Shown: positions 1-64,000 of the stretch, in pieces
How the letters are laid out: each line of letters starts with the position of its first letter
How positions within the stretch are numbered: position 1 is the first letter of the stretch
Assembly: GCF_051903065.1 (NCBI RefSeq)
Contig: NZ_CP178438.1
Reading direction: 5' to 3' (one strand)
Length of the DNA: 64,000 nucleotides
Source of the DNA: Escherichia coli
GTDB taxonomy: Bacteria > Pseudomonadota > Gammaproteobacteria > Enterobacterales > Enterobacteriaceae
The notes under the pieces: model-generated
Database searches by the model: none
The model's input: only the letters and a program-made list of their open reading frames with translations
What the model was told of the DNA's origin: nothing
Translations under genes and position numbers: made by a program

Positions 1-2271
1 ATGGCCGTTAAAGCCTCCGGGCGTTTTGTCCCTCCGTCAGCATTTGCCGCAGGCACCGGTAAGGCGTTTACCGGTGCTTATGCATGGAACGCGCCACGCG
101 AGGCTGTAGGGCGCGAAAGACCTCTTACACGTGACGAGATGCGTCAGGTGCAAGGTGTTTTATCCACGATTAATCGCCTGCCTTACTTTTTGCGTTCGCT
201 GTTTACTTCACGCTATGACTACATCCGGCGCAATAAAAGCCCGGTGCACGGGTTTTATTTTCTCACATCCACTTTTCAGCGTCGTTTATGGCCGCGCATT
301 GAGCGTGTGAATCAGCGCCATGAAATGAACACCGACGCGTCGTTGCTGTTTCTGGCAGAGCGTGACCACTATGCGCGCCTGCCTGGAATGAATGACAAGG
401 AGCTGAAAAAGTTTGCCGCCCGTATTTCATCGCAGCTTTTCATGATGTATGAGGAACTCAGCGATGCCTGGGTGGATGCGCATGGCGAAAAAGAATCGCT
501 GTTTACGGATGAGGCGCAGGCTCACCTCTATGGTCATGTTGCTGGCGCTGCACGTGCTTTCAATATTTCCCCTCTCTACTGGAAAAAATACCGTAAAGGG
601 CAGATGACCACGAGGCAGGCATATTCTGCCATTGCCCGTCTGTTTAACGATGAGTGGTGGACTCATCAGCTTAAAGGCCAGCGTATGCGCTGGCATGAAG
701 CGTTACTGATAGCTGTCGGGGAGGTCAATAAAGACCGTTCTCCTTATGCCAGTAAACACGCCATTCGTGATGTGCGTGCGCGCCGCCAGGCAAATCTGGA
801 ATTTCTTAAATCGTGTGACCTTGAAAACAGGGAAACCGGCGAGCGCATCGACCTTATCAGTAAGGTGATGGGCAGTATTTCTAATCCTGAAATTCGCCGG
901 ATGGAGCTGATGAACACCATTGCCGGTATTGAGCGTTACGCCGCCGCAGAGGGTGATGTGGGGATGTTTATCACGCTGACCGCGCCGTCAAAGTATCACC
1001 CGACTCGTCAGGTCAGAAAAGGCGAAAGTAAAACCGTTCAGCTTAATCACGGCTGGAACGATGAGGCATTTAATCCAAAGGATGCGCAGCGTTATCTCTG
1101 CCGCATCTGGAGCCTGATGCGCACGGCATTCAAGGATAATGATTTACAGGTCTACGGTTTGCGTGTCGTCGAGCCACACCACGACGGAACGCCACACTGG
1201 CATATGATGCTTTTTTGTAATCCACGCCAGCGTAACCAGATTATCGAAATCATGCGTCGCTATGCGCTCAAAGAGGATGGTGACGAAAGAGGAGCCGCGC
1301 GAAACCGTTTTCAGGCAAAGCACCTTAACCGGGGCGGTGCTGCGGGATATATCGCGAAATACATTTCAAAAAATATCGACGGCTATGCACTGGATGGTCA
1401 GCTCGATAACGATACCGGCAGACCGCTGAAAGACACTGCTGCGGCTGTTACCGCATGGGCGTCAACGTGGCGCATCCCACAATTTAAAACGGTTGGACTG
1501 CCGACAATGGGGGCTTACCGTGAACTACGCAAATTGCCTCGCGGCGTCAGTATTGCTGATGAGTTTGACGAACGCGTCGAGGCTGCTCGCGCTGCCGCAG
1601 ACAGTGGTGATTTTGCGTTGTATATCAGCGCGCAGGGTGGGGCAAATGTCCCGCGCGATTGTCAGACTGTCAGGGTTGCCCGTAGCCCGTCGGATGACGT
1701 TAACGAGTACGAGGAAGAAGTCGAGAGAGTGGTCGGCATTTACGCGCCGCATCTCGGCGCGCGTCATATTCATATCACCAGAACGACGGACTGGCGCATT
1801 GTGCCGAAAGTTCCGGTCGTTGAGCCTTTGACTTTAAAAAGCGGAATCGCCGCGCCTCGGAGTCCTGTCAATAACTGTGGAAAGCTCACCGGTGGTGATA
1901 CTTCGTTACCGGCTCCCACACCTTCTGAACACGCCGCAGCAGTGCTTAATCTGGTTGATGACGGTGTTATCGAATGGAATGACCAGGAGGTCGTGAGGGC
2001 GCTCAGAAGCGCATTAAAACACGGCCTGAGAAGACCAAACCGTCAGCAAAGAAACGGAAGTCCGTTAAAACCGCATGAAATAGCGCCATCGGCCAGACTG
2101 ACCAGGTCGGAACGAATGCAAATTACCCGTATCCGTGTTGACCTTGCTCAGAACGGTATCAGGCCGCAGCGATGGGAGATTGAGACGCTGGCGCGTGGCG
2201 CGACCGTAAATTATGGCGGGAAAGGATTCACGTATCCGGTCGCTGATGAGTGGCCGGAATTTGTAGTATAA
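1..2271 (+). CDS. A: P2-type replication initiation endonuclease gpA (rolling-circle, HUH family)
   Basis: 756-aa ORF starting at position 1; N-terminus MAVKASGRFVPPSAF matches my recollection of P2 gpA; HxH-like motif HWHMMLF and Tyr-rich YIAKYISK segment; followed by cos and Q/P as in P2 prophage order. Confidence 0.9.
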   Translation: MAVKASGRFVPPSAFAAGTGKAFTGAYAWNAPREAVGRERPLTRDEMRQVQGVLSTINRLPYFLRSLFTSRYDYIRRNKSPVHGFYFLTSTFQRRLWPRIERVNQRHEMNTDASLLFLAERDHYARLPGMNDKELKKFAARISSQLFMMYEELSDAWVDAHGEKESLFTDEAQAHLYGHVAGAARAFNISPLYWKKYRKGQMTTRQAYSAIARLFNDEWWTHQLKGQRMRWHEALLIAVGEVNKDRSPYASKHAIRDVRARRQANLEFLKSCDLENRETGERIDLISKVMGSISNPEIRRMELMNTIAGIERYAAAEGDVGMFITLTAPSKYHPTRQVRKGESKTVQLNHGWNDEAFNPKDAQRYLCRIWSLMRTAFKDNDLQVYGLRVVEPHHDGTPHWHMMLFCNPRQRNQIIEIMRRYALKEDGDERGAARNRFQAKHLNRGGAAGYIAKYISKNIDGYALDGQLDNDTGRPLKDTAAAVTAWASTWRIPQFKTVGLPTMGAYRELRKLPRGVSIADEFDERVEAARAAADSGDFALYISAQGGANVPRDCQTVRVARSPSDDVNEYEEEVERVVGIYAPHLGARHIHITRTTDWRIVPKVPVVEPLTLKSGIAAPRSPVNNCGKLTGGDTSLPAPTPSEHAAAVLNLVDDGVIEWNDQEVVRALRSALKHGLRRPNRQQRNGSPLKPHEIAPSARLTRSERMQITRIRVDLAQNGIRPQRWEIETLARGATVNYGGKGFTYPVADEWPEFVV

Positions 2272-2510
2272 GATAGCGCTTCAGGCTGTAATGCATTGTT
2301 TTGTATAGCATACTACATTTTTTGTAACATCTGTTCATGTTTTCTTTTCTATGCGTCATACTACGGCTATGGGTGGTCAGAGAAACAGGTTGCTGCTTAA
2401 ATGTATAAAAAGAGATGCTTTCATTTTTGATGAGATTTGCCATAACGTGGAGTATATATGGTAAAACTTATGAGACATAACATTTATACTATTATTAAAA
2501 AGGAGATTAT

Positions 2511-4178
2511 ATGCTGAGAACTTTTACAGGACAAAATTATAAAGCATACGAAAGCTTTAAGTTAGATTTAAAGCCATTGACAATATTGTTAGGTGCAAAT
2601 AGTTGTGGAAAAAGTGCACTAATTAACTCTTTGTTGATGTTTTCTCAGACAGTTGATTCAATGTCATTGTCTGACTCTGCTCTACGGCTGAATGGACCTA
2701 AAGTGGGAATGGGGGAAGCATTAAATATTATAAAAAATAAAGATGACTCCAAAACACTTAACTTTAGCTTTGATTTTTCTGATAATAGCGTAGTTAAAAA
2801 TGGCATTGATACTCTGAGAAGAGAAACTTTAGAATCATTTGCTATGATTATGCGATTCACTATACAGACAGTAAAAAATAATGATGAGTTGGTCGCGAAG
2901 GCCAATAATTTGATAAATGAATCTTTGAATGCTATTGTTAATTTTGATGAGTTTGAGGAGGCTAAATTAAATATTATTGCTGATAAATTGTGCCAGTTGA
3001 TTATGCTTTTTAGAGATGCTGGCAATAATATTATGTTTAGCCGGGCTACCTCAGAAAACTTACGCAGATTTATATATGAATGCCCATTGAAGAGAATCAA
3101 AGATTGCCTAACTAAAGTTGTTTCTATTTCAGGAAATAAATTGTCTGCATCTAAAATAAGTTATGACTTCAGATATGATAAAAATAAAGGTGTGGTAAAG
3201 GTTTCGAGATTTGTTCTTCTAAATAAGAATGATGAAAGAATAGTTGAACTGTTACCCAAAAAGAATAATGTCGTTGTATTGTCGGATGTTATCCCTCAAG
3301 AAGTATTTAGAGGATGTAAGTCTGATATCTTAGAAATCATGAATCCTTATTCTTTGGGGCTATTCCCTGTCAATGAAGGACGTGGTTTTTATGTTTTTTT
3401 TGGAAATTCCTACAACCCTGTTGTTAACTTTTTGTCACATGTTGTTTCTCTGGGAGTATTAATGCTTTCAAAAATGTTTGATGGCGAAAATGTTAATCAT
3501 GTCAGCCCGTTGAGGGCATTTCCTCAGCGTTATTATTTATTAGATAAAACAGTCAATCATGCTCAGTTAAATTCTGCTGATGGCTCTGAGTTGGCGGAGA
3601 TTCTGAAGAAAAATACAAAAATAACAGAAAACATAAACCTTCTTCTCGCTGAATTTAACTTAGCGGTTGATATAGTTAGAGTTAATGACATAATTCATAA
3701 GATAGTTATAAACCAAGATGCTGTTAATTTAGAATTGACAGATGTAGGGTTTGGAATATCACAAGTGTTGCCTGTCTTGGTTCAAGCTTATTTGTCACCA
3801 AAGGGCTCGATTACAATAATAGAACAACCAGAAATACATTTGCATCCTAAAATGCAGGCATGGTTAACTGACGCATTAATTAAAATATCTATGCAAGAAA
3901 AGAAAATTTTTATTATTGAAACACATAGTGATGCATTAGTTAGACGGATTAGATTAAGAATTGTTGATGAATCAAGCGAACTTACTGAGGACCATGTGGC
4001 AATCTATCATCTTGAGCGAGATGAAGAGGGAACATCAACCTTACTAAATAGAGTGGCTGTGAATTCTGATGGAGATATCACATGGCCAAATGAGTTTATG
4101 GATGTTGAGATTCAGGATACAATTAGAATACAGGAATTAAAGATACAAAAAATAATGAACTCAAAGGGAGTTCATTGA
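2511..4178 (+). CDS. ABC/OLD-type (AAA_15/AAA_21-like) ATPase, cargo gene 1 of A-Q hotspot; candidate defence ATPase (AriA/AbiLi/PtuA-like)
   Basis: 555 aa; Walker A GANSCGKS near N-terminus; Walker B/D-loop-like IIEQPEIHLHP and H-loop-like ETHSD near C-terminus with ~400-aa insertion between; very AT-rich; strong RBS AGGAG upstream. Confidence 0.75.
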   Translation: MLRTFTGQNYKAYESFKLDLKPLTILLGANSCGKSALINSLLMFSQTVDSMSLSDSALRLNGPKVGMGEALNIIKNKDDSKTLNFSFDFSDNSVVKNGIDTLRRETLESFAMIMRFTIQTVKNNDELVAKANNLINESLNAIVNFDEFEEAKLNIIADKLCQLIMLFRDAGNNIMFSRATSENLRRFIYECPLKRIKDCLTKVVSISGNKLSASKISYDFRYDKNKGVVKVSRFVLLNKNDERIVELLPKKNNVVVLSDVIPQEVFRGCKSDILEIMNPYSLGLFPVNEGRGFYVFFGNSYNPVVNFLSHVVSLGVLMLSKMFDGENVNHVSPLRAFPQRYYLLDKTVNHAQLNSADGSELAEILKKNTKITENINLLLAEFNLAVDIVRVNDIIHKIVINQDAVNLELTDVGFGISQVLPVLVQAYLSPKGSITIIEQPEIHLHPKMQAWLTDALIKISMQEKKIFIIETHSDALVRRIRLRIVDESSELTEDHVAIYHLERDEEGTSTLLNRVAVNSDGDITWPNEFMDVEIQDTIRIQELKIQKIMNSKGVH

Positions 4179-4179
4179 T

Positions 4180-5181
4180 ATGCTTTGTGCTGTTTGTTTG
4201 TGTCCTGAATTTGTTGCTGCTAATATTTCTGATGTTAAAGTTTTTAGCGGTTTTTTTATTGAAACCATTGTTAATGGTGAAAATGAGTTGATTCTTGATG
4301 CTGATGGAAAAATTCGCTTAGGTTATTTAAAGTCTTGCGGAAACAACAAGGATTCTTTTTTGTTTTTTAAGAAGTGGGAGTCTGAGTTATCTAAAGCTCC
4401 TTCAGGCAAGATATTGCGTACACCAGTGCCGAATAGTTCTGAGGATATTAAGGATATAGTTGTTTGTGCAGTTGCTAATGCAGCCACTACTTTTGATAAG
4501 CATATCGTAGTGTTAGATAATAATAGTTACTCTGGATATATTGATGAATTAATCAGGCAAAGGATTAATTTGTTAAATCTTAATAGTATAAGCTTAATAT
4601 CAAAGGATGGTCGAGTGCAGCGTCCTTTGAATTTTATAAAGTTTGATAGTGATTTATCTTGGGTGCTTCAAAGATTGGGGCGTCGCTCTGCTAAAGGATA
4701 TGGTGAAGATGATTTTAATGATTTTATACGGGATATGTTATTAGCTAAGAATTATGAGGTAAAAGATCAAACTAGAGAGGGAGAGTCTCAATCTGGTAAA
4801 AGTGCGGGTGAATTAGATCTTGTTATTGAAGATAAAGGAAATCTATTTGCTATAATAGAAGCATTGATTTTAAAATCTCTAGATCAAGCTAACATATTAA
4901 AGCATTATTCAAAGCTAATTAGTAACTATAATCCTATTAATGTTAAACGCTTGTTTTTAATTGCTTATTATACTGGTGCAAAATTTGATGCTTGGTGTGA
5001 GAGATACATTGATTATCTAAAAGAGATTACTCCGGTAGATATTGGTGTAGAATCTCATGAGATAGTTGGGATTAAAGAAGTGGAGACTCCATATATAGGT
5101 TTGAGAAAAATTGAACATCATTTTAGATATGCGGGAGAACATTATTTTTGTGTTCATTATGCAGTCAAGATGGCTCGGTGA
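4180..5181 (+). CDS. Partner protein of hotspot ATPase, putative nuclease effector (PD-(D/E)xK-like or TOPRIM/DUF4435-like)
   Basis: 333 aa; ATG 1 nt after upstream TGA (translational coupling); motifs GELDLVIEDKG (D-x3-E-x-K) and IETIV..LDADG (E...DxD); AT-rich. Confidence 0.6.
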   Translation: MLCAVCLCPEFVAANISDVKVFSGFFIETIVNGENELILDADGKIRLGYLKSCGNNKDSFLFFKKWESELSKAPSGKILRTPVPNSSEDIKDIVVCAVANAATTFDKHIVVLDNNSYSGYIDELIRQRINLLNLNSISLISKDGRVQRPLNFIKFDSDLSWVLQRLGRRSAKGYGEDDFNDFIRDMLLAKNYEVKDQTREGESQSGKSAGELDLVIEDKGNLFAIIEALILKSLDQANILKHYSKLISNYNPINVKRLFLIAYYTGAKFDAWCERYIDYLKEITPVDIGVESHEIVGIKEVETPYIGLRKIEHHFRYAGEHYFCVHYAVKMAR

Positions 5182-5193
5182 TGTTTAATATGA

Positions 5194-5218
5194 ATGCACC
5201 TATAGGGTGCATCATTTT
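5194..5218 (+). terminator. Putative terminator of the hotspot operon
   Basis: Hairpin ATGCACC-TATA-GGGTGCAT followed by CATTTTG directly after the stop at 5181. Confidence 0.45.
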
Positions 5219-5318
5219 GCATGTTTAAATACGTTCTCTATGTATGTGCGCTAGGCTTGACTGGCGCGCTTGTACTATGTTTATGCAACTGCATTAAAAC
5301 CGACCCATGAAGCGGGCG

Positions 5319-5337
5319 GGCGAGGCGGGGAAAGCAC
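5319..5337. other. cos: P2-type cos site (19-nt cohesive end sequence)
   Basis: GGCGAGGCGGGGAAAGCAC matches the P2 cohesive-end sequence as I recall it; lies between the A-side cargo and portal gene Q, where P2 cos sits. Confidence 0.6.
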
Positions 5338-5478
5338 TGCGCGCTGGCGGTGGTGCTGATTTTATTTTTTCAGCGTCTGAGCGCGTCGTGATGGCGTTTA
5401 GTCGGCCTGCCGGGGCGTTGGTGTGTCTGCGGGGTGTTTTGTACAGTGGCGAACGTGTGAGGGCGTGATGACGGGGTG

Positions 5479-5501
5479 TAAAAAAGCCGCCCGCAGGCGG
5501 C
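5479..5501 (-). terminator. Rho-independent terminator downstream of Q (minus strand)
   Basis: Minus-strand hairpin GCCGCC-TGCG-GGCGGC followed by a T-run, immediately 3' of the Q stop. Confidence 0.5.
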
Positions 5502-5506
5502 GATGT

Positions 5507-6541
5507 TCAGCCGTTGTCAGTGTCCAGTGAGTAGTTTTTAAATCGGATGACCTCCTGACCGAGCCAGCCGTTTATCTCGCGGATCCTGTCCTGTAACGGG
5601 ATAAGCTCATTGCGGACAAAGACCTTTGCTACTTTCTCAATATCGCCCAGCGACCCGACGTTCTCCGGCTTGCCGCCCATCAACTGAAAGGGGATGCGGT
5701 GCGCGTCCAGCAGGTCTGCGGCACTGGCTTTTTTGATATTAAAAAAATCGTCCTTCGTCGCCACTTCACTGAGCGGGATAATTTTAATGCCGTCGGCTTT
5801 TCCCTGCGGGGCATAGAGAAACAGGTTTTTAAAGTTGTTGCGGCCTTTCGACTTCACCATGTTTTCGCGAAGCATTTCGATATCGTTGCGATCCTGCACG
5901 GCATCCGTGACGTACATGATGTATCCGGCATGTGCGCCGTTTTCGTAATACTTGCGGCGGAACAGAGTGGCCGACTCATTCAGCCAGGCAGAGTTAAGGG
6001 CGCTGAGATATTCCGGCAGGCCGTACAGCTCCTGATTAATATCCGGCTCCAGCAGGTGAAACACGGAGCCGGGCGCGAAAGGTGTCGGCTCGTTGAAGGA
6101 CGGCACCCACCAGTAAACATCCTCTTCCACGCCACGGCGGGTATATTTTGCCGGTGAGGTTTCCAGTCTGATGACCTTACCGGTGGTGCTGTAACGCTTT
6201 TCCAGAAACGCATTGCCGAACACCAGAAAATCCAGCACAAAGCGGCTGAAATCCTGCTGGGAAAGCCACGGGTGCGGAATAAACGTTGAAGCCAGAATAT
6301 TACGTTTGACGTAAATCGGTGAGCTGTGATGTACGGCAGCACGCAGGCTTTTTGCCAGACCGGTAAAGCTGACCGGTGGCTCATACCATCTGCCGTTACT
6401 GATGCACTCGACGTAATCCAGAATGTCACGGCGGTCGAGTACCGGCACCGGTTCACCAAAGGTGAATGCCTCCATTTTCGGGGCGCTGGCGGTCATTTTT
6501 TTTGCCGCTAGTCGCGGTGTTTTCCCTTTTTTCTTGCTCAT
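5507..6541 (-). CDS. Q: Portal protein gpQ
   Basis: 344 aa, size and sequence character of P2 Q; overlaps start of P; conserved position next to cos. Confidence 0.9.
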   Translation of the reverse strand: MSKKKGKTPRLAAKKMTASAPKMEAFTFGEPVPVLDRRDILDYVECISNGRWYEPPVSFTGLAKSLRAAVHHSSPIYVKRNILASTFIPHPWLSQQDFSRFVLDFLVFGNAFLEKRYSTTGKVIRLETSPAKYTRRGVEEDVYWWVPSFNEPTPFAPGSVFHLLEPDINQELYGLPEYLSALNSAWLNESATLFRRKYYENGAHAGYIMYVTDAVQDRNDIEMLRENMVKSKGRNNFKNLFLYAPQGKADGIKIIPLSEVATKDDFFNIKKASAADLLDAHRIPFQLMGGKPENVGSLGDIEKVAKVFVRNELIPLQDRIREINGWLGQEVIRFKNYSLDTDNG

Positions 6542-8313
6542 CAGTAAAACTCCAGAATGGTGGATGTCAGCGGAGTGCTGATACCCGCGGTGAGTGGCTC
6601 ATTTAACAGGGCGTGCATGGTCGCCCAGGCGAGGTCGGCGTGGCTGGCTTCCTCGCTGCGGCTGGCCTCATAGGTGGCACTGCGTCCGCTGCTGGTCATG
6701 GTCTTGCGGATAGCCATAAACGAGCTGGTGATGTCGGTGGCGCTGACGTCGTATTCCAGACAGCCACGGCGGATGACGTCTTTTGCCTTGAGCACCATTG
6801 CGGTTTTCATTTCCGGCGTGTAGCGGATGTCGCGCGCGGCGGGATAGAACGAGCGCACGAGCTGGAACACGCCGACACCGAGGCCGGTGGCATCAATACC
6901 GATGTATTCGACGTTGTATTTTTCGGTGAGTTTGCGGATGGATTCAGCCTGGGTGGCAAAGTCCATGCCTTTCCACTGGTGACGCTCAAGTATTCTGAAT
7001 TTGCCACCGGCCACCACCGGCGGTGCCAGCACCACGCATCCGGCACTGTCGCCACGGTGTGACGGGTCGTAACCAATCCAGACCGGGCGGGAGCCGAACG
7101 GATTCGCGGCAAACGGCGTATAGTCTTCCCATTCTTCCAGCGTGTCGACCATGCAGCGTTGCAGCTCCTCGAACGGGAATACCGACGCCTTGTCGTCAAC
7201 AAATTCACACATGAACAGGTTTTTAAAATCGTCGGCGCTGTTTTCGCGTTTAAGCTGCTCAATGTCGAACAGCGTGCAGCCACCTTTCAGGGCGTCCTCA
7301 ATGGTGACAATCTGCCGCCACTGGCCGTCCGCACAGAGAAGCCCACCGGCAAGGGCGTTATGACTGACGTCGATTTCCACGCGTTCGGCGGCGCTGGCGC
7401 GTCCCCGGTTGAACAGTTCACCCGACCAGAACGGATAGGCGTCGTGCGCCAGCGTGGACGGGGTGGAGAAATAGGTCGAGCGCAGGTGACTCTGTGAGGC
7501 CATACCTGATGCCACCTTACGCAGTACCTGAAAATTCGGGATCCAGAAAATCTCATCGACGTACAGGTCGCCGTTATGGCTCTGCGCGGTGTTGGAGTTG
7601 GTGCCGAGAAAAATCAGTTTTGCGCCGTTATTGCCCAGGACAATCGGGTCACCGGTCAGGTCAACGTCAACCAGCCGGGCAAAGGCGATGATGTATTCGC
7701 GGAACACATACGCCTGCGTTTTACTGGCCGACAGAAAAATCTGGTTATGACCGGTTTTCAGGGCGCGCAGCAGCGCCTCGCGGGAAAAATAAAACGTCGC
7801 GCCAATCTGGCGGGATTTCAGGATATCGCGGATGCGGTGCTCAAGCCCGGCGCGATACCAGTGCAACTGATAGTCGAAAGACTGCTCAAAGAAAATCTGC
7901 TCCAGCTTTTCGATGGCCTCGTCACTGAAAAAATTCTTTTTCGGTTTGCGACGCCCGCCTTTGTTGCGGTTAGCGACGTTCGGATTAAGGTCTGCCTCGT
8001 TGCCGGTCTGACTGTAGCGGTTGACCCGCGCCAGCCGTTCAATCTGGCGTCCCAGCAGGTCAATTTCCTTGAAGTCACCGCCGGTTTTCTGCGGTTTGAT
8101 GATGAGCTGGGTCAGCCGCGCTTCCAGACTCATTTCGACACGGCTGATGGGGGCAACGCTGTCCCAGCCGTCGCGCTGTTTCCAGCTCTGCACCGTCGGG
8201 CGTTTCATCTGCAACATGGCGGCAATCTGCGGCACGGAAAACCCCTGCCAGTACAGCAGCGCCGCCTGACGACGCGGGTCGTGTAAAAGAGTGGTGTCTG
8301 TGGTGATGGTCAT
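6541..8313 (-). CDS. P: Terminase large (ATPase) subunit gpP
   Basis: ORF 6541..8343; start taken at MTITTDTTLL (ATG at 8311-8313 on minus strand) as in P2 gpP; divergent from O. Confidence 0.88.
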   Translation of the reverse strand: MTITTDTTLLHDPRRQAALLYWQGFSVPQIAAMLQMKRPTVQSWKQRDGWDSVAPISRVEMSLEARLTQLIIKPQKTGGDFKEIDLLGRQIERLARVNRYSQTGNEADLNPNVANRNKGGRRKPKKNFFSDEAIEKLEQIFFEQSFDYQLHWYRAGLEHRIRDILKSRQIGATFYFSREALLRALKTGHNQIFLSASKTQAYVFREYIIAFARLVDVDLTGDPIVLGNNGAKLIFLGTNSNTAQSHNGDLYVDEIFWIPNFQVLRKVASGMASQSHLRSTYFSTPSTLAHDAYPFWSGELFNRGRASAAERVEIDVSHNALAGGLLCADGQWRQIVTIEDALKGGCTLFDIEQLKRENSADDFKNLFMCEFVDDKASVFPFEELQRCMVDTLEEWEDYTPFAANPFGSRPVWIGYDPSHRGDSAGCVVLAPPVVAGGKFRILERHQWKGMDFATQAESIRKLTEKYNVEYIGIDATGLGVGVFQLVRSFYPAARDIRYTPEMKTAMVLKAKDVIRRGCLEYDVSATDITSSFMAIRKTMTSSGRSATYEASRSEEASHADLAWATMHALLNEPLTAGISTPLTSTILEFY

Positions 8314-8379
8314 GAATACCTCGCCGTGATGAATACACGGCAAGGCTACTGAGTCGCGCCCTGCGATTCGCTAAGGTGC

Positions 8380-8389
8380 TGTTGTGTCA
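8380..8389 (+). promoter_or_regulatory. Late-promoter-associated motif TGTTGTGTCA upstream of O (P_O region; Ogr-dependent by analogy)
   Basis: Motif about 100 bp upstream of O start; same decamer family recurs upstream of V and FI. Confidence 0.45.
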
Positions 8390-8486
8390 GTGATAAGCCA
8401 TCCGGGACTGATGGCGGAGGATGCGCATCGTCGGGAAACTGATGCCGACATGTGACTCCTCTAATCACTATTCAGGACTCCTGACA

Positions 8487-9341
8487 ATGGCAAAAAAAGT
8501 CTCAAAATTCTTTCGTATCGGCGTTGAGGGTGACACCTGTGACGGGCGTGTCATCAGTGCGCAGGATATTCAGGAAATGGCCGAAACCTTTGACCCGCGT
8601 GTCTATGGTTGCCGCATTAACCTGGAACATCTGCGCGGCATCCTGCCTGACGGCATTTTTAAACGTTATGGCGATGTGGCCGAACTGAAGGCCGAAAAGA
8701 TTGATGACGATTCGGCGCTGAAAGGCAAATGGGCGCTGTTTGCGAAAATCACCCCGACCGATGACCTTATCGCGATGAACAAGGCCGCGCAGAAGGTCTA
8801 TACCTCAATGGAAATTCAGCCGAACTTTGCCAATACCGGCAAATGTTATCTGGTGGGGCTGGCCGTCACCGATGACCCGGCAAGCCTTGGCACGGAATAC
8901 CTGGAATTCTGCCGCACGGCAAAACACAATCCCCTGAACCGCTTCAAATTAAGCCCTGAAAATCTGATTTCAGTGGCAACGCCCGTTGAGCTGGAATTTG
9001 AAGACCTGCCTGAAACCGTGTTCACCGCCCTGACCGAAAAGGTGAAGTCCATTTTTGGCCGCAAACAGGCCAGCGATGATGCCCGTCTGAATGACGTGCA
9101 TGAAGCGGTGACCGCTGTTGCTGAACATGTGCAGGAAAAACTGAGCGCCACTGAGCAGCGCCTCGCTGAGATGGAAACCGCCTTTTCCGCACTTAAGCAG
9201 GAGGTGACTGACAGGGCGGATGAAACCAGCCAGGCATTCACCCGCCTGAAAAACAGCCTCGACCACACCGAAAGTCTGACCCAGCAGCGCCGCAGCAAGG
9301 CCACCGGCGGTGGCGGTGACGCCCTGATGACGAACTGCTGA
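8487..9341 (+). CDS. O: Capsid scaffolding protein gpO
   Basis: Start at MAKKVSKFFRIG (ATG 8487) inside ORF 8421..9341; 284 aa as P2 gpO. Confidence 0.88.
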   Translation: MAKKVSKFFRIGVEGDTCDGRVISAQDIQEMAETFDPRVYGCRINLEHLRGILPDGIFKRYGDVAELKAEKIDDDSALKGKWALFAKITPTDDLIAMNKAAQKVYTSMEIQPNFANTGKCYLVGLAVTDDPASLGTEYLEFCRTAKHNPLNRFKLSPENLISVATPVELEFEDLPETVFTALTEKVKSIFGRKQASDDARLNDVHEAVTAVAEHVQEKLSATEQRLAEMETAFSALKQEVTDRADETSQAFTRLKNSLDHTESLTQQRRSKATGGGGDALMTNC

Positions 9342-9400
9342 CCGGCGTCAGTCAGTCCGGGAAAACCTTCACGATTAACCCTTAATTTTCAGGAAAAACT

Positions 9401-10474
9401 ATGCGCCAGGAAACCCGCTTTAAATTTAATGCTTACCTGTCCCGTGTTGCCGAATTGAACGGCATCGACGCCGGTGATGTGTCGAAAAAATTCACCGTTG
9501 AACCGTCGGTCACCCAGACCCTGATGAACACCATGCAGGAGTCCTCTGACTTTCTGACCCGCATCAACATTGTGCCGGTCAGCGAAATGAAAGGGGAAAA
9601 AATTGGTATTGGTGTCACCGGCTCCATCGCCAGCACCACCGACACCGCCGGTGGCACCGAGCGTCAGCCGAAGGACTTCTCGAAGCTGGCGTCAAACAAG
9701 TACGAATGCGACCAGATTAACTTCGATTTTTATATCCGCTACAAAACGCTGGACCTGTGGGCGCGTTATCAGGATTTCCAGCTCCGTGTCCGTAACGCCA
9801 TTATCAAACGCCAGTCCCTTGATTTAATCATGGCCGGTTTTAACGGCGTGAGGCGTGCCGAAACCTCTGACCGCAGCAGTAACCCGATGCTGCAGGATGT
9901 GGCGGTCGGCTGGCTGCAGAAATACCGCAATGAAGCTCCGGCGCGCGTGATGAGCAAGGTCACTGACGAGGAAGGGCACACCACCTCTGAGGTCATCCGC
10001 GTGGGTAAGGGCGGTGATTATGCCAGCCTTGATGCACTGGTGATGGATGCGACCAACAACCTGATTGAGCCGTGGTATCAGGAAGACCCTGACCTTGTGG
10101 TGATTGTGGGACGTCAGCTACTGGCGGACAAGTATTTTCCCATCGTCAACAAGGAGCAGGACAACAGCGAAATGCTGGCCGCTGACGTCATCATCAGCCA
10201 GAAACGCATCGGCAACCTGCCAGCGGTACGCGTCCCGTACTTCCCGGCTGATGCGATGCTCATCACGAAGCTGGAAAACCTGTCCATCTACTACATGGAT
10301 GACAGCCATCGCCGCGTGATTGAGGAAAACCCGAAACTCGATCGCGTGGAGAACTACGAGTCAATGAACATTGATTACGTGGTGGAGGACTACGCCGCCG
10401 GTTGTCTGGTGGAAAAAATTAAGGTCGGTGATTTCTCCACACCGGCTAAAGCGACCGCAGAGCCGGGAGCGTAA
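9401..10474 (+). CDS. N: Major capsid protein gpN
   Basis: 357 aa, P2 gpN size and position. Confidence 0.9.
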   Translation: MRQETRFKFNAYLSRVAELNGIDAGDVSKKFTVEPSVTQTLMNTMQESSDFLTRINIVPVSEMKGEKIGIGVTGSIASTTDTAGGTERQPKDFSKLASNKYECDQINFDFYIRYKTLDLWARYQDFQLRVRNAIIKRQSLDLIMAGFNGVRRAETSDRSSNPMLQDVAVGWLQKYRNEAPARVMSKVTDEEGHTTSEVIRVGKGGDYASLDALVMDATNNLIEPWYQEDPDLVVIVGRQLLADKYFPIVNKEQDNSEMLAADVIISQKRIGNLPAVRVPYFPADAMLITKLENLSIYYMDDSHRRVIEENPKLDRVENYESMNIDYVVEDYAAGCLVEKIKVGDFSTPAKATAEPGA

Positions 10475-10477
10475 CCG

Positions 10478-11221
10478 ATGACGAGTCCCGCACAGCGCCA
10501 CATGATGCGGGTCTCGGCAGCGATGACCGCGCAGCGGGAAGCCGCCCCGCTGCGACATGCAACTGTCTATGAGCAGATGCTGGTTAAGCTGGCCGCAGAC
10601 CAGCGCACACTGAAAGCGATTTATTCAAAAGAGCTGAAGGCCGCGAAAAAACGCGAACTGCTGCCGTTCTGGTTGCCGTGGGTGAACGGCGTGCTGGAGC
10701 AGGGCAAAGGTGCACAGGATGACATTCTGATGACGGTCATGCTGTGGCGTCTGGATACCGGCGATATTGGCGGTGCGCTGGAGATTGCCCGTTATGCCCT
10801 GAAGTACGGTCTGACCATGCCGGGTAAACACCGCCGTACCCCGCCGTACATGTTCACCGAGGAGGTGGCGCTCGCGGCCATGCGCGCCCACGCTGCCGGT
10901 GAGTCTGTGGATACCCGCCTGCTGACGGAGACCCTTGAACTGACCGCCACGGCTGACATGCCTGATGAAGTGCGCGCAAAGCTGCACAAAATCACCGGTC
11001 TGCTTCTGCGTGATGGTGGTGATGCCGCCGGTGCGCTGGCTCACCTGCAACGTGCGACACAGCTCGACTGTCAGGCAGGTGTCAAAAAAGAGATTGAACG
11101 ACTGGAGCGGGAGCTGAAACCGAAGCCGGAGCCGCAGCCCAAAGCGGCCACCCGCGCCCCGCGTAAGACCCGGAGCGTGACACCGGCAAAACGTGGACGC
11201 CCGAAAAAGAAAGCCAGTTAA
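10478..11221 (+). CDS. M: Terminase small (endonuclease) subunit gpM
   Basis: 247 aa, position after N, basic C-terminus. Confidence 0.88.
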   Translation: MTSPAQRHMMRVSAAMTAQREAAPLRHATVYEQMLVKLAADQRTLKAIYSKELKAAKKRELLPFWLPWVNGVLEQGKGAQDDILMTVMLWRLDTGDIGGALEIARYALKYGLTMPGKHRRTPPYMFTEEVALAAMRAHAAGESVDTRLLTETLELTATADMPDEVRAKLHKITGLLLRDGGDAAGALAHLQRATQLDCQAGVKKEIERLERELKPKPEPQPKAATRAPRKTRSVTPAKRGRPKKKAS

Positions 11222-11320
11222 CAACCGAATGCGCCCCGCGCCAGGGCGGCACGCCGGTCAGTGTGGGTGAATCACCTGACACTGTACCGGCGTCCACCGC
11301 CCGACTTTTCTGAGGTAGTC

Positions 11321-11830
11321 ATGATGACGCTGATTATTCCGCGAAAGGAGGCTCCCGTGTCCGGTGAGGGTACGGTGGTCATCCCGCAACCGGCAGGCGA
11401 CGAGCCGGTGATTAAAAACACGTTCTTTTTTCCCGATATCGACCCGAAGCGCGTCCGGGAACGTATGCGCCTTGAGCAGACCGTCGCCCCCGCCCGTCTG
11501 CGTGAGGCCATCAAGTCAGGCATGGCGGAGACGAATGCGGAGCTGTACGAGTACCGCGAACAGAAAATTGCCGCCGGTTTTACGCGTCTGGCTGACGTCC
11601 CGGCAGACGATATCGACGGTGAAAGCATCAAGGTTTTTTACTACGAGCGCGCCGTGTGTGCGATGGCGACCGCGTCGCTTTATGAGCGTTATCGCGGCGT
11701 GGATGCCAGTGCGAAAGGCGACAAGAAGGCCGACAGCATTGACAGCACCATTGATGAACTGTGGCGGGATATGCGCTGGGCGGTGGCGCGTATCCAGGAC
11801 AAGCCGCGCTGCATCGTGAGTCAAATCTGA
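11321..11830 (+). CDS. L: Head completion/stabilisation protein gpL
   Basis: Start at MMTLIIPRKEAP (ATG 11321) inside ORF 11261..11830; 169 aa. Confidence 0.85.
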   Translation: MMTLIIPRKEAPVSGEGTVVIPQPAGDEPVIKNTFFFPDIDPKRVRERMRLEQTVAPARLREAIKSGMAETNAELYEYREQKIAAGFTRLADVPADDIDGESIKVFYYERAVCAMATASLYERYRGVDASAKGDKKADSIDSTIDELWRDMRWAVARIQDKPRCIVSQI

Positions 11831-12033
11831 TGAAGACCTTTGCGCTACAGGGCGACACGCTCGACGCCATTTGTGTCCGGTATTACGGGCGCACTGAGGG
11901 CGTGGTCGAGGCCGTGCTCGCCGCAAATCCGGGACTGGCTGAACTGGGCGCGGTGCTGCCACACGGCACCGCCGTCGAACTGCCCGACGTTCAGACCGCG
12001 CCCGTGGCTGAAACTGTCAATCTGTGGGAGTAA
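11830..12033 (+). CDS. X: Tail protein gpX
   Basis: 67 aa MKTFALQGDTLDAI; ATG overlaps L stop. Confidence 0.8.
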   Translation: MKTFALQGDTLDAICVRYYGRTEGVVEAVLAANPGLAELGAVLPHGTAVELPDVQTAPVAETVNLWE

Positions 12034-12036
12034 CGC

Positions 12037-12318
12037 ATGACAGCAGAAGAAAAAAGCGTCCTGTCGCTTTTCATGATTGGGGTGCTGATTGTTGTCGGCA
12101 AGGTGCTTGCCGGTGGTGAACCCATCACCCCGCGTCTGTTTATCGGGCGCATGTTGCTCGGTGGTTTTGTCTCGATGGTTGCCGGTGTTGTTCTGGTGCA
12201 GTTTCCTGACCTGTCACTGCCTGCGGTGTGCGGCATCGGCTCCATGCTGGGTATCGCCGGTTATCAGGTGATTGAGATTGCCATTCAGCGCCGCTTTAAG
12301 GGCAGGGGGAAACCGTAA
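12037..12318 (+). CDS. Y: Holin gpY
   Basis: 93 aa with hydrophobic transmembrane segments, directly precedes endolysin. Confidence 0.85.
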   Translation: MTAEEKSVLSLFMIGVLIVVGKVLAGGEPITPRLFIGRMLLGGFVSMVAGVVLVQFPDLSLPAVCGIGSMLGIAGYQVIEIAIQRRFKGRGKP

Positions 12319-12815
12319 TGCCGGTTATTAACACGCATCAGAATATCGCCGCCTTTCTCGACATGCTGGCCGTGTCCGAAGGGACGGCGAACCATCCGCT
12401 GACGAAAAACCGGGGCTATGACGTGATAGTCACCGGACTGGACGGAAAGCCGGAAATTTTCACCGACTACAGTGACCACCCGTTCGCACATGGCCGACCG
12501 GCGAAAGTGTTTAACCGTCGCGGTGAAAAATCCACGGCATCCGGTCGCTATCAGCAGCTTTACCTGTTCTGGCCGCACTACCGCAAACAGCTTGCCCTGC
12601 CGGATTTCAGTCCGTTGTCACAGGACAGACTCGCCATTCAGTTGATCCGCGAACGCGGTGCACTGGATGACATCCGGGCGGGACGCATTGAGCGCGCCAT
12701 TTCACGCTGTCGCAATATCTGGGCGTCCCTGCCGGGTGCCGGTTACGGTCAGCGTGAGCATTCACTGGAAAAACTGGTCACCGTCTGGCGTACCGCTGGC
12801 GGCGTACCGGCTTAA
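12318..12815 (+). CDS. K: Endolysin (lysozyme) gpK
   Basis: 165 aa, P2 K-like sequence. Confidence 0.88.
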   Translation: MPVINTHQNIAAFLDMLAVSEGTANHPLTKNRGYDVIVTGLDGKPEIFTDYSDHPFAHGRPAKVFNRRGEKSTASGRYQQLYLFWPHYRKQLALPDFSPLSQDRLAIQLIRERGALDDIRAGRIERAISRCRNIWASLPGAGYGQREHSLEKLVTVWRTAGGVPA

Positions 12816-12829
12816 ACGGAGTAAACACC

Positions 12830-13255
12830 ATGAAGAAATTATCCCTTTCACTGATGCTGAACGTGTCGCTGGCGCTGATGCTGGCACTGTCCCTGATTTA
12901 CCCGCAGAGCGTGGCCGTCAGTTTTGTCGCCACCTGGGCGATTCTGGCGACGGTTATCTGTGTGGTTGCCTGTGGTGTCGGCGTGTATGCCACTGAGTAT
13001 GTACTGGAGCGCTACGGGCGGGAGCTGCCGCCGGAATCGATGGTCGTGAAGATTGTCACGTCGCTGTTTTTGCAGCCGGTGCTGTGGCGCAGACGGGCGG
13101 TGGGTCTGGTGGTGATGGTGGCGACGTTTATCTCGCTGGTCGCTGCCGGGTGGATTTTTACCGCACTGATTTATCTCGTGGCATCGCTGTTTTTCCGGCT
13201 GATACGTAAAGCCTGTCGTCAGCGTCTTGAGGGGCGGGAACTATGTCAAAGCTGA
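12830..13255 (+). CDS. lysA: Lysis accessory membrane protein LysA
   Basis: 141 aa, multiple hydrophobic helices, position after K. Confidence 0.8.
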   Translation: MKKLSLSLMLNVSLALMLALSLIYPQSVAVSFVATWAILATVICVVACGVGVYATEYVLERYGRELPPESMVVKIVTSLFLQPVLWRRRAVGLVVMVATFISLVAAGWIFTALIYLVASLFFRLIRKACRQRLEGRELCQS

Positions 13256-13668
13256 TGATTGTGCTGGTCGTGTTGTTATCGCTGGCGGTGACCGGTCTGT
13301 TTCTGGTGAAACACAAAAATGCCAGCCTGCGCGCCTCGCTGGACAGGGCGAACAACGTCGCCAGCGGTCAGCAGACGACCATCACCATGCTGAAAAACCA
13401 GCTTCATGTTGCCCTTACCAGGGCAGACAAAAACGAGCTGGCGCAGGTGGCACTGCGTCAGGAGCTGGAGAACGCCGCGAAGCGTGAAGCACAGCGCGAG
13501 AAAACCATCACGAGGTTACTCAATGAAAACGAAGATTTTCGCCGCTGGTACGGTGCTGACCTGCCTGATGCTGTGCGCCGGTTGCACCAGCGCCCGGCCT
13601 GCGCCGACGCCAGTGATTGTCCACAACGCCTGCCCGAAAGTGAGTCTTTGCCCGATGCCGGGCAGTGA
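13243..13668 (+). CDS. lysB: i-spanin LysB (Rz-like)
   Basis: 141 aa, N-terminal TM helix then coiled-coil-like region. Confidence 0.8.
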   Translation: MSKLMIVLVVLLSLAVTGLFLVKHKNASLRASLDRANNVASGQQTTITMLKNQLHVALTRADKNELAQVALRQELENAAKREAQREKTITRLLNENEDFRRWYGADLPDAVRRLHQRPACADASDCPQRLPESESLPDAGQ

Positions 13669-13813
13669 CCCAGAGAAGAACGGCGATTTAAGTGCCGATA
13701 TCCGGCAGCTTGAGAACGCGCTGGCACACTGTGCCAGCCAGATAAAAATGATTAAACACTGTCAGGACGAAAACGATGCTCAAACCCGACAGCCTGCGCA
13801 GGGCGCTGACTGA
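13523..13813 (+). CDS. lysC: o-spanin lipoprotein LysC (Rz1-like), embedded/overlapping in lysB in +1 frame
   Basis: MKTKIFAAGTVLTCLMLCAGC: signal peptide with lipobox LCAGC; overlaps lysB 3' end in a different frame. Confidence 0.75.
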   Translation: MKTKIFAAGTVLTCLMLCAGCTSARPAPTPVIVHNACPKVSLCPMPGSDPEKNGDLSADIRQLENALAHCASQIKMIKHCQDENDAQTRQPAQGAD

Positions 13814-14243
13814 TGCCGTCACGGTGCTGAAAACCAGTCCAGAGATGCTGCGGATATTCGTGGATAACGGGAGTATTGCTTCCACACTGGCGACGTCGCT
13901 GTCATTCGAAAAGCGTTACACGCTCAATGTGATTGTGACCGACTTTACCGGTGATTTTGACCTGCTCATCGTGCCGGTGCTGGCGTGGCTGCGGGAAAAT
14001 CAGCCCGACATCATGACCACCGACGAAGGCCAGAAAAAGGGCTTCACGTTTTATGCAGACATCAACAATGACAGCAGCTTTGATATCAGTATCAGCCTGA
14101 TGCTGACCGAGCGCACGCTGGTCAGTGAGGTTGACGGTGCGCTGCATGTGAAGAATATCCCGGAACCTCCGCCGCCGGAGCCGGTCACCCGCCCGGTGGA
14201 GCTTTATATCAATGGCGAACTGGTGAGCAAGTGGGATGAATGA
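13776..14243 (+). CDS. R: Tail completion protein gpR
   Basis: 155 aa, P2 gpR size and position. Confidence 0.85.
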   Translation: MLKPDSLRRALTDAVTVLKTSPEMLRIFVDNGSIASTLATSLSFEKRYTLNVIVTDFTGDFDLLIVPVLAWLRENQPDIMTTDEGQKKGFTFYADINNDSSFDISISLMLTERTLVSEVDGALHVKNIPEPPPPEPVTRPVELYINGELVSKWDE

Positions 14244-14694
14244 GTTTAAGCGTTTTGAAGACCGGCTGACCGGACTGATTGAATCGCTGTCACCGTCAGG
14301 GCGTCGGCGACTGAGCGCCGAACTGGCGAAACGTCTGCGGCAGAGTCAGCAGCAGCGAATTAAATTACAAAAAGGCCCGGATGGTACGCCGTATGTACCG
14401 AGAAAAAACCAGCCAGTGCGAAATAAGAAAGGCCGGATAAAGCGGGAAATGTTTGTGAAATTACGCACTAACCGGTTTATGAAAGCAACAGGTAGCGAGA
14501 GTGCGGCGGTGGTGGAGTTTGCCAGCGGAGTGCAACGAATTGCGCGAGTACATCAATTAGGGCTTAAGGATAAGCCGGGGCGTAATAGTGCTGTGGTGGA
14601 ATATCCTGTTCGTGAGTTATTTGGTTTTGACAAGGAATCTATACAATTGATAGAAAGGGAGTTATTAGTGATTCTATCGAAAGATGTTATATGA
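14236..14694 (+). CDS. S: Tail completion protein gpS (3' end AT-rich, possibly chimeric)
   Basis: 152 aa; N-terminus MNEFKRFEDRLTGL P2 S-like; last ~35 codons are AT-rich and join the downstream cargo gene. Confidence 0.8.
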   Translation: MNEFKRFEDRLTGLIESLSPSGRRRLSAELAKRLRQSQQQRIKLQKGPDGTPYVPRKNQPVRNKKGRIKREMFVKLRTNRFMKATGSESAAVVEFASGVQRIARVHQLGLKDKPGRNSAVVEYPVRELFGFDKESIQLIERELLVILSKDVI

Positions 14695-15446
14695 GACGGG
14701 TGTTTATGGATGAAAAGTTTACTATTTTGAGAAAAAGAGTAAAGCACTCTCAAAAGAAAGTTATGGATTGTATTATTGCTGACCATAATGCTGATATATG
14801 TGTGTTATGCGGGAGTCCTGACGATATTACTCGTGAGCACATTATTCCTCAGTGGGCCTTTGAGTCAAATGCTGAAAAATCTTTAATTAATAAAAAGAAT
14901 AATCAGTCAACTCATTACATTAAAGCCACTGTACCAGCATGCAGAGTGTGCAATTCTGATTTGCTGGGAGTGTTTGAGTATAACCTGAAGAAATTTCTTA
15001 CGGAAAAGAGGGGAGAGGAGTTAACAGATTATGAGTATGATTGCATCATATGGTGGTTGCAATACATGGGTTTTAAGTTGCAATTAATGGATTTGCGGAA
15101 CCGCTTTCTCAGGTATAAAGGTGGTGATTATATCCCGTTCCTTGCAAACTTCCCGGTTGCAATGTTTTGGGGGAATGTCGATACGACGCCGGGGGATGTC
15201 TTCAGGATTATACGAAAATCGCGACGCAATCTGATGTCGAAATGGAAGGATAAAAAACATAATTCTTTGATGGTTTTTGAAACATCAAACAAGAGTTTTC
15301 ATTTCTTTCATAAGGTTGATGAATTTATTTTTATTGAAATGCCTCTGGTTAAGAAGGCGTTTTTCTTCTTTTTTAATAAAGAATTTGACAGCCATGATTT
15401 AGCTCATGAGGAGTGTATGAAGATTATAGAGAAGTGCTACAACTAA
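14691..15446 (+). CDS. HNH-motif nuclease-like cargo protein between S and V (P2 orf30 position); candidate defence or accessory gene
   Basis: 251 aa; CVLCGSPDDITREHIIPQW ... PACRVCNSD (CxxC...H...CxxCN His-Me finger pattern); strongly AT-rich; start may instead be ATG at 14706. Confidence 0.6.
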   Translation: MRRVFMDEKFTILRKRVKHSQKKVMDCIIADHNADICVLCGSPDDITREHIIPQWAFESNAEKSLINKKNNQSTHYIKATVPACRVCNSDLLGVFEYNLKKFLTEKRGEELTDYEYDCIIWWLQYMGFKLQLMDLRNRFLRYKGGDYIPFLANFPVAMFWGNVDTTPGDVFRIIRKSRRNLMSKWKDKKHNSLMVFETSNKSFHFFHKVDEFIFIEMPLVKKAFFFFFNKEFDSHDLAHEECMKIIEKCYN

Positions 15447-15455
15447 TATTTATTA

Positions 15456-15465
15456 TGTTGTGTCA
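15456..15465 (+). promoter_or_regulatory. Late-promoter-associated motif TGTTGTGTCA upstream of V (P_V region), part of palindrome TGTCACAGCTGACA
   Basis: ~68 bp upstream of V start; same motif as upstream of O and FI. Confidence 0.45.
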
Positions 15466-15523
15466 CAGCTGACAGAATCCTCCATGATTGCTGCTGGTAT
15501 CGTCCAGCGGCATCCTTCCCGTT

Positions 15524-16159
15524 ATGAACACTCTCGCAAATATTCAGGAACTCGCGCGCGCACTGCGCAACATGATTCGTACCGGCCTTGTCGTCGAAAC
15601 CAACCTTAAAGCCGGTCGCTGCCGTGTGCAGACCGGCGGCATGTGCACCGACTGGCTTCAGTGGCTGACCCATCGCGCCGGACGTTCGTGCACATGGTGG
15701 GCACCTTCCGTGGGGGAGCAGGTGCTGATTCTGGCCGTGGGCGGTGAACTTGACACGGCGTTTGTTCTGCCGGGGATTTATTCCGGCGATAACCCTCCGC
15801 CGTCTGCGTCGGCGGATGCCCTGCATATCCGTTTCCCTGACGGGGCGGTGATTGAGTATGAACCCGAAACCAGTGCACTTACGGTAAGCGGAATTAAAAC
15901 GGCCAGCGTGACGGCTTCTGATTCTGTTACCGCCACGGTGCCGGTGGTCATGGTGAAAGCATCAACCCGCGTCACCCTGGACACACCGGAGGTGGTCTGC
16001 ACCAACAGGCTGATTACCGGCACGCTGGAAGTGCAGAAGGGCGGGACGATGCGCGGCAACATTGAACACACCGGCGGTGAACTCTCATCAAACGGTAAGG
16101 TACTTCATACCCATAAACACCCCGGCGACAGCGGCGGCACAACAGGGGGACCTCTATGA
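15524..16159 (+). CDS. V: Baseplate spike/assembly protein gpV
   Basis: Start at MNTLANIQELARALRNM (ATG 15524) inside ORF 15488..16159. Confidence 0.88.
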   Translation: MNTLANIQELARALRNMIRTGLVVETNLKAGRCRVQTGGMCTDWLQWLTHRAGRSCTWWAPSVGEQVLILAVGGELDTAFVLPGIYSGDNPPPSASADALHIRFPDGAVIEYEPETSALTVSGIKTASVTASDSVTATVPVVMVKASTRVTLDTPEVVCTNRLITGTLEVQKGGTMRGNIEHTGGELSSNGKVLHTHKHPGDSGGTTGGPL

Positions 16160-16503
16160 CTGCGCGTTATCTCGGAATGAATCGCAGTGATGGCCTGACT
16201 GTCACTGACCTTGAGCATATCAGCCAGAGTATCGGCGATATCCTGCGCACACCGGTCGGCTCGCGGGTGATGCGTCGTGATTACGGCTCGTTGCTGGCGT
16301 CAATGATTGACCAGCCGCAGACCCCGGCGCTTGAGTTGCAGATTAAGGTCGCCTGTTACATGGCGGTGCTGAAATGGGAACCCCGCGTCACCCTGTCATC
16401 CGTCACCACTGAGCGCAGTTTTGACGGGCGAATGACGGTCACGTTAACCGGCCAGCACAACGACACCGGCCAGCCACTTTCGTTAACCATTCCTGTGAGT
16501 TGA
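16156..16503 (+). CDS. W: Baseplate protein gpW
   Basis: 115 aa, position. Confidence 0.88.
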   Translation: MTARYLGMNRSDGLTVTDLEHISQSIGDILRTPVGSRVMRRDYGSLLASMIDQPQTPALELQIKVACYMAVLKWEPRVTLSSVTTERSFDGRMTVTLTGQHNDTGQPLSLTIPVS

Positions 16504-16507
16504 AACC

Positions 16508-17416
16508 ATGCCGATTATCGACCTGAACCAGCTACCCGCACCGGATGTGGTTGAGGAGCTGGACTTTGAAACCATTCTTGCCGAACGCAAGGCGACACTG
16601 ATTTCCCTTTACCCGGAAGACCAGCAGGAGGCGGTCGCCCGTACCCTGACGCTGGAATCTGAGCCTCTCGTCAAACTGCTGGAGGAAAATGCTTATCGTG
16701 AGCTTATCTGGCGTCAGCGTGTGAATGAGGCCGCACGGGCGGTGATGCTGGCCTGTGCTGCCGGTAATGACCTTGATGTGATTGGTGCCAATTACAACAC
16801 CACGCGCCTGATTATCACCCTGGAAGATGATTCGACCATCCCGCCGACACCGGCAGTGATGGAATCTGACACGGATTATCGTCTGCGTATTCAGCAGGCG
16901 TTTGAAGGTTTAAGCGTCGCCGGGTCGGTGGGGGCCTATCAGTATCATGGTCGCAGTGCCGACGGGCGTGTCGCGGATATTTCTGTAACCAGTCCGTCTC
17001 CGGCCTGCGTCACCATCTCTGTGCTGTCACGTGAAAATAACGGCGTCGCATCCGAAGACCTGCTGGCCGTGGTGCGTAACGCCCTTAATGGTGAGGACGT
17101 CAGACCGGTGGCCGACCGCGTGACCGTGCAGTCTGCCGCCATCGTTGAATACCAGATAAACGCCACGCTTTACCTTTACCCTGGTCCCGAAAGCGAACCC
17201 ATACGCGCTGCTGCCGTGAAAAAACTGGAAGCGTACATCACGGCACAGCACCGGCTGGGGCGCGACATCCGTCTGTCTGCCATTTATGCCGCTTTGCATG
17301 TGGAAGGCGTGCAGCGTGTCGAACTGACTGCACCGCTGGCCGACATCGTGCTCAACAGTACGCAGGCGTCTTTCTGTACCGAATACCGCGTCGTGACCGG
17401 AGGCTCGGATGAGTGA
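16508..17416 (+). CDS. J: Baseplate protein gpJ
   Basis: 302 aa, position. Confidence 0.88.
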   Translation: MPIIDLNQLPAPDVVEELDFETILAERKATLISLYPEDQQEAVARTLTLESEPLVKLLEENAYRELIWRQRVNEAARAVMLACAAGNDLDVIGANYNTTRLIITLEDDSTIPPTPAVMESDTDYRLRIQQAFEGLSVAGSVGAYQYHGRSADGRVADISVTSPSPACVTISVLSRENNGVASEDLLAVVRNALNGEDVRPVADRVTVQSAAIVEYQINATLYLYPGPESEPIRAAAVKKLEAYITAQHRLGRDIRLSAIYAALHVEGVQRVELTAPLADIVLNSTQASFCTEYRVVTGGSDE

Positions 17417-17939
17417 TTCGCGACTGCTGCCGACCGGCTCATCACCGCTTGAAGTTGCCGCCGCAAAAGCCTGTGCGGAAATTGAAAAAACGCCGGTCAG
17501 GATTCGTGAACTGTGGAACCCGGATACCTGTCCGGCAAATCTGCTGCCGTGGCTGGCGTGGGCGTTTTCGGTCGACAGGTGGGATGAAAAGTGGCCGGAA
17601 GCGACAAAACGCGCCGTTATCCGCGATGCCTATTTCATCCACTGTCATAAGGGCACTATCGGTGCAATCCGGCGTGTGGTGGAGCCGCTCGGCTATCTCA
17701 TCAACGTGACGGAGTGGTGGGAAAACAGTGACCCGCCCGGCACCTTCCGGCTTGATATTGGTGTACTGGAAAGTGGCATCACAGAGGCAATGTATCAGGA
17801 AATGGAACGGCTGATTGCTGATGCCAAACCTGCAAGCCGTCATCTTATTGGCCTGAACATTACCCGGGACATTCCCGGCTACCTGTTCGCCGGTGGTGTG
17901 GCTTACGACGGCGATGTAATTACGGTTTACCCCGGATAA
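17409..17939 (+). CDS. I: Baseplate protein gpI
   Basis: 176 aa, position. Confidence 0.85.
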   Translation: MSDSRLLPTGSSPLEVAAAKACAEIEKTPVRIRELWNPDTCPANLLPWLAWAFSVDRWDEKWPEATKRAVIRDAYFIHCHKGTIGAIRRVVEPLGYLINVTEWWENSDPPGTFRLDIGVLESGITEAMYQEMERLIADAKPASRHLIGLNITRDIPGYLFAGGVAYDGDVITVYPG

Positions 17940-17949
17940 GTGAGGAATA

Positions 17950-19827
17950 ATGAGCACAAAATTCAAAACCGTTATCACCACTGCCGGTGCAGCAAAGCTG
18001 GCAGCGGCAACCGCACCGGGAGGGCGGAAGGTCAACATTACCACGATGGCCGTCGGGGATGGCGGTGGTAAATTGCCTGTCCCGGATGCCGGACAGACCG
18101 GGCTTATCCACGAAGTCTGGCGACATACGCTGAACAAAATCAGCCAGGACAAACGAAACAGTAATTATATTATCGCAGAGCTGGTTATTCCGCCGGAGGT
18201 GGGCGGTTTCTGGATGCGTGAGCTTGGCCTGTACGATGATGCGGGAACGTTAATTGCCGTGGCGAACATGGCCGAAAGTTATAAGCCTGCCCTTGCCGAA
18301 GGCTCAGGGCGTTCGCAGACCTGCCGCATGGTCATCATCGTCAGCAGTGTGGCCTCAGTGGCGCTGACCATTGACACCACAACGGTGATGGCAACGCAGG
18401 ATTACGTTGATGACAAAATTGCAGAACATGAACAGTCACGACGTCACCCTGACGCCTCGCTGACCGCAAAAGGTTTTACTCAGTTAAGCAGTGCGACCAA
18501 CAGCACGTCTGAAACGCTCGCCGCAACACCAAAAGCTGTTAAGACGGTAATGGATGAAGCGAACAAAAAAGCGCCATTAAACAGCCCTGCACTGACCGGA
18601 ACGCCAACGACGCCAACTGCGCGACAGGGAACGAATAATACTCAGATCGCAAACACGGCTTTCGTTATGGCCGCGATTGCCGCCCTTGTAGACTCGTCGC
18701 CTGACGCACTGAATACGCTGAACGAGCTGGCGGCGGCGCTGGGCAATGACCCGAATTTTGCTACCTCCATGACTAATGCGCTTGCGGGTAAGCAACCGAA
18801 AGATGCCACTCTGACGGCGCTGGCGGGGCTTGCTACTGCGGCAGACAGCTTTCCGTATTTTACGGGGAATGATGTTGCCAGTTTGGCAACCCTGACAAAA
18901 GTCGGGCGGGATATTCTGGCTAAAGCGACCATTGCTGCCGTTATCGAATACCTCGGTTTGCAGGAAACGGTAAACAGGGCCAGGAACGCGGTGCAAAAGA
19001 ATGGCGATACCTTGTCCGGCGGGATTACTTTTGAAAACGACTCAATCCTTGCCTGGATTCGAAATACTGACTGGGCGAAGATTGGATTTAAAAATGATGC
19101 CGATGGTGACGCTGATTCATACATGTGGTTTGAAACGGGGGATAACGGCAATGAATATTTCAAATGGAGAAGCCGCCAGAGTACCACAACAAAAGACCTG
19201 ATGACGCTGAAATGGGATGCACTAAATATTCTTGTTAATGCCGTCATTAATGGCTGTCTTGGAGTTGGTACGACGAATGCACTAGGTGGTAGCTCTATTG
19301 TCCTTGGTGATAATGATACCGGATTTAAACAGAATGGAGACGGTATTCTTGATGTTTATGCTAACAGTCAGCGTGTATTCCGTTTTCAGAATGGAGTGGC
19401 TATTGCTTTTAAAAATATTCAGGCAGGGGATAGTAAAAAGTTCTCGCTATCCAGCTCTAACACATCCACGAAGAATATTATCTTTAATTTATGGGGTGCT
19501 TCCAACCGTCCAGTGGTTGCAGAGTTAGGCGATGAGTCCGGATGGCATTTCTATAGCCAGCGAAATACAGATAACTCGGTAATATTTGCTGTTAACGGTC
19601 AGATGCAACCCAGCAACTGGGGGAATTTTGATTCCCGCTATGTGAAAGATGTTCGCCTGGGTACGCGAGTTGTTCAATTGATGGCGCGAGGTGGTCGTTA
19701 TGAAAAAGCCGGACACACGATTACCGGATTAAGAATCATTGGTGAAGTAGATGGCGATGATGAGGCCATCTTCAGGCCGATACAAAAATACATCAATGGC
19801 ACATGGTATAACGTTGCGCAGGTGTAA
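17950..19827 (+). CDS. H: Tail fibre protein gpH
   Basis: 625 aa; MSTKFKTVITTAGAAKLAAATAPG N-terminus as recalled for P2 H; C-terminal part AT-richer. Confidence 0.88.
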   Translation: MSTKFKTVITTAGAAKLAAATAPGGRKVNITTMAVGDGGGKLPVPDAGQTGLIHEVWRHTLNKISQDKRNSNYIIAELVIPPEVGGFWMRELGLYDDAGTLIAVANMAESYKPALAEGSGRSQTCRMVIIVSSVASVALTIDTTTVMATQDYVDDKIAEHEQSRRHPDASLTAKGFTQLSSATNSTSETLAATPKAVKTVMDEANKKAPLNSPALTGTPTTPTARQGTNNTQIANTAFVMAAIAALVDSSPDALNTLNELAAALGNDPNFATSMTNALAGKQPKDATLTALAGLATAADSFPYFTGNDVASLATLTKVGRDILAKATIAAVIEYLGLQETVNRARNAVQKNGDTLSGGITFENDSILAWIRNTDWAKIGFKNDADGDADSYMWFETGDNGNEYFKWRSRQSTTTKDLMTLKWDALNILVNAVINGCLGVGTTNALGGSSIVLGDNDTGFKQNGDGILDVYANSQRVFRFQNGVAIAFKNIQAGDSKKFSLSSSNTSTKNIIFNLWGASNRPVVAELGDESGWHFYSQRNTDNSVIFAVNGQMQPSNWGNFDSRYVKDVRLGTRVVQLMARGGRYEKAGHTITGLRIIGEVDGDDEAIFRPIQKYINGTWYNVAQV

Positions 19828-19830
19828 GTA

Positions 19831-20358
19831 ATGCAGCATTTAAAGAACATTAAGTCAGGTAATCCAAAAACAAAAGAGCAATATCAGCTAACAAAGAATT
19901 TTGATGTTATCTGGTTATGGTCCGAAGACGGAAAAAACTGGTATGAGGAAGTAAGTAATTTTCAGCCAGACACAATAAAGATTGTTTACGATGAAAATAA
20001 TATTATTGTCGCCATCACCAGAGATGCTTCAACGCTTAATCCTGAAGGTTTTAGCGTCGTTGAGGTTCCTGATATTACTGCCAACCGGCGTGCTGATGAC
20101 TCAGGTAAATGGATGTTTAAGGATGGTGCCGTGATTAAGCGGATTTATACGGCAGACGAACAGCAGAAACTGGCGGAATTACATAAGGCAGCTTTGCTTT
20201 CCGAAGCTGAATCCGTGATTTTGCCGCTGGAGCGCGCGGTCAGGCTGAATATGGCAACAGATGAGGAGCGTAGTCGACTGGAGGCATGGGAACGCTATAG
20301 TGTTCTGGTCAGTCGTGTGGATCCTGCAAATCCTGAATGGCCGGAAATGCCGCAATAA
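19831..20358 (+). CDS. G: Tail fibre assembly chaperone gpG
   Basis: 175 aa [21 protein letters not shown]2 G-like. Confidence 0.88.
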
Positions 20359-20457
20359 GTTGTATGAGCTCTGGTGTGAGCTTACATATCTATGGCACAG
20401 AGTAAAGCCTAATCTGACAGTCCGTTCTGTGCCAGTAGCGGACGTTTGAATAAATTA

Positions 20458-20486
20458 TTGACTAACTAAAGTTTTTGGCATTAAAT
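20458..20486 (+). promoter_or_regulatory. Putative sigma70 promoter for the HEPN-motif cargo gene
   Basis: TTGACT, 17-bp spacer, TTAAAT; ~35 bp upstream of GGAG RBS and ATG 20527. Confidence 0.35.
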
Positions 20487-20526
20487 TTTCAATTAAAATG
20501 TTCGCATTGATTTATTGGAGTAAATA

Positions 20527-21480
20527 ATGGATATACATGCAAAAAGAGTTGGCAGTCCACTTTATAAAATTATTATGTACTTAAATAAGTATGAAGAAGA
20601 TACACTGGAAGACATAAAACTTCAGTTTCTTTTAAAAAATTTAAAAACTCATTTCAAGAAACTGTTTTATATGATTACTTACATTAATAAAATTCAAAAA
20701 GATGCTGAGTTCATCAGAAAACATGATGCAACATCAATTGTCAGCATTAGTGCTATTGAGTATTGCTATTATAAAATCAGCACGATATGGGATATTGCAT
20801 ATCAGATAGCTGATAAATTAATTTTCCCAACTAAAAAAAATGGCAATAAATATGATTACCTTGAAAATCATTTCCAGCAATATGCACAGGAATTTCCAGA
20901 TTTGAATTTAAAATGGTATAAGGACTTTAATAAAATAAGAAATAAGATAGTTCATGGAGGGATAACAGTAAATCCTTATTATGTCAACGATGATAATATT
21001 AAAACAAAGATTTGTTTCCAAGCATATGACTCTGATCTAAACGATCTGATTCAACCTCATATGATGTATTCAAATAGATTCAATAACAATATTAATTTTG
21101 CTGATTACTATTTTACCTTTTATACTCATCTTCTCTATTCATATCTTTTTGATTTTTTTGATTTTGTACTTCTTGAGCTAAACAAAGATAAATCACATGA
21201 TTTAGACAATCTTATTCTTGATGATATACCGCACAAATTGTTTGGTGCTCATCATGAAACATGGTTGTTATCTGATGTTGATCAATTTATGAAAATTACA
21301 AGAGAAATGATTTCCCTACAAATAGCTGATGGTTGTTTAAATAAAATTGAGAAAATACCCTCAAGTGATATTGAACATTTTTTTAACAACTTTCCATTTT
21401 GTCTTATGACAAAGGTTAGCTCCGGAGATTGGGTATTGGTTGAGGATAAAGCGGCTGAAACAAAGTCATCGGACACTTAA
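20527..21480 (+). CDS. HEPN-motif (Rx4H) protein, Abi-like candidate, cargo in the G-FI (Z/fun) hotspot
   Basis: 317 aa; very AT-rich, Lys/Asn/Tyr/Phe-rich; motif RNKIVHGG (R-x4-H); own promoter-like elements. Confidence 0.55.
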   Translation: MDIHAKRVGSPLYKIIMYLNKYEEDTLEDIKLQFLLKNLKTHFKKLFYMITYINKIQKDAEFIRKHDATSIVSISAIEYCYYKISTIWDIAYQIADKLIFPTKKNGNKYDYLENHFQQYAQEFPDLNLKWYKDFNKIRNKIVHGGITVNPYYVNDDNIKTKICFQAYDSDLNDLIQPHMMYSNRFNNNINFADYYFTFYTHLLYSYLFDFFDFVLLELNKDKSHDLDNLILDDIPHKLFGAHHETWLLSDVDQFMKITREMISLQIADGCLNKIEKIPSSDIEHFFNNFPFCLMTKVSSGDWVLVEDKAAETKSSDT

Positions 21481-21774
21481 ATTTTTTTTGTGCCAAAGTC
21501 TACTCCTCGCTCGTCACAGGCTTTGGCATTCGTTTCAACAACCAAGTGATAGCATATATTGTGACCTGCACCCCGTTGATTCATACATCCTCGATGTAAG
21601 CAATCCCTTGAGAACGTCCACTCCTCGCTCTTAGCAGATCACACGGTTCTTCAAACGATCCGCTTCGTACCAGAAACGAACTTTTATCTCAAATTTGAAC
21701 CTTTTAGTGGATGACGACGTTTGTGTCTTCAAGTAGTCTTAAAAGCATGCGGATAGTGCATAGGAAAAGCAGAA

Positions 21775-22611
21775 GTGATCGATGACCCACTACCAGAAAA
21801 CTGGCAAGACCTCCAGACAGGGGTCCAACGTATATTCCGTAATGTTGGCTTGTTTGCAGAAGTCGAGGTCGATTTAGAAACCCCGCGTGGCTCGGTGAAT
21901 GTGGATGTTCTTGCTACAGATGTTAGGAGCGTGGACAAAATCAGATACATTGTGGAATGCAAAAACTGGGGTAGTTCTATACCACAGACGGTGGTCCATT
22001 CGTTCACCACGGTAATGCATGAAACCGGGGCTAATATTGGATTTATTATTTCAAAGCACGGGCTTCAGCAGGGTGCTAAACAGTACACTCAAAACACCAA
22101 TATTATTGGGATGACATACCTTGAGTTCCAAAAAAGGTATTTTGAGGCTTGGTGGAATAGATACTTTTGTCCACGTATCGGTGATGCTGCAGACGAACCG
22201 CTTCAGTACGTCGAACCAATCAACTCTAAACGAGATCGCGAATACGCCAAGCTAAGCCTTCAAGCACAAGAGAAGTTCGATCAGTTAAGGCAAGAGAAAG
22301 GTGTATCAGTAGTGGTTCTCTCTATGCTCAATTACAAGTTTATGTCGAAAGCATTAAACACTGGTAACTTGCTGGAAGTCCCAAATAATCTGGATGATTT
22401 TAAGAACAGAGTTCTCTCCCGAATATGTCCTCACATTGAATGGCATTGTGATACGTACAGAGAGCTGCTAGAGCTCATCTTGCAATACTTATCAGTCACA
22501 AAAGCAGAGTTTGATGCAATATTTGGTCGGGCCATCTTTGAACCGCCAAGTAGTATCACGGGGGTTACGGCTGAAGGTCCCCCTTTAGACGATGGTATTT
22601 ATCATCATTAG
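21775..22611 (+). CDS. PD-(D/E)xK restriction-endonuclease-like (Mrr_cat-like) protein, cargo in the G-FI hotspot
   Basis: 278 aa, GTG start; N-terminal VNVDVLATD ... YIVECKNW (D ... E-x-K nuclease signature). Confidence 0.55.
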   Translation: MIDDPLPENWQDLQTGVQRIFRNVGLFAEVEVDLETPRGSVNVDVLATDVRSVDKIRYIVECKNWGSSIPQTVVHSFTTVMHETGANIGFIISKHGLQQGAKQYTQNTNIIGMTYLEFQKRYFEAWWNRYFCPRIGDAADEPLQYVEPINSKRDREYAKLSLQAQEKFDQLRQEKGVSVVVLSMLNYKFMSKALNTGNLLEVPNNLDDFKNRVLSRICPHIEWHCDTYRELLELILQYLSVTKAEFDAIFGRAIFEPPSSITGVTAEGPPLDDGIYHH

Positions 22612-22732
22612 TTTCATACATAAACCATGCTCCCGCATGTCCGCATTTCGCTCAAAGCAGACTGTCAGATTTGATAGCGTTTGGGCTATGTAAACTGTCA
22701 GTCGGAAAATGAGTGTGTGCAAATCAGGACAG

Positions 22733-22760
22733 GCGGGCGAATTGCCCGCATTTTCTTTAT
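22733..22760 (+). terminator. Rho-independent terminator after the G-FI cargo genes
   Basis: GCGGGC-GAATT-GCCCGC followed by TTTTCTTTAT. Confidence 0.6.
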
Positions 22761-22762
22761 CT

Positions 22763-22772
22763 GTTGTTTCAT
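22763..22772 (+). promoter_or_regulatory. Late-promoter-associated motif TGTTGTTTCA upstream of FI (P_F region)
   Basis: ~92 bp upstream of FI start; third copy of the TGTTGT(G/T)TCA motif. Confidence 0.45.
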
Positions 22773-22854
22773 CCACTGACCAGCCAGGTCAAATGGCGTC
22801 TCATGCACTGCCCAACAGAAAATAGTTGCACCCATTAACCACGGAGTTAAACGG

Positions 22855-24045
22855 ATGAGCGACTATCATCATGGCGTGCAGGTGCTGGAGATTAACGACG
22901 GCACCCGCGTCATTTCCACCGTATCCACTGCCATTGTCGGCATGGTCTGCACGGCCAGCGATGCGGATGCGGAAATCTTCCCCCTCAATAAACCGGTGCT
23001 GATTACCAATGTGCAGAGCGCAATTGCAAAGGCCGGTAAAAAAGGCACGCTGGCGGCATCGTTGCAGGCCATCGCCGACCAGTCAAAACCGGTCACAGTT
23101 GTCGTGCGCGTGGAAGACGGCACCGGCGATGACGAAGAAACGAAACTCGCGCAGACCGTTTCCAATATCATCGGCACCACCGACGAAAACGGTCAGTACA
23201 CCGGACTGAAAGCCCTGCTGGCGGCGGAGTCGGTAACCGGTGTTAAACCGCGTATTCTCGGCGTGCCGGGACTGGACACCAAAGAGGTGGCTGTTGCACT
23301 GGCATCAGTCTGTCAGAAGCTGCGCGCTTTCGGGTATATCAGCGCATGGGGCTGTAAAACCATTTCCGAGGTGAAAGCCTACCGTCAGAATTTCAGCCAG
23401 CGTGAGCTGATGGTCATCTGGCCGGATTTCCTCGCATGGGATACGGTCAGCAGCACCACCGCCACCGCGTATGCCACCGCCCGTGCGCTGGGTCTGCGCG
23501 CTAAAATCGACCAGGAGCAGGGCTGGCATAAAACGCTGTCCAATGTCGGGGTAAACGGTGTTACCGGCATCAGTGCTTCTGTATTCTGGGATTTGCAGGA
23601 GTCCGGCACCGATGCTGACCTGCTTAACGAGTCAGGCGTCACTACGCTGATTCGTCGCGACGGTTTCCGATTCTGGGGTAACCGTACCTGCTCTGATGAC
23701 CCGCTGTTCCTCTTTGAAAACTACACCCGCACCGCGCAGGTGCTGGCCGACACGATGGCTGAGGCGCACATGTGGGCGGTGGACAAGCCCATCACCGCAA
23801 CGCTGATTCGCGACATCGTTGACGGCATCAATGCCAAATTCCGTGAGCTGAAAACAAACGGCTATATCGTGGATGCGACCTGCTGGTTCAGCGAAGAATC
23901 CAACGATGCGGAAACCCTCAAGGCCGGAAAACTGTATATCGACTACGACTATACACCGGTGCCTCCTCTCGAAAACCTGACCCTGCGCCAGCGTATTACC
24001 GATAAATACCTGGCAAATCTGGTCACCTCGGTTAACAGCAATTAA
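22855..24045 (+). CDS. FI: Tail sheath protein FI
   Basis: 396 aa, P2 FI-like. Confidence 0.9.
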   Translation: MSDYHHGVQVLEINDGTRVISTVSTAIVGMVCTASDADAEIFPLNKPVLITNVQSAIAKAGKKGTLAASLQAIADQSKPVTVVVRVEDGTGDDEETKLAQTVSNIIGTTDENGQYTGLKALLAAESVTGVKPRILGVPGLDTKEVAVALASVCQKLRAFGYISAWGCKTISEVKAYRQNFSQRELMVIWPDFLAWDTVSSTTATAYATARALGLRAKIDQEQGWHKTLSNVGVNGVTGISASVFWDLQESGTDADLLNESGVTTLIRRDGFRFWGNRTCSDDPLFLFENYTRTAQVLADTMAEAHMWAVDKPITATLIRDIVDGINAKFRELKTNGYIVDATCWFSEESNDAETLKAGKLYIDYDYTPVPPLENLTLRQRITDKYLANLVTSVNSN

Positions 24046-24057
24046 GGAGCCTGACCG

Positions 24058-24576
24058 ATGGCAATGCCGCGCAAACTCAAGTTAATGAACGTCTTTCTGA
24101 ACGGCTACAGCTATCAGGGCGTTGCAAAGTCCGTCACGCTGCCAAAACTGACCCGTAAGCTCGAAAACTATCGCGGTGCGGGGATGAACGGCAGCGCACC
24201 GGTAGACCTCGGCCTTGATGATGATGCGCTGTCAATGGAGTGGTCGCTCGGGGGCTTCCCGGATTCGGTTATCTGGGAGCTTTACGCCGCAACCGGCGTG
24301 GATGCCGTGCCGATTCGTTTTGCAGGCTCTTACCAGCGCGACGATACCGGCGAAACGGTGGCCGTCGAAGTGGTCATGCGTGGACGTCAGAAAGAAATCG
24401 ACACCGGCGAGGGCAAACAGGGAGAAGACACCGAGTCGAAAATCTCCGTGGTCTGCACCTATTTCCGGCTGACGATGGACGGTAAGGAGCTGGTCGAAAT
24501 CGACACCATCAACATGATTGAGAAGGTGAACGGCGTCGACCGGCTGGAGCAACACCGCCGCAATATCGGCCTGTGA
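24058..24576 (+). CDS. FII: Tail tube protein FII
   Basis: 172 aa, follows sheath. Confidence 0.9.
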   Translation: MAMPRKLKLMNVFLNGYSYQGVAKSVTLPKLTRKLENYRGAGMNGSAPVDLGLDDDALSMEWSLGGFPDSVIWELYAATGVDAVPIRFAGSYQRDDTGETVAVEVVMRGRQKEIDTGEGKQGEDTESKISVVCTYFRLTMDGKELVEIDTINMIEKVNGVDRLEQHRRNIGL

Positions 24577-24632
24577 TTTTCATCCGGTCAGCCTGGCTGA
24601 CCGGTTAACCCCGATTCAGAAGAGAGAAAACC

Positions 24633-24908
24633 ATGAACAAAGAAAATGTGATTACCCTGGACAATCCGGTCAAGCGTGGTGAGCAGGTTATCGAACAGGT
24701 CACGCTGATGAAACCCAATGCCGGGACGCTGCGCGGTGTCAGTCTGGCTGCGGTCGCGAACTCTGAAGTCGATGCACTGATTAAGGTGCTGCCGCGCATG
24801 ACGGCACCGATGCTGACCGAGCAGGAAGTCGCCGCGCTGGAACTGCCTGACCTTGTGGCGCTGGCCGGTAAGGTGGTCGGTTTTTTGTCGCCGAACTCGG
24901 TGCAGTGA
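24633..24908 (+). CDS. E: Tail assembly chaperone gpE
   Basis: 91 aa; ends just after slippery TTTTTTG. Confidence 0.85.
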   Translation: MNKENVITLDNPVKRGEQVIEQVTLMKPNAGTLRGVSLAAVANSEVDALIKVLPRMTAPMLTEQEVAALELPDLVALAGKVVGFLSPNSVQ

Positions 24909-25060
24909 CGTTTCCGAAAAATCTCTCGGTCGATGACCTGATGGCAGATGTGGCTGTGATATTTCACTGGCCGCCATCAGAACTGTATCCCATGAGCCTG
25001 ACCGAACTCATCACATGGCGCGAAAAGGCGCTCCGGCGAAGCGGAAACACGAATGAGTAA
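24633..25060 (+). CDS. E': Tail assembly chaperone E+E' made by programmed -1 frameshift at TTTTTTG (24881-24887)
   Basis: -1 frame stays open from the slippery site to TAA at 25058-25060, giving ~142 aa; overlaps the T start. Confidence 0.7.
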
Positions 25061-27500
25061 CAATGTAAAATTACAGGTATTGCTCAGGGCTGTTGACCAG
25101 GCATCCCGCCCGTTTAAATCCATCCGTACAGCGAGCAAGTCGCTGTCGGGGGATATCCGGGAAACACAAAAATCACTGCGCGAGCTGAACGGTCAGGCGT
25201 TCCGTATTGAGGGATTTCGCAAGACCAGTGCGCAGCTCGCCGTGACTGGTCATGCACTTGAAAAGGCTCGGCAGGAAGCCGAAGCCCTTGCCACACAGTT
25301 TAAAAACACCGAACGTCCGACCCGTGCTCAGGCGAAAGTGCTGGAATCCGCAAAGCGTGCGGCGGAGGACTTACAGGCGAAATATAACCGCCTGACGGAT
25401 TCCGTTAAGCGCCAGCAGCGGGAACTGGCCGCTGTGGGAATTAATACCCGCAATCTTGCACATGATGAGCAGGGGCTGAAAAACCGTATCAGTGAAACCA
25501 CCGCACAGCTTAACCGTCAGCGCGACGCACTGGCGCGTGTCAGTGCACAACAGGCAAAACTTAACGCAGTAAAACAGCGTTATCAGGCCGGAAAGGAACT
25601 GGCAGGAAATATGGCCTCAGTGGGCGCTGCCGGTGTGGGGATTGCTGCTGCGGGAACGATGGCCGGTGTTAAGCTGCTGATGCCCGGTTATGAGTTTGCG
25701 CAGAAAAACTCAGAATTGCAGGCTGTGCTCGGTGTGGCAAAAGACTCCGCCGAAATGGCCGCATTACGCAAACAGGCGCGCCAGCTCGGCGACAATACCG
25801 CCGCCTCGGCAGATGATGCAGCCGGTGCGCAGATTATTATTGCGAAAGCCGGTGGGGATGTTGATGCCATTCAGGCGGCAACGCCGGTCACGCTGAACAT
25901 GGCGCTGGCGAACCGCCGCACGATGGAAGAAAACGCCGCCCTGCTGATGGGGATGAAATCCGCCTTTCAGCTTTCAAACGATAAGGTCGCTCATATCGGG
26001 GATGTTCTCTCCATGACGATGAACAAAACCGCCGCCGATTTTGACGGCATGAGCGATGCGCTGACCTATGCCGCACCTGTGGCAAAAAATGCCGGTGTCA
26101 GCATTGAAGAAACCGCCGCAATGGTCGGGGCGCTGCATGATGCAAAAATTACAGGCTCAATGGCGGGGACGGGAAGCCGTGCCGTGTTAAGTCGCCTGCA
26201 GGCACCAACGGGAAAAGCATGGGATGCACTCAAAGAGCTTGGCGTGAAAACCTCAGACAGCAAGGGAAACACCCGGCCAATATTTACCATTCTGAAAGAA
26301 ATGCAGGCCAGTTTTGAGAAAAACCGGCTCGGTACTGCCCAGCAGGCTGAATACATGAAAACTATTTTCGGGGAGGAGGCCAGCTCAGCCGCCGCCGTGC
26401 TGATGACTGCCGCCTCAACCGGAAAGCTGGACAAACTGACCGCTGCGTTTAAAGCCTCAGACGGGAAGACTGCCGAGCTGGTAAATATCATGCAGGACAA
26501 CCTCGGCGGTGACTTTAAGGAGTTTCAGTCCGCTTATGAGGCGGTAGGGACAGACCTGTTTGACCAGCAGGAAGGCGCACTGCGTAAGCTCACACAGACG
26601 GCCACAAAGTATGTGTTAAAACTCGACGGCTGGATACAGAAAAACAAATCACTGGCGTCAACCATTGGCATCATTGCCGGTGGCGCGCTGGCGCTTACTG
26701 GCATCATCGGTGCCATTGGTCTTGTAGCCTGGCCGGTTATCACCGGCATCAATGCCATCATCGCTGCAGCAGGCGCAATGGGGGCAATTTTCACGACGGT
26801 TGGCAGTGCCGTTATGACGGCCATCGGGGCGATTAGCTGGCCGGTAGTGGCCGTGGTGGCCGCCATTGTCGCCGGAGCGTTACTTATCCGTAAATACTGG
26901 GAGCCTGTCAGCGCATTCTTTGGCGGTGTGGTTGAAGGGCTGAAAGCGGCATTTGCGCCGGTGGGGGAGCTGTTCACGCCACTGAAACCGGTGTTTGACT
27001 GGCTGGGCGAAAAGTTACAGGCCGCGTGGCAGTGGTTTAAAAACCTGATTGCCCCGGTTAAAGCCACCCAGGACACCCTGAACCGTTGCCGTGACACGGG
27101 CGTCATGTTCGGGCAGGCACTGGCTGACGCGCTGATGCTGCCGCTTAATGCGTTCAACAAACTGCGCAGCGGTATTGACTGGGTACTGGAAAAACTCGGT
27201 GTTATCAACAAAGAGTCAGACACACTTGACCAGACCGCCGCCAGAACTCAAGCCGCCACGTATGGCAGCGTTGGTTATATTCCGGCGACCAGCTCTTATG
27301 CAGGCTATCAGGCTTATCAGCCGGTTACGGCACCGGCTGGCCGCTCTTATGTAGACCAGAGTAAAAACGAATATCACATTAACCTGACGGGTGGTTCTGC
27401 GCCGGGAACACAGCTTGACCGCCAGTTACAGGATGCGCTCGAAAAATACGAGCGGGATAAACGTGCGCGCGCCCGTGCCAGCATGATGCATGACGGTTAA
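25053..27500 (+). CDS. T: Tail tape measure protein gpT
   Basis: 815 aa, coiled-coil N-terminus and Gly/Ala-rich hydrophobic middle region. Confidence 0.9.
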   Translation: MSNNVKLQVLLRAVDQASRPFKSIRTASKSLSGDIRETQKSLRELNGQAFRIEGFRKTSAQLAVTGHALEKARQEAEALATQFKNTERPTRAQAKVLESAKRAAEDLQAKYNRLTDSVKRQQRELAAVGINTRNLAHDEQGLKNRISETTAQLNRQRDALARVSAQQAKLNAVKQRYQAGKELAGNMASVGAAGVGIAAAGTMAGVKLLMPGYEFAQKNSELQAVLGVAKDSAEMAALRKQARQLGDNTAASADDAAGAQIIIAKAGGDVDAIQAATPVTLNMALANRRTMEENAALLMGMKSAFQLSNDKVAHIGDVLSMTMNKTAADFDGMSDALTYAAPVAKNAGVSIEETAAMVGALHDAKITGSMAGTGSRAVLSRLQAPTGKAWDALKELGVKTSDSKGNTRPIFTILKEMQASFEKNRLGTAQQAEYMKTIFGEEASSAAAVLMTAASTGKLDKLTAAFKASDGKTAELVNIMQDNLGGDFKEFQSAYEAVGTDLFDQQEGALRKLTQTATKYVLKLDGWIQKNKSLASTIGIIAGGALALTGIIGAIGLVAWPVITGINAIIAAAGAMGAIFTTVGSAVMTAIGAISWPVVAVVAAIVAGALLIRKYWEPVSAFFGGVVEGLKAAFAPVGELFTPLKPVFDWLGEKLQAAWQWFKNLIAPVKATQDTLNRCRDTGVMFGQALADALMLPLNAFNKLRSGIDWVLEKLGVINKESDTLDQTAARTQAATYGSVGYIPATSSYAGYQAYQPVTAPAGRSYVDQSKNEYHINLTGGSAPGTQLDRQLQDALEKYERDKRARARASMMHDG

Positions 27501-27514
27501 GGAGGTGACGAAAA

Positions 27515-27994
27515 ATGATGCTCGCGTTAGGTATGTTTGTTTTTATGCGCCAGACGCTGCCACACCAGACCATGCAGCGTGAATCAGATTATCGCTGGCC
27601 GTCAAATTCCCGTATCGGTAAACGGGATGCCTACCAGTTTCTCGGTGTGGGTGAGGAAAACATGACGCTGGCCGGTGTGCTTTATCCCGAACTGACCGGC
27701 GGCAAGCTGACGATGACCACGCTCAGGCTGATGGCAGAGGAAGGCCGGGCGTGGCCGTTGCTGGATGGCACCGGCATGATTTACGGCATGTATGTCATCA
27801 GCAGGGTGAATGAAACAGGGAGTATTTTCTTTGCAGACGGCACACCCCGGAAAATTGATTTTACGCTGTCGCTCACCCGCGTTGATGAATCACTGGCCGC
27901 GCTTTATGGCGATATCGGTAAACAGGCGGAATCGCTCATCGGTAAGGCCGGTAGTCTGGCGACCAGATTCACGGGGATGACGGAGGCGGGATAA
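27515..27994 (+). CDS. U: Tail protein gpU
   Basis: 159 aa, position. Confidence 0.88.
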   Translation: MMLALGMFVFMRQTLPHQTMQRESDYRWPSNSRIGKRDAYQFLGVGEENMTLAGVLYPELTGGKLTMTTLRLMAEEGRAWPLLDGTGMIYGMYVISRVNETGSIFFADGTPRKIDFTLSLTRVDESLAALYGDIGKQAESLIGKAGSLATRFTGMTEAG

Positions 27995-29157
27995 TGCTGG
28001 ATGCGCTGACATTTGATGCAGGCAGTACGCTGACGCCGGATTACATGCTGATGCTCGACAGCAGGGATATTACCGGTAATATCAGCGACCGTCTGATGAG
28101 CATGACCCTGACGGATAACCGGGGCTTTGAGGCTGACCAGCTTGATATTGAACTGAACGATGCCGACGGGCAGGTCGGGCTGCCGGTTCGTGGCGCTGTC
28201 CTGACGGTGTATATCGGCTGGAAAGGTTTTGCTCTGGTATGCAAAGGGAAATTTACCGTTGATGAGGTAGAACACCGGGGCGCGCCGGATGTGGTCACCA
28301 TCCGCGCCAGGAGTGCAGATTTTCGCGGGACGCTCAATTCCCGCCGTGAAGGCTCCTGGCATGACACCACGCTCGGTGCGATTGTTGAGGCGATAGCCTC
28401 CCGTAACAGGCTGGAAGCCAGTGTCGCTCCGTCACTGGCCGGAATTAAAATCCCGCACATCGACCAGTCACAGGAGTCTGATGCAAAATTCCTGACCCGC
28501 CTTGCTGAACGCAACGGCGGTGAGGTGTCGGTAAAAATGGGAAAACTGCTGTTTCTCAAAGCGGGGCAGGGGGTGACGGCCAGCGGTAAAAAAATCCCGC
28601 AGATTACCATCACCCGCAGCGACGGCGACCGTCATCATTTTGCGATTGCTGACCGTGGAGCCTACACCGGCGTAACGGCAAAGTGGTTACACACCAAAGA
28701 CCCGAAGCCGCAAAAGCAGAAGGTAAAACTGAAACGCAAAAAGAAAGAAAAACACCTGCGCGCACTGGAGCACCCGAAAGCAAAACCGGTCAGGCAGAAG
28801 AAAGCGCCAAAAGTACCGGAAGCGCGCGAAGGTGAATACATGGCCGGTGAGGCTGACAACGTTTTTGCCCTGACCACGGTATATGCCACGAAAGCACAGG
28901 CCATGCGTGCCGCTCAGGCGAAGTGGGATAAACTGCAACGGGGCGTTGCGGAGTTCTCCATCAGCCTGGCTACCGGTCGTGCTGATATTTACACGGAAAC
29001 ACCGGTTAAAGTATCAGGCTTTAAGCGCGTCATAGACGAGCAGGGCTGGACAATCACTAAGGTGACACATTTTCTGAATAATAGCGGCTTCACGACGTCC
29101 TTAGAGCTTGAGGTCAGGCTTTCTGATGTGGAGTACGAAACAGAAGATGATGAGTGA
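27994..29157 (+). CDS. D: Tail protein gpD (late gene control D)
   Basis: 387 aa, position. Confidence 0.88.
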   Translation: MLDALTFDAGSTLTPDYMLMLDSRDITGNISDRLMSMTLTDNRGFEADQLDIELNDADGQVGLPVRGAVLTVYIGWKGFALVCKGKFTVDEVEHRGAPDVVTIRARSADFRGTLNSRREGSWHDTTLGAIVEAIASRNRLEASVAPSLAGIKIPHIDQSQESDAKFLTRLAERNGGEVSVKMGKLLFLKAGQGVTASGKKIPQITITRSDGDRHHFAIADRGAYTGVTAKWLHTKDPKPQKQKVKLKRKKKEKHLRALEHPKAKPVRQKKAPKVPEAREGEYMAGEADNVFALTTVYATKAQAMRAAQAKWDKLQRGVAEFSISLATGRADIYTETPVKVSGFKRVIDEQGWTITKVTHFLNNSGFTTSLELEVRLSDVEYETEDDE

Positions 29158-29238
29158 TGTTTTTATTTTATCTGTTTGTTTTATAAGGATAAATTAACTA
29201 AAATGGCACCATCAACAAAACCGGAAGAGGTGCTCGCG

Positions 29239-29457
29239 ATGTTTCATTGTCCTTTATGCCAGCATGCCGCACATGCGCGTACAAGCCGCTATATCACTGA
29301 CACGACAAAAGAGCGTTATCACCAGTGTCAGAACGTGAATTGCAGCGCCACATTCATCACTTATGAGTCGGTACAGCGATACATCGTGAAGCCGGGAGAA
29401 GTCCACGCCGTAAGACCGCACCCGTTGCCGTCAGGGCAGCAAATTATGTGGATGTAA
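29239..29457 (+). CDS. ogr: Late transcription activator Ogr (zinc finger)
   Basis: 72 aa from MFHCPLCQH; Cys pairs CPLC ... CQNVNC; ORF track's longer upstream start not used. Confidence 0.85.
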   Translation: MFHCPLCQHAAHARTSRYITDTTKERYHQCQNVNCSATFITYESVQRYIVKPGEVHAVRPHPLPSGQQIMWM

Positions 29458-29465
29458 TTACAAAC

Positions 29466-29496
29466 AGGAAGCCCCTCAGTCGAGGGGCTTTTTTGT
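29466..29496 (+). terminator. Rho-independent terminator after ogr
   Basis: GAAGCCCCTC-AGTC-GAGGGGCTTTTTTG. Confidence 0.75.
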
Positions 29497-29695
29497 CGAT
29501 GTGGTCAATGTGTGGACGTGACCAGAAATAAATCCTTTTATTTCATGTGATTAGATATCAAAAAATGTCACCAATAACTGACATTGCGGTGTTTCTCCAG
29601 ATGTGGCCCATCTGAGGCCGTGTTGGTGCGCAGCTCGAAGGCTACGTCGAGTCTGTTTTGGCAGTCACCTTAAAGTATAGATAGCTGACAAAAAA

Positions 29696-29738
29696 GGCTC
29701 TCGTGCTAAAAAAGGCCCCACTTTCGTGGAGCCTTTAT
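29696..29738 (-). terminator. Rho-independent terminator of pflB
   Basis: Minus-strand hairpin GGCTCCACGAAAGTGGGGCC followed by TTTTTT, just 3' of the pflB stop. Confidence 0.6.
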
Positions 29739-29775
29739 TGTACGCTTTTTACTGTACGATTTCAGTCAAATCTAA

Positions 29776-32058
<2,283 letters not shown>

Positions 32059-32112
32059 GTAACACCTACCTTCTTAAGTGGATTTTTTATTTACTGCGTA
32101 CTTCGACAACCA

Positions 32113-32970
32113 TTAATGGTGATCGTTTTCACGCAGGTAAATGACCCAGTATGTCAACCCAACCAACAAACCACCGCCGATAATATTACCGATCGTAACC
32201 GGAATCAGGTTATCAGTGATGAAGTTCATCACGGTCAGGTGAGAAAAATTTTCCGGTGCAGAACCGACAGCGGTCCAGAATTCCGGAGATGCGAAGTCGC
32301 GGATTACAATACCCATCGGGATCATAAACATGTTTGCGATACTGTGCTCAAAACCGCTGGCAACAAACATCGCGACCGGCAGCACCATAATAAACGCTTT
32401 GTCCATCAGGCTGCGGCCAGAATAACTCATCCATACTGCCAGACATACCATCAGGTTTGCCAGGATACCAAGGCAGACGGCCTCAATAAAAGTATGGTGC
32501 ACTTTGTGGTCGGCGGTTTGTAGGACGTTTAGTCCCCATTGACCATTTGCGGTCATATACTCGCCGGAAAGCCACATTAAAAGTACAAACAGCAGTGCGC
32601 CGACCAGGTTGCCAAAATAGACATTTAGCCAGTTTTTAGCCAACTGACCCCAGGTGATGCGCCCACTCGCCTTAGCAACAACAATCAACACTGTGGAAGT
32701 AAAGAGATCGGCTCCGCAGACAACACAAAGAATCAGCCCCAGAGAGAAGCAAATGCCGCCAACCAGTTTTGCCATGCCGAAGGGCATTGTGCCTGTGCCA
32801 GTGGTTGCTGTGATATAGAAGACGAATGCGATTGAGATGAAAACACCGGCGGTAATCGCCAGATAGAAAGTCTTAAGCGGATGTTTCGTTGCTTTATAGA
32901 CACCCGCCTCTTCGGCCACTTTGGCCATTGCAGCAGGAAGTAAAAGATCAAAAGGGTTGTCAGCTTTCAC
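32113..32970 (-). CDS. focA: Formate channel FocA
   Basis: 285 aa from GTG start (VKADNPFDLL); ORF-track N-terminal extension is not coding. Confidence 0.93.
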   Translation of the reverse strand: MKADNPFDLLLPAAMAKVAEEAGVYKATKHPLKTFYLAITAGVFISIAFVFYITATTGTGTMPFGMAKLVGGICFSLGLILCVVCGADLFTSTVLIVVAKASGRITWGQLAKNWLNVYFGNLVGALLFVLLMWLSGEYMTANGQWGLNVLQTADHKVHHTFIEAVCLGILANLMVCLAVWMSYSGRSLMDKAFIMVLPVAMFVASGFEHSIANMFMIPMGIVIRDFASPEFWTAVGSAPENFSHLTVMNFITDNLIPVTIGNIIGGGLLVGLTYWVIYLRENDHH

Positions 32971-33375
32971 ACTAACTCTCTCTTTATTAAGTCGGCGACG
33001 AGATACTAACAAAGCATTATAGATGAGAAATTGATATAGATCATATCTCGCCTGGCTTATAGGCCCGTAACTCGCATGGTTTTTATGCAAATACGGAGTA
33101 AATATTTGATTATCCAAATAAAAATAAATTTTAAAAATTAACAAATGAGTTGAATTTTTTCCGCATCCTCCGCTAAAACAGTTAATTAAAAGGGAGCACC
33201 AGGCGAATAAAGTAACAATATCGATCGTATTTATTAAATACAAATTACCGATATTTAACCTTATAATTACAATTATTTTATTAATGCAAATATATGTAAA
33301 GCGGGGCATTAAAAAAACGCCCCGTAATATAACTCAGACGAATCATTAAGCCTACATTGCGTAGGCTATTTGATT

Positions 33376-35136
33376 TTATTTTGCCCAGAATGCTGCTTTG
33401 GCGCGCTGCAGCTTTTCGTAGGCCTTCAACAGCGACTGATGTGCAGCAAACGCGTGCAGATCGCTATCTACTGGTTGCAAGCCATAAAACGCCGCTTCGC
33501 CGCTCATTGCCGCACTGGCGGCTTCCACGGCATCTGCGCCGTACATGCGAACAAACGCATTCAGATATTGCAGCGGCTGGCGATCTTCTTCCTGTGCCAG
33601 TAATAACAACGTTTGCAGGCAGCGATAATAGTTGGCGCGTTCCGGGCTGAATACCGATGAGTTAAACTCCATCGTCCATTCGGTCCAGACCAGAGCCTGT
33701 TCCAGATCGCCACCAGCCAGCGCCAGCATGGCTTTTAATTCACCGATACGCAGGGTGTACCAACCGTTATCCGACCCGGTCGCCAGACCCAACAGCTCAC
33801 GCACGCGGGTAAAGTCATCAAAACCTTCTTCATCCAGTTGCTCGATGAGGTTCAGGTAATCTTCTTTTTCCCACTCGCTGCCTGGTAGCGAAAGAATCGT
33901 TTCACGTAAATGGCTGCCCATACTGTTATTCGCGAGCCACAGATCTTCAGCCGGATAAATATCGGACATGCCAGGCACGATAATACGGCAAGCATAAACG
34001 CCCAGATGCTCGTAATCGGCAATATAAACTTCTTTATCTTCTTTGTTGAAGATAGCCATCAGCGTAGCAAACTCTTCTTCCGTGGTGCCGGAGAAATTCC
34101 AGTCCACAAACGGATAATCGGCATCCTGCTTGAACAGGTCCCAGGAGATTAAACCGCTGGAATCGATAAAGTGCGTTTCGAGGTTGGTATGTTCAGCGAC
34201 TTCTTCATCATCGAAGGTTGGCGGAGTAAACACATCCAAATCTTTCAGGCCACGACCTTGCAGCAGCTCGGTCACTGTACGTTCCAGTGCTACGCCAAAA
34301 TCAGGATGCGCACCGAAAGAGGCAAAGCAGGTGCCGTTAGCAGGATTAAACAGTACCACGCAAATCACCGGATACTGGCCGCCAAGGGAACCATCATATG
34401 CGAAGATCGGGAAACCTTCTGCTTCCAGTGTTTCGATCGCTTCAACCACCGCTGGGTAACGCGCCAGCACGTCTGCCGGGATTTCCGGCAAGCTGATGCT
34501 TTCAGCAATAATGCGGTTTTTCACGTAGCGTTCGAAAACTTCGGACAACCCCTGAACGCGTGCTTCGTTACGGGTATTGCCAGCAGACATACCGTTAGAA
34601 ACGTACAGGTTACCAATGATATTCATCGGAATATAAACGGTCTGATTGTCGGACTGGCGCGTAAACGGCAGACCGCAAATACCACGATCTTCGTTACCGG
34701 ATTGTAGGTCAATCAGCATACTGCCGGTCAATTCATTCTCCGGATCGTAAAATGCGCGCAGACGGTCATCGAGCAGCCCTTCTGGCACATCGTCATTTTC
34801 GGTCAGTGGGAACCATTTTTCGTTGGGATAATGCACAAATGGACCGTTGGCGATGGTTTCGCCCAGCCAGAAATCAGCAAAAAAGTAGTTGGTTGAGAGA
34901 CGCTCGAAATATTCACCGAGTGCAGAAGCCAGCGCCGCTTTCTTGGTTGCGCCTTTACCGTTGGTAAAACACAGTGCGCACTCTTTGTCGCGAATATGTA
35001 CAGACCAGACGTTAGGCACGGGATTCAGCCAGGAGGCCTCTTCAATCTGAAAGCCGAGGTCTGAAAGTTTTTGCTGGAAGCGAGCGATGGAATCTTCCAG
35101 TGCGGCATCTTTGCCGGGGATAAATGTTTGCGTCAT
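33376..35136 (-). CDS. ycaO: YcaO-domain protein (RimO accessory factor)
   Basis: 586 aa from MTQTFIPGKDAALED. Confidence 0.92.
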   Translation of the reverse strand: MTQTFIPGKDAALEDSIARFQQKLSDLGFQIEEASWLNPVPNVWSVHIRDKECALCFTNGKGATKKAALASALGEYFERLSTNYFFADFWLGETIANGPFVHYPNEKWFPLTENDDVPEGLLDDRLRAFYDPENELTGSMLIDLQSGNEDRGICGLPFTRQSDNQTVYIPMNIIGNLYVSNGMSAGNTRNEARVQGLSEVFERYVKNRIIAESISLPEIPADVLARYPAVVEAIETLEAEGFPIFAYDGSLGGQYPVICVVLFNPANGTCFASFGAHPDFGVALERTVTELLQGRGLKDLDVFTPPTFDDEEVAEHTNLETHFIDSSGLISWDLFKQDADYPFVDWNFSGTTEEEFATLMAIFNKEDKEVYIADYEHLGVYACRIIVPGMSDIYPAEDLWLANNSMGSHLRETILSLPGSEWEKEDYLNLIEQLDEEGFDDFTRVRELLGLATGSDNGWYTLRIGELKAMLALAGGDLEQALVWTEWTMEFNSSVFSPERANYYRCLQTLLLLAQEEDRQPLQYLNAFVRMYGADAVEAASAAMSGEAAFYGLQPVDSDLHAFAAHQSLLKAYEKLQRAKAAFWAK

Positions 35137-35265
35137 GAAAATCACTTTAGTCGTACGGAAAGCGCGCAATAATACGGGTTTTATCTCAAAGGCGCTATCA
35201 CCGCCGCCATGCCGATGAACTGTTGACTATGCTTTTAGCGGATAAACCACGTTAAGAGCATAAAA

Positions 35266-35958
35266 ATGAAGGCGTTCGATCTCCACCGTATGGCATTTGA
35301 TAAAGTGCCTTTTGATTTCCTTGGCGAAGTTGCACTACGTAGTCTGTATACCTTTGTACTGGTTTTTTTGTTCCTCAAAATGACCGGAAGACGCGGAGTG
35401 CGGCAGATGTCGCTGTTTGAAGTGTTAATCATTCTGACGCTGGGGTCAGCGGCGGGAGATGTGGCGTTTTATGATGATGTGCCGATGGTCCCGGTACTTA
35501 TCGTCTTTATTACTCTGGCGTTGTTATACCGCCTGGTAATGTGGTTGATGGCACACAGTGAAAAACTGGAAGATCTTCTGGAAGGTAAGCCGGTTGTCAT
35601 TATTGAAGATGGCGAGCTGGCCTGGTCGAAACTCAATAACTCCAACATGACGGAATTTGAGTTCTTTATGGAGCTACGATTGCGCGGTGTAGAGCAGTTG
35701 GGGCAAGTACGTCTGGCGATTCTCGAAACCAACGGGCAAATCAGTGTCTATTTCTTTGAAGATGACAAGGTGAAACCGGGTTTACTTATTTTACCCAGTG
35801 ATTGTACGCAGCGTTACAAAGTGGTGCCGGAGTCGGCGGACTATGCCTGTATTCGTTGTAGTGAAATCATTCATATGAAAGCGGGGGAAAAACAATTATG
35901 TCCGCGCTGTGCAAATCCAGAATGGACGAAGGCAAGTCGGGCAAAACGGGTGACCTGA
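35266..35958 (+). CDS. ycaP: DUF421 inner membrane protein YcaP
   Basis: 230 aa, conserved neighbour of serC. Confidence 0.9.
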   Translation: MKAFDLHRMAFDKVPFDFLGEVALRSLYTFVLVFLFLKMTGRRGVRQMSLFEVLIILTLGSAAGDVAFYDDVPMVPVLIVFITLALLYRLVMWLMAHSEKLEDLLEGKPVVIIEDGELAWSKLNNSNMTEFEFFMELRLRGVEQLGQVRLAILETNGQISVYFFEDDKVKPGLLILPSDCTQRYKVVPESADYACIRCSEIIHMKAGEKQLCPRCANPEWTKASRAKRVT

Positions 35959-36156
35959 CAGTAAAAACATCGGCTTTTTGCTAATAATCCGAGAGATTCT
36001 TTTGTGTGATGCAAGCCACATTTTTGCCCTCCACGGTTTTACTCATTGCGATGTGTGTCACTGAATGATAAAACCGATAGCCACAGGAATAATGTATTAC
36101 CTGTGGTCGCAATCGATTGACCGCGGGTTAATAGCAACGCAACGTGGTGAGGGGAA

Positions 36157-37245
36157 ATGGCTCAAATCTTCAATTTTAGTTCTGGTCCGGCAATGCTACC
36201 GGCAGAGGTGCTTAAACAGGCTCAACAGGAACTGCGCGACTGGAACGGTCTTGGTACGTCGGTGATGGAAGTGAGTCACCGTGGCAAAGAGTTCATTCAG
36301 GTTGCAGAGGAAGCCGAGAAGGATTTTCGCGATCTTCTTAATGTCCCCTCCAACTACAAGGTATTATTCTGCCATGGCGGTGGTCGCGGTCAGTTTGCTG
36401 CGGTACCGCTGAATATTCTCGGTGATAAAACCACCGCAGATTATGTTGATGCCGGTTACTGGGCGGCAAGTGCCATTAAAGAAGCGAAAAAATACTGCAC
36501 GCCTAATGTCTTTGACGCCAAAGTGACTGTTGATGGTCTGCGCGCGGTTAAGCCAATGCGTGAATGGCAACTCTCTGATAATGCTGCTTATATGCATTAC
36601 TGCCCGAATGAAACCATCGACGGTATCGCCATCGACGAAACGCCAGACTTCGGCAAAGATGTGGTGGTTGCCGCCGACTTCTCTTCAACCATTCTTTCCC
36701 GTCCGATTGACGTCAGCCGTTATGGCGTGATTTACGCTGGCGCGCAGAAAAATATCGGCCCGGCAGGCCTGACAATCGTCATCGTCCGTGAAGATTTGCT
36801 GGGCAAAGCGAATGTCGCGTGTCCGTCGATTCTGGATTATTCCATCCTCAACGATAATGGCTCCATGTTTAACACGCCGCCGACATTTGCCTGGTATCTG
36901 TCTGGTCTGGTCTTTAAATGGCTGAAAGCGAACGGCGGTGTAGCTGAAATGGATAAAATCAATCATCAAAAAGCAGAACTGCTATATGGGGTGATTGATA
37001 ACAGCGATTTCTACCGCAATGACGTGGCGAAAGCTAACCGTTCGCGGATGAACGTGCCGTTCCAGTTGGCGGACAGTGCGCTTGACAAATTGTTCCTTGA
37101 AGAGTCTTTTGCTGCAGGCCTTCATGCACTGAAAGGTCACCGTGTGGTCGGCGGAATGCGCGCGTCTATTTATAATGCCATGCCGCTGGAAGGCGTTAAA
37201 GCGCTGACAGACTTCATGGTTGAGTTCGAACGCCGTCACGGTTAA
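36157..37245 (+). CDS. serC: Phosphoserine aminotransferase
   Basis: 362 aa [15 protein letters not shown]. Confidence 0.97.
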
Positions 37246-37263
37246 TGCCGAAATTTTGCTTAA

Positions 37264-37296
37264 TCCCCACAGCCAGCCTGTGGGGTTTTTATTTCT
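37264..37296 (+). terminator. Terminator/attenuator between serC and aroA
   Basis: CCCCACAG-CCAGC-CTGTGGGG followed by TTTTTATTT. Confidence 0.6.
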
Positions 37297-37315
37297 GTTG
37301 TAGAGAGTTGAGTTC

Positions 37316-38599
37316 ATGGAATCCCTGACGTTACAACCCATCGCTCGTGTCGATGGCACTATTAATCTGCCCGGTTCCAAGAGCGTTTCTAACCGCGCTT
37401 TATTGCTGGCGGCATTAGCACACGGCAAAACAGTATTAACCAATCTGCTGGATAGCGATGACGTGCGCCATATGCTGAATGCATTAACAGCGTTAGGGGT
37501 AAGCTATACGCTTTCAGCCGATCGTACACGTTGCGAAATTATCGGTAACGGCGGTCCATTACACGCAGAAGGTGCCCTGGAGTTGTTCCTCGGTAACGCC
37601 GGAACGGCAATGCGTCCGCTGGCGGCAGCTCTTTGTCTGGGTAGCAATGATATTGTGCTGACCGGTGAGCCGCGTATGAAAGAGCGCCCGATTGGTCATC
37701 TGGTGGATGCGCTGCGCCTGGGCGGGGCGAAGATCACTTACCTGGAACAAGAAAATTATCCGCCGTTGCGTTTACAGGGCGGCTTTACTGGCGGCAACGT
37801 TGACGTTGATGGCTCCGTTTCCAGCCAATTCCTCACCGCACTGTTAATGACTGCGCCTCTTGCGCCGGAAGATACGGTGATTCGTATTAAAGGCGATCTG
37901 GTTTCTAAACCTTATATCGACATCACACTCAATCTGATGAAGACGTTTGGTGTTGAAATTGAAAATCAGCACTATCAACAATTTGTCGTAAAAGGCGGGC
38001 AGTCTTATCAGTCTCCGGGTACTTATTTGGTCGAAGGCGATGCATCTTCGGCTTCTTACTTTCTGGCAGCAGCAGCAATCAAAGGCGGCACTGTAAAAGT
38101 GACCGGTATTGGACGTAACAGTATGCAGGGTGATATTCGCTTTGCTGATGTGCTGGAAAAAATGGGCGCGACCATTTGCTGGGGCGATGATTATATTTCC
38201 TGTACGCGTGGTGAACTGAACGCTATTGATATGGATATGAACCATATTCCCGATGCGGCGATGACCATTGCCACCGCGGCGTTATTTGCAAAAGGCACCA
38301 CCACGCTGCGCAATATCTATAACTGGCGTGTTAAAGAGACCGATCGCCTGTTTGCGATGGCAACAGAACTGCGTAAAGTCGGTGCGGAAGTAGAAGAGGG
38401 GCACGATTACATTCGTATCACTCCACCGGAAAAACTGAACTTTGCCGAGATCGCGACATACAATGATCACCGGATGGCGATGTGTTTTTCGCTGGTGGCG
38501 TTGTCAGATACACCAGTGACGATTCTTGATCCCAAATGTACGGCCAAAACATTTCCGGATTATTTCGAGCAGCTGGCGCGGATTAGCCAGGCAGCCTGA
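37316..38599 (+). CDS. aroA: 3-phosphoshikimate 1-carboxyvinyltransferase (EPSP synthase)
   Basis: 427 aa [23 protein letters not shown]. Confidence 0.97.
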
Positions 38600-38640
38600 A
38601 TGAGCAACGGGCAATAAATAGCCAAATCTTTCTTTATCAA

Positions 38641-38672
38641 AACGCCGGCACATTGCCGGCGTTTTTTTTCGG
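38641..38672 (+). terminator. Rho-independent terminator after aroA
   Basis: GCCGGC-ACATT-GCCGGC followed by TTTTTTTT. Confidence 0.75.
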
Positions 38673-38767
38673 ACCTTGTGAGTCATTTTGATTAATGGTA
38701 GCGTCGCTTGTCAATGTAAGTTGTTGATACATAATATTTATATATGATTAATCAACGGATGATTCAC

Positions 38768-39532
38768 ATGAAGAATACTAAATTACTGCTGGCGATTGCG
38801 ACCTCTGCAGCATTACTGACAGGGTGTCAAAATACCCACGGTATTGATACCAATATGGCTATCAGCTCCGGTTTAAATGCCTATAAAGCAGCAACGTTAA
38901 GCGATGCCGATGCAAAAGCGATTGCCAATCAGGGCTGTGCCGAAATGGACAGCGGCAATCAAGTCGCAAGTAAATCCAGCAAGTACGGTAAACGTCTGGC
39001 AAAAATCGCCAAAGCATTGGGTAACAATATTAATGGCACGCCGGTCAACTATAAGGTTTATATGACCAGCGACGTCAACGCATGGGCGATGGCGAACGGC
39101 TGTGTTCGTGTTTACAGTGGCCTGATGGACATGATGAACGATAACGAAATTGAAGGCGTTCTGGGCCATGAACTGGGCCACGTCGCGTTGGGTCACTCGC
39201 TGGCTGAAATGAAAGCTTCTTATGCGATCGTTGCCGCACGCGATGCCATTTCAGCTACCAGCGGTGTGGCTTCCCAGCTTTCCCGCTCACAATTAGGCGA
39301 TATCGCAGAAGGCGCTATCAATGCTAAATACTCCCGTGATAAAGAGTCCGAAGCAGATGATTTCTCCTTTGATCTGTTGAAGAAACGTGGCATCAGCACC
39401 CAGGGGCTGGTTGGCAGCTTTGAAAAACTGGCTAGCCTGGATGGCGGTCGCACCCAGTCCATGTTTGACTCTCACCCACCATCAACAGAGCGTGCGCAAC
39501 ACATCCGTGATCGTATCGCCTCTGGTAAGTAA
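38768..39532 (+). CDS. ycaL: M48-family metalloprotease lipoprotein YcaL
   Basis: 254 aa from MKNTKLLLAIATSAALLTGC (lipobox); HELGH zinc motif. Confidence 0.92.
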   Translation: MKNTKLLLAIATSAALLTGCQNTHGIDTNMAISSGLNAYKAATLSDADAKAIANQGCAEMDSGNQVASKSSKYGKRLAKIAKALGNNINGTPVNYKVYMTSDVNAWAMANGCVRVYSGLMDMMNDNEIEGVLGHELGHVALGHSLAEMKASYAIVAARDAISATSGVASQLSRSQLGDIAEGAINAKYSRDKESEADDFSFDLLKKRGISTQGLVGSFEKLASLDGGRTQSMFDSHPPSTERAQHIRDRIASGK

Positions 39533-39704
39533 ATCATTGTCATCTTTCGGGCTGGTCTTCTGCCAGCCCGCTATAATTGCGCAATAAATCCCCATCTGAA
39601 TACAGACAAAACTGGTTTTTGCACACAACGTTAACGATTTGTGGCGTCGGCGCGTATAATGCGCGCGGTTATGTTAACGGTACGCCTGTTTTAAGGAGAT
39701 AAAG

Positions 39705-40388
39705 ATGACGGCAATTGCCCCGGTTATTACCATTGATGGCCCAAGCGGTGCAGGGAAAGGCACCTTGTGTAAGGCTATGGCGGAAGCGTTGCAATGGCAT
39801 CTGCTGGACTCGGGTGCAATTTATCGCGTACTGGCACTAGCGGCATTACATCACCATGTTGATGTTGCTTCGGAAGATGCGCTGGTGCCGCTGGCATCCC
39901 ATCTGGATGTACGTTTTGTGTCGACCAATGGCAATCTGGAAGTGATCCTCGAAGGGGAAGATGTCAGCGGCGAAATTCGTACTCAGGAAGTGGCGAATGC
40001 TGCTTCACAAGTCGCGGCATTCCCACGCGTTCGTGAAGCATTATTGCGTCGCCAACGCGCGTTTCGCGAATTACCAGGCCTGATTGCCGATGGCCGCGAC
40101 ATGGGAACGGTGGTATTCCCTGATGCGCCAGTGAAAATTTTCCTTGACGCCTCCTCGGAAGAACGTGCGCATCGCCGCATGCTACAGTTGCAGGAGAAGG
40201 GCTTTAGTGTTAACTTTGAGCGCCTTTTGGCCGAGATCAAAGAACGCGACGACCGCGATCGTAACCGAGCGGTAGCGCCACTGGTTCCGGCAGCCGATGC
40301 TTTAGTGTTGGATTCCACCACCTTAAGCATTGAGCAAGTGATTGAAAAAACGCTACAATACGCGCGCCAGAAATTGGCTCTCGCATAA
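39705..40388 (+). CDS. cmk: Cytidylate kinase
   Basis: 227 aa; P-loop GPSGAGKGT. Confidence 0.96.
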
Positions 40389-40498
40389 GCGACCGAATTT
40401 GCAGTACCCCCGTTGCAATGGAATGACAGCGGGTATGTTAAACAACCCCATCCGGCATGGAGCCAGGTGGACGTTAAATATAAACCTGAAGATTAAAC

Positions 40499-42172
40499 AT
40501 GACTGAATCTTTTGCTCAACTCTTTGAAGAGTCCTTAAAAGAAATCGAAACCCGCCCGGGTTCTATCGTTCGTGGCGTTGTTGTTGCTATCGACAAAGAT
40601 GTAGTACTGGTTGACGCTGGTCTGAAATCTGAGTCCGCCATCCCGGCTGAGCAGTTCAAAAACGCCCAGGGCGAGCTGGAAATCCAGGTAGGTGACGAAG
40701 TTGACGTTGCTCTGGACGCAGTAGAAGACGGCTTCGGTGAAACTCTGCTGTCCCGTGAGAAAGCTAAACGTCACGAAGCCTGGATCACGCTGGAAAAAGC
40801 TTACGAAGATGCTGAAACTGTTACCGGTGTTATCAACGGCAAAGTTAAGGGCGGCTTCACTGTTGAGCTGAACGGTATTCGTGCGTTCCTGCCAGGTTCT
40901 CTGGTAGACGTTCGTCCGGTGCGTGACACTCTGCACCTGGAAGGCAAAGAGCTTGAATTTAAAGTAATCAAGCTGGATCAGAAGCGCAACAACGTTGTTG
41001 TTTCTCGTCGTGCCGTTATCGAATCCGAAAACAGCGCAGAGCGCGATCAGCTGCTGGAAAACCTGCAGGAAGGCATGGAAGTTAAAGGTATCGTTAAGAA
41101 CCTCACTGACTACGGTGCATTCGTTGATCTGGGCGGCGTTGACGGCCTGCTGCACATCACTGACATGGCCTGGAAACGCGTTAAGCATCCGAGCGAAATC
41201 GTCAACGTGGGCGACGAAATCACTGTTAAAGTGCTGAAGTTCGACCGCGAACGTACCCGTGTATCCCTGGGCCTGAAACAGCTGGGCGAAGATCCGTGGG
41301 TAGCTATCGCTAAACGTTATCCGGAAGGTACCAAACTGACTGGTCGCGTGACCAACCTGACCGACTACGGCTGCTTCGTTGAAATCGAAGAAGGCGTTGA
41401 AGGCCTGGTACACGTTTCCGAAATGGATTGGACCAACAAAAACATCCACCCGTCCAAAGTTGTTAACGTTGGCGATGTAGTGGAAGTTATGGTTCTGGAT
41501 ATCGACGAAGAACGTCGTCGTATCTCCCTGGGTCTGAAACAGTGCAAAGCTAACCCGTGGCAGCAGTTCGCGGAAACCCACAATAAGGGCGACCGTGTTG
41601 AAGGTAAAATCAAGTCTATCACTGACTTCGGTATCTTCATCGGCCTGGACGGCGGCATCGACGGCCTGGTTCACCTGTCTGACATCTCCTGGAACGTTGC
41701 AGGCGAAGAAGCAGTTCGTGAATACAAAAAAGGCGACGAAATCGCTGCAGTTGTTCTGCAGGTTGACGCAGAACGTGAACGTATCTCCCTGGGCGTTAAA
41801 CAGCTCGCAGAAGATCCGTTCAACAACTGGGTTGCTCTGAACAAGAAAGGCGCTATCGTAACCGGTAAAGTAACTGCAGTTGACGCTAAAGGCGCAACCG
41901 TAGAACTGGCTGACGGCGTTGAAGGTTACCTGCGTGCTTCTGAAGCATCCCGTGACCGCGTTGAAGACGCTACCCTGGTTCTGAGCGTTGGCGACGAAGT
42001 TGAAGCTAAATTCACCGGCGTTGATCGTAAAAACCGTGCAATCAGCCTGTCTGTTCGTGCGAAAGACGAAGCTGACGAGAAAGATGCAATCGCAACTGTT
42101 AACAAACAGGAAGATGCAAACTTCTCCAACAACGCAATGGCTGAAGCTTTCAAAGCAGCTAAAGGCGAGTAA
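40499..42172 (+). CDS. rpsA: 30S ribosomal protein S1
   Basis: 557 aa, repeated S1 domains. Confidence 0.98.
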
Positions 42173-42331
42173 TTCTCTGACTCTTCGGGATTTTTATTCC
42201 GAAGTTTGTTGAGTTTACTTGACAGATTGCAGGTTTCGTCCTGTAATCAAGCACTAAGGGCGGCTACGGCCGCCCTTAATCAATGCAGCAACAGCAGCCG
42301 CTTAATTTGCCTTTAAGGAACCGGAGGAATC

Positions 42332-42616
42332 ATGACCAAGTCAGAATTGATAGAAAGACTTGCCACCCAGCAATCGCACATTCCCGCCAAGACGGTTGAA
42401 GATGCAGTAAAAGAGATGCTGGAGCATATGGCCTCGACTCTTGCGCAGGGCGAGCGTATTGAAATCCGCGGTTTCGGCAGTTTCTCTTTGCACTACCGCG
42501 CACCACGTACCGGACGTAATCCGAAGACTGGCGATAAAGTAGAACTGGAAGGAAAATACGTTCCTCACTTTAAACCAGGTAAAGAACTGCGCGATCGCGC
42601 CAATATTTACGGTTAA
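42332..42616 (+). CDS. ihfB: Integration host factor beta subunit
   Basis: 94 aa [11 protein letters not shown]. Confidence 0.97.
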
Positions 42617-42641
42617 GTTTTTACTCAAACTTGAACGCGAG

Positions 42642-42668
42642 AAAAGCACCTGTCGGGTGCTTTTTTCA
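42642..42668 (+). terminator. Rho-independent terminator after ihfB
   Basis: AGCACC-TGTC-GGGTGCT followed by TTTTTTC. Confidence 0.7.
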
Positions 42669-42822
42669 TTTCTCTAATCAGGAACTGGAAGCTGCCTCGC
42701 AGAGTTTTGAGCAGTTTTCACCCTTTCGTTAAATTCTTCTGAATGTGCCTCGGGGAACGCAAAATTCCCACCAGACAACCGCTCAACAAAGTTGCACACT
42801 TTCCATAAACAGGGAGGGGTGC

Positions 42823-45087
42823 ATGAAAATAACGACAGTCGGCGTATGCATAATTTGCGGAATTTTTCCGTTGCTGATTTTGCCCCAATTGCCTGGGACA
42901 TTAACCCTTGCGTTTCTGACTCTCTTCGCCTGCGTACTGGCATTTATCCCTGTTAAAACCGTCCGTTATATCGCGCTGACGTTGCTGTTTTTCGTTTGGG
43001 GCATATTATCAGCAAAGCAAATTTTGTTGGCAGGAGAAACCTTAACTGGCGCGACGCAGGATGCAATTGTTGAGATCACTGCTACTGACGGCATGACCAC
43101 TCATTACGGTCAAATTACTTATCTACAAGGTCGACGTATATTCCCTGCGCCAGGCCTTGTGCTGTATGGCGAATATCTTCCGCAAGCGGTTTGTGCCGGA
43201 CAACTGTGGTCAATGAAACTCAAAGTTCGTGCCGTTCATGGTCAACTTAATGATGGCGGCTTTGATAGCCAGCGTTATGCCATTGCCCAGCATCAGCCGC
43301 TCACCGGCCGCTTTCTGCAGGCAAGTGTTATTGAACCGAATTGTAGCCTGCGTGCACAGTATCTGGCGTCACTACAAACAACGCTGCAACCCTATCCGTG
43401 GAATGCGGTTATTCTTGGTTTAGGTATGGGGGAACGGTTATCCGTCCCTAAAGAAATCAAAAATATCATGCGTGATACTGGAACGGCGCATTTAATGGCG
43501 ATATCGGGATTGCACATCGCTTTTGCGGCGTTGCTGGCTGCCGGACTCATTCGCAGTGGACAAATTTTTCTGCCTGGGCGCTGGATCCACTGGCAAATGC
43601 CATTAATTGGCGGAATCTGCTGTGCTGCTTTTTATGCCTGGCTGACGGGAATGCAACCTCCTGCATTGCGTACCGTTGTGGCGCTTGCTACGTGGGGAAT
43701 GCTTAAGTTAAGTGGGCGACAGTGGAGTGGCTGGGATGTATGGATATGTTGTCTGGCGGCAATTTTGCTGATGGATCCTGTTGCCATTCTCTCGCAAAGT
43801 TTATGGCTCTCTGCCGCTGCGGTCGCGGCATTGATATTTTGGTATCAGTGGTTTCCCTGTCCTGAGTGGCAACTGCCGCCGGTATTGCGTGCAGTTGTTT
43901 CCCTCATTCATTTGCAACTGGGAATCACACTTCTGCTTATGCCCGTGCAAATCGTCATATTTCATGGCATTAGTCTGACCTCGTTTATTGCAAATCTATT
44001 AGCAATTCCCTTGGTGACATTTATCACGGTTCCGTTGATCCTCGCCGCGATGGTTGTGCATTTAAGCGGGCCGTTAATCCTGGAGCAAGGGTTATGGTTT
44101 CTTGCCGACCGGTCTTTGGCTTTACTTTTCTGGGGGTTAAAGAGTTTGCCAGAAGGGTGGATCAACATTGCTGAACGTTGACAATGGCTATCATTTTCCC
44201 CATGGTTCTTACTGGTGGTATGGCGATTAAACGCCTGGCGAACGTTGCCAGCAATGTGTGTGGCTGTAGGCTTGCTGATGTGCTGGCCGCTGTGGCAAAA
44301 ACCTCGACCTGACGAGTGGCAAGTGTACATGCTTGATGTCGGGCAAGGGCTGGCAATGGTGATAGCCAGAAACGGCAAAGCGATTCTCTATGACACGGGA
44401 CTGGCCTGGCCCGAAGGGGATAGTGGGCAACAACTGATTATCCCCTGGCTCCACTGGCATAATCTTGAACCGGAAGGCGTTATTCTGAGCCATGAACATC
44501 TGGATCACCGGGGAGGGCTGGACTCAATATTACACACATGGCCGATGTTATGGATCAGAAGTCCGTTAAACTGGGAACATCATCAGCCCTGTGTGCGTGG
44601 CGAAGTGTGGCAATGGCAAGGATTGCGTTTCAGCGCGCACTGGCCTTTACAAGGTAGCAACGATAAAGGAAATAACCATTCCTGTGTGGTTAAGGTTGAT
44701 GACGGGACGAATAGCATTCTTCTAACCGGTGATATTGAAGCCCCAGCTGAACAAAAGATGCTAAGCCGTTACTGGCAGCAAGTGCAGGCAACATTGCTTC
44801 AGGTACCTCACCATGGCAGTAATACCTCATCATCGTTGCCATTAATTCAGCGAGTGAATGGAAAAGTGGCACTCGCATCGGCATCGCGCTATAACGCATG
44901 GCGACTGCCCTCTAACAAAGTTAAGCATCGCTATCAACAACAAGGTTATACGTGGCTTGATACTCCTCATCAGGGGCAAGTAACGGTCGATTTTTCAGCG
45001 CAAGGCTGGCGGATTAGCAGCCTCAGGGAGCAAATTTTACCTCGTTGGTATCATCAGTGGTTTGGCGTGCCAGTGGATAACGGGTAG
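42823..45087 (+). pseudogene. ycaI: ComEC/Rec2-family inner membrane protein YcaI, interrupted by an in-frame TGA at 44179-44181
   Basis: ORFs 42745..44181 and 44215..45087 are in the same frame, separated only by one TGA; total span from MKITTVG is 755 codons; C-terminal part has metallo-beta-lactamase motif HEHLDHRGG. Confidence 0.7.
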
Positions 45088-45123
45088 AATATGCGGCTAT
45101 TTCAACAAATGCTGGTTTTTTGA

Positions 45124-46872
45124 ATGCATAACGACAAAGATCTCTCTACGTGGCAGACATTCCGCCGACTGTGGCCAACCATTGCGCCTTTTAAAGCGGG
45201 TCTGATCGTGGCGGGCGTAGCGTTAATCCTCAACGCAGCCAGCGATACCTTCATGTTATCGCTCCTTAAGCCACTTCTTGATGATGGCTTTGGTAAAACA
45301 GATCGCTCCGTGCTGGTGTGGATGCCGCTGGTGGTGATCGGGCTGATGATTTTGCGTGGTATCACCAGCTATGTCTCCAGCTACTGTATCTCCTGGGTAT
45401 CAGGAAAGGTGGTAATGACCATGCGTCGCCGCCTGTTTGGTCACATGATGGGAATGCCGGTTTCATTCTTTGACAAACAGTCAACGGGTACGCTGTTGTC
45501 ACGTATCACCTACGATTCCGAACAGGTTGCTTCTTCCTCTTCCGGCGCACTGATTACTGTTGTGCGTGAAGGTGCGTCGATCATCGGCCTGTTCATCATG
45601 ATGTTCTATTACAGTTGGCAATTGTCGATCATTTTGATTGTGCTGGCACCGATTGTTTCGATTGCGATTCGCGTAGTATCGAAGCGTTTTCGCAACATCA
45701 GTAAAAACATGCAGAACACCATGGGGCAGGTGACCACCAGCGCTGAACAAATGCTGAAAGGCCATAAAGAAGTATTGATTTTCGGTGGTCAGGAAGTGGA
45801 AACGAAACGCTTCGATAAAGTCAGCAACCGAATGCGTCTTCAGGGGATGAAAATGGTTTCAGCCTCTTCCATCTCTGATCCGATCATTCAGCTGATCGCC
45901 TCTTTGGCGCTGGCGTTTGTTCTGTATGCGGCGAGCTTCCCAAGTGTCATGGATAGCCTGACTGCCGGTACGATTACCGTTGTTTTCTCTTCAATGATTG
46001 CACTGATGCGTCCGCTGAAATCGCTGACTAACGTTAACGCCCAGTTCCAGCGCGGTATGGCGGCTTGTCAGACGCTGTTTACCATTCTGGACAGTGAGCA
46101 GGAGAAAGACGAAGGTAAGCGCGTGATCGAGCGTGCGACTGGCGACGTGGAATTCCGCAATGTCACCTTTACTTATCCGGGACGTGACGTACCCGCCTTG
46201 CGTAACATCAACCTGAAAATTCCGGCAGGGAAGACGGTTGCTCTGGTTGGACGCTCTGGTTCAGGTAAATCAACCATCGCCAGCCTGATCACGCGTTTTT
46301 ACGATATTGATGAAGGCGAAATCCTGATGGATGGTCACGATCTGCGCGAGTATACCCTGGCGTCGTTACGTAACCAGGTTGCTCTGGTGTCGCAGAATGT
46401 CCATCTGTTTAACGATACGGTTGCTAACAACATTGCTTACGCACGGACTGAACAGTACAGCCGTGAGCAAATTGAAGAAGCGGCGCGTATGGCCTACGCC
46501 ATGGACTTCATCAATAAGATGGATAACGGTCTCGATACAGTGATTGGTGAAAACGGCGTGCTGCTCTCTGGCGGTCAGCGTCAGCGTATTGCTATCGCTC
46601 GAGCCTTGCTGCGTGATAGCCCGATTCTGATTATGGATGAAGCTACCTCGGCTCTGGATACCGAATCCGAACGTGCGATTCAGGCGGCACTGGATGAGTT
46701 GCAGAAAAACCGTACCTCTCTGGTGATTGCCCACCGCTTGTCTACCATTGAAAAGGCAGACGAAATCGTGGTCGTCGAGGATGGTGTCATTGTGGAACGC
46801 GGTACGCATAACGATTTGCTTGAGCACCGCGGCGTTTACGCGCAACTTCACAAAATGCAGTTTGGCCAATGA
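45124..46872 (+). CDS. msbA: Lipid A export ABC transporter (permease/ATPase)
   Basis: 582 aa; Walker [10 protein letters not shown] and ABC signature LSGGQRQR. Confidence 0.97.
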
Positions 46873-47855
46873 TCGAAAAAATCTGGTCTGGTGAATCCCC
46901 TTTGTGGCGGCTATTGCTGCCACTCTCCTGGTTGTATGGCCTGGTGAGTGGCGCGATCCGTCTTTGCTATAAACTAAAACTGAAGCGCGCCTGGCGTGCC
47001 CCCGTACCGGTTGTCGTGGTTGGTAATCTCACCGCAGGCGGCAACGGAAAAACCCCGGTCGTTGTCTGGCTGGTGGAACAGTTGCAACAGCGCGGTATTC
47101 GCGTGGGGGTCGTATCGCGGGGATATGGTGGTAAGGCTGAATCTTATCCGCTGTTATTGTCGGCAGATACCACCACAGCACAGGCGGGTGATGAACCTGT
47201 GTTGATTTATCAACGCACTGATGCGCCTGTTGCGGTTTCTCCCGTTCGTTCTGATGCGGTAAAAGCCATTCTGGCGCAACACCCTGATGTGCAGATCATC
47301 GTAACCGACGACGGTTTACAGCATTACCGTCTGGCGCGTGATGTGGAAATTGTCGTTATTGATGGTGTGCGTCGCTTTGGCAATGGCTGGTGGTTGCCGG
47401 CGGGGCCAATGCGTGAGCGAGCGGGGCGCTTAAAGTCAGTTGATGCGGTAATCGTCAACGGCGGTGTCCCCCGCAGCGGTGAAATCCCCATGCATCTGCT
47501 GCCGGGTCAGGCGGTGAATTTACGTACCGGTACGCGTTGTGACGTTGCTCAGCTTGAACATGTGGTGGCGATGGCAGGGATTGGGCATCCGCCGCGCTTT
47601 TTTGCCACGCTGAAGATGTGCGGCGTACAACCGGAAAAATGTGTACCGCTGGCCGATCATCAGTCTTTGAACCATGCGGATGTCAGCGCGTTGGTAAGCA
47701 CCGGGCAAACGCTGGTAATGACTGAAAAAGATGCGGTGAAATGCCGGGCCTTTGCAGAAGAAAATTGGTGGTATTTGCCCGTTGACGCACAGCTTTCAGG
47801 TGATGAACCAGCGAAACTGCTTGCGCAACTAACCTCGCTGGCTTCTGGCAACTAG
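46869..47855 (+). CDS. lpxK: Tetraacyldisaccharide 4'-kinase
   Basis: 328 aa; overlaps msbA stop; P-loop [11 protein letters not shown]. Confidence 0.95.
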
Positions 47856-47891
47856 TTACGCCGCGGCAGCGTTCGATTGATGGAGTCATGA

Positions 47892-49124
47892 ATGTCGCTG
47901 CCGCACCTCTCCCTTGCTGATGCGCGTAATCTTCACCTTGCCGCGCAAGGCCTGTTAAACAAACCCCGCCGTCGAGCGTCGTTGGAGGATATTCCGGCAA
48001 CGATCTCCCGCATGTCCTTGCTGCAAATCGATACCATTAATATTGTTGCCCGTAGTCCATATCTGGTGCTTTTCAGTCGTCTGGGAAATTATCCTGCCCA
48101 GTGGCTGGATGAGTCTCTGGCGCGTGGCGAATTAATGGAATACTGGGCGCATGAAGCCTGCTTTATGCCACGCAGCGACTTTCGTCTTATTCGCCACCGC
48201 ATGCTGGCACCTGAAAAAATGGGCTGGAAATACAAAGACGCCTGGATGCAGGAACATGAGGCGGAAATTGCACAGTTAATTCAGCATATTCATGATAAGG
48301 GGCCGGTACGTTCAGCCGATTTTGAGCATCCTCGTAAAGGTGCAAGCGGCTGGTGGGAATGGAAGCCGCATAAACGGCATCTGGAAGGTTTATTTACTGC
48401 CGGAAAGGTGATGGTGATTGAACGGCGCAACTTCCAGCGCGTTTATGATTTAACCCACCGTGTCATGCCTGACTGGGATGATGAGCGCGATCTCGTTTCG
48501 CAAACAGAAGCAGAAATCATCATGCTGGATAACAGTGCGCGTAGCCTGGGAATATTCCGCGAACAGTGGCTGGCAGATTACTATCGGCTGAAACGTCCGG
48601 CACTGGCAGCGTGGCGCGAAGCGAGGGCTGAACAGCGGCAAATCATTGCTGTGCATGTTGAAAAATTGGGCAATCTTTGGCTGCATGCTGATTTGCTGCC
48701 GCTACTCGAGCGAGCGCTGGCCGGAAAGCTCACTGCAACGCACAGCGCGGTACTTTCGCCTTTTGATCCTGTTGTCTGGGATCGCAAACGCGCAGAGCAG
48801 CTTTTTGATTTTAGCTACCGGCTGGAGTGCTATACCCCAGCGCCGAAACGCCAGTATGGCTATTTTGTACTGCCGTTATTACATCGTGGGCAATTAGTTG
48901 GGCGAATGGATGCCAAAATGCATCGCCAGACAGGCATCCTTGAAGTTATCTCTCTGTGGTTACAGGAAGGTATTAAACCAACGACAACGCTGCAAAAAGG
49001 GTTACGTCAGGCGATTACTGATTTCGCTAACTGGCAGCAGGCAACGCGGGTGACATTAGGACACTGCCCGCAAGGTCTCTTTACGGATTGCCGCACCGGC
49101 TGGGAAATAGACCCCGTCGCATAA
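47892..49124 (+). CDS. ycaQ: Winged-helix DNA-glycosylase-like protein YcaQ
   Basis: 410 aa, conserved synteny. Confidence 0.88.
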   Translation: MSLPHLSLADARNLHLAAQGLLNKPRRRASLEDIPATISRMSLLQIDTINIVARSPYLVLFSRLGNYPAQWLDESLARGELMEYWAHEACFMPRSDFRLIRHRMLAPEKMGWKYKDAWMQEHEAEIAQLIQHIHDKGPVRSADFEHPRKGASGWWEWKPHKRHLEGLFTAGKVMVIERRNFQRVYDLTHRVMPDWDDERDLVSQTEAEIIMLDNSARSLGIFREQWLADYYRLKRPALAAWREARAEQRQIIAVHVEKLGNLWLHADLLPLLERALAGKLTATHSAVLSPFDPVVWDRKRAEQLFDFSYRLECYTPAPKRQYGYFVLPLLHRGQLVGRMDAKMHRQTGILEVISLWLQEGIKPTTTLQKGLRQAITDFANWQQATRVTLGHCPQGLFTDCRTGWEIDPVA

Positions 49125-49175
49125 ATGATTATGATAAGATTTATGCATTCATAACCCGATCCATCTGGAGGAACT

Positions 49176-50101
<926 letters not shown>

Positions 50102-50254
50102 TTTCACTTCACGACACTCCAGCCAATTTTGGGAGGAGTGTCGTACCGTTACGATTTTCCTCAATTTTTCTTTTCAACAATTGATCTCATTCAGGTGACA
50201 TCTTTTATATTGGCGCTCATTATGAAAGCAGTAGCTTTTATGAGGGTAATCTGA

Positions 50255-51148
50255 ATGGAACAGCTGCGTGCCGAATTAAGCCATTTACTGGGCGAAAAAC
50301 TCAGTCGTATTGAGTGCGTCAATGAAAAAGCGGATACGGCGTTGTGGGCTTTGTATGACAGCCAGGGAAACCCAATGCCGCTAATGGCAAGAAGCTTTAG
50401 TACGCCCGGAAAAGCCCGACAACTGGCATGGAAAACCACCATGCTGGCAAGAAGTGGGACTGTCCGTATGCCGACTATTTATGGTGTGATGACGCATGAA
50501 GAACACCCCGGCCCTGATGTCCTGCTACTGGAGCGGATGCGTGGTGTTTCGGTGGAGGCACCAGCCCGAACACCAGAACGCTGGGAACAGCTCAAAGACC
50601 AAATCGTTGAAGCCTTACTGGCCTGGCACCGTCAGGACAGTCGCGGTTGCGTCGGCGCGGTCGACAATACTCAGGAAAATTTCTGGCCCTCATGGTACCG
50701 GCAACATGTTGAAGTGCTATGGACCACGCTCAATCAGTTCAATAACACCGGTCTGACGATGCAGGATAAGCGGATCCTGTTTCGCACTCGCGAATGTCTC
50801 CCGGCATTATTTGAAGGCTTTAACGACAATTGTGTGTTGATTCACGGTAACTTCTGTTTACGCAGCATGCTGAAAGATTCGCGCAGCGATCAGTTACTGG
50901 CGATGGTCGGGCCGGGACTAATGCTTTGGGCACCGCGAGAATACGAACTGTTCCGACTAATGGATAATTCTCTGGCGGAAGATTTGCTCTGGAGTTACCT
51001 GCAACGCGCGCCAGTGGCGGAGTCGTTCATCTGGCGGCGTTGGTTGTATGTGTTATGGGATGAAGTTGCGCAACTGGTTAATACCGGACGATTTAGTCGG
51101 CGCAACTTCGATCTGGCATCAAAATCACTCTTGCCGTGGCTCGCCTGA
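50255..51148 (+). CDS. ycbJ: Phosphotransferase-family protein YcbJ
   Basis: 297 aa, synteny. Confidence 0.85.
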   Translation: MEQLRAELSHLLGEKLSRIECVNEKADTALWALYDSQGNPMPLMARSFSTPGKARQLAWKTTMLARSGTVRMPTIYGVMTHEEHPGPDVLLLERMRGVSVEAPARTPERWEQLKDQIVEALLAWHRQDSRGCVGAVDNTQENFWPSWYRQHVEVLWTTLNQFNNTGLTMQDKRILFRTRECLPALFEGFNDNCVLIHGNFCLRSMLKDSRSDQLLAMVGPGLMLWAPREYELFRLMDNSLAEDLLWSYLQRAPVAESFIWRRWLYVLWDEVAQLVNTGRFSRRNFDLASKSLLPWLA

Positions 51149-51904
51149 CGGACCTTTCAGCCACTGCCAGATGCGGCCAAGCGTTTCATAGCCAACACGA
51201 TCGCTATGCATCAGCCAGACCGGAGAAGGGATTGCCCGTTCCCACGGATTAAGCGGCGAGTCGATGGCCAACTGATTCGCCGGGGCTGGTAGCGGATTTA
51301 ACCCTTCCTGCTGAAAAAAGATCATCGCCCGCGGCAGATGTGATGCGGAGGTCACCAGCAGGAAAGGGGCGTCACCAATCGCCTGTTTCACTGCCGCAGC
51401 TTCTTCTTCGGTATCTTTTGGCAAATCCAGGGTGATAATTTGCTCGCGCGGTACGCCCAGCGATTGCGCAACTCTGGCACCTACTTCCGCTGTACTCACC
51501 GTATTGGTTTTTGCTACGCCTCCCGTGAAGATCAGTTTTGAACCCGGATTATCGCGCCATAAACGGATACCCTCATTCAGGCGTGGCAGACTGTTATTGA
51601 TTAAATTAGAGCTCGGTGCCCACTGCGGGTTCCAGGTATAACCACCTCCGAGCACCACGATATAGTCCACTTTTTGCGAATTATTCCATGTCGGATAGGT
51701 GCTTTCGATGGGACGCAGCAGGCGGTCGGCTACCGGTTGCAAACTCAATAACAAGAGTGACAGCCACCCAATGCTAATAAAAATCTTCCCGGTTTTTTGA
51801 AAACGGCTAAACCACAGCAGCGCCAGGCCAGCGCCAATAATTAACAACATCAGCGGAAGTGGCAGCAACATATTGCCAATCACTTTTTTCAGTGTAAAAA
51901 GCAT
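51125..51904 (-). CDS. elyC: Envelope biogenesis factor ElyC (YcbC, DUF218)
   Basis: 259 aa, N-terminal TM helices. Confidence 0.88.
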   Translation of the reverse strand: MLFTLKKVIGNMLLPLPLMLLIIGAGLALLWFSRFQKTGKIFISIGWLSLLLLSLQPVADRLLRPIESTYPTWNNSQKVDYIVVLGGGYTWNPQWAPSSNLINNSLPRLNEGIRLWRDNPGSKLIFTGGVAKTNTVSTAEVGARVAQSLGVPREQIITLDLPKDTEEEAAAVKQAIGDAPFLLVTSASHLPRAMIFFQQEGLNPLPAPANQLAIDSPLNPWERAIPSPVWLMHSDRVGYETLGRIWQWLKGPSGEPRQE

Positions 51905-52039
51905 CCTTTCTGGTTCCTTTTTTAACCATATAGCAAGGGATCGCCAGCGATATTACACCAGACGGGTTCATTCTCGCCGTGGCTGTGACAAAATAGCGTC
52001 TTTATCAGAAAACGTCTTAGCCAACCGGTGGAGAAAGCA

Positions 52040-52825
52040 ATGCAGGATCGCAATTTTGATGATATTGCGGAAAAGTTTTCCCGTAACATTTACGGCACCA
52101 CCAAAGGGCAGCTTCGACAGGCTATTCTGTGGCAGGATCTCGATCGCGTGCTGGCGGAAATGGGTCCGCAAAAACTGCGTGTGCTGGATGCGGGCGGTGG
52201 AGAAGGGCAGACCGCAATCAAAATGGCCGAGCGCGGGCATCAGGTCATTTTATGCGATCTTTCTGCGCAGATGATCGACCGCGCAAAACAGGCGGCAGAA
52301 GCAAAAGGTGTGAGCGACAACATGCAATTTATACATTGCGCCGCTCAGGATGTTGCTTCGCATTTGGAAACGCCCGTTGATCTGATATTGTTCCATGCGG
52401 TGCTCGAGTGGGTGGCTGATCCCCGCAGCGTATTGCAGACCCTGTGGTCAGTGTTGCTTCCAGGCGGCGTGTTGTCGTTAATGTTCTACAATGCGCATGG
52501 TTTGTTGATGCATAACATGGTCGCCGGGAATTTTGATTACGTGCAGGCGGGAATGCCGAAAAAGAAAAAACGGACGCTTTCGCCAGATTATCCACGCGAC
52601 CCGGCGCAGGTTTATCTGTGGCTGGAAGAAGCTGGTTGGCAAATTATGGGTAAGACAGGCGTTCGCGTGTTTCATGATTATCTGCGCGAGAAGCACCAGC
52701 AGCGCGACTGCTATGAAGCATTACTTGAATTAGAAACGCGTTATTGCCGTCAGGAACCGTATATTACCCTGGGGCGTTATATTCATGTCACCGCGCGCAA
52801 ACCGCAGAGCAAGGATAAAGTATGA
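52040..52825 (+). CDS. cmoM: SAM-dependent methyltransferase (tRNA cmo5U methyltransferase, SmtA)
   Basis: 261 aa from MQDRNFDD; SAM motif VLDAGGGEG. Confidence 0.9.
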
Positions 52826-54144
52826 GTGAATTTTCCCAGACAGTCCCCGAACTGGTTGCCTGGGCCAGAAAAAATGACTTCTCCATCTCGCTGCCGGTAG
52901 ACCGACTCTCTTTTCTGCTGGCGGTTGCCACGCTGAACGGCGAGCGTCTGGATGGTGAGATGAGTGAAGGCGAGCTGGTGGATGCATTCCGCCATGTGAG
53001 TGATGCGTTTGAGCAAACCAGCGAAACCATCGGCGTGCGCGCCAATAACGCGATCAACGACATGGTGCGTCAACGTCTGCTGAACCGCTTTACCAGCGAG
53101 CAGGCAGAAGGGAACGCAATTTACCGTCTGACGCCGCTCGGCATCGGCATTACTGACTATTACATCCGTCAGCGCGAGTTTTCTACGCTGCGCCTTTCTA
53201 TGCAGTTGTCGATTGTGGCGGGTGAGCTCAAACGCGCAGCAGATGCCGCCGAAGAGGGCGGTGATGAATTTCACTGGCACCGTAATGTCTATGCGCCACT
53301 GAAATATTCGGTAGCAGAAATTTTCGACAGTATCGACCTGACGCAACGTCTGATGGACGAACAGCAGCAGCAGGTGAAGGACGATATCGCCCAGTTGCTG
53401 AACAAAGACTGGCGGGCGGCGATTTCCAGCTGTGAATTGTTGCTTTCGGAAACTTCCGGAACGCTGCGTGAATTGCAGGATACACTGGAAGCGGCAGGCG
53501 ACAAATTGCAGGCTAATCTGTTGCGCATTCAGGATGCGACGATGACTCATGACGATCTGCATTTTGTCGATCGTCTGGTGTTCGATCTGCAGAGCAAACT
53601 CGACCGTATTATCAGTTGGGGCCAGCAATCCATCGACTTGTGGATTGGCTACGACCGCCACGTACACAAATTTATTCGTACCGCGATCGATATGGATAAA
53701 AACCGCGTCTTTGCTCAGCGGTTACGTCAGTCGGTACAAACCTATTTTGATGAGCCGTGGGCGCTAACTTATGCCAATGCCGATCGTCTGCTGGATATGC
53801 GTGACGAAGAGATGGCACTGCGCGATGAAGAAGTGACTGGGGAACTTCCTGAGGATCTGGAATACGAAGAGTTTAACGAGATCCGCGAACAGCTGGCGGC
53901 GATCATCGAAGAACAACTTGCTGTGTACAAAACCAGACAAGTGCCGCTGGATCTTGGTCTGGTGGTACGCGAATATCTGTCACAGTATCCGCGTGCACGT
54001 CACTTTGACGTTGCGCGCATTGTTATTGATCAGGCGGTACGTCTTGGCGTAGCGCAAGCAGATTTCACCGGACTGCCAGCGAAATGGCAGCCGATTAATG
54101 ATTACGGAGCCAAGGTACAGGCGCATGTCATCGACAAATATTGA
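52822..54144 (+). CDS. mukF: Condensin kleisin subunit MukF
   Basis: 440 aa [20 protein letters not shown]. Confidence 0.96.
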
Positions 54145-54829
54145 ACAAGTGATGCCGGTTAAGCTGGCGCAGGCGCTGGCGAATCCGTTATTTCCGGCGC
54201 TGGACAGCGCCTTACGTTCAGGCCGCCATATTGGCCTCGACGAACTGGATAATCATGCATTCCTGATGGATTTTCAGGAATATCTGGAAGAGTTTTACGC
54301 GCGTTATAACGTTGAGCTTATTCGTGCACCGGAAGGGTTCTTCTATTTACGTCCACGTTCCACCACGCTGATCCCTCGTTCCGTCTTGTCGGAACTGGAT
54401 ATGATGGTCGGGAAAATCCTCTGCTATCTCTATCTCAGCCCGGAACGGCTGGCGAATGAGGGGATTTTTACTCAACAGGAACTGTACGACGAACTGCTCA
54501 CCTTGGCCGATGAAGCGAAACTGCTGAAACTGGTGAACAACCGTTCAACCGGTTCAGACGTTGACCGTCAGAAGTTGCAGGAAAAAGTACGTTCTTCGCT
54601 CAACCGTCTGCGTCGTTTAGGCATGGTGTGGTTTATGGGCCACGACAGCAGCAAGTTCCGCATTACCGAATCGGTGTTCCGCTTCGGAGCCGATGTGCGT
54701 GCTGGCGACGATCCCCGTGAAGCACAGCGTCGCCTGATTCGTGATGGCGAAGCAATGCCGATTGAAAATCATCTGCAACTCAACGATGAAACCGAAGAGA
54801 ATCAGCCAGATAGCGGAGAGGAAGAATAA
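54125..54829 (+). CDS. mukE: Condensin subunit MukE
   Basis: 234 aa from [16 protein letters not shown]; overlaps mukF 3' end. Confidence 0.93.
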
Positions 54830-57800
54830 TGATTGAACGCGGTAAATTTCGCTCACTGACGCTGATTAACTGGAACGGCTTTTTTGCCCGAACTTTTGAC
54901 CTTGACGAGCTGGTCACGACGCTTTCTGGCGGTAACGGGGCGGGTAAATCCACCACCATGGCGGCGTTCGTTACGGCGCTGATCCCCGACCTGACCCTGC
55001 TGCATTTCCGTAACACTACGGAAGCCGGGGCCACCAGCGGTTCGCGCGATAAAGGTCTGCACGGTAAGCTGAAAGCAGGTGTCTGTTATTCGATGCTCGA
55101 CACCATTAACTCGCGCCACCAGCGCGTGGTGGTCGGTGTGCGTCTGCAACAGGTTGCCGGACGCGATCGTAAAGTGGATATCAAACCATTTGCCATTCAG
55201 GGACTGCCGATGTCGGTGCAGCCGACACAGCTGGTGACCGAAACTCTGAACGAACGCCAGGCGCGCGTGCTGCCGCTTAACGAGCTGAAAGACAAGCTCG
55301 AGGCGATGGAAGGCGTGCAGTTTAAACAGTTCAACTCCATTACCGATTACCACTCGCTGATGTTCGATCTGGGCATCATCGCGCGTCGTCTGCGCTCCGC
55401 ATCTGACCGTAGCAAATTCTATCGTCTGATCGAAGCTTCGCTGTATGGCGGGATCTCCAGTGCCATTACCCGTTCTCTGCGCGACTACCTGTTGCCGGAA
55501 AACAGCGGCGTGCGTAAAGCGTTCCAGGACATGGAAGCGGCGCTGCGTGAAAACCGCATGACGCTGGAAGCGATTCGTGTCACCCAATCGGACCGTGACC
55601 TGTTTAAGCATCTGATCAGCGAAGCTACCAACTACGTGGCGGCGGACTACATGCGTCACGCCAACGAGCGCCGTGTCCATCTCGACAAAGCGCTGGAGTT
55701 TCGTCGCGAGCTACATACTTCGCGTCAGCAACTGGCGGCTGAGCAGTACAAACACGTCGATATGGCGCGTGAGCTGGCAGAGCACAACGGTGCCGAAGGC
55801 GATCTGGAAGCGGATTATCAGGCGGCCAGCGATCACCTGAACCTGGTGCAAACCGCACTGCGTCAGCAGGAGAAGATCGAACGCTACGAAGCGGATCTCG
55901 ATGAGCTGCAGATCCGTCTGGAAGAGCAAAACGAAGTGGTGGCAGAAGCCATCGAACGCCAGGAAGAGAACGAGGCTCGTGCGGAAGCTGCCGAACTGGA
56001 AGTGGACGAGCTGAAAAGCCAGCTTGCTGACTACCAGCAGGCGCTGGACGTCCAGCAAACGCGCGCGATCCAGTATAACCAGGCGATTGCTGCGCTTAAT
56101 CGTGCCAAAGAACTGTGCCATCTGCCGGACTTAACCGCCGACAGCGCCGCCGAATGGCTGGAAACCTTCCAGGCGAAAGAGCTGGAAGCGACTGAAAAAA
56201 TGCTCTCTCTTGAGCAGAAAATGAGCATGGCGCAAACCGCGCACAGCCAGTTTGAGCAGGCTTATCAGCTGGTGGTGGCAATCAACGGCCCGCTGGCGCG
56301 TAACGAGGCGTGGGATGTCGCCCGCGAACTGCTGCGCGAAGGGGTCGAGCAGCGTCACCTGGCAGATCAGGTTCAACCGTTGCGGATGCGCTTAAGTGAA
56401 CTGGAACAGCGTCTGCGCGAGCAGCAAGAAGCCGAACGCCTGCTGGCAGATTTCTGCAAACGTCAGGGCAAGAATTTTGATATCGACGAACTGGAAGCCC
56501 TGCATCAGGAGCTGGAAGCGCGTATTGCCTCTCTTTCCGATAGCGTGTCTAACGCCCGCGAAGAGCGTATGGCACTGCGCCAGGAGCAGGAACAGCTGCA
56601 GTCTCGCATTCAGAGTTTGATGCAGCGTGCACCGGTTTGGCTGGCAGCGCAAAACAGTCTCAACCAGTTGAGTGAACAGTGCGGCGAAGAGTTCTCCTCC
56701 AGCCAGGACGTCACTGAATATCTGCAACAGTTGCTGGAGCGTGAGCGCGAGGCGATTGTTGAACGCGATGAAGTAGGCGCGCGCAAAAACGCCGTCGATG
56801 AAGAGATCGAACGTTTAAGCCAGCCTGGCGGCTCTGAAGATCAGCGTCTGAACGCGCTGGCGGAGCGTTTTGGTGGTGTGCTGCTGTCAGAAATTTATGA
56901 TGACGTTAGCCTGGAAGATGCGCCGTACTTCTCAGCGCTGTATGGCCCGTCACGCCACGCCATCGTGGTGCCAGATCTATCACAGGTAACTGAACACCTG
57001 GAGGGCTTGACCGATTGCCCGGAAGATCTCTATTTGATCGAAGGGGATCCGCAGTCATTCGATGACAGCGTGTTCAGCGTTGATGAGCTGGAAAAAGCGG
57101 TGGTGGTGAAAATCGCCGATCGTCAGTGGCGTTATTCACGTTTCCCGGAAGTGCCGCTGTTTGGTCGTGCTGCGCGTGAAAGCCGTATTGAAAGCCTCCA
57201 TGCCGAGCGTGAAGTGCTTTCCGAACGCTTCGCCACGCTCTCCTTTGATGTACAGAAAACTCAGCGTCTGCATCAGGCGTTCAGCCGCTTTATCGGCAGT
57301 CATCTGGCGGTGGCGTTTGAGTCTGACCCGGAAGCAGAAATCCGTCAACTGAACAGCCGTCGCGTCGAACTGGAGCGGGCGTTGAGTAATCATGAAAATG
57401 ATAACCAGCAGCAGCGTATTCAGTTTGAGCAGGCGAAAGAGGGCGTTACGGCGCTGAACCGCATTCTGCCGCGTCTCAACCTGTTGGCTGATGACAGCCT
57501 GGCGGATCGCGTCGATGAAATCCGCGAACGTCTGGATGAAGCCCAGGAAGCCGCGCGTTTTGTTCAGCAGTTTGGCAATCAACTGGCGAAACTGGAACCG
57601 ATCGTTTCGGTATTGCAGAGCGACCCGGAACAGTTCGAACAGTTAAAAGAAGATTACGCGTACTCTCAGCAGATGCAGCGCGATGCCCGTCAGCAGGCGT
57701 TTGCCCTGACGGAAGTGGTGCAGCGTCGTGCGCACTTTAGCTATTCTGACTCGGCAGAAATGCTTAGCGGTAACAGCGATCTCAACGAAAAACTGCGTGA

Positions 57801-59289
57801 ACGTCTGGAACAGGCGGAAGCGGAGCGTACCCGCGCTCGCGAAGCGTTGCGCGGTCACGCAGCGCAGTTGAGTCAGTACAACCAGGTGCTGGCTTCGCTG
57901 AAAAGTTCTTACGACACCAAAAAAGAGCTACTCAACGATCTGCAACGTGAATTGCAGGATATCGGCGTGCGTGCTGATAGCGGGGCAGAAGAGCGGGCAC
58001 GTATTCGCCGTGACGAGCTGCATGCACAACTGAGCAATAACCGTTCGCGCCGCAATCAACTGGAAAAAGCGCTCACCTTCTGCGAAGCGGAGATGGACAA
58101 CCTGACCCGCAAACTGCGCAAGCTGGAGCGTGATTACTTTGAGATGCGCGAGCAGGTAGTGACCGCGAAAGCGGGCTGGTGTGCAGTCATGCGCATGGTG
58201 AAAGATAACGGCGTTGAACGCCGCTTACACCGTCGTGAGCTGGCTTATCTCTCCGCTGATGATTTGCGTTCCATGTCGGATAAGGCGTTAGGTGCGCTGC
58301 GTCTGGCGGTGGCGGATAACGAACATCTGCGCGACGTGCTGCGCATGTCGGAAGATCCGAAACGTCCGGAGCGTAAAATTCAGTTCTTCGTGGCGGTTTA
58401 TCAGCATCTGCGTGAACGTATTCGTCAGGATATTATTCGTACCGATGATCCGGTGGAAGCTATCGAACAGATGGAGATCGAACTTAGCCGTCTGACCGAA
58501 GAATTAACCTCCCGTGAACAGAAACTGGCGATCAGTTCCCGCAGCGTGGCGAACATCATTCGCAAAACCATTCAGCGCGAGCAGAACCGTATCCGTATGC
58601 TCAACCAGGGGTTGCAGAACGTATCGTTTGGTCAGGTGAACAGCGTGCGCCTCAACGTGAACGTGCGTGAAACACACGCCATGCTGCTGGATGTGCTCTC
58701 TGAACAGCATGAGCAGCATCAGGATCTGTTTAACAGCAACCGTCTGACCTTCTCGGAAGCGCTGGCGAAATTGTATCAGCGTCTTAATCCGCAGATTGAT
58801 ATGGGGCAGCGCACGCCGCAGACCATTGGCGAAGAACTGCTGGATTACCGCAACTATCTGGAAATGGAAGTTGAGGTTAACCGTGGTTCCGATGGCTGGT
58901 TGCGCGCAGAGTCTGGTGCATTGTCGACCGGTGAGGCGATTGGTACCGGTATGTCGATTCTGGTGATGGTGGTACAAAGCTGGGAAGATGAATCTCGCCG
59001 CCTGCGCGGTAAAGATATCTCTCCTTGCCGCCTGCTGTTCCTCGATGAAGCAGCGCGACTGGATGCTCGTTCTATCGCCACGCTGTTTGAATTGTGTGAA
59101 CGTTTGCAAATGCAGCTCATCATCGCAGCGCCGGAAAATATCAGCCCGGAGAAAGGCACCACCTATAAACTGGTGCGTAAAGTCTTCCAGAATACCGAAC
59201 ACGTTCACGTCGTCGGCCTGCGAGGATTTGCGCCGCAACTCCCTGAAACGCTTCCAGGAAGTGACGAAGCGCCTTCTCAGGCGAGTTAA
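54829..59289 (+). CDS. mukB: Condensin SMC-like ATPase MukB
   Basis: 1486 aa; Walker [10 protein letters not shown]; long coiled coils. Confidence 0.98.
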
Positions 59290-59290
59290 A

Positions 59291-59325
59291 ATTAAGGCGG
59301 CAGCAATGCCGCCTTTTCTTTTTCC
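59291..59325 (+). terminator. Rho-independent terminator after mukB
   Basis: GGCGGCA-GCAA-TGCCGCC followed by TTTTCTTTTT. Confidence 0.7.
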
Positions 59326-59549
59326 GAAAACTCCGTTTCTGCACTAAAAAAGTGGCACATTACGGCGCGCTTTTCTTTAAACTTCTTTACATTAGGTTAT
59401 GTAAAAACGTATCGGCGTTTATATACTGAAGATAAGCCTGATGAGTAACAGGCTTGCTCGTCATACTTTCGTGAGTATTGGCGTTGTACAGGCAAGTCGT
59501 AAAATAACAGCCTGGCTATTCAGAGTATGATAAAAACAGGGGGCAAGGG

Positions 59550-61397
59550 ATGTTGCTTAATATGATGTGTGGTCGTCGGCTGTCGGCAATCAGTTTGTGC
59601 CTGGCCGTAACATTCGCTCCACTGTTCAATGCGCAGGCCGATGAGCCTGAAGTAATCCCTGGCGACAGCCCGGTGGCTGTCAGTGAACAGGGCGAGGCAC
59701 TGCCGCAGGCGCAAGCCACGGCAATAATGGCGGGGATCCTGCCATTGCCTGAAGGTGCGGCAGAAAAAGCCCGCACGCAAATCGAATCTCAATTACCCGC
59801 AGGTTACAAGCCGGTTTATCTTAACCAGCTTCAACTGTTGTATGCCGCACGCGATATGCAACCCATGTGGGAAAACCGTGATGCTGTTAAAGCCTTCCAG
59901 CAACAGCTGGCAGAGGTGGCGATTGCCGGTTTCCAGCCGCAGTTTAATAAATGGGTAGAGTTACTGACCGATCCTGGTGTTAACGGGATGGCACGCGACG
60001 TGGTGCTCTCTGATGCGATGATGGGCTATCTCCATTTCATTGCAAATATTCCGGTCAAAGGCACTCGCTGGCTATATAGCAGTAAACCTTATGCGCTTGC
60101 AACGCCGCCGCTTTCGGTGATTAACCAATGGCAGCAGGCGCTGGATAAAGGTCAATTGCCTACGTTTGTTGCAGGACTGGCACCGCAGCATCCGCAATAT
60201 GCGGCGATGCATGAATCGTTACTGGCCTTACTCAGTGACACCAAACCGTGGCCCCAACTGACCGGCAAAGCAACGTTGCGCCCAGGGCAGTGGAGTAACG
60301 ACGTACCGGCGTTGCGTGAAATATTGCAACGCACAGGCATGTTGGACGGGGGGCCGAAAATTACTCTACCTGGCGATGACACGCCAACTGACGCGGTAGT
60401 CAGCCCATCCGCTGTTACTGTTGAAACAGCAGAAACTAAGCCGATGGACAAGCAAACGACGTCTCGTAGTAAACCTGCGCCTGCCGTTCGTGCCGCCTAC
60501 GATAATGAACTGGTGGAAGCCGTTAAACGTTTTCAGGCATGGCAAGGATTGGGGGCAGATGGTGCTATTGGCCCGGCAACGCGGGACTGGTTAAACGTAA
60601 CGCCCGCCCAGCGTGCTGGCGTGTTGGCACTCAACATCCAGCGATTGCGCTTGCTGCCAACAGAGCTTTCTACCGGGATCATGGTTAACATTCCGGCCTA
60701 TTCGCTGGTCTACTATCAGAACGGCAATCAGGTGCTGGATTCGCGAGTCATTGTCGGTCGCCCCGATCGCAAAACGCCGATGATGAGCAGTGCCCTTAAC
60801 AACGTAGTGGTAAACCCGCCGTGGAACGTACCACCAACTCTGGCACGCAAAGATATTCTGCCGAAAGTGCGCAACGATCCGGGATATCTCGAAAGCCATG
60901 GCTATACGGTGATGCGCGGCTGGAACAGCAGTGAAGCGATTGACCCATGGCAGGTTGACTGGTCTACAATCACGGCCTCGAATTTACCGTTTCGCTTCCA
61001 GCAGGCTCCAGGCCCACGGAACTCGCTGGGGCGCTATAAATTCAATATGCCGAGTTCAGAGGCCATTTATTTGCATGACACGCCGAACCACAATCTGTTC
61101 AAGCGTGATACACGCGCATTGAGCTCAGGCTGTGTACGAGTGAATAAAGCTTCCGATCTGGCGAATATGCTGTTGCAGGATGCAGGCTGGAATGACAAAC
61201 GTATTTCTGATGCGCTGAAGCAGGGTGATACACGTTACGTCAATATTCGGCAGTCGATTCCGGTGAATCTCTACTACCTGACGGCCTTTGTTGGTGCAGA
61301 TGGTCGTACCCAGTATCGTACAGATATTTACAATTATGATCTGCCTGCGCGATCCAGCTCGCAAATCGTATCGAAAGCGGAACAATTAATCAGGTAA
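59550..61397 (+). CDS. ldtD: L,D-transpeptidase LdtD (YcbB)
   Basis: 615 aa, signal peptide, YkuD-type catalytic region near C-terminus (HDTP ... SSGCVR). Confidence 0.93.
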
Positions 61398-61577
61398 ATG
61401 AAGTAGTTCGGGGAAATCAGTTGTCGTAATAATTAGCATGATTGGGGACAATTCTCTGCAGCCCCCGTCACTGCTGGGGTTGAGTCATCTTGACGTCTGC
61501 TTTACGGGCGGTTAAGGTGCCTCTTGTGCGCCAGAAGTGCATATAAACGATAACATTGACCTGTAGACTTGATTATC

Positions 61578-62126
61578 ATGGACAAATTCGACGCTAATCG
61601 CCGCAAATTGCTGGCGCTTGGTGGCGTTGCACTCGGTGCCGCCATCCTGCCGACCCCTGCGTTTGCAACACTCTCTACCCCACGCCCGCGCATTTTGACA
61701 CTCAATAATCTTCATACCGGAGAGTCAATCAAAGCGGAGTTTTTCGATGGCAGAGGCTATATTCAGGAAGAATTGGCAAAACTTAACCATTTTTTCCGCG
61801 ATTACCGCGCGAACAAAATAAAGTCCATCGACCCAGGATTATTCGACCAGTTGTATCGCCTGCAAGGGTTGTTAGGCACGCGCAAACCGGTGCAACTCAT
61901 TTCCGGTTATCGTTCCATTGATACCAACAATGAACTACGCGCCCGCAGCCGTGGAGTAGCGAAGAAAAGCTATCACACTAAAGGCCAGGCGATGGATTTC
62001 CATATTGAAGGTATCGCGTTAAGCAATATTCGCAAAGCCGCGTTATCTATGCGCGCAGGTGGTGTAGGATATTACCCACGTAGTAACTTTGTGCATATTG
62101 ATACCGGGCCAGCACGGCACTGGTAG
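61578..62126 (+). CDS. mepK: Tat-exported M15 peptidase MepK (YcbK)
   Basis: 182 aa from MDKFDANRRKLLALGG (twin-arginine signal). Confidence 0.9.
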   Translation: MDKFDANRRKLLALGGVALGAAILPTPAFATLSTPRPRILTLNNLHTGESIKAEFFDGRGYIQEELAKLNHFFRDYRANKIKSIDPGLFDQLYRLQGLLGTRKPVQLISGYRSIDTNNELRARSRGVAKKSYHTKGQAMDFHIEGIALSNIRKAALSMRAGGVGYYPRSNFVHIDTGPARHW

Positions 62127-62152
62127 TAATTGCTTAACGAAACAGGGGCAGT

Positions 62153-62800
62153 ATGAACTATCGTATTATTCCGGTCACCGCATTCTCCCAGAACTGTTCA
62201 TTGATCTGGTGTGAACAAACCCGCCTGGCCGCACTGGTCGATCCTGGCGGCGATGCGGAAAAAATCAAACAGGAAGTTGATGACAGCGGCCTGACACTGA
62301 TGCAGATCCTGCTGACGCATGGTCATCTGGACCACGTTGGCGCAGCGGCGGAACTGGCGCAACATTACGGCGTGCCGGTTTTTGGTCCGGAAAAAGAAGA
62401 TGAGTTCTGGCTGCAAGGCTTGCCTGCGCAAAGTCGTATGTTTGGTCTGGAAGAGTGCCAGCCGCTGACGCCAGATCGTTGGCTGAACGAAGGCGATACC
62501 ATCAGCATAGGGAATGTGACTTTACAGGTGTTACATTGCCCTGGGCATACGCCGGGTCATGTCGTGTTTTTTGATGATCGGGCAAAGCTGCTGATTTCTG
62601 GCGATGTTATTTTCAAAGGCGGAGTAGGGCGCAGTGACTTCCCGCGTGGCGATCATAATCAACTGATTTCTTCAATCAAAGATAAGTTGCTGCCACTGGG
62701 GGATGACGTGACATTTATTCCGGGTCACGGACCATTATCCACACTTGGTTATGAGCGCCTGCATAATCCCTTCCTGCAAGACGAAATGCCCGTCTGGTAA
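62153..62800 (+). CDS. gloC: Hydroxyacylglutathione hydrolase GloC (YcbL), MBL fold
   Basis: 215 aa; THGHLDH motif. Confidence 0.92.
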
Positions 62801-62809
62801 AGGCGCATA

Positions 62810-62845
62810 AAAAAGCCCGCTTTTCAGCGGGCTTCATTGTTTTTA
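62810..62845. terminator. Bidirectional terminator between gloC and aspC
   Basis: AAAAAAGCCCGC-TTTTCA-GCGGGCTTCATTGTTTTT. Confidence 0.7.
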
Positions 62846-62849
62846 ACGC

Positions 62850-64000
62850 TTACAGCACTGCCACAATCGCTTCGCACAGCGGAGCCATATTATCTGGTGT
62901 CATCCCGGCCACGTTTACGCGACCAGAAGCAACAGCATACACGCCAAACTCTTCGCGCAGACGCAGCACTTGTTCTTTTGTCAGGCCACTGAAGGAGAAC
63001 ATGCCGTTCTGTTTGATGATAAAGCTGAAGTCGCGGTTTGCGCCTTTTTCCTGCAGCGTATTGACGAACAACTGACGCATACGCTGAATACGCTGGCGCA
63101 TATCAGTCAGCTCTTGTTCCCAAATCGCACGTAACGCATCGTTGCTCAGGATGGTGGCAACAACAGAAGCGCCGTGTGCTGGTGGGTTAGAGTAGTTAGC
63201 GCGAATCGCCGCTTTCATTTGGCTGAATGCGCGATCAACGGTTTCACTGTCGGCAGCAACCAGAGTACAAGCGCCAACACGCTCGTTGTACAGGCCAAAG
63301 TTTTTAGAGTAGGAACTGGCAACAATCAGCTCTTTATGCATAGCCGCGAAAGCGCGCAGTCCTTCAGCATCTTCTTCCAGACCACGGGCAAAACCCTGGT
63401 AAGCGAAGTCAAACAGCGGTAACCAGCCTTTCTCAACGGAGAGTTGTGCCAGTGTCTGCCATTGTTCCAGCGTAGGGTCGATACCGGTTGGGTTGTGGCA
63501 GCAGCCATGGAACAGCACTACGTCGCCAGCCTGAGCTTCGTTCAGGCTGTTAATCAGTGCATCGAAGTCAAGGGTGTGGTTTTCCGCATCATAATAAGCG
63601 TATTCACGAACTTCCAGACCTGCAGAGTTAAAGACGCTCTTATGGTTCGGCCAGCTTGGGTTGCTCACCCACACTCGCTTAACGCTGGTATTTTTTGCCA
63701 GGAAATCGGCAGCTACGCGTAGTGCGCCAGTGCCACCCGGAGTCTGTGCCGTGCGAGCACGTTTGTCATTGATCAGGGCGCTACCTTTACCAAACAGCAG
63801 TTCCTGAGTGCAGCGACCAAATTCAGGGATGCCGTCAATGCCGAGGTAATTTTTGGTGGTTTCATTTTCGAGCAGATACTGTTCAGCCTTTTTCACGCTG
63901 GTCAGTACCGGGGTTTTGCCCGTCTCATCTTTATAGACACCAATCCCGAGGTTAATTTTGCCGGGACGTTCATCGGCACGAAACAGATCGGCCAGGCCCA
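62850..64000 (-). CDS. aspC: Aspartate aminotransferase (partial; N-terminus beyond window end)
   Basis: C-terminal ~383 aa of AspC ending ...CEAIVAVL; reading frame open to window edge. Confidence 0.95.

Follow-up and report, generated by a model that had tools for sequence, protein, structure and literature searches.

What does a ten-base word signify when it stands before three late operons of a P2-like prophage, and how does it relate to the foreign DNA found beside it? The window analyzed here, i.e., the whole 64-kb stretch of Escherichia coli DNA, contains three matches to TGTTGTKTCA, all of them on the plus strand. An earlier note, made from the sequence alone, had taken these words for halves of the boxes of the late activator Ogr, with cargo genes inserted at operon ends. 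The pattern search placed them as follows.

8380-8389, plus strand: motif copy 1, TGTTGTGTCA, 107 bp before the O ATG (8487)
15456-15465, plus strand: motif copy 2, TGTTGTGTCA, 68 bp before the V ATG (15524)
22762-22771, plus strand: motif copy 3, TGTTGTTTCA, 93 bp before the FI ATG (22855)

The recurrence upstream of O, V, and FI is confirmed, three copies being found where 0.33 ± 0.55 are expected by chance, a count reached in none of 100 dinucleotide shuffles. Two particulars had to be corrected: the third copy had been given as 22763-22772, one base off, and the distances to the first genes as 70-100 bp, whereas the measured range is 68-107 bp. We consider it very probable, from alignment with P2 and conservation among relatives, that the three copies are the promoter-distal halves of Ogr binding sites at the late promoters of this prophage. 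Ogr late-promoter boxes are already described biology and in that sense the feature is an ordinary one; the neighboring cargo raises a further question, taken up below.

Probable late promoters of the prophage

The window holds a P2-like prophage about 95-97% identical to P2 over the backbone (blastn against RefSeq NC_001895, our P2 reference, whose features include the activator binding sites and the mapped starts of pO/pP, pV, and pF). The blastn matches to P2, the activator gene, and the three annotated P2 sites are as follows.

1-2261: gene A, P2 match
5319-14460: cos through Q, P, and O to the first part of S, P2 match
15524-20446: V through G, P2 match
22640-29545: P_F through D, ogr, and the attachment region, P2 match
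29239-29457, plus strand: ogr, gene of the zinc-finger late activator (Pfam Ogr_Delta, E = 2e-21; 72 of 72 residues identical to P2 Ogr)
P2 3057-3087: feature "activator binding site; pO, pP promoters"; P starts at 3016 on the minus strand, O at 3127
P2 10239-10266: pV activator site, with its start at 10308, the first base of the V CDS
P2 17555-17583: pF activator site, with its start at 17626-17628

No homology to P2 was found by blastn at 2262-5289, 14461-15523, and 20447-22639. These three gaps are AT-rich (GC 0.26-0.46 vs about 0.55-0.60 in the backbone) and correspond to the slots, each at the 3' end of a late operon, in which P2 carries its non-essential genes old/tin, orf30, and fun(Z). 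Cargo just upstream of two of the motif copies, as the earlier note had it, is indeed present, AT-rich non-P2 DNA lying directly 5' of copies 2 and 3. On its right end (29545-32058) the prophage adjoins E. coli pflB (29776-32058, minus strand), and the ogr-pflB junction also occurs in many complete E. coli genomes. Rfam found no RNA family in 1-31000; in the window, no tRNA gene was found and no P4-like element was seen.

A consensus of TGT-N12-ACA has been published for P_P, P_O, P_V, and P_F, with the activator site centered ~55 bp upstream of the transcription start (PMC3931495, which cites Christie & Calendar 1985 and Julien & Calendar 1995 for the consensus). The predicted sites in the window are listed below, with starts transferred from P2.

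8377-8407, both directions: shared Ogr activator site of P_P (leftward, P-Q) and P_O (rightward, O...S), equivalent to P2 3057-3087
8447, plus strand: predicted P_O start, from P2 3127 by homology, box center 55.5 bp upstream
8336, minus strand: predicted P_P start, from P2 3016 by homology, the same box center 55.5 bp upstream
15456-15476, plus strand: P_V activator box, in the canonical register TGT (15459-61), N12, AGA (15474-76)
15488-15524, plus strand: P_V core promoter, -35-like TTGCTG (15488-93), 17-bp spacer, -10-like CATCCT (15511-16)
22733-22757, plus strand: predicted Rho-independent terminator, its T-run abutting the P_F box, kept in most related loci
22762-22782, plus strand: P_F activator box, TGT (22765-67), N12, CCA (22780-82), aligned with P2 pF 17555-17583
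22817-22822, plus strand: P_F -10 element GAAAAT, conserved with P2
22829-22831, plus strand: predicted P_F start, from P2 17626-17628, box center 55.5-57.5 bp upstream

All three copies align with annotated P2 activator sites, the very comparison on which the earlier note had staked its reading of the motif as Ogr-box halves, and that reading stands. Of the ten bases, the first 3 are flank, the next 3 the TGT of the canonical left half, and the last 4 the beginning of the spacer. Written out as dyads, the window sites are TGT-N12-CCA at 8383, TGT-N12-AGA at 15459, and TGT-N12-CCA at 22765, each with 5/6 matches to the consensus; not one of the three is perfect, and the P2 sites themselves (CCA, CAA, and CCA) equally reach 5/6. 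The distances from box center to the starts transferred from P2 are 55.5 (O), 55.5 (P), 56.5 (V), and 55.5-57.5 bp (F), for P_V and P_F across core sequences that differ from those of P2. The boxes precede the first genes of the late operons (P-Q, O...S, V...G, and FI...D), in a gene order collinear with P2. The exact 10-mer occurs only once in P2, at P_O, and is missing from the P_V and P_F of that phage; the threefold identity is therefore a property of the promoter alleles of this prophage.

Copy 1 is the most straightforward of the three. Between P and O, the intergenic region has 1 difference from P2 in 179 bases (99% identity), so copy 1 is the P2 site itself, with its core TGT at 8383-85, N12, and CCA at 8398-8400, centered on 8391.5 and standing 70 bp before the P start codon. 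It is also the top match in the window to a PWM built without the window's own alleles (27.8 bits vs a shuffle maximum of 19.0). Please note that the footprint of this site among relatives is uninformative, all 80 loci retrieved by the O protein being near-identical. Since the site is common to P_P and P_O, three boxes would serve four late promoters: the assignment of the motif to O, V, and FI holds, but the divergent P_P, also served by copy 1, had been missed.

Late promoters of the P2/P4 Ogr-Delta type require Ogr as well as the alpha subunit of RNA polymerase (they are rpoA109-sensitive), their box is protected by the activator, and P4 Delta can substitute for Ogr. In the proposed mechanism, when the lytic program starts, Ogr, a 72-aa Cys4 zinc-finger protein, would be made from ogr's own promoter, would occupy the box at about -55, and would recruit RNA polymerase through the C-terminal domain of the alpha subunit, switching on four otherwise weak promoters, i.e., P_P and P_O (box 8377-8407), P_V (15456-15476), and P_F (22762-22782). 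For this prophage we infer Ogr binding, alpha-subunit contact, and the starts from the established biology of P2 and P4.

The P_V and P_F boxes across relatives

The conservation analysis covered about 230 related loci in all. For V, 39 distinct upstream sequences were obtained from 72 usable loci; they fall, as we read them, into roughly six unrelated classes (no cargo, the P2 orf30 type, the window/R18C type, and three others). In all classes but one, (T/A)GTTGT stands at -68, the exception having ATTGT shifted by 1 bp; in a Klebsiella prophage with another neighboring gene, TGTTGT is again at -68 relative to the V ATG, and in a Yersinia prophage with a 69%-identical homologue of the cargo protein it is at -67. 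Taken over eight unrelated upstream contexts, GTTGT is found at -67 to -63 (±1) from the V ATG, while the P_V promoters outside the box are ~31% identical pairwise, which is the random level. The window and P2 make the point in miniature: TGTTGT begins 68 bp before the V ATG in both (10240 vs ATG 10308 in P2), only ATGTTGT is in common upstream of V, and the promoters are otherwise unalignable. For FI, with 80 loci and 72 distinct sequences, 79 of the loci have their TGT closest to -90 no more than 3 bp away from that position, and most of the 80 have GTTGT at about -92 from the FI ATG; in 15 of 17 non-redundant P_F box classes CCA follows 12 nt after TGT, mostly as CCAAC. At both P_V and P_F, the box is conserved among relatives beyond its flanking sequence. 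From 25 non-redundant boxes we obtained the consensus tGTTGTgCCA-N8-CCAAC, of about 22 bits.

The PWM was built without the window's own alleles (leave-own-out) and scanned over the 64 kb and over shuffles. It returns the P_F box as the second-best match in the window, 22.7 bits against a shuffle maximum of 19.0, the window TGT at 22765 and CCA at 22780 aligning with TGT at 17561 and CCA at 17576 in P2. The P_V box scores 13.3 bits, within shuffle noise, and P2's own P_V falls outside the top eight P2 matches, the matrix being dominated by P_F-type sites with CCAAC as the right half; P_V is thus not callable from sequence alone. Its right half is ambiguous as well, with ACA found at N10, N11, or N12 in different alleles (in the window, ACA at 15472-74 is the N10 alternative to the canonical AGA). 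Given this weak score and the ambiguous right half, it is position and the conserved GTTGT that carry the assignment of P_V. In the window, no further site rises above PWM noise, near the cargo genes or elsewhere, the best near the cargo scoring 9.5 bits at 21483; the loose form GTTGT-N12-MMA is not enriched either (13 found vs 9.5 expected) and is therefore useless as a stand-alone detector.

The palindrome TGTCACAGCTGACA which the earlier note had described around the P_V box is real as an inverted repeat, of 5-bp arms TGTCA (15461-65) and TGACA (15470-74) around a 4-bp spacer, but it is imperfect, only the inner CAGCTG (15466-71) being a perfect palindrome, and it is not the canonical TGT-N12-ACA dyad. 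Downstream of the box, P_V is predicted to start on, or close to, the first base of the V ATG (15524), so that the mRNA would be leaderless, as the P2 annotation also has it. At 15489-15512, a GC-rich hairpin (TGCTGCTGG/CCAGCGGCA) overlaps the -35 element and the spacer of P_V (fold z-score -3.05). It is kept in the cargo-free relatives (TGCCGCCGG/CCGGCGGCA, with one compensatory pair) and in the Yersinia prophage, and is absent from P2-type alleles. This hairpin may be a weak terminator or an insulator against read-through from the O operon.

At P_F, the promoter patch 22757-22836 is 63% identical to P2, set in a backbone 91-96% identical (91% and 96% in the two flanks), and the 80 related loci carry the window-type allele more often than any other. 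The P_F promoter is a diverged allele, a localized swap of the promoter itself. The terminator at 22733-22757 would insulate P_F from the cargo genes upstream. In one related contig (L106) the P_F box upstream of FI is replaced by a run of ~23 T, which is probably an error of assembly or sequencing where the terminator has its T-run.

Cargo slots and the S|V block

The DNA filling the slots on either side of V...G is resolved as follows.

14461-15486, plus strand: S|V mosaic block, made of the diverged 3' two-thirds of S, a cargo ORF, and the P_V box, in the P2 slot of orf30
14706-15446 (from 14691 if the upstream ATG is used), plus strand: S|V cargo ORF, 246 or 251 aa, phrog_10503, function unknown
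20447-22639, plus strand: G|FI cargo, in the slot of P2 Z/fun
20527-21480, plus strand: G|FI ORF, 317 aa, no family match, GC about 0.27
21775-22611, plus strand: G|FI ORF, 278 aa, with an N-terminal Mrr_cat restriction-endonuclease domain

The first 40 aa of the S protein are identical to P2 S, after which it diverges, to 59% overall, and the GC content of the S|V block is 0.39-0.41, vs 0.55-0.60 in the backbone. In cargo-free relatives nothing separates the TAG stop of S from the box (cgTTAGTTGTGCC), and homology between them and the window resumes at 15487, next to the -35-like TTGCTG (15488). The P_V box of the window differs from that of the cargo-free relatives and lies inside the swapped block, from which it follows that it came in with the cargo. 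Because the cargo was exchanged together with part of the essential tail gene S and with the P_V box, the pattern favors homologous exchange, the partner being a distant P2-like phage, over a clean insertion. The claim that cargo sits at operon ends with the boxes left undisrupted is correct in its first half, the slots matching those of P2, but not at P_V, where the box is inside the swapped block; at P_F, the cassette does end ~120 bp upstream of the box, with the terminator (22733-22749, its T-run following) left in between, but the promoter is itself a diverged allele.

The S|V cargo ORF is co-oriented with S, starting 11 bp past the S stop or, with the upstream ATG, overlapping it, and no sigma-70 promoter or terminator was predicted around it; from both observations it probably belongs to the Ogr-dependent O operon as its last gene. 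Across 16 homologues, C37, C40, E49-H50, N70, C84, C87, and N88 of the protein are invariant, a C-x2-C...E-H...N...C-x2-C-N signature that looks HNH-like. The best Pfam match is HNH_5, sub-threshold (E = 0.01), and structure searches with the AlphaFold model (pLDDT 75.5) gave no specific structural neighbor. P2-like prophages of Yersinia and Klebsiella have homologues in this very slot, but an Erwinia homologue adjoins TraG and an integrase. The cargo could be a homing or defence nuclease. Predictions for the Z/fun slot gave sigma-70-like promoters at 20458-20528 and, at 22733, a terminator. The old/tin slot holds, at 2511-5181, a 555-aa AAA_15/AAA_21 ATPase (best PADLOC match NsnB, 2e-51; AriA, GajA, and PtuA models also match) and a 333-aa partner with no family match and only a weak PD-(D/E)XK hint (E = 0.06), a candidate two-gene defence system.

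Since each class of S|V cassette has its own box allele, the box would travel with the cassette while its register is held by selection. Our proposal, which we put forward as tentative, is that the P_V box, and partly the P_F box, are no fixed landmarks of the backbone beside which cargo inserts but belong to exchangeable cassettes, each S|V cassette bringing its own, otherwise unrelated promoter-distal region, of which only GTTGT at -67 to -63 survives.

One may then ask whether the motif is a recombination boundary for cassette swaps, att- or crossover-like, and not, or not only, an activator site. Homology junctions do lie beside or inside the boxes: the window and its cargo-free relatives join again at 15487, a little past the P_V box, loci of the L086/L090 type regain P2 homology in the middle of the P_F box, and recent hotspot papers call the recombination process not yet understood. 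Yet copy 1, which is none other than the activator site of P2, has no adjoining cargo, the S|V block has its left junction within S, far from any copy of the motif, as would fit homologous exchange between flanking genes, the distance from motif to start codon is fixed, as for a promoter element, and no recombinase is associated with the motif. We hold this explanation to be very unlikely. That the word recurs by chance, as a T/G-rich repeat, or by shared ancestry, without function, could be argued from its being a 10-mer with one degenerate position and from the abundance of the loose consensus by chance; against this, three copies are reached in no shuffle, all copies are on the sense strand upstream of the first genes of operons, and the register of GTTGT is fixed within flanks whose pairwise identity is at the random level. 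The shuffles and the fixed register at the V and FI loci effectively refute this reading, and we give it almost no credence.

The repeat at P_V deserves the same care, because TGTGT-N6-TGACA (15459-15474) might be the site of another dimeric regulator, e.g., a CRP-like one, beside or instead of Ogr. The CRP core consensus is TGTGA-N6-TCACA, of which the repeat matches 8 of 10 positions; (T/C)GACA occurs at the same spacing in the window-type, cargo-free, and Yersinia alleles, and the canonical N12 right half is poor here (AGA). However, the P_V alleles of P2, of the loci L018, L053, and L080, and of Klebsiella have no such repeat and still keep GTTGT in register, the center of the repeat, at about -57.5, is not a typical CRP class I position, and expression of the V operon in P2 is established to be Ogr-dependent. 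A second regulator at this repeat is very unlikely too, and Ogr binding is the reading we retain for all three copies.

Comparison with known phages and implications

With P2 the prophage shares gene order, operon starts, Ogr (100%), the P_P/P_O site, the register of TGT to the V and FI start codons, and box centers about 55-57 bp from the predicted starts; it differs in a P_V unrelated apart from ATGTTGT and in the P_F patch. The only phage matching the whole of 15000-16000 is Peduovirus R18C (MN016939 / NC_049461), at 98.5% and including the cargo ORF and the P_V allele; its records annotate the cargo only as "hypothetical protein" and carry no promoter features. The P4 promoters P_sid and P_LL, activated by Delta or Ogr, share the activator family and the TGT-N12-ACA logic. 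Upstream of sid, P4 (L246 in our set) has two perfect TGT-N12-ACA dyads, at 9493-9510 and 9531-9548, the second preceded by TGTTGT, and the best PWM matches in P4 cluster there; unlike the P2-type sites, these perfect dyads have ACA at their end, and the P2-type PWM, with CCAAC for a right half, gives them low scores.

Nilsson, in 2004, is said to have described old/tin, TO/orf30, and Z/fun as the variable regions of P2-like phages. The cargo of the window sits in exactly these three slots and is AT-rich, as in the known hotspots. As defence hotspots, these regions are well described in Rousset 2022 (PMC9122126), the iLund4u 2024 preprint, and bioRxiv 10.64898/2026.02.27.708500. A term search of these three sources found Ogr unmentioned, and the passages it brought up discuss neither the late promoters nor a link between cassette boundary and activator box. 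Recent papers describe the turnover of defence cassettes in P2-like phages as unresolved.

As annotation, the analysis places four late promoters, their shared and individual boxes, and their likely starts in this prophage, with three cargo islands at operon ends that do not interrupt Ogr-driven morphogenesis. What goes beyond the textbook is that the P_V box and, less markedly, the P_F promoter seem to be swapped together with hotspot cargo while a five-base core stays in fixed register; this co-inheritance of box and cargo matters for the turnover of defence cassettes in P2-like phages and for the question of which bases Ogr needs. If the cassette proposal is true, the natural diversity of cassettes is a ready-made mutational scan, and it suggests that the left half-site and its exact spacing are the essential Ogr determinant at P_V. 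It would likewise suggest that cassettes turn over through homologous exchange for which the coding sequences of S and V serve as anchors, an exchange that the S|V cargo with its HNH signature might drive as a homing nuclease.

Follow-up and report, generated by a model that had tools for sequence, protein, structure and literature searches.

A gene among the tail genes of a P2-like prophage of Escherichia coli encodes a 317-residue protein that, judging by its conservation and its predicted structure, is very probably a catalytic HEPN protein. Our preferred reading, which we hold with moderate confidence and which combines sequence, structural modelling and analogy with known systems, is that this HEPN gene encodes a stand-alone HEPN ribonuclease and serves the P2-like prophage as a single-gene abortive-infection cassette. 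If a phenotype of this kind is confirmed, the gene would stand for a single-gene HEPN defence family, compact at 317 aa and unrecognised by PADLOC 2.0, Pfam, NCBIfam and PHROGs.

Cargo between tail genes G and FI

The window that we analysed, a stretch of 64,000 nucleotides, carries a P2-like prophage whose tail genes J, I, H and G lie at 16508-20358. Between the stop codon of G (20358) and the start of FI (22855) are 2.5 kb of lower-GC DNA, and FI, FII, E and the genes beyond follow from 22855. Upstream of the HEPN gene, 19831..20358 encodes a tail fibre assembly protein (phrog_136, 3.6e-80), and downstream 22855..24045 encodes the tail sheath (phrog_23, 6e-159); the gene order is identical in the RefSeq annotation of near-identical prophages. 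GC content is 55-60% in the flanking tail genes as against 26-29% across the HEPN gene. The initial annotation had described a 317-aa, strongly AT-rich open reading frame here, and this is present as described (20527..21480, plus strand, 28.5% GC); it had also placed the frame directly after G, from which a spacer of 168 nt in fact separates it. Separately, the interval contains a second cargo gene (Mrr_cat, 21775..22611) that had been missed.

20527 to 21480 (including the stop codon), plus strand: HEPN-fold gene, 317 aa, ATG start, identified from its open reading frame, homologs, dN/dS and AF2 model
21775 to 22611, plus strand: Mrr_cat (PD-(D/E)xK) restriction-endonuclease-like protein, 278 aa (Pfam PF04471, 7.4e-11; PADLOC PDC-S02, 3e-5)
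22733 to 22759, plus strand: intrinsic terminator, GCGGGCGAATTGCCCGC and then a T-run, preceding the FI promoter

The terminator is the only plus-strand terminator-like site in the G-FI interval, with none between G and the HEPN gene and none between the HEPN gene and the nuclease gene. It is also the sole element kept in Yersinia phage P37, in which the G-FI site is empty. Other E. coli P2-like prophages fill the site with FRG, SIR2, Shedu or HNH genes, P2 itself carries fun(Z) between G and FI, and the locus has been recognised as a second P2 defence hotspot (Vassallo et al. 2022, PMC9519451). The earlier view of the interval as a cargo and defence hotspot is thus borne out. With HEPN effectors common in prophage hotspots and G-FI already a known defence locus, the HEPN gene is cargo of an expected kind. 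The cassette that joins it to the Mrr_cat gene is present in 7 of 5,426 complete E. coli genomes.

To ask how widely the gene occurs, we searched 5.8 billion proteins and found 70 homologs at 37-99% identity, none with a Pfam domain, in Vibrio, Aeromonas, Klebsiella, Pantoea, Dickeya, Pseudomonas, Aliarcobacter, Salmonella and Pasteurella. When 1.84 billion representative proteins were searched exhaustively with a profile, only 54 clusters were returned; the family is real yet rare. By tblastn, neither 50,697 deposited phage genomes nor 72,556 plasmids contain it, and literature searches for the protein accessions found no papers. Relative to a DNA copy of 92% identity, dN/dS is 0.27; relative to other homologs, synonymous sites are saturated and the proteins are still 45-69% identical. 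All homologs have a GC content of 27-36%, irrespective of host. These results show that the HEPN gene is a real gene under purifying selection. We take it to be foreign, horizontally acquired AT-rich cargo.

A predicted HEPN core with an invariant Arg-x4-His pair

The AF2 model of the protein (pLDDT 87.6, pTM 0.88) predicts an up-and-down four-helix bundle whose best structural matches are HEPN toxins, and structure prediction, which had been proposed as a check, thus returns a HEPN-type helical bundle.

20614 to 21180, plus strand: predicted HEPN core, residues ~30-218 (helices 30-57, 71-98, 129-142 and 192-218; beta-hairpin insertion 147-167)
20938 to 20961, plus strand: codons of the Rx4H motif, R138-N-K-I-V-H143-G-G (RNKIVHGG, residues 138-145), predicted to be catalytic
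21172 to 21438, plus strand: small helical C-terminal domain, residues ~216-304 (~90 aa), present in the close subfamily only and matching no known fold

HepT is the best match and 5YEP the nearest solved fold, with a sequence identity to HepT structures of 9-10%; further structural neighbours include Csm6-type HEPN domains. In the model, the beta-hairpin at 147-167 and a loop separate the helix that bears the Arg and His (129-142) from the helix at 192-218. Foldseek against AFDB50 retrieved the protein's own family and nothing else, and when the PDB was searched with sequence profiles from the close and wide alignments, the matches were spurious only (endolysin and interferon).

Conservation was examined in a close alignment of 37 sequences (A1) and a distant alignment of 31 sequences reaching down to 14% identity (A3). 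Among the Arg and His residues, R138 and H143 alone never vary in either, and the remaining four Arg and eleven His are conserved at no more than 76% in A1 and 13% in A3. A1 has R138, H143, G144, G145, E78 and W130 invariant and N139 at 90% or above; in A3 only R138, H143 and F164 are invariant, G145 is nearly so, and the consensus also reads RN. The acidic E78, upstream of the motif, is invariant in A1; in A3 the position, read by eye, is usually E and in some distant members D. Across these alignments, the Arg-x4-His pair and the Gly-Gly after it make up the sole strictly conserved polar feature of the protein. Catalytic HEPN domains have been characterised by Rx4-6H, a polar residue after the Arg and an upstream acidic residue (Anantharaman et al. 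2013, PMC3710099), and the protein has all three, in the form of Rx4H, N139 after R138, and E78.

The motif RNKIVHGG, to which the initial annotation had pointed, is indeed present at residues 138-145. By itself it lies within chance, since 44% of shuffles of the protein contain Rx4-6H and 9% contain R-polar-x3-H; it gains significance because R138 and H143 are conserved.

The suggested search against HEPN families yielded sub-threshold matches to HEPN_Apea, and matches to HEPN_Cthe2314 in distant members, whereas the proposed relation to Abi_2/AbiD fell away: PF07751 did not match even at E<=10, and none of the 37 close or 31 distant members matched it. For HEPN_Apea (PF18739), the window protein has an i-Evalue of 0.18, and sub-threshold matches occur in 8 close and 5 distant members, the best at 0.004-0.01 and none at or below 0.001. 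HEPN_Cthe2314 (PF18730) matches 2 of the 31 distant relatives at 1e-3 or better (best 1e-5), with the window protein and the close subfamily unmatched. Apea-like and Cthe_2314-like HEPN are by sequence the nearest families, and UniProt has automatically named three homologs 'Apea-like HEPN domain-containing protein'. No curated HMM matches the window protein above threshold (its best Pfam value is 0.18), searches of PADLOC, NCBIfam and PHROGs with the 317-aa protein gave nothing or noise only, and PADLOC found no match in ten distant relatives. The predicted fold, the invariant R138 and H143, and the weak Pfam HEPN matches, stronger in distant relatives, together uphold the assignment to HEPN.

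Expression signals and frameshift alleles

Upstream of the gene lie candidate expression signals, and within it a homopolymer.

20458 to 20520, plus strand: promoter-like TTGACT (20458-20463), 17-nt spacer and TTAAAT (20481-20486), with a GGAG ribosome-binding site (20517-20520) 6 nt before the ATG
20833 to 20840, plus strand: A8 homopolymer, codons 103-105; an A7 allele truncates the protein

The promoter-like elements and GGAG reported earlier are present, and TTGACT-17-TTAAAT scores 9 of 12 matches in a promoter scan. By themselves they lie within chance: the region has 13 promoter-like sites and 7.8 +/- 2.8 are expected from shuffles, a marginal excess that does not amount to an enrichment. 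In the 92%-identical copy the hexamers are changed to TTAACT and TGAAAT, and the upstream 96 nt still travel with the gene. Because the hexamers differ in that copy, a promoter belonging to the gene itself is plausible rather than demonstrated. That expression would be constitutive, as had been proposed, we only infer; DNA of 28% GC is typically silenced by H-NS in E. coli.

With the A7 allele the protein breaks off near residue 125, short of the catalytic motif, and 5 of the 7 copies of the HEPN gene in complete E. coli genomes are frameshifted in this way. The window and copies L019 and L021 read A8, L001 and L022 read A7, and the same split annotation occurs in H3-H7. A8 is also found in a strain of the same prophage lineage. 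Sequencing error at the homopolymer is less likely because the same A7 allele appears in five independent assemblies, and the A7 alleles could reflect real slippage together with a fitness cost. Given that five of seven copies are frameshifted before the motif, the HEPN gene appears often to be dispensable or costly.

A repeat marks the boundaries of exchangeable cassettes

An inverted repeat of 33 nt encloses the variable cassette (~20447-22638), and further copies lie inside the cassette.

20411 to 20443, no strand assigned: left arm of the inverted repeat and cassette boundary; backbone homology ends at 20445-20466
22639 to 22671, no strand assigned: right arm of the pair and cassette boundary; backbone homology resumes at 22636-22640
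21498 to 21519, plus strand: internal arm-like copy directly after the HEPN gene, a direct repeat that is likewise present after the gene in L013
21616 to 21637, plus strand: second internal arm-like copy at the start of the nuclease module, an exact consensus match with 0 expected by chance

The copies share the consensus GTCCGC-N12-GCRGAC, a dyad of ~24 nt. The same arms flank the FRG, SIR2, Shedu and HNH cassettes. At the P2 fun(Z) cassette the right arm is matched, and the left arm is represented by a copy that lacks 1 nt (by eye). Repeat copies move with each module into other backbones; the second internal copy, for example, travels with the nuclease gene in L002 and L033. Scanned for as an exact pattern, the repeat occurs in 29 viral contigs; roughly half are P2-like, the others belong to other phage types, and several contain 2-4 copies. 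In one unrelated viral backbone (L030), the transferred segment corresponds to window positions 20420-22663, comprises the HEPN and Mrr pair at 99.7% identity, and has breakpoints that fall inside the repeat arms. These results show that the 24-nt repeat bounds and subdivides the cassette and marks recombination breakpoints in several prophage types.

DNA folding of single repeat copies gave z-scores from +0.95 to -2.7, and a stable hairpin is unsupported because most copies fold no better than shuffles. Literature searches for the repeat sequence found no papers.

A more far-reaching reading, which we regard as tentative and rather doubtful, is that the HEPN gene represents a new single-protein defence family with a structurally novel sensor domain, attached to an integron-like site at which the repeat after each cargo gene is a recombination site that shuffles single defence genes. 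Inverted copies do bracket the site, and on this reading transfers among P2-like, lambdoid and other prophages break exactly in the repeats. Of the shuffling process, a 2026 survey of P2 and P4 elements says that it 'still needs to be elucidated'. The repeat offers a concrete sequence basis for rapid swapping of defence genes among temperate phages, and may matter more than the HEPN gene.

The HEPN gene travels without a fixed partner

Elsewhere the HEPN gene is found as a short module of its own.

20431 to 21512, plus strand: HEPN module as found elsewhere, consisting of the gene, 96 nt upstream and 32 nt downstream, with 92% nucleotide identity to L013/L014

In L013/L014, this copy adjoins a ter operon and a PRTase-CE/OLD-TOPRIM gene, and the span shared with the window is exactly 20431-21512, so that it leaves no room for a partner gene. 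We examined nine homolog contexts, and the neighbours differ in each of them and in every genus. They comprise a type I-F CRISPR-Cas system with a helicase-PLD protein; SIR2 with DUF87; Fic genes with an integrase; SIR2 with a YobI ATPase; a conjugative element (ICE genes) with TraC and a RelA/SpoT protein; a relaxase; and an IS110 beside mutS. Because neighbouring genes differ between genomes, we regard the HEPN gene as a single-gene module, and the claim made earlier to that effect is supported by the variation across genera and by the lack of any conserved partner. The gene moves among defence islands and mobile elements with no constant companion.

The one recurrent neighbour within E. coli is the Mrr_cat gene, and the two proteins might form a two-gene defence system, for instance as sensor and effector or as RNase and DNase. 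Every one of the 7 E. coli genomes with the HEPN gene has the Mrr_cat gene too, the pair moved jointly into L030, and with no terminator-like site between them co-transcription is possible. Against such a system, the HEPN module occurs alone in L013/L014 and in all other genera, and the nuclease gene occurs without it in the lambdoid prophages L002/L033, where the shared span is 21562-22662. The genes also differ in GC content (28.5% for the HEPN gene versus ~44% for the Mrr_cat gene) and are separated by 294 nt holding two copies of the cassette-boundary repeat. Downstream genes of the homologs (239 aa in Vibrio, 301 aa in Pseudomonas) are unrelated to the window nuclease or to each other. 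The Mrr_cat gene is thus a separate, independent module, and we consider a two-gene system unlikely.

Proposed mechanism and remaining alternatives

If the HEPN gene is the single-gene abortive-infection cassette that we favour, its action might run as follows. From established HEPN biology (PMC3710099), the protein would be expected to dimerise through its HEPN core, with a composite, metal-independent RNase site as the result. In the lysogen, the N- and C-terminal extensions of the protein itself would probably keep it inactive; we suggest such self-inhibition because no antitoxin gene or RNA accompanies the gene. Infection by another phage would switch the protein on, and the activated protein would cut host RNA; analogy with ApeA and DARNA points to tRNA anticodon loops as the most likely target. 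Translation would then stop and the infection would abort.

The question of an antitoxin bears directly on whether the gene could instead be selfish, a toxin or addiction module that helps to maintain the cassette or prophage, plays no part against phages and is restrained by an unrecognised cis antitoxin or by autoregulation. Several points fit this: HEPN proteins are often the toxins of toxin-antitoxin systems, the closest structural match is HepT, the gene rides on mobile cassettes, and its many frameshifted alleles point to a fitness cost. Yet an MNT antitoxin gene was found neither in the window nor in the nine homolog contexts, and no other conserved small gene adjoins the HEPN gene. Searches for an RNA antitoxin of the AbiF or type III kind revealed no tandem repeat array adjoining the gene, and nothing in Rfam matched at E<=1, so that neither an RNA antitoxin nor a riboswitch is supported. 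Moreover, the flanking DNA of the module is too short for an antitoxin, and its sites are enriched for proven defence genes. We judge an addiction module to be quite unlikely.

The gene might also be a decaying, non-functional remnant, or encode a helical protein in which an Rx4H motif and a HEPN-like bundle coincide by accident. The frequency of Rx4-6H in shuffled sequences, the frameshifts in five of seven genomic copies and the failure of any HMM to pass threshold are compatible with this. However, the window copy is intact and its dN/dS is 0.27, R138 and H143 are invariant down to 14% identity, and the structural neighbours are specifically HEPN proteins, which makes decay or coincidence very unlikely. 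Least credible, and highly improbable, is that the HEPN domain serves the phage, for example by degrading cyclic-oligonucleotide immune signals or by RNA processing in lytic growth: some HEPN enzymes do deplete cyclic oligoadenylate signals (10.64898/2026.02.22.705581), and late-operon read-through could express the gene during lytic growth as no terminator follows G, but the homologs lie mostly in chromosomal islands and conjugative elements, with none in deposited phage genomes, and the G-FI site is non-essential, variable and can be empty.

Comparison with known systems

Fun(Z) of P2 occupies the same G-FI site, and the same repeat arms enclose it there; the protein itself is unrelated, has 528 aa and is encoded on the opposite strand. 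The fun(Z) gene is a lysogenic-conversion gene that blocks T5. HepT of HepT-MNT (PDB 5YEP, 7AE2, 8XDJ) is the nearest fold, and the HEPN protein, at 2.4 times its length, has additional parts at both the N- and the C-terminal end. Cthe_2314-like HEPN (PF18730) is the sole Pfam family significantly matched by members of the wider family, and to our knowledge it has no known function. Anantharaman et al. (PMC3710099) list it as a bacterial HEPN family with a conserved Rx4-6H and no detected associations.

ApeA and the HEPN protein are both single-gene HEPN proteins in cargo sites of P2-like prophages, the site of Ec2ApeA lying between S-like and V genes. ApeA was reportedly described by Gao and co-workers in 2020 as a single-gene defence. 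To compare the two, we recovered Ec2ApeA from an E. coli genome by way of DNA in a preprint supplement (10.64898/2026.01.26.701840) and built an alignment of its HEPN domain. Using hhalign, the close alignment A1 matched the ApeA HEPN alignment over 27 columns around the catalytic helix (E 0.006, probability 6%). The aligned columns read LNLKWY-KDFNKIRNKIVHGG against RVEWQIRRIYRTRNLIVHTG, and R138 and H143 fall on R502 and H507 of Ec2ApeA; the R502A substitution abolishes ApeA defence (10.64898/2026.01.26.701840). An hhalign comparison of the wide family alignment with ApeA produced a spurious N-terminal match, so that the catalytic helix was found with the close alignment only. Common to both proteins are the local catalytic-helix pattern W-x6/7-R-N-x-I-V-H-x-G, an insertion between H3 and H4 (for ApeA as described in the preprint) and HepT (5YEP) as the nearest solved fold.

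ApeA has ~580 aa whereas the HEPN protein has 317, and the N-terminal and Mid domains of ApeA (~330 aa, with a dinucleotide-binding pocket and a role in ring assembly according to the preprint) are missing from the HEPN protein, which has a C-terminal domain of its own. PADLOC, whose library we assume to include an ApeA model, gave no match at E<=1. Since the match is a local one of 27 columns and the N-terminal and Mid domains are missing, the catalytic helix is ApeA-like and the protein is not an ApeA.

DARNA (PD-T7-3; 10.64898/2026.02.22.705581), a single-gene abortive-infection system, resembles the HEPN protein in outline only, in that an N-terminal Rx4H HEPN RNase is followed by a non-catalytic C-terminal domain; Csm6-type HEPN domains are among the structural neighbours of both. 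No sequence relationship between them was detected (no PADLOC match), and DARNA, at 456 aa, has a Pds5-like C-terminal domain that binds ssDNA, unlike the C-terminal ~90 aa of the HEPN protein, which match no fold.

The HEPN protein falls outside ApeA, Abi_2/AbiD, HepT-MNT and all PADLOC systems. ApeA solves the problems of silencing and sensing with a large ligand-binding scaffold, which is absent from the HEPN protein; a HEPN protein so small and partnerless would, should its phenotype be confirmed, make a tractable model for how a lone HEPN RNase stays silent and then senses infection.

Repeat arms bounding the G-FI cassette

The cargo inserted between tail-fibre assembly gene G and sheath gene FI carries a boundary repeat of ~24-33 nt with the pattern GTCCGC-N12-GCRGAC, often followed by TGTCAGATT. 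Inverted copies of this repeat enclose the entire G-FI cassette, and within it each cargo gene, the HEPN gene and the Mrr_cat nuclease gene, has a copy after or before it.

Boundary repeat copies and second cargo gene of the G-FI cassette (window coordinates)
20411-20443, boundary repeat copy
21498-21519, boundary repeat copy
21616-21637, boundary repeat copy
21775-22611, second cargo gene, Mrr_cat nuclease-like protein of 278 aa with a weak match to PADLOC PDC-S02
22639-22671, boundary repeat copy

Cassettes carrying FRG, SIR2, Shedu or HNH genes are bounded by the same arms. For P2 fun(Z), there is a match to the right arm and a left-arm copy bearing a 1-nt deletion. Across the loci examined we counted 83 copies, and an exact-pattern scan identified 29 viral contigs with the repeat, about half of which are not P2-like. 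The repeat sequence did not occur in any paper of the literature library searched.

In Yersinia phage P37 (L020 600-745) the G-FI site is empty: all that is left is 133 nt with the intrinsic terminator plus the FI promoter region, without either repeat arm or the ~50-90 nt adjoining each. Because both arms are absent from this empty site, they are part of the scaffold of the insertion and not of the ancestral backbone.

Movement of the cassette and its genes

A viral contig (IMGVR_UViG_2778260994_000003, L030 6274-8517, corresponding to window 22663-20420) contains the complete HEPN+Mrr cassette, 99.7% identical, in an unrelated backbone that encodes phrog_27913, phrog_19848 and an HNH endonuclease. 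That homology stops within both repeat arms indicates that the cassette moved recently as one unit. The Mrr_cat gene also occurs alone, in a lambdoid prophage (L002 6214-7050), where it sits between replication genes and other cargo; the latter encodes a 'HEPN domain-containing protein' as well as a SEC-C protein, each adjoining a boundary repeat copy.

Variation in the HEPN gene and its homologs

An A8 run in the HEPN gene (window 20833-20840) is A7 in five of seven complete genomes of E. coli; the isolates came from human, cattle, chicken and yak. The A7 allele splits the gene ahead of the catalytic motif; A8 is present in a strain whose prophage is of the same lineage. Slippage, counter-selection or assembly error could each account for A7.

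In Vibrio anguillarum (L003-L006), the HEPN homolog always lies between the same two genes (3774-5846 and 7061-7780), whose products of 690 aa and 239 aa both lack a Pfam domain; an IS element interrupts the 690-aa gene in one strain. No other genus was found to have these neighbours. In P0096, a distant family member of 507 aa, a ~240-aa N-terminal extension is fused to the HEPN region. This extension may be a sensor domain, and as such could hint at how the short HEPN forms are regulated.

Other cargo in the prophage

Further AT-rich cargo lies at two other positions.

Additional cargo (window coordinates)
2511-5181, two-gene AT-rich cargo, 33-38% GC
14691-15443, third AT-rich cargo ORF, encoding 251 aa (phrog_10503, of unknown function)

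The first site is presumably the other P2 hotspot, in the interval between replication gene and portal. One of its genes encodes a 555-aa ABC-type ATPase that matched the PADLOC models NsnB, HEC-03B, PDC-M55A and AriA, and its 333-aa partner had no hit; the pair is probably a PARIS/OLD-like ATPase system. The third ORF overlaps the end of a tail-completion-like gene (14236-14694) by 4 nt. In another E. coli P2-like prophage (L023 2501-4252), Ec2ApeA itself lies between S-like and V genes, an interval that appears equivalent to the site of this third ORF.

Follow-up and report, generated by a model that had tools for sequence, protein, structure and literature searches.

What does the 294-nt spacer (21481-21774) between two cargo genes of a P2-like prophage consist of, and why does the same 11-mer occur in it twice? 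The spacer runs from a TAA stop codon (21478-80) to a GTG start codon at 21775, in a 64-kb window of Escherichia coli DNA (the window being the whole stretch that was analysed), and lies in the Z/fun (G/FI) variable region between phage genes G and FI. The genes of the locus are as follows.

19831-20358: gene G, tail-fibre assembly (Caudo_TAP)
20527-21480, plus strand: upstream cargo gene, 317 aa, AT-rich; family kept across homologues, with no family match
21775-22611, plus strand: gene of an Mrr_cat-domain 'restriction endonuclease', 278 aa, GTG start (Pfam PF04471, E = 4e-11)
22855-24045: gene FI, sheath

GC content was 24-30% in the 317-aa gene and 40-49% in the spacer and nuclease gene, in agreement with the description in the initial annotation of a GC-normal spacer beside an AT-rich gene. 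The 317-aa product had also been labelled HEPN; an RNKIVH (Rx4H) motif is present, but no Pfam, NCBIfam, PADLOC, PHROG or PDB match backs the label, and all 70 homologues of the protein are named 'hypothetical protein' and carry no Pfam domain. Searches of both cargo proteins against PADLOC, NCBIfam, PHROG and PDB returned nothing past the Mrr_cat domain.

Inverted repeats reportedly flank the Z/fun (G-FI) region of P2-like phages (Nilsson, Karlsson & Haggard-Ljungquist 2004, Mol Biol Evol 21:1, doi 10.1093/molbev/msg223). The GenBank record of P2-EC31 (AJ512677) annotates a 'left/right inverted repeat' around cargo at the G/FI locus, and the window equivalents were found at 20360-20443 and from 22639 onward. 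In the part of PMC8987985 that cites Nilsson et al. 2004, the hotspot repeats are described as enabling site-specific recombination and the exchange of fun between phages and bacteria.

From sequence comparison, the spacer is probably made up of several fossil cassette boundaries in a row with a live promoter behind them, the activity of which is predicted from its sequence. Neither an RNA gene nor in itself a new element, it is explained by relics of the known inverted-repeat (IR) family and a promoter downstream. Cargo at G/FI (Z/fun) would be carried as promoter-containing cassettes, each between an L-type and an R-type element of ~24 nt in inverted orientation, and each element would consist of GTCCGCTC, an 8-nt centre (TGTGCCAG in the left type, CTCGCTCA in the right type) and GAGCGGAC. 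Two tandem cassettes would be present here, in the order L site, 317-aa gene, c1, ~80 nt of remnant, truncated c2, linker, decayed L relic, promoter, nuclease gene and R site, with the c1 hairpin as the site that closes the cassette of the upstream gene on the right and the final 88 nt as the sigma-70 promoter and ribosome-binding site of the nuclease gene. The 11-mer would appear twice because it comprises the inner-arm end and central region of a right-type site. The features to which these names refer are listed below; arms and centres are given in the order of the coordinates.

20420-20443: true L-type boundary site, outer arm GTCCGTTC, centre TGTGCCAG, inner arm TAGCGGAC (L profile E = 5e-19)
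21482-21489, plus strand: run of eight T right after the stop codon and 5' of the hairpin; common to the cassette of locus L283 (described below)
21490-21529, plus strand: hairpin found by folding, 12-bp stem (one G-U pair), 16-nt loop holding the first 11-mer
21495-21521, plus strand: c1, putative R-type relic, AAA GTCTACTC, CTCGCTCG, TCACAGGC (18/26 of the R consensus)
21530-21612: unassigned remnant, maybe the 3' tail of a lost cassette, with no conserved ORF
21613-21639, plus strand: c2, R-type relic with the second 11-mer, AAC GTCCACTC, CTCGCTCT, TAGCAGAT (23/26 of the R consensus over 21613-38)
21640-21657: linker between c2 and the L relic
about 21658-21681: putative L-type relic of the nuclease cassette, ATCCGCTT, CGTACCAG, AAACGAAC (L profile, minus strand)
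21687-21774, plus strand: predicted nuclease promoter and leader, -35 ATGACG (21711-16), 17-nt spacer, -10 TAGTCT (21734-39), Shine-Dalgarno AGGA (21762-65)
22639-22662: true R-type boundary site, GTCCGCAT, TTCGCTCA, AAGCAGAC (R profile E = 2e-18)

The hairpin and the 11-mer are real and non-random. An inverted repeat at 21491-21528 enclosing the 11-mer had been reported from the letters; it is present, with TGCCAAAG at 21491-21498, CTTTGGCA at 21521-21528 and ACTCCTCGCTC (21502-21512) in between, and the real stem is longer (12 bp, 21490-21529; dG -15.6 kcal/mol, z = -4.4, equalled by none of 200 shuffles). The second copy of the 11-mer was located at 21620-21630, one base from the earlier estimate of about 21619-21629. 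Both copies are part of a 25-nt direct repeat (21495-21519 and 21613-21637, 20/25 identical). Dinucleotide shuffling of the spacer produced an exact 11-mer repeat in 18/1000 and a 20/25 repeat in 0/1000 shuffles, and 5 repeat pairs of the 20/25 type were counted across the whole window vs 0.2 expected. A larger tandem duplication holding c1 and c2 was rejected, similarity being limited to 25 nt. Viral contigs scanned with GTCYACTCCTCGCTC gave 120 mostly unrelated single matches, which were uninformative; among the matches listed, this phage alone had two copies.

Site profiles were derived from the known repeats. IMG/VR was scanned for the core CWAATCTGACAGTCYG, which gave ~100 distinct IR arms from P2-like contigs. 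The inner-end consensus of the right arms was aAcGTCcGCTcCTCGCTCAAAG followed by CAGACTGTCAG (also as aAcGTCcGCTcCTCGCTCAAAG followed by CAGACTGTCAGATTTG; right-arm consensus AACGTCCGCTCCTCGCTCAAAGCAGAC), and that of the left arms, as the reverse complement, was aAyGTCCGCTctTGGCACAGAG followed by CGGACTGTCAG. Consensus L-type sites read GTCCGCTC, TGTGCCAG and GAGCGGAC; consensus R-type sites read GTCCGCTC, CTCGCTCA and AAGCRGAC, and the two centres differ at 2/8 positions. R and L profiles were built from these arms with every locus carrying this spacer left out. Across the 64-kb window, c2 ranked third (E = 0.005), after the true R and true L sites, and c1 alone was weak (E = 1.9). Within the spacer, E values were 4.7e-5 for c2, 0.004-0.008 for the L relic (minus strand, 21659-85) and 0.02-0.03 for c1. 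By sequence, c2 belongs to the IR family, and c1 and the L relic more weakly appear to belong to it. Smith-Waterman alignment of the spacer with the IRs of the window itself gave no significant score (54/500 and 136/500 shuffles did as well); the match is clear only against the family consensus.

The true sites are bounded on the outside by the P2 backbone, with core CTAATCTGACA directly before the L site and core TGTCAGATTTG directly after the R site. The outer core CTGTCAGATT / AATCTGACAG was found only at these true ends (20410-19 and 22663-72) and was absent at c1, c2 and the L relic; the spacer copies are thus relics or half-sites and not full IRs. c1, which closes the cassette of the upstream gene on its 3' side, has an intact inner arm and a centre identical to the R type at 7/8 positions. 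The centre of c2 is likewise 7/8, and c2 ends where the outer core would start; its 15-mer GTCCACTCCTCGCTC was found again in two R sites, one inside another P2 hotspot (L141) and one beside the integrase in L291. Taken as 20 nt (21639-21658), the linker is 13/20 identical to the equivalent 20 nt of L141. The distance between the L relic and the nuclease start codon equals that of the true left IR in L004, L021 and L015, a comparison that covers Buttiauxella, Phytobacter and another P2-like contig. Together, c2 and the L relic form an imperfect palindrome (dG -30.5 kcal/mol, z -2.3). In a lambdoid copy (H8), the L-relic stretch is a perfect 9-bp hairpin without a T tract; the window has a degraded stem with TTTTATCTC after it, perhaps a terminator-like feature in decay. 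At c1 and c2 the outer arms are degenerate, as are both arms of the L relic. Both 11-mer copies are thus degenerate right-type IR copies with a left-type relic after the second, in line with the 'relic of a recombination junction' that the initial annotation had put forward.

The hotspot sites can be read as an 8-nt arm, an 8-nt centre and an 8-nt arm (11-8-11 with AAC and GTT flanks) and have the architecture of tyrosine-recombinase core sites, with two inverted arms and a 6-8-bp centre. Covariation between the site arms (6-bp stems) was looked for and none was found, C/T and G/A combining freely; the arms therefore do not point to selection for an RNA or DNA hairpin, and the pattern fits protein recognition rather than an RNA stem. 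Sites inside hotspots were searched for in 26 distinct P2 hotspots with both cores. Internal sites of at least 7 bits were nearly all in long multi-gene hotspots (at least 3.3 kb), the exception being this 2.3-kb cassette; internal R or L sites in spacers after cargo genes were found in L141, L174, L281 and L201.

The extent of DNA held in common with other loci was then used to delimit the parts of the spacer. The spacer is present in 8/5426 complete E. coli genomes. Seven carry the same P2 cassette (99.7-100% identity) and are for that reason uninformative on selection. The eighth (NZ_CP015912) carries a lambdoid prophage in which the common DNA is only 21562-22662, that is, the nuclease gene and 213 nt upstream; homology with the lambdoid copy (H8/L002), as with L009, starts at 21562. 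Buttiauxella and Morganella have 21687-22675 in common with the window, and the true left IR of Buttiauxella sits at the place of the L relic. Nuclease homologues in 35 further loci gave nested upstream boundaries at 21687 (Buttiauxella plasmid, Morganella), 21691, 21726, 21732 and, in many, 21751-63; the 317-aa gene was never beside the nuclease homologues in those loci. An 88%-identical homologue of the 317-aa gene was found in a non-P2 context between TerD and PRTase/OLD-like genes (L283). Its common DNA with the window (20431-21512) ends right after the first ACTCCTCGCTC copy (through CTCGCTC), so that c1 travels with the 317-aa gene there; past 21512, L283 runs into an outer arm, linker and L site of its own. 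The boundary pattern assigns the first ~30 nt of the spacer to the upstream gene and the last ~90-210 nt to the nuclease gene.

Breakpoints fell at the centre or outer arm of a site in three clean comparisons, a small number of independent ones for a test of hybrid sites: 21512 in L283, and 20428 (the central TGTGCCAG) and ~22659-63 (inside the outer arm) in the non-P2 locus L006, where homology to the window starts and ends. The two-gene block 20420-22663 also occurs in a non-P2 context with its breakpoints at site centres. The nuclease gene keeps the inner arm and centre of its R site in P2, lambdoid, chromosomal and plasmid contexts, and the outer arm and flank vary. Between the window and H8, divergence was 10.5% (13/124) over 21562-21685, 2.2% (2/89) in the promoter and 2.3% (19/837) in coding sequence, with 12/19 of the coding differences at third codon positions. 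The distal spacer thus diverges ~4-5 times faster than coding sequence and also faster than synonymous sites, and a divergence of 10.5% vs 2.2-2.3% indicates that the junction sites are without detectable constraint. We infer that these sites were made by site-specific recombination and are now non-functional relics.

The two cargo genes are independent cassettes and not a two-gene system. They are always paired in the seven E. coli genomes with the P2 cassette, among which no single-cassette variant was seen. That both genes form one system was considered and rejected: no other nuclease locus has the 317-aa gene, and the nuclease gene is missing from the other contexts of the 317-aa gene. More than 35 loci hold nuclease homologues, and the genes next to them are unrelated. 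Each cargo gene would have its own promoter and its own boundary sites, which bears on hotspot annotation and on anti-phage testing.

The 3' third of the spacer, which the initial annotation had overlooked, appears to be the nuclease gene's own promoter. Upstream regions (95 nt, with the first 20 coding nt) of 12 homologues from E. coli to Pseudomonas were aligned. The consensus was a -35 element (A/T)(T/G)GACG, a 17-nt spacer and a -10 element TAnnnT; in the 12 sequences, little or no variation was seen at GACG (21713-16), at the first, second and last base of TAGTCT, or at the Shine-Dalgarno GG. A sigma-70 promoter would thereby be placed ahead of the nuclease gene, with transcription predicted to begin near 21746 and to give a leader of ~28 nt. 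A simple consensus scan (at least 9/12 matches) did not list a promoter at 21711-21739.

A small regulatory RNA, which the initial annotation had entertained, or a structured cis-regulatory leader such as an antitoxin-like RNA would account for the strong local hairpin and for the lack of a credible ORF in 294 nt. The spacer was indeed not explained by any ORF: those found were short and unconserved, and a 24-aa ORF (21711-21785) was not kept in the Pseudomonas homologues. Its description as structured, however, holds for the local hairpin (z = -4.4) and not for the whole, which folded no better than shuffles (z = 0.06 on the plus strand, -0.81 on the minus strand). An Rfam 15 scan of 20300-23000 gave no spacer match at E <= 10 (four chance-level matches fell outside the spacer), and Rfam did not match the composite elements found elsewhere (described below). 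The covariance that had been proposed as a check was not found: RNAalifold returned 0 conserved pairs in the 12-sequence upstream alignment, which covers the only part kept across genera, and the site stems do not covary. The distal part diverges fast, the spacer's two halves differ in their evolutionary partners, and neither cargo gene retains the spacer in other contexts. An RNA is on this evidence a very remote prospect, and for this window a candidate RNA or regulatory element is removed. About as improbable is that the hairpin is merely the intrinsic terminator of the upstream gene and that the second 11-mer arose by chance. The hairpin resembles Rho-independent terminators in its stable stem and its place just past the stop codon (it begins 10 nt after it, with TTCGTTTC following), and an exact 11-mer repeat by itself was obtained in 1.8% of shuffles. 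The whole 20/25 repeat was nevertheless obtained in none of 1000, and both 11-mer copies fit, in register, a family consensus derived independently of them. The hairpin also departs from intrinsic terminators in its 16-nt loop (vs 3-8 nt), in a T8 run that lies upstream, on the wrong side, and in a weak U tract downstream (only TTCGTTTC), and a terminator scan of 21481-21774 called no terminator. Its 3' arm is a perfect complement of the gene-proximal flank, is not common to L283 and does not come from the site consensus; a terminator or 3' stabiliser under selection could account for it, or else quasi-palindrome correction. The terminator that the initial annotation had suggested may hold for the c1 hairpin alone, which may serve as a weak terminator or 3' stabiliser.

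The sites in the spacer might instead be still active, and used in trans by a small tyrosine recombinase, encoded elsewhere in the host, for excision, insertion or swapping of the two cassettes. The intact inner arm of c1, the 7/8 centres of c1 and c2, the transfer of block 20420-22663 into a non-P2 context with breakpoints at site centres, and a cognate-looking integrase in 973/5426 E. coli genomes are as expected of such sites. Degenerate outer arms at c1 and c2, the decay of both arms of the L relic, divergence faster than at synonymous sites, the lack of an integrase in the 64-kb window and the constant pairing of the two genes in seven E. coli genomes speak against them, and we regard continued activity as unlikely, if less so than an RNA or a terminator. 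Fossil boundaries ahead of a promoter are thus retained as the preferred reading of the spacer.

A candidate for the enzyme that made such boundaries was found elsewhere. Well-preserved composites of ~75 nt, consisting of an R site, a linker of ~18-20 nt and an L site, lie between accessory genes in many prophage contigs. They are present in 990/5426 E. coli genomes (median one place per genome, at most 4) and are unannotated; the contexts inspected were prophage accessory regions, and two of these contexts hold a 200-aa PF00589 'site-specific integrase'. Integrase homologues at least 83% identical are flanked alike in 15/15 viral loci (9 distinct arrangements): the start codon is preceded at ~66 nt by an R-type site, the stop codon is followed at 27-29 nt by an L-type site, and strong sites lie 1-3 kb away on either side. 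Around the integrase gene, variable sequence gives way on the left, at TCGCTCA, to a near-invariant stretch, and the sequence becomes variable again after CCTGTGCCA on the right. Homologues at 60% identity have a different but analogous downstream site. The integrase unit is present in 973/5426 E. coli genomes (~18%), and its best NCBIfam score is 54.6 bits vs a cut-off of 220 (XerA/integron-integrase model). The gene is absent from the 64-kb window, a lack of recombinase that fits the decay of the window's internal sites. From these sequences we infer hybrid sites left by site-specific recombination, for which the 200-aa enzyme would be the cognate recombinase.

More tentatively, and at somewhat less than even odds in our judgement, the hotspot inverted repeats, including the spacer hairpin and 11-mer, may serve a cassette-shuffling system as its core-type sites. 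Its enzyme would be the 200-aa tyrosine recombinase, which has the catalytic domain only and would lie with an R-type site on one side and an L-type site on the other, in the place of the ~18-nt linker; accessory or defence genes with promoters of their own would be the cassettes, each bounded by complementary site halves. By exchange of R with R or of L with L, a cassette would pass from one P2 hotspot, lambdoid prophage, plasmid or chromosome to another; P2 prophages would be CALIN-like arrays that lack a recombinase and have internal sites that decay as in this spacer. In hotspots of P2, lambdoid and other prophages, short recognisable boundary sites show where a cassette ends and could be used to delimit defence-gene units, and the pairing offers a candidate enzyme and site for the open question of how cargo is exchanged among prophage hotspots. 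If the 200-aa recombinase acts on these sites, hotspot cargo exchange is directly testable. A literature search found no description of the integrase-plus-site pairing, Nilsson et al. 2004 being outside its scope.

The arrangement was compared with four known families of repeats. With the P2 Z/fun inverted repeats it has locus and sequence family in common: the true L (20420-43) and R (22639-62) sites of the window are these repeats, and c1, c2 and the L relic would be degenerate copies of their inner ends, differing in that they are internal, between two cargo genes, and lack the outer core CTGTCAGATT.

Integrons offer a second likeness. Clusters of attC sites without an integrase are known as CALINs. 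Like these, the hotspots have single-gene cassettes in arrays separated by imperfect palindromes of ~75 nt (R-linker-L here), a gene-proximal site half that travels with the gene, boundaries inside the site, arrays without a recombinase in cis (P2 here) and AAC and GTT triplets at the site edges. The recombinase here is, however, a 200-aa catalytic-domain-only tyrosine recombinase and not IntI, and the cassettes carry their own promoters and each have two inverted sites with different centres. The boxes of attC sites read RYYYAAC / GTTRRRY; TGAGAAC, the heptamer that precedes c2, departs from RYYYAAC.

In Xer-dependent pdif modules of Acinetobacter plasmids, short inverted core-type sites of tyrosine recombinases flank cargo, and adjacent modules alternate in orientation. 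Hotspot cargo likewise lies between inverted copies of a short core-type site, and its neighbouring modules alternate in orientation too. The sites here are 8-8-8 (or 11-8-11 with flanks) vs 11-6-11 for dif and differ in sequence, neighbouring cassettes are separated by two sites and a linker and not by one common site, and a dedicated small recombinase is associated with them rather than host XerC/XerD. REPIN-RAYT systems, finally, also have a recombinase gene between inverted hairpin repeats and doublets without the gene, comparable to R-linker-L. The enzyme here belongs, however, to the phage-integrase family PF00589 and not to the HUH Y1 transposases, and the elements occur at about one copy per genome (maximum 4) and not in hundreds, between prophage accessory genes.

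A 200-aa, catalytic-domain-only tyrosine recombinase, flanked by R-type and L-type sites, was found in prophage accessory arrays and is absent from the 64-kb window. The recombinase unit was present in 973 of 5426 complete E. coli genomes. Homologues at 60% identity carried a different but analogous site downstream (...GACCGTCGCTAACCGGCCAGAAGCGGA), which hints that enzyme and site co-vary. The loci concerned were as follows.

L289:5541-6140 and L290:5112-5714, 200-aa recombinase; also in comparison loci L291-L305
L308, L309, L311 and L331, integrase homologue with site ...GACCGTCGCTAACCGGCCAGAAGCGGA on its downstream side

A sok antitoxin RNA (RF01794, 111.7 bits) was located at 10365-10539 of comparison locus L099, ~1.9 kb from the small integrase, and a hok/sok module therefore appears to belong to the integrase array of that locus.

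The 317-aa cargo gene is uninterrupted in the window. Of the seven E. coli genomes with the same cassette, five have it split into two annotated CDS by a 1-nt frameshift. The hotspot of L001 (NZ_CP099752) is 15 nt longer because the inner arm of its right boundary site has grown to three GTCCGCAT units in tandem. Corresponding features were as follows.

20527-21480 (+), 317-aa gene in the window; counterpart at L001:3048-4000
22639-22646, window equivalent of the L001 right-site inner arm

Just outside the right inverted repeat, between it and the FI sheath gene, a canonical terminator-like hairpin was seen at 22733-22749 (GCGGGCGAATTGCCCGC then ATTTTCTTT). In L283, a non-P2 context, a perfect palindrome at ~2360-2395 (GTGTGCTGTCAG-TTTTCA-CTGACAGCACAC) directly adjoins, on the outer side, the left site of the cassette that carries the 317-aa gene; part of this left site is deleted. 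The palindrome includes CTGTCAG, a motif of the outer P2 core.

The entire two-gene block (window 20420-22663) and, separately, the nuclease cassette alone were also found outside the P2 hotspot, in the following loci.

L045, IMGVR_UViG_2778260994_000003, two-gene block
L021, Phytobacter ursingii, nuclease cassette alone

In L045 the block is flanked by genes of the host (DUF2254, BCCT transporter) and by prophage genes that are not of P2 type (DUF968, a DNA methylase). On the Phytobacter chromosome, the nuclease cassette alone adjoins hemB and is followed by an R-linker-L composite (R-type site, ~18-nt linker, L-type site).

Further direct repeats matching at 20 of 25 positions, with copies <300 nt apart, were seen in the window at 41256-41790, 9126/9384 and 12945/13119. 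Those at ~41.3–41.8 kb form two adjacent pairs with a period of 261 nt and probably reflect repetition within a protein.

Follow-up and report, generated by a model that had tools for sequence, protein, structure and literature searches.

A P2-like prophage in Escherichia coli (contig NZ_CP178438.1) carries two neighbouring genes between its tail fibre assembly gene (G) and its tail sheath gene (FI). The second of these raises the question addressed here: does it encode a nuclease, does it work with its upstream neighbour, and what would a temperate phage carry it for? We analysed a window of 64,000 nucleotides of this contig, and all coordinates below refer to that stretch (Table 1). The placement of the gene in a G-FI hotspot, proposed in a preliminary description drawn from the letters alone, was confirmed: the site is the Z/fun hotspot, where P2-like phages are known to carry cargo and which is documented as a defence locus (PMC9519451; 10.1101/2024.10.15.618418).

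The gene is a 278-codon open reading frame with a GTG start. For an identical E. coli locus, RefSeq annotates a 'restriction endonuclease' (WP_032259605.1) with exactly the same boundaries. The GTG start is backed by the N-terminal sequence MIDDP(L/Y)P, which hardly varies among 40 homologues; the Proteus and Raoultella homologues have ATG at this position, and AGGA lies 9 nt 5' of the start in all six contexts compared. The frame and start given in the preliminary description therefore stand. A chance reading frame is excluded because 360 full-length homologues were found and dN/dS against four homologues is 0.06-0.19; judged from these comparisons of coding sequence, the gene is under purifying selection.

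Table 1. Features of the hotspot cargo and its surroundings, in window coordinates
Feature	Position	Strand	Basis or remark
Left arm of an imperfect 33-nt inverted repeat bracketing the whole hotspot cargo	20411..20443	.	
Upstream neighbour, 317 aa, 26% GC, Rx4H motif (R138..H143)	20527..21480	+	
Hairpin with 12-bp stem just past the stop of the upstream gene	21490..21528	+	-15.6 kcal/mol, z -4.4
5' non-coding region moving with the nuclease gene	21562..21774	+	Common to lambdoid prophage L003
Shine-Dalgarno-like AGGAAAAG	21762..21769	+	9 nt before GTG; kept in six contexts
CDS, Mrr-type nuclease with family-specific helical C-terminal domain, 278 aa	21775..22611	+	
PD-(D/E)xK (Mrr_cat, PF04471) catalytic domain, residues 1-111	21775..22107	+	Pfam, AF2, Foldseek, profile search
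Codon of catalytic D44 (in VNVDV)	21904..21906	+	Residue conservation
Codons of E61-C62-K63 (ExK motif)	21955..21963	+	Residue conservation
Five-helix bundle and acidic tail, residues 112-278	22108..22608	+	
3' flank kept with the nuclease gene in unrelated elements	22612..22662	+	
Right arm of the imperfect 33-nt inverted repeat	22639..22671	.	Overlaps the 3' flank moving with the nuclease gene
TGT-N12-ACA dyad of P2 late-promoter type, directly 5' of the strong hairpin	22714..22731	+	P2 backbone
Intrinsic-terminator-like hairpin and T-run	22733..22759	+	P2 backbone

A Mrr-type catalytic core with a family-specific helical domain

The sole Pfam match of the protein is Mrr_cat, which covers residues 9-111 (model positions 5-104 of 115; E 7.4e-11, 42.6 bits). 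The motifs quoted in the preliminary description are present at residues 41-49 (VNVDVLATD) and 58-65 (YIVECKNW). None of the catalytic residues D44, E61 and K63 varies among 40 close homologues, and in 44 distant members (23-49% identity) each is conserved to at least 90%. An AlphaFold2 (AF2) model built from 40 sequences (pLDDT 91, pTM 0.88) has the alpha-beta-beta-beta-alpha-beta core (H10-23, E27-36, E39-48, E57-63, H71-84, E88-93). When this model was compared with the PDB using Foldseek, the N-terminal part alone was matched, by AF1548 (1Y88), VC1899 and the nuclease domains of MspJI, AspBHI, Can2, Card1 and Cdn1. A family profile search of the PDB found AF1548 by sequence as well, again over the core only, and a single-protein sequence search of the PDB returned nothing relevant. 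The protein had no match in NCBIfam, and in PHROGs only weak ones, to families without an assigned function. The profile match, the catalytic residues and the fold agree in placing the protein in the Mrr_cat superfamily and establish its N-terminal 111 residues as an intact Mrr-type PD-(D/E)xK catalytic domain, that is, a predicted nuclease. The earlier call of a Mrr-like PD-(D/E)xK protein is thus borne out, and of the two profiles then named for checking, Mrr_cat was found whilst Shedu DUF4263 was not.

The closest solved relative, AF1548, has the same catalytic core by sequence and by fold, with D...ExK in the expected strands, but it is a product of structural genomics with no function assigned and has no helical bundle of this kind. 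In the protein studied here, the core is N-terminal and the helical domain follows it. An additional C-terminal part had been described as ~180 aa long; it exists, but it measures 167 aa. Conservation is high in its first long helix, 112-146 (YLEFQxRYFEAWWxRYFCP), and the distal part evolves faster: within the family, pairs of proteins are on average 80% identical in the nuclease, 84% in helix 112-146 and 47-54% in the remainder. The whole protein is acidic (pI 5.3), and the C-terminal domain has a pI of 5.4-6.2.

The best 20 matches in AFDB50, which include all those below E 2, are all annotated as restriction endonuclease or Mrr-domain proteins; the full-length matches are of 244-292 aa and come from Gamma- and Betaproteobacteria, Nocardioides and Desulfofundulus. 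A hidden Markov model (HMM) of the C-terminal domain alone, run against 1.84 billion cluster representatives, retrieved 95 clusters. Except for shorter entries and three longer proteins, these have lengths of 236-288 aa, and the domain begins near residue 110-140. Across both searches, the predicted bundle occurs essentially only fused to a Mrr nuclease. Since nearly all AFDB50 and HMM matches share this architecture, the protein belongs to a distinct Mrr subfamily defined by its exclusive helical domain. No Pfam, PDB or PADLOC entry searched describes the domain: a profile search of the PDB with it found no match, and it matches no known modified-base reader. It could be a dimerization scaffold only, or an unrecognized DNA-binding module.

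Enzymes of the E. coli Mrr and MspJI/AspBHI type have an N-terminal DNA reader (winged helix or SRA-like) and a C-terminal nuclease. Like them, the protein here is solitary, without a cognate methyltransferase, and of the same catalytic superfamily; the domain order, however, is reversed and no reader domain is detectable. Assignment to the E. coli Mrr type itself was rejected, as there is no Mrr_N, Mrr_cat already starts at residue 9 and the PADLOC model mREase_IV is not matched. Membership of Shedu (SduA, DUF4263), a PD-(D/E)xK defence nuclease that works as a single protein under the control of an appended domain (10.1101/2023.08.10.552793), was rejected too, on the lack of any DUF4263 or SduA match in Pfam or PADLOC and on a different domain order.

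Two single-protein defence systems resemble the present architecture more closely in their logic. The beta-propeller system of Vassallo et al. (2022, PMC9519451), from a set of systems that includes cargo of the same P2 fun hotspot, joins an N-terminal Mrr nuclease to a C-terminal beta-propeller, and Epona joins Mrr_cat to a holin with two transmembrane segments (10.1101/2024.07.02.601686). In both, as here, a Mrr nuclease is fused to a non-nuclease domain and carried by mobile elements; the C-terminal module is, however, a soluble five-helix bundle in our protein, compared with a beta-propeller in the one and a membrane domain in the other. PADLOC v2, which reportedly includes the Vassallo systems, gave no full-length match to our protein. 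Its sole match was PDC-S02 (E 3e-5), through the Mrr catalytic core common to both. Only residues 43-107 align, at profile positions 236-301 of 346; PDC-S02 has its nuclease at the C-terminus and is otherwise unrelated. With 65 core residues aligned and these at the opposite end of the profile, membership of PDC-S02 was rejected. A literature search for the accessions and for Mrr_cat single-gene systems gave no description of the family or its architecture, with defence models covered up to 2023. In sum, we classify the gene as a member of an uncharacterised single-gene nuclease family found in temperate-phage cargo sites: a familiar kind of gene with a novel accessory domain.

Boundaries of the cassette and the upstream gene

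The nuclease gene travels with short conserved flanks. Its 5' non-coding region is common to a lambdoid prophage, and the last ~95 nt of it also to locus L004. A scan for consensus sigma-70 promoters between 21481 and 21774 found none, an Rfam search of 21400-22900 found no family and the 5' leader folds no better than its shuffles (z +1.4). On the 3' side, the flank contains a 5-bp hairpin, CATGC-TCCC-GCATG (22626-22639), which is the weaker of two hairpins downstream of the gene and moves with it.

The preliminary description had the gene terminated by a strong hairpin sitting immediately before the FI late-promoter motif. A strong hairpin does exist at 22733-22749, where GCGGGCGAATTGCCCGC is followed by a T-run (6-7 bp GC stem; -14.7 kcal/mol, z -2.6), but it lies 121 nt past the nuclease stop codon. 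Homology to P2-like (Peduovirus) phages and to 1036 E. coli genomes starts at 22637, and by this alignment the hairpin is part of the P2 backbone and not the nuclease gene's own terminator. The order of the two elements is also the reverse of that described: the TGT-N12-ACA motif occurs once upstream of FI, and this sole copy precedes the hairpin. The nuclease cassette and the boundary of the P2 hotspot have about 25-35 bp of junction sequence in common. The arms of the inverted repeat that brackets the cargo here also flank a different cargo in the Peduovirus P2_2H1.

The upstream gene had been taken for a HEPN gene and a possible partner of the nuclease, on the same strand and separated by 295 bp; the strand is right and the gap is 294 nt. 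In a two-gene system one product would sense infection and the other execute the response. Besides their orientation and their proximity within one hotspot, such a pairing could draw on the Rx4H motif of the upstream protein, on a sub-threshold HEPN_Apea match around that motif (E 0.18) and on the retention of the pair in seven E. coli genomes and three IMG/VR contigs. Several observations speak against it. GC content steps sharply from 26% to 44% near 21480, and a stable hairpin separates the two genes. In five of the seven E. coli genomes the upstream gene is annotated as two ORFs and the nuclease is intact; in the one split genome that was aligned, an A8-to-A7 frameshift is responsible. One E. 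coli lambdoid prophage carries 21562-22662 at 96% identity beside the replication gene P, without the 317-aa gene, and among the contexts compared the nuclease and this gene are found together in the P2 hotspot lineage only. In every other context the cassette is alone or has unrelated genes upstream.

We also compared neighbourhoods at ~60 loci taken from assemblies, from contigs of one genome per species and from IMG/VR, calling ORFs and clustering three neighbours on each side. Each recurring neighbour cluster is confined to one context group and none bridges groups. The gap between the nuclease and its upstream gene ranges from 49 to 450 nt; the gene on its 3' side is frequently encoded by the opposite strand (convergent). 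The possibility that upstream neighbours across contexts are hidden homologues of each other or of the 317-aa gene was rejected by comparison. Had PDC-S31, a recurrent neighbour in other contexts, been a HEPN family, the HEPN partner would have come back into consideration; this idea was rejected too, since PDC-S31 is DUF2971. Given the GC step, the hairpin, the lambdoid copy, the split ORFs and the absence of a bridging neighbour, the nuclease is independent of the upstream gene, which we judge to be a separate piece of cargo and not a partner; a two-gene system is very improbable. Of the two options raised in the preliminary description, the separate single-gene candidate is the best reading, as the cassette is found elsewhere without the upstream gene.

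Temperate elements carrying the family

At least six kinds of temperate element have members of the family in their accessory slots. These members are found in the P2 Z/fun hotspot; in the P/nin region of lambdoid phages; in the slot between Q and the lysis genes of Proteus lambdoid prophages; after the tail fibre assembly gene of a Buttiauxella IncFIB phage-plasmid; in islands with integrase and AlpA; and, as a 74%-identical allele in seven genomes, at the integrase end of an e14/CPS-53-like E. coli prophage. Copies in Vibrio and Amphritea were considered as possible members of integron cassette arrays, and this was rejected as no attC-like repeat families were found. Sequence comparison thus gives clear evidence that the gene hops from one temperate element to another. 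The gene is best explained as an autonomous, horizontally mobile single-gene cassette, presumably non-essential cargo (a 'moron').

Immediate neighbours are unrelated to one another and are often defence genes or candidates. Amongst them are Abi_2, AbiV, TIR, HsdM and a GajA-like fragment, and the PADLOC candidates PDC-S67, PDC-S31 (in three contexts), PDC-S15 and PDC-S64. No DNA methyltransferase is conserved beside the nuclease at the ~60 loci, and a cognate one sought in the P2, lambdoid, Enterobacter, Raoultella and Pseudomonas contexts was absent. One Kangiella neighbour matches general SAM-methyltransferase Pfam families (Methyltransf_11/23/25) and not a DNA-methyltransferase family. A Type II restriction-modification system was rejected, there being no adjacent cognate DNA methyltransferase.

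The same survey bears on whether the gene is simply the orphaned or decaying endonuclease of a lost restriction-modification system, with no current function. The bare annotation as 'restriction endonuclease', the missing methyltransferase and the gene fragments found on some plasmids could all be read in this way. Yet the protein is full length (245-290 aa) in hundreds of clusters across phyla, its catalytic residues are invariant, its dN/dS is low, as given above, and the cognate methyltransferase is to be found in no context; we regard a relic as highly unlikely.

Proposed role in the lysogen

The location is of the defence type, in cargo hotspots and islands of mobile elements beside known defence genes, and we consider an anti-phage role of some kind, with the gene as a candidate single-gene defence, to be rather probable. 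Guilt by association is nevertheless a weak argument in the case of a gene that may simply be riding in variable regions. Against a reading as single-gene defence cargo also counts the absence of homologues, by tblastn, from 50,697 sequenced phage genomes. Moreover, the conserved 5' region contains no consensus promoter, so that the gene may not be expressed in the lysogen.

If the gene does protect, some form of discrimination is required. As no methyltransferase accompanies it and the DNA of the host and of its own prophage must be spared, the enzyme needs either a target that is absent from the host or a switch. The first of these would be a Type IV-like mechanism, in which the helical domain binds DNA with modified bases (for example hydroxymethyl- or glucosyl-cytosine, or another hypermodified base), the Mrr core cuts, and host and prophage DNA are safe as they lack the mark. 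In its favour, none of the contexts has a conserved DNA methyltransferase next to the gene, the Type IV enzyme Mrr gave its name to the family of the catalytic domain, and the structural neighbours include the modification-dependent MspJI and AspBHI. The gene is also tolerated by hosts that differ in their native methylation (Enterobacterales, Pseudomonas, Vibrio and Psychrobacter), and most DNase-type systems in PMC9519451 gave direct, not abortive, immunity. However, neither a Mrr_N winged helix nor any other reader recognizable by Pfam is present, Mrr_cat being the only match. The helical domain resembles no known modified-base reader and is acidic to neutral, and the PADLOC Type IV models fail to match. 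On balance we think a Type IV-like enzyme somewhat unlikely.

The second option is a switch within the protein itself. Given an anti-phage role, we slightly favour such a self-gated mechanism over classical Type IV restriction because the helical domain is unlike known modified-base readers, is not basic and evolves fast in its distal part, and because there are precedents for defence by single proteins that couple a Mrr nuclease at the N-terminus to another C-terminal module. The most likely role of the cassette would then be to protect the lysogen from other phages, the protein acting as a self-contained sensor-effector. The invariant aromatic helix 112-146 would pack on the nuclease and probably oligomerize it, whilst the faster-evolving distal helices and the acidic tail would keep the enzyme off host DNA. 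A cue from infection, either a phage protein or a phage DNA structure, might release the nuclease, which would then cut DNA and halt the replication of the phage, whether or not the cell dies. That the helical domain acts as a gate is purely what we infer, and a single-gene, self-gated sensor-effector defence nuclease that shields the lysogen in this way is put forward as a tentative reading, one that may well prove wrong.

A nuclease that serves the mobile element and not the defence of its host is a further explanation to be weighed. It could act in recombination or cargo exchange at hotspots, in the degradation of host DNA or of competitor plasmids, or in an addiction or otherwise selfish function. 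The short conserved flanks and the junction sequence in common with the P2 hotspot could be selfish or homing-like; the P2 copy is oriented with the late genes, making read-through in the lytic cycle possible; and the literature searches for the accessions gave no defence phenotype. On the other hand, the P2 backbone is present in 1036 E. coli genomes and only 7 of these have the nuclease, and its absence from most P2-like prophages as well as from the sequenced phage genomes argues that it has no core phage role. There is no partner ORF resembling an antitoxin, and the neighbours are predominantly defence genes or candidates. We consider a function of this kind unlikely.

Within the reading as a self-gated sensor-effector, the helical bundle might be a new kind of infection sensor that directly recognizes a phage trigger, with the conserved flanks and inverted repeat marking a cassette that hops; this more specific proposal is doubtful. 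If it were true, a protein of ~275 aa would be among the smallest self-contained sensor-effector immune proteins, and the conserved flanks with the inverted repeat would be the mark of cassettes hopping between temperate-phage cargo sites. Should the gene protect by whatever mechanism, the catalogue of defence systems would gain a compact single-gene member that, in pairing a well-understood effector with an uncharacterised partner domain, would be a convenient model of the restraint that keeps a small nuclease from cutting host DNA. Should it not protect, it would be an ordinary orphan nuclease annotation.

Its movement among at least six kinds of temperate element makes the family a tracer for cargo exchange between phage hotspots. 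The family is rare and scattered over Gamma- and Betaproteobacteria and beyond: members were found in 15 of 5426 complete E. coli genomes, in 23 genomes of a set with one genome per species (a search limited by the peptide patterns used) and on 19 IMG/VR contigs.

Repeats bounding the G-FI cargo

An imperfect inverted repeat encloses 2195 nt that hold both genes of the G-FI hotspot (the Z/fun cargo site of the P2-like prophage), the 317-aa gene and the nuclease gene. The outermost 12 nt of its arms, AATCTGACAGTC, match perfectly. Because in Peduovirus P2_2H1 the same arms surround another cargo gene, we regard the repeat as a feature of the backbone. It may represent a split hairpin, with the cargo inserted into the loop.

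A stretch of the right arm and P2 junction (window 22637-22671), TGTCCGCnnTTyGyTCAwA, also trails the nuclease gene outside P2. It lies ~28 nt past the nuclease stop codon in loci L013, L005, L037, L048-L050 and L064, and its non-P2 contexts include Proteus lambdoid prophages, a Buttiauxella phage-plasmid (L064) and others. It looks as if either the nuclease cassette, when it moved, took along some of the P2 hotspot boundary, or the junction sequence serves cargo exchange.

Between the two cargo genes there is also a direct repeat. One copy falls within the loop of a hairpin 3' of the 317-aa gene and the other within the 5' region that moves together with the nuclease gene; the repeat may be what is left of a former cassette junction.

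Coordinates of repeats, cargo genes and DUF2971 proteins
Feature	Location	Coordinates	Description
Inverted repeat	window	left 20411-20443; right 22639-22671	imperfect, 33-nt arms; brackets entire G-FI cargo
Same arms	Peduovirus P2_2H1 (L065)	1627-1645; 2517-2535	around another cargo gene
Direct repeat	window	21495-21519; 21613-21637	25 nt, 80% identity; core ACTCCTCGCTC
317-aa gene	window	20527-21480	upstream cargo gene
Second cargo hotspot	window	2511-4178; 4180-5181	gene A to portal gene; two-gene cargo
DUF2971/PADLOC PDC-S31 protein	L022	4586-5551	
DUF2971/PADLOC PDC-S31 protein	L033	5229-5948	
DUF2971/PADLOC PDC-S31 protein	L038	5208-5948	
DUF2971/PADLOC PDC-S31 protein	L064	9165-9959	

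Neighbours and probable remnants of the nuclease family

A DUF2971 protein (PADLOC defence candidate PDC-S31) adjoins or is near the nuclease gene in Pseudomonas fluorescens, Psychrobacter species and the Buttiauxella plasmid, in contexts that are otherwise unrelated. These DUF2971 proteins have diverged too far for BLAST clustering, and their proximity to the nuclease gene may reflect a loose association or a coincidence, as both reside in defence islands. A set of near-identical plasmids of ~60 kb from Klebsiella and E. coli (hits H38-H40) carry unannotated fragments that match only residues 204-277 of the nuclease (54% identity) and are probably what is left of a family member.

In an E. 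coli lambdoid prophage (L003), the cargo beside the lone cassette (3641-7879) includes genes for a 'HEPN domain-containing protein' and a SEC-C-domain protein. The HEPN protein and the 258-aa gene that precedes the nuclease gene in Enterobacteriaceae (L004) are unrelated.

Other cargo of the prophage

The 317-aa gene has a GC content of 26% and encodes an Rx4H motif (R138..H143). Its product gave a sub-threshold score against HEPN_Apea (E 0.18) and no match in searches of PADLOC and NCBIfam. The gene contains an A8 tract at about 20833-20840. In the one related E. coli genome that was aligned, the tract reads A7, and the gene appears as two ORFs in the annotation of that genome and of four other E. 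coli genomes.

At the second cargo hotspot of the same prophage, the 333-aa product of the second gene (4180-5181) had no match in PADLOC. The first gene (2511-4178) encodes a 555-aa ABC-type ATPase with PADLOC matches to NsnB, HEC-03B, PDC-M55A and AriA (best E 2e-51).

Follow-up and report, generated by a model that had tools for sequence, protein, structure and literature searches.

Comparative evidence for a P2-type programmed -1 frameshift between the tail chaperone frames E and E' of an Escherichia coli prophage

The E/E' locus of a P2-like prophage

The window, the whole stretch of 64,000 nucleotides that was analysed, is a segment of an E. coli chromosome in which positions 1 to about 29,460 make up the larger part of a P2-like (Peduovirus) prophage, the remainder being host DNA with the genes pflB-focA-ycaO...rpsA-ihfB-msbA-mukF. 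Within the window the prophage begins inside the replication gene A and continues with Q-P-O-N-M-L, the lysis genes and the baseplate and fibre genes. The tail genes then follow in the order FI-FII-E-E'-T-U-D, ahead of ogr, and this arrangement is collinear with that of P2 and of annotated E. coli prophages. At the right end of the prophage, ogr (29239..29457) is followed by host pflB (from 29777, minus strand), and in E. coli LD93-1 a prophage of this type is flanked by pflA and pflB; int and attL, at the left end, lie beyond the window. The 641 bp around the site studied here are 98% identical to phages of the P2 group (74 phage records), and the E/E' region was found in 1586 of 5426 complete E. 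coli genomes.

Gene E is flanked by FII, which encodes the tail tube protein, and by the tape-measure gene T; the locus comprises the following features.

24058..24576, + strand: FII, major tail tube protein of 172 amino acids, from the list of open reading frames (phrog_55 at 3e-76; named 'phage major tail tube protein' by PGAP in homologous E. coli loci)
24633..24908, + strand: gene E, whose zero-frame product gpE of 91 amino acids is a tail assembly chaperone (PF10109 and P2 homology)
24869..24871, + strand: TAA of the -1 frame, 9 nt upstream of the heptamer and the 5' limit for a shift into E' (the -1 frame is open over 24872..25060)
24881..24887, + strand: slippery heptamer T TTT TTG, in X XXY YYZ register with the E frame and homologous to the annotated P2 frameshift site
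24887..25060, + strand: E' extension in the -1 frame, 57 codons and TAA, beginning with a re-reading of G24887 (translation; PF06528 at 2e-22)
24905..25060, + strand: free-standing GTG-started reading frame of 51 amino acids, called 'GpE family phage tail protein' by the annotation pipeline (PGAP features), read here as an annotation artefact of the frameshift
25053..27500, + strand: gene T, tail tape measure protein of 815 amino acids (open reading frame; phrog_28 at 6e-252; P2 T is annotated at the homologous position)

A first-pass annotation of this DNA had proposed a slippery TTTTTTG within E, and we found it on the + strand in the correct register, with the E-frame codons reading GG(T TTT TTG); it is the sole in-frame XXXYYYZ heptamer in E. 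It had been placed 20 nt before the E stop, whereas the actual distance to the TGA (24906..24908) is 18 nt, that is six codons encoding SPNSVQ; in the literature, the figure of 20 nt applies to the stretch between the T-run and the E' GUG (PMC3931495). The open part of the -1 frame extends from position 24872 to the TAA at 25058..25060. Bounded by the upstream TAA of that frame and by the E stop, a shift into E' is confined to the 34 nt of 24872..24905. The 37 nt of 24872..24908 equal the published reach of P2 E', which 'extends 37 nt back into E' (PMC3931495). Joining the two frames as join(24633..24887, 24887..25060) yields a product of exactly 142 amino acids (predicted mass about 15.5 kDa) with the junction ...GFL-VAELG..., and its reading frame shares 8 nt, ATGAGTAA, with the start of T (ATG at 25053). 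The open -1 frame, the product length of about 142 residues and the overlap with the start of T had all been anticipated in the first-pass annotation and agree with our frame translation.

The heptamer as such was rejected as a significant feature, with 30 copies of TTTTTTG in the window compared to 19.8 expected from shuffles. As it is this common, the evidence must rest on register, position and comparison with relatives. With the G-F-L peptide and the local codon usage taken as given, choosing the codons that form the heptamer had P of about 0.007 in the window.

Other parts of the prophage carry genes that distinguish it from its relatives. A two-gene cassette at 2511..5181 (+ strand) occupies the tin/old cargo hotspot between the P2 genes A and Q. 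Its first gene encodes an ABC-type ATPase of 555 amino acids (Pfam AAA_15 at 8e-25, and AAA_21) with PADLOC matches to NsnB at 2e-51, HEC-03B, PDC-M55A and AriA. The second, which starts at 4180 and overlaps the stop of the ATPase gene by 1 nt, encodes a partner of 333 amino acids that matched no Pfam or PADLOC model. The cassette is probably an anti-phage defence system. In LD93-1, the closest E. coli prophage, a different AAA ATPase gene lies on the opposite strand at the A-Q spot. Two further cargo genes (20527..21480 and 21775..22611, + strand) lie between the tail-fibre assembly gene G and the sheath gene FI, the Z/fun hotspot of P2, and encode a protein of 317 amino acids without family match and one of 278 amino acids with an Mrr_cat restriction-endonuclease domain (PF04471, 4e-11); this pair also occurs in LD93-1. 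Between the tail genes S and V, the position of P2 orf30, an open reading frame of 251 amino acids (14691..15446, + strand) overlaps the S stop and gave no match in Pfam or PADLOC; in LD93-1 this place is taken by a different hypothetical gene, encoded on the opposite strand.

Relation to P2 and conservation among relatives

From E through E', the DNA was identical to that of P2 (NC_001895) at 419 of 428 nucleotides. Of the nine differences, seven lie in E, six of them synonymous and one replacing S29 of P2 by N29; the other two, in the E' part, both affect third positions of -1-frame codons. At the protein level, gpE matches its P2 counterpart at 90 of 91 residues, and the 142-residue product differs from the P2 'Tail assembly protein E'' (NP_046780.1/O64312) only at residue 29, its E' part being wholly identical. 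This was the comparison which the first-pass annotation had named as its check, dissimilarity being the outcome that would have spoken against it. When the P2 product was built likewise, as join(19430..19684,19684..19857), an exact-sequence look-up returned precisely NP_046780.1/O64312 with the junction GFL|VAELG. The P2 E/E' mechanism is also borne out by the P2 RefSeq record, which annotates the same join, notes for the joined CDS 'shares amino terminus with gpE; -1 frameshift; essential tail protein', and carries a feature 'site of -1 translational frameshift' at the homologous place.

Both parts of the product belong to known families. Pfam assigned gpE to PF10109 (Phage_TAC_7) at 2.6e-12, above the cut-off, and phrog_103 matched it at 3e-45, while the E' part matched PF06528 (Phage_P2_GpE) at 2e-22 with 78.7 bits against a cut-off of 23. 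No NCBIfam model matched E, E' or E+E'. AlphaFold models were confident for E+E' (pLDDT 90.7) as well as for E alone (91.7), and a predicted helix of residues 71-89 would span the frameshift junction. In these models the N-terminal domain has the TAC fold, and the best PDB match of the predicted E fold was gp13 of HK97 (2OB9).

Conservation was examined in a comparison set of 97 related loci, including 80 IMG/VR loci (77 distinct sequences), which had been collected from a 6-sequence alignment and are mostly close relatives, and 16 diverged relatives at 35-73% identity. The hosts of the latter were Escherichia, Yersinia, Klebsiella, Salmonella, Burkholderia, Ralstonia, Pseudomonas, Stenotrophomonas, Halomonas, Aeromonas, Acidovorax, Arsenophonus, Vibrio and Mannheimia. 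All 16 diverged relatives have an in-frame slip site near the end of E and a -1 frame that stays open through E'. When the 142-residue product was used as a tblastn query, 401 of 418 phage records matched it in two pieces lying in different frames. In the IMG/VR loci the heptamer lies constantly 18 nt upstream of the E stop and reads TTTTTTG in 78 cases and TTTTTTC in 2; in the diverged Peduoviridae it reads TTTTTTG in 12 of 16, with TTTTTTT, TTTTTTC, A AAT TTT and G GGA AAG once each.

The heptamer TTTTTTG is kept even in high-GC hosts (GC3 0.8-0.87), where TTT and TTG are rare codons. When codon choice was evaluated against each locus's own codon usage in 17 diverged lineages, P ranged from 0.0001 to 0.06 per lineage. 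These low values, which include those of high-GC hosts, indicate selection on the nucleotide sequence beyond the Phe-Leu dipeptide. Four lineages have replaced the heptamer: a Mannheimia phage, PHL101, has G GGA AAG (682..688 of its locus, L018), which is the site used in lambda G/T; a P88-like phage has A AAT TTT (L015, 652..658); Vibrio phage MAR has T TTT TTC (L016, 634..640); and Smp131 has T TTT TTT (L008, 637..643). The E' domain is conserved in all four.

We also searched for elements that might stimulate the shift. The RNA downstream of the site in the window folds better than shuffles (MFE z = -2.7) and contains a perfect 8-bp stem, CUGAUGGC/GCCAUCAG, located 51 nt downstream. In 54 distinct relatives, only one pair changed on both sides, the covariation score was below that of 496 of 500 shuffles, and RNAalifold reported 0 compensatory pairs. 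A small hairpin, GCCG...CGGY, lies 3 nt after the heptamer; its sequence falls on the codons for the conserved Ala-Glu-x-Gly, and distant relatives have not retained it. A downstream stimulatory structure was therefore rejected as unsupported for want of covariation, in agreement with a description of the P2 site in which no hairpin follows (PMC3091744). Upstream, a Shine-Dalgarno-like AAGGTGG (24870..24876) lies 4 nt before the heptamer, and its anti-SD pairing of -8.9 kcal/mol is within the top 6% of windows in E. Permutation of synonymous codons gave p = 0.35 for this element here and p = 0.24 over 17 lineages combined; its strength is accounted for by the encoded peptide, and we lean against its being a selected stimulator. 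Rfam gave no match at gathering thresholds in the whole window and only chance-level hits near the site, none of them a frameshift element. In summary, no cis-acting stimulator of the frameshift is supported.

Mechanism and alternative explanations

We consider it almost certain that the site is the E/E+E' programmed -1 ribosomal frameshift of a P2-like prophage. Most ribosomes translating E would halt at the TGA at 24906..24908 and release gpE of 91 amino acids. A minority would slip by -1 on T TTT TTG, with tRNA-Phe re-pairing from UUU to UUU and tRNA-Leu from UUG to UUU, and would then read GUC GCC GAA... up to the TAA at 25058..25060, producing E+E' of 142 amino acids. A fixed slip frequency would set the ratio of short to long form. 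Tandem slippage of this kind predicts a tryptic junction peptide VVGFLVAELGAVTFPK with Leu85. That the shift occurs in this prophage, and that E' is essential to it, would be expected by analogy with the P2 literature, the DNA being 98% identical.

Three other ways of accounting for the locus were considered. One is a variant of tandem slippage, in which only the tRNA-Phe in the P site slips while the A site awaits the infrequent UUG codon, giving a GFF-VAELG junction. It is unlikely, though it deserves some weight: UUG is among the minor codons for Leu, both in E. coli and in the high-GC hosts of relatives, and the occurrence of TTTTTTC and TTTTTTT variants means that the seventh base is not strictly fixed. 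Nevertheless, the G at position 7 in 78/80 close and 12/16 distant relatives fits a need for a specific A-site tRNA, and the P2 entry records Leu at the junction, which may reflect a modelling convention rather than a measurement.

A second alternative, transcriptional slippage, would have RNA polymerase add one U on the T6 run in some transcripts, and the same GFF-VAELG junction would result. A homopolymer run is the substrate of such slippage and the product would also have 142 amino acids. In addition, T7 variants at the DNA level encode exactly the GFF-V fusion in three public assemblies. These carry T7 at the slip site (GGTTTTTTTGTCG), at 848..855 in the case of L102 (CP048935.1), the others being L101 and L103 (Logan ERR2029951 and ERR15941394); E and E' there form one continuous open reading frame of 142 amino acids with the junction GFFVAELG (QTN08932.1). 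The existence of these alleles implies that the T-run is slippage-prone, at least in replication or sequencing, and they represent either homopolymer sequencing errors or a genuine +1T mutation, which would eliminate the short gpE and probably make the prophage tail-defective. However, six U/T are shorter than the runs that are efficient for bacterial RNA polymerase (general knowledge; reviewed in PMC5009743), and the deposited P2 product has the ribosomal junction GFL-V. The conserved feature is the full X XXY YYZ heptamer with its final G rather than the T-run, and relatives have the non-homopolymeric G GGA AAG (PHL101) or A AAT TTT (P88) at the same place. The non-homopolymeric heptamers and the conserved seventh base favour the ribosome over the polymerase and leave transcriptional slippage very improbable. 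Either P-site or transcriptional slippage would predict the junction peptide VVGFFVAELGAVTFPK with Phe85; tandem slippage (GFL-V) and the P-site or extra-U routes (both GFF-V) are not separable from sequence.

The remaining alternative, that E' is an independent small gene which starts at the GTG at 24905 and encodes 51 amino acids (predicted 5.7 kDa), the heptamer being incidental, is scarcely tenable: that GTG is present in the window, PGAP places a 156-nt CDS there in E. coli genomes, and the product is catalogued on about 995 contigs, but the GTG is conserved in only 13 of 46 distinct contexts (GTA, ATA, CTA or TTA occupy its position in 33/46, GTA alone in 24/46), 25/46 contexts are without any -1-frame start codon before the Met within the conserved DDLMAD motif, anti-SD pairing is weak and located 3 nt from the GTG, and the P2 record and literature describe E' as lacking a ribosome binding site and being made as an extension of E (PMC3931495). 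Furthermore, the -1-frame residues V-A-E-(L/F)-G, which follow directly on the heptamer and lie upstream of the GTG, are conserved in close and distant relatives with mostly synonymous changes; counted relative to the window, the -1 frame had 42 synonymous and 50 nonsynonymous changes in the 18-nt overlap, the zero frame 15 and 66. The non-conserved GTG, the conserved -1-frame residues and the kept heptamer together exclude independent initiation as a conserved route and place the change of frame at the heptamer.

Since the ATG of T overlaps the E' stop by 8 nt and the Shine-Dalgarno sequence of T is weak, it was also considered whether T might mainly be translated by termination-reinitiation of ribosomes that have shifted into E', the frameshift thereby metering the tape measure. 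If so, the amounts of tape-measure protein and of E+E' would be tied to one slip frequency. The T start (region 25033..25060) showed an anti-SD pairing of -3.5 kcal/mol, the second weakest of 19 starts scored (the late-gene starts and the PGAP E' GTG), compared to -16.4 for U. Overlap or abutment of the E' stop and the T start occurs in 11 of the 16 diverged relatives, the rest having a gap of 13-63 nt, in one case with an annotated ribosome binding site. Overlapping stop/start pairs are common in phage operons generally, and we regard such a coupling as speculative and quite doubtful.

Annotation of E' and comparison with known systems

As the first-pass annotation had warned, automated callers miss the frameshift, and PGAP gives E' as a separate 156-nt, GTG-started CDS in E. 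coli genomes. A free-standing CDS of 51 amino acids was present at all 3 loci inspected by coordinates and, judged by product name, in all 15 matches listed; most phage records likewise annotate E' separately. The 142-residue product of the window was absent from a collection of 15 billion proteins, although its 91- and 51-residue halves each occur on about 1000 contigs (about 995 for the exact E' sequence). The 51-residue reading frame is an annotation artefact of the frameshift and not an independent gene. Because PGAP splits E' off, the true protein is missing from databases for nearly all prophages while a non-existent protein of 51 amino acids is catalogued. The frameshift itself is already known; the site is a further copy of the P2 case characterised in 2002, and biologically there is very little new in it. 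A -1 frameshift in tail chaperones is recognised as near-universal in long-tailed phages. The practical value lies in an annotation fix, as a heptamer kept against codon bias in 17 lineages, a non-conserved GTG and conservation of the -1 frame from the heptamer onwards provide a simple automatic rule.

The closest known system is P2 itself. Its E and E+E' (NP_046781.1 and NP_046780.1) are the same genes as those described here, with identical heptamer and flanks, the same lengths of 91 and 142 amino acids, the same 8-nt overlap with T and the same order FI-FII-E-E'-T-U-D. The present prophage differs from P2 by one amino acid and nine nucleotides in this region, adjoins pflB and carries different cargo genes. 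The E/E+E' frameshift of P2 was reportedly characterised by Christie et al. in 2002, in J Bacteriol 184:6522. Both the frameshift and the essential nature of E' in P2 are stated in three further papers, all citing Christie et al. 2002 (PMC3091744, PMC3931495, PMC5009743).

Homologous proteins with the same two-frame layout are encoded by orf51/orf52 (gene H) of phage 186, by the Burkholderia phages KS5, KS14 and KL3 and by Stenotrophomonas phage Smp131 (PMC3091744, PMC3931495). Phage 186, one of the 12/16 diverged relatives with TTTTTTG, has it at the same alignment column. Other Peduoviridae differ in how much of the zero frame follows the heptamer, 15 to 66 nt, and in that some lineages have replaced the heptamer.

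The sites of E. coli dnaX and of the IS911/IS3 family likewise operate by tandem -1 slippage on X XXY YYZ on the bacterial ribosome. Sites of the dnaX/IS3 type depend on a Shine-Dalgarno-like element 10-14 nt upstream and on a downstream hairpin or pseudoknot. In contrast, the P2-like site has its SD-like element at a spacing of 4 nt and has no conserved stem-loop or pseudoknot 5-9 nt downstream.

Functionally, the nearest parallels are gpG/gpGT of lambda and gp13 of HK97, which occupy the same position between the tube and tape-measure genes as E does here. In the lambda pair, coating of the tape measure falls to the common domain and recruitment of the tube protein to the extension (PMC5009743). 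By analogy, the N-terminal chaperone domain shared by gpE and E+E' would coat the tape-measure protein T, encoded directly downstream, and the rare long form would use its E' domain to recruit the tail tube protein; this assignment of roles to the E and E' domains is drawn from lambda. The confident structural models and the order tube - chaperone - tape measure support the idea that E/E+E' act like gpG/gpGT. P2 builds a contractile tail, unlike lambda, and no sequence similarity to the lambda gpG/gpT families was detectable, with Pfam giving PF10109 and PF06528 only and a PDB sequence search (E up to 1) returning no match. Judged by sequence, E/E+E' is thus an analogue or a very remote homologue of lambda gpG/gpGT and not a family member. 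Lambda slips on G GGA AAG at a ratio of about 1:30, and the shift in P2 has been reported to be 2-3 times more frequent (PMC5009743). The two systems share the same -1 logic, in which an abundant short form and a rare long form have a common N terminus and the stop codon of the long form adjoins the start of the tape-measure gene.

Follow-up and report, generated by a model that had tools for sequence, protein, structure and literature searches.

The interval between ogr and pflB in this Escherichia coli genome, positions 29458-29775, is the attR of a prophage of the P2-like (Peduovirus) type. This prophage appears to have been inserted by site-specific recombination through a tyrosine integrase at the attachment site of phages PhiD145 and PhiD160, which we identify by map position; we put the probability of this reading at about 0.9. 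Positions throughout are those of the window, the stretch of 64,000 nucleotides of E. coli DNA that was analysed. The boundary of the prophage can be pinned to 13 bp, and what had been described as an intergenic insertion becomes an insertion into the first codons of pflA. Since the crossover falls within the first five codons of that gene, the phage must provide pflA with a new start codon. At this junction, an important gene of anaerobic metabolism has its 5' end replaced by a phage.

The right prophage junction

The features of the junction and its surroundings are listed in Table 1. The phage side ends in gene D, ogr and an intrinsic terminator, an order that is the same in phage 11W; the counterpart of ogr in matching genomes is named ogrK by RefSeq. 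The terminator region folds with a minimum free energy of -22.9 kcal/mol (z = -5.3), and none of 200 shuffled sequences was as stable. It folds as a hairpin on the minus strand as well (z = -4.4). The first-pass annotation had seen the ogr terminator followed by a pflB terminator and by pflB itself, and folding and ORF analysis found all of these to be present.

Table 1. Coordinates of the prophage, the attachment core and the flanking host features in the window.
Feature	Coordinates	Strand	Evidence or remarks
P2-like (Peduovirus) prophage, right-hand 29.6 kb	1..29569	+	ORF map; RefSeq N66, E308; isolated P2-like phages
Gene D, late control / tail protein; final late gene ahead of ogr	27994..29157	+	
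ogr, late-gene activator, 72 aa zinc-finger	29239..29457	+	Pfam Ogr_Delta, E=1e-21
Intrinsic terminator 3' of ogr	29464..29496	+	Stem 29469-29490, T-run 29491-29496
Phage P arm of attR, 73 bp between ogr terminator and core	29497..29569	.	
Orphaned pflA 5' end, MSVIGDIF then stop	29558..29584	-	K-12 pflA alignment
att core ACCAATAACTGAC, 13 bp	29570..29582	.	Identical in attR, attB (K-12), attL (N66) and attP (phage 11W)
Complete native pflB-pflA spacer, 191 bp	29585..29775	-	One mismatch to K-12
pflB terminator	Stem 29711-29736, U-tract 29705-29710	-	z = -3.1
pflB, pyruvate formate-lyase, 760 aa, intact	29776..32058	-	

Between the ogr terminator and the core, the P arm of the window aligns with the attP of Escherichia phage 11W without any differences. 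It contains two direct repeats 11 bp apart, TGTGGTCA (29500-29507) and TGTGGACG (29511-29518), and beyond them a stretch rich in A and T. The repeats are putative arm-type sites for Int, and both match tgTGGaCa, the arm-site consensus described for P2-type integrases (PMC3448106). Two putative sites of the P' arm, tATGGACg and tATGGACa, which overlap the end of int, match the same consensus. The IHF consensus WATCARNNNNTTR was absent from the P arm when one mismatch was permitted. No tRNA or tmRNA gene was detected in the whole window, in agreement with the earlier remark that no tRNA was recognizable here, and a tRNA or tmRNA gene as the integration target was rejected for this reason.

The window from 29160 to 29582 is 98-99% identical to the ogr-attP region of isolated P2-like phages, and 19 phage records contain int together with the attP arm, with a query coverage of 80% or more. 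On the other side, host sequence is collinear with K-12 from codon 7 of pflA outward, from 29564 to the window end at 64000, through focA, ycaO, serC, aroA, rpsA, msbA and mukFEB up to aspC. Identity to K-12 is 98.7% over 33,264 bp (29564-62824). Matches of this extent to phage DNA on one side and to K-12 on the other exclude a chance resemblance. The sole break in collinearity with K-12 is the absence of about 160 bp between gloC and aspC, at 62814-62824 of the window.

The attachment core and the 5' end of pflA

Alignment of the right junction to prophage-free K-12, which the first-pass annotation had proposed as a check, defines the 13-bp core, and the core lies inside the bracket of 29497-29690 within which attR had been expected. 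Imperfect identity extends beyond the core, across 29564-29586; the point of strand exchange is somewhere within the core itself. A four-way alignment relates the attachment sites to each other: attP (phage 11W) consists of the left arm of attR, the core and the right arm of attL (N66), and attB (K-12) consists of the left arm of attL, the core and the right arm of attR. In the free phage, the order along attP is ogr, terminator, two Int arm sites, an A/T-rich spacer, the 13-bp core and about 85 bp more, followed by two further Int arm sites and the end of int.

Read as its reverse complement, GTCAGTTATTGGT, the core is the G of the pflA ATG followed by codons 2-5 (TCA GTT ATT GGT), which places the prophage in the 5' end of pflA and not in the spacer. 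In K-12, pflA (950340-951080 in the current MG1655 record; 741 nt, 246 aa) lies 191 bp downstream of pflB, directly adjacent to it as stated in the first-pass annotation. In the window, the native ATG (29584-29582, minus strand) and codons 2-5 now read into phage DNA. The native Shine-Dalgarno sequence of pflA, GGAG (reverse complement of 29595-29598), is within the spacer and stays with pflB, and any native pflA promoter in the spacer is now directed into the prophage.

The earlier placement of the prophage in the pflB-pflA interval was correct in that the prophage separates pflB from the body of pflA. Insertion into the non-coding spacer itself, with both genes untouched, would be in accord with the gene order pflB - prophage - pflA and with the position of the core inside the bracket drawn earlier. 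The alignments refute it, however: the entire spacer, the pflA ATG and codons 2-5 are all found on the pflB side, so that the crossover must lie within the pflA reading frame. Moreover, in attL the native ATG has become AAG, and the 798-nt pflA of RefSeq starts in phage DNA. We therefore give an insertion that spares both genes practically no credence, and we continue with the crossover in the first codons of pflA.

The left end in related genomes

The window opens, at position 1, with the ATG of replication gene A, and the left junction of the source genome is beyond the window; some 4.2 kb, comprising B, cox, C, int and attL, consequently lies outside it. Several RefSeq records likewise begin at P2 gene A. 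This suggests that assemblies have been rotated to start at a "replication" gene, in which case the prophage would be split across the record origin and int would be found at the far end of the record.

Gene order from gene A to ogr is the same in the window and in the annotated prophage of E. coli N66. The closest intact relative carrying the same cargo genes is E308, whose left end reads int-pflA-ycaK. Gene A and the cargo are most similar in E. coli PSJ-12 (99.3%), which was set aside as a model for the left end in favor of E308, its prophage being scrambled. In PSJ-12 (NZ_AP027622.1, 1267500-1281000), truncated terminase and tail-X genes abut a fragment of cox, as if two P2-like prophages had recombined.

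In the relatives, int encodes the Pfam domains Int_N and Phage_integrase and adjoins pflA, both in Rahnella and in N66, E308, J-8, E. albertii and K. pneumoniae. For the last five, this answers the question that the first-pass annotation had raised of whether pflA would be found beyond the left end of the prophage. A search of 5426 complete E. coli genomes identified an empty site in 5021, attR in 402 and an int-pflA attL in 404. Genomes with an empty site and genomes with attL add up to 5425, the full number of genomes with any match, and the site is occupied in about 7% of the collection. The best match to the junction in this collection was 99.7%.

The position of pflA beyond int in the relatives, together with the near equality of the attL and attR counts, indicates simple insertion rather than rearrangement. 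It could be argued that in this particular genome the prophage has been rearranged or has recombined, for example from two P2-like prophages, so that the junction marks one of its ends and the left end is not beside pflA. The left end does lie beyond the window, and the scrambled prophage of PSJ-12 is very similar in gene A and cargo. Nevertheless, the attR and attL counts agree and, with the empty sites, account for every genome, a normal attL with int beside pflA is found in E308, the relative that comes next in similarity, and the order of genes in the window is that of N66. A rearranged prophage is thus very improbable here, and simple insertion is the reading that we retain.

A phage-encoded leader on PflA

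At attL of N66, the stop codon of int is followed by 31 nt and then by a phage ATG and 19 codons that are in frame with codon 2 of pflA; the native ATG of pflA has become AAG. RefSeq accordingly annotates pflA in the lysogens N66, E308 and J-8 as a gene of 798 nt (265 aa). The fused E. coli PflA reads MSNLTNCNTTENTATAGATK-SVIGRIH..., and the predicted leader-specific peptide of the 265-aa protein is SNLTNCNTTENTATAGATK. In the free phage, the leader ATG opens a frame of 27 codons across the attP core. Residues 21-265 of the fused protein score 522 bits against the PflA equivalog model, compared to 525 bits for K-12 PflA, and the leader is purely an N-terminal addition ahead of the conserved GRIHSxES motif. 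Insertion of the prophage into the first pflA codons explains why PflA proteins of both 246 and 265 aa are present in RefSeq. One 265-aa form occurs on at least 1000 contigs.

The int-leader-pflA junction was also observed outside E. coli, in Escherichia albertii, in Klebsiella pneumoniae (three loci) and in Rahnella ecdela. In K. pneumoniae the arrangement was found in 487 index blocks, and the Klebsiella leader is identical to that of E. coli. The int gene of Rahnella is 76% identical, and Rahnella has kept the native pflA ATG behind a GGGGGA motif. Unlike Rahnella, E. coli has lost the native ATG, so that the upstream phage ATG is its only canonical start. When the 60-aa N-terminus was used as a protein query, all the matches were short fragments, among which the leaders of Citrobacter and others came to light. 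The leader frame is open at every locus examined in E. coli, E. albertii, Klebsiella, Citrobacter, Rahnella and Salmonella, with the caveat of an ascertainment bias, since any protein taken from gene calls is necessarily in frame. The leader sequences themselves diverge (MSNLTNCNTTENTATAGATK, MSNLTDCISTESTTESGGHM, MSNLTHCKDKENTAITAPVK and MSNLNDCIKKENTAAAAEKK). Part of the leader (ATGAGTAAYTTAAC...) may be conserved on account of binding sites for Cox or IHF in the P' arm and not through a coding constraint.

A scan of the genome collection with Int gave 3 loci only, because a single protein query reaches only close relatives. A 513-bp contig of low coverage in a Clostridia assembly, Terrisporobacter mayombei, encodes the first 141 residues of the integrase with 99% identity; it is most likely enterobacterial DNA that has contaminated the assembly.

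A probable prophage remnant in Salmonella

Two Salmonella enterica contigs (L019, 2430-3060, and L027, 4396-5080) carry a gene for a sopD-family effector (319 aa, PF11047) between pflB and pflA. The spacer before pflA in these genomes aligns with the 3' end of a PhiD145-type int, with gaps that shift the reading frame, and with the P' arm. In both genomes PflA has a 20-codon leader of the phage type, and AAG stands in place of the native ATG. A 258-aa Salmonella PflA was considered as a case of a shorter leader and rejected; its DNA has the same 20-codon frame, with another start annotated. From these alignments, the Salmonella locus has the look of a P2-like prophage that has decayed in this att site, and the sequence suggests that a phage of this kind left the sopD island behind as a fossil. 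The gene order in strain LT2 is pflA, a putative integrase, sopD2 and pflB.

Proposed mechanism and expression of the fused pflA

We propose that Int mediates recombination between a P2-type attP and the 13-bp attB core formed by the first five codons of pflA. Integration leaves the native pflA promoter region, the ribosome-binding site, the ATG and 4 codons at attR, beside pflB and within the window. The remainder of pflA is moved about 33 kb away to attL, with the native ATG changed to AAG, and a 265-aa PflA results from the new start codon and the 19 in-frame codons that the P' arm of the phage contributes. The junction, the core, the relations among the attachment sites, the in-frame fusion and its prevalence are shown by the alignments and the genome counts. 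The start codon of pflA is replaced by that of the phage, and its promoter is probably replaced as well. We infer that the 265-aa fusion protein is made and active; the support, indirect though consistent, comes from its prevalence, the conserved open frame and the retention of that frame after the decay of int in Salmonella.

The source of transcription was considered by searching for terminators and promoters. No plus-strand terminator-like site was found between Pc, C, int and the displaced pflA in N66, or between int and the displaced pflA in Rahnella. As nothing like a terminator separates int from the new start codon, transcription is most simply explained by read-through out of the lysogeny operon, and the fused pflA would be transcribed from the C-int (Pc) operon of the prophage. 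When the DNA ahead of the fused gene was scanned for sigma-70 promoters in E. coli, Salmonella and Rahnella, the results were at or below the level expected by chance; one sigma-70-like site matching at 9 of 12 positions, TTAACC-16-CATAAT, is present in the 3' end of the N66 int and is given no weight. The Shine-Dalgarno sequence ahead of the phage ATG is weak.

Integration might instead inactivate pflA, either because the leader is untranslated or because the fusion is inactive, and lysogens would then be without PflA-dependent glycyl-radical activity. Such an outcome would fit the physical removal of the native start codon and promoter region, as well as the weak Shine-Dalgarno sequence and the lack of any convincing predicted promoter. 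Several observations argue against it and make it unlikely. All lysogens examined, different genera included, have pflA as an open frame of full length, and the site is occupied in a substantial number of complete E. coli genomes (see above). The leader frame is open despite the divergence of the leader sequences. In addition, the two Salmonella genomes keep the leader-pflA frame intact even though int is only a frameshifted remnant, as would be expected only if there were selection for the frame.

A functional fusion leads to a broader reading, in which integration rewires pflA: the extended PflA would come under the control of the C-int (Pc) lysogeny operon, activation of all PflA-dependent glycyl-radical enzymes would be tied to lysogeny, and the Salmonella sopD island would be a fossil of the same kind of phage. 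Taken as a whole, this combination is speculative, and we hold it to be rather unlikely. If it is true, glycyl-radical enzyme activation would change upon induction or excision of the prophage, and a leader-bearing PflA could become the permanent form of the host. The interest that remains is modest and concerns this possible rewiring of pflA regulation and the Salmonella fossil; no long-standing question is opened by them.

Additional genes carried by the prophage

Two cargo gene pairs of low GC content were noted in the prophage. The first (33% GC; window 2511-5181) lies between gene A and the portal gene, an interval that is a known defense hotspot of P2. Its first gene encodes a 555-aa ATPase with AAA_15/AAA_21 domains that matches the PADLOC models NsnB (2e-51) and AriA (3e-28); the product of the second gene, 333 aa, had no match in Pfam or PADLOC. 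With a query coverage of 80% or more, only 5 of the 5426 complete E. coli genomes have this pair. The second pair (36-38% GC; window 20527-22611) is found in the tail region, between the tail-fiber assembly and sheath genes. One of its products, of 317 aa, had no match, and the other, of 278 aa, contains an Mrr_cat restriction-endonuclease domain (E=4e-11).

Comparison with known attachment sites

The attachment site proved to be one that is already known, that of the PhiD145 type, and the junction is an ordinary one. The site of PhiD145 and PhiD160 was reportedly the subject of work by Karlsson et al. in 2006 and Mandali et al. in 2010. Its position in MG1655 is given as 950293 by Nilsson and Haggard-Ljungquist (PMC3448106, Table 1). 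That table must use an older numbering of MG1655, since it places ileY at 2783812, about 1978 lower than in the current record (2785762-2785837). The current record contains an IS1 in crl at 257908-258675. We take this IS1 to be one of two insertions that were added in the newer version of the sequence. With the offset of about 777 bp that this IS1 would cause at the pflA locus, 950293 becomes approximately 951070, which corresponds to pflA codons 3-4 and to window position 29574, inside the core; the assignment to PhiD145 (sequence records AM158280, AM159077 and AJ298559) is thus made by position, from a published coordinate and from the insertions presumed to separate the two versions.

The system described here resembles PhiD145 and PhiD160 in its P2-type integrase, in its tgTGGaCa arm repeats and in an attB that falls within the 13-bp core, and in these respects no difference from them was detected. 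A Pectobacterium prophage, PhiECA29, shares the same site (PMC3448106), consistent with the use of this site in several genera that we found. The PhiD145 integrase serves in the pIT5 plasmids for genome integration (PMC12765450). A full-text search of the literature outside the primary PhiD145 papers found no mention of an effect on pflA or of a replacement of its N-terminus.

The attP and attB of P2 (locI and secondary sites) are organized in the same way, with ogr, a terminator, a P arm with two Int sites and the core in succession, and with a P' arm whose two Int sites overlap the 3' end of int. The arm consensus is the same, and the P2 core is likewise short and partly imperfect. The core sequence and the chromosomal target differ. 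P2-type integrases mostly integrate between genes and rarely within genes other than those for tRNAs (PMC3448106), whereas the target here is the 5' end of a coding gene.

In its effect on the target, the system resembles the dusA-associated integrases and islands (Farrugia et al. 2015, PMC4482086), which insert into a conserved housekeeping gene at its 5' end. There, as here, sequence of the element replaces the 5' end of a target gene that apparently is still functional. The integrase family and the target are different, and the segment replaced in dusA includes a structural beta-strand, whereas in pflA the replacement is confined to the Met, and the protein gains 19 residues ahead of the conserved fold. 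Phage 21 and e14, which integrate in icd, rebuild the 3' end of their target gene, and tRNA-targeting integrases such as that of 186 belong to the same group. These elements also carry a substitute for the gene end that they displace. However, they restore a nearly identical 3' end, whereas at pflA it is the 5' end that is exchanged, with the start codon, the ribosome-binding site and, probably, the promoter swapped for non-homologous phage sequence.
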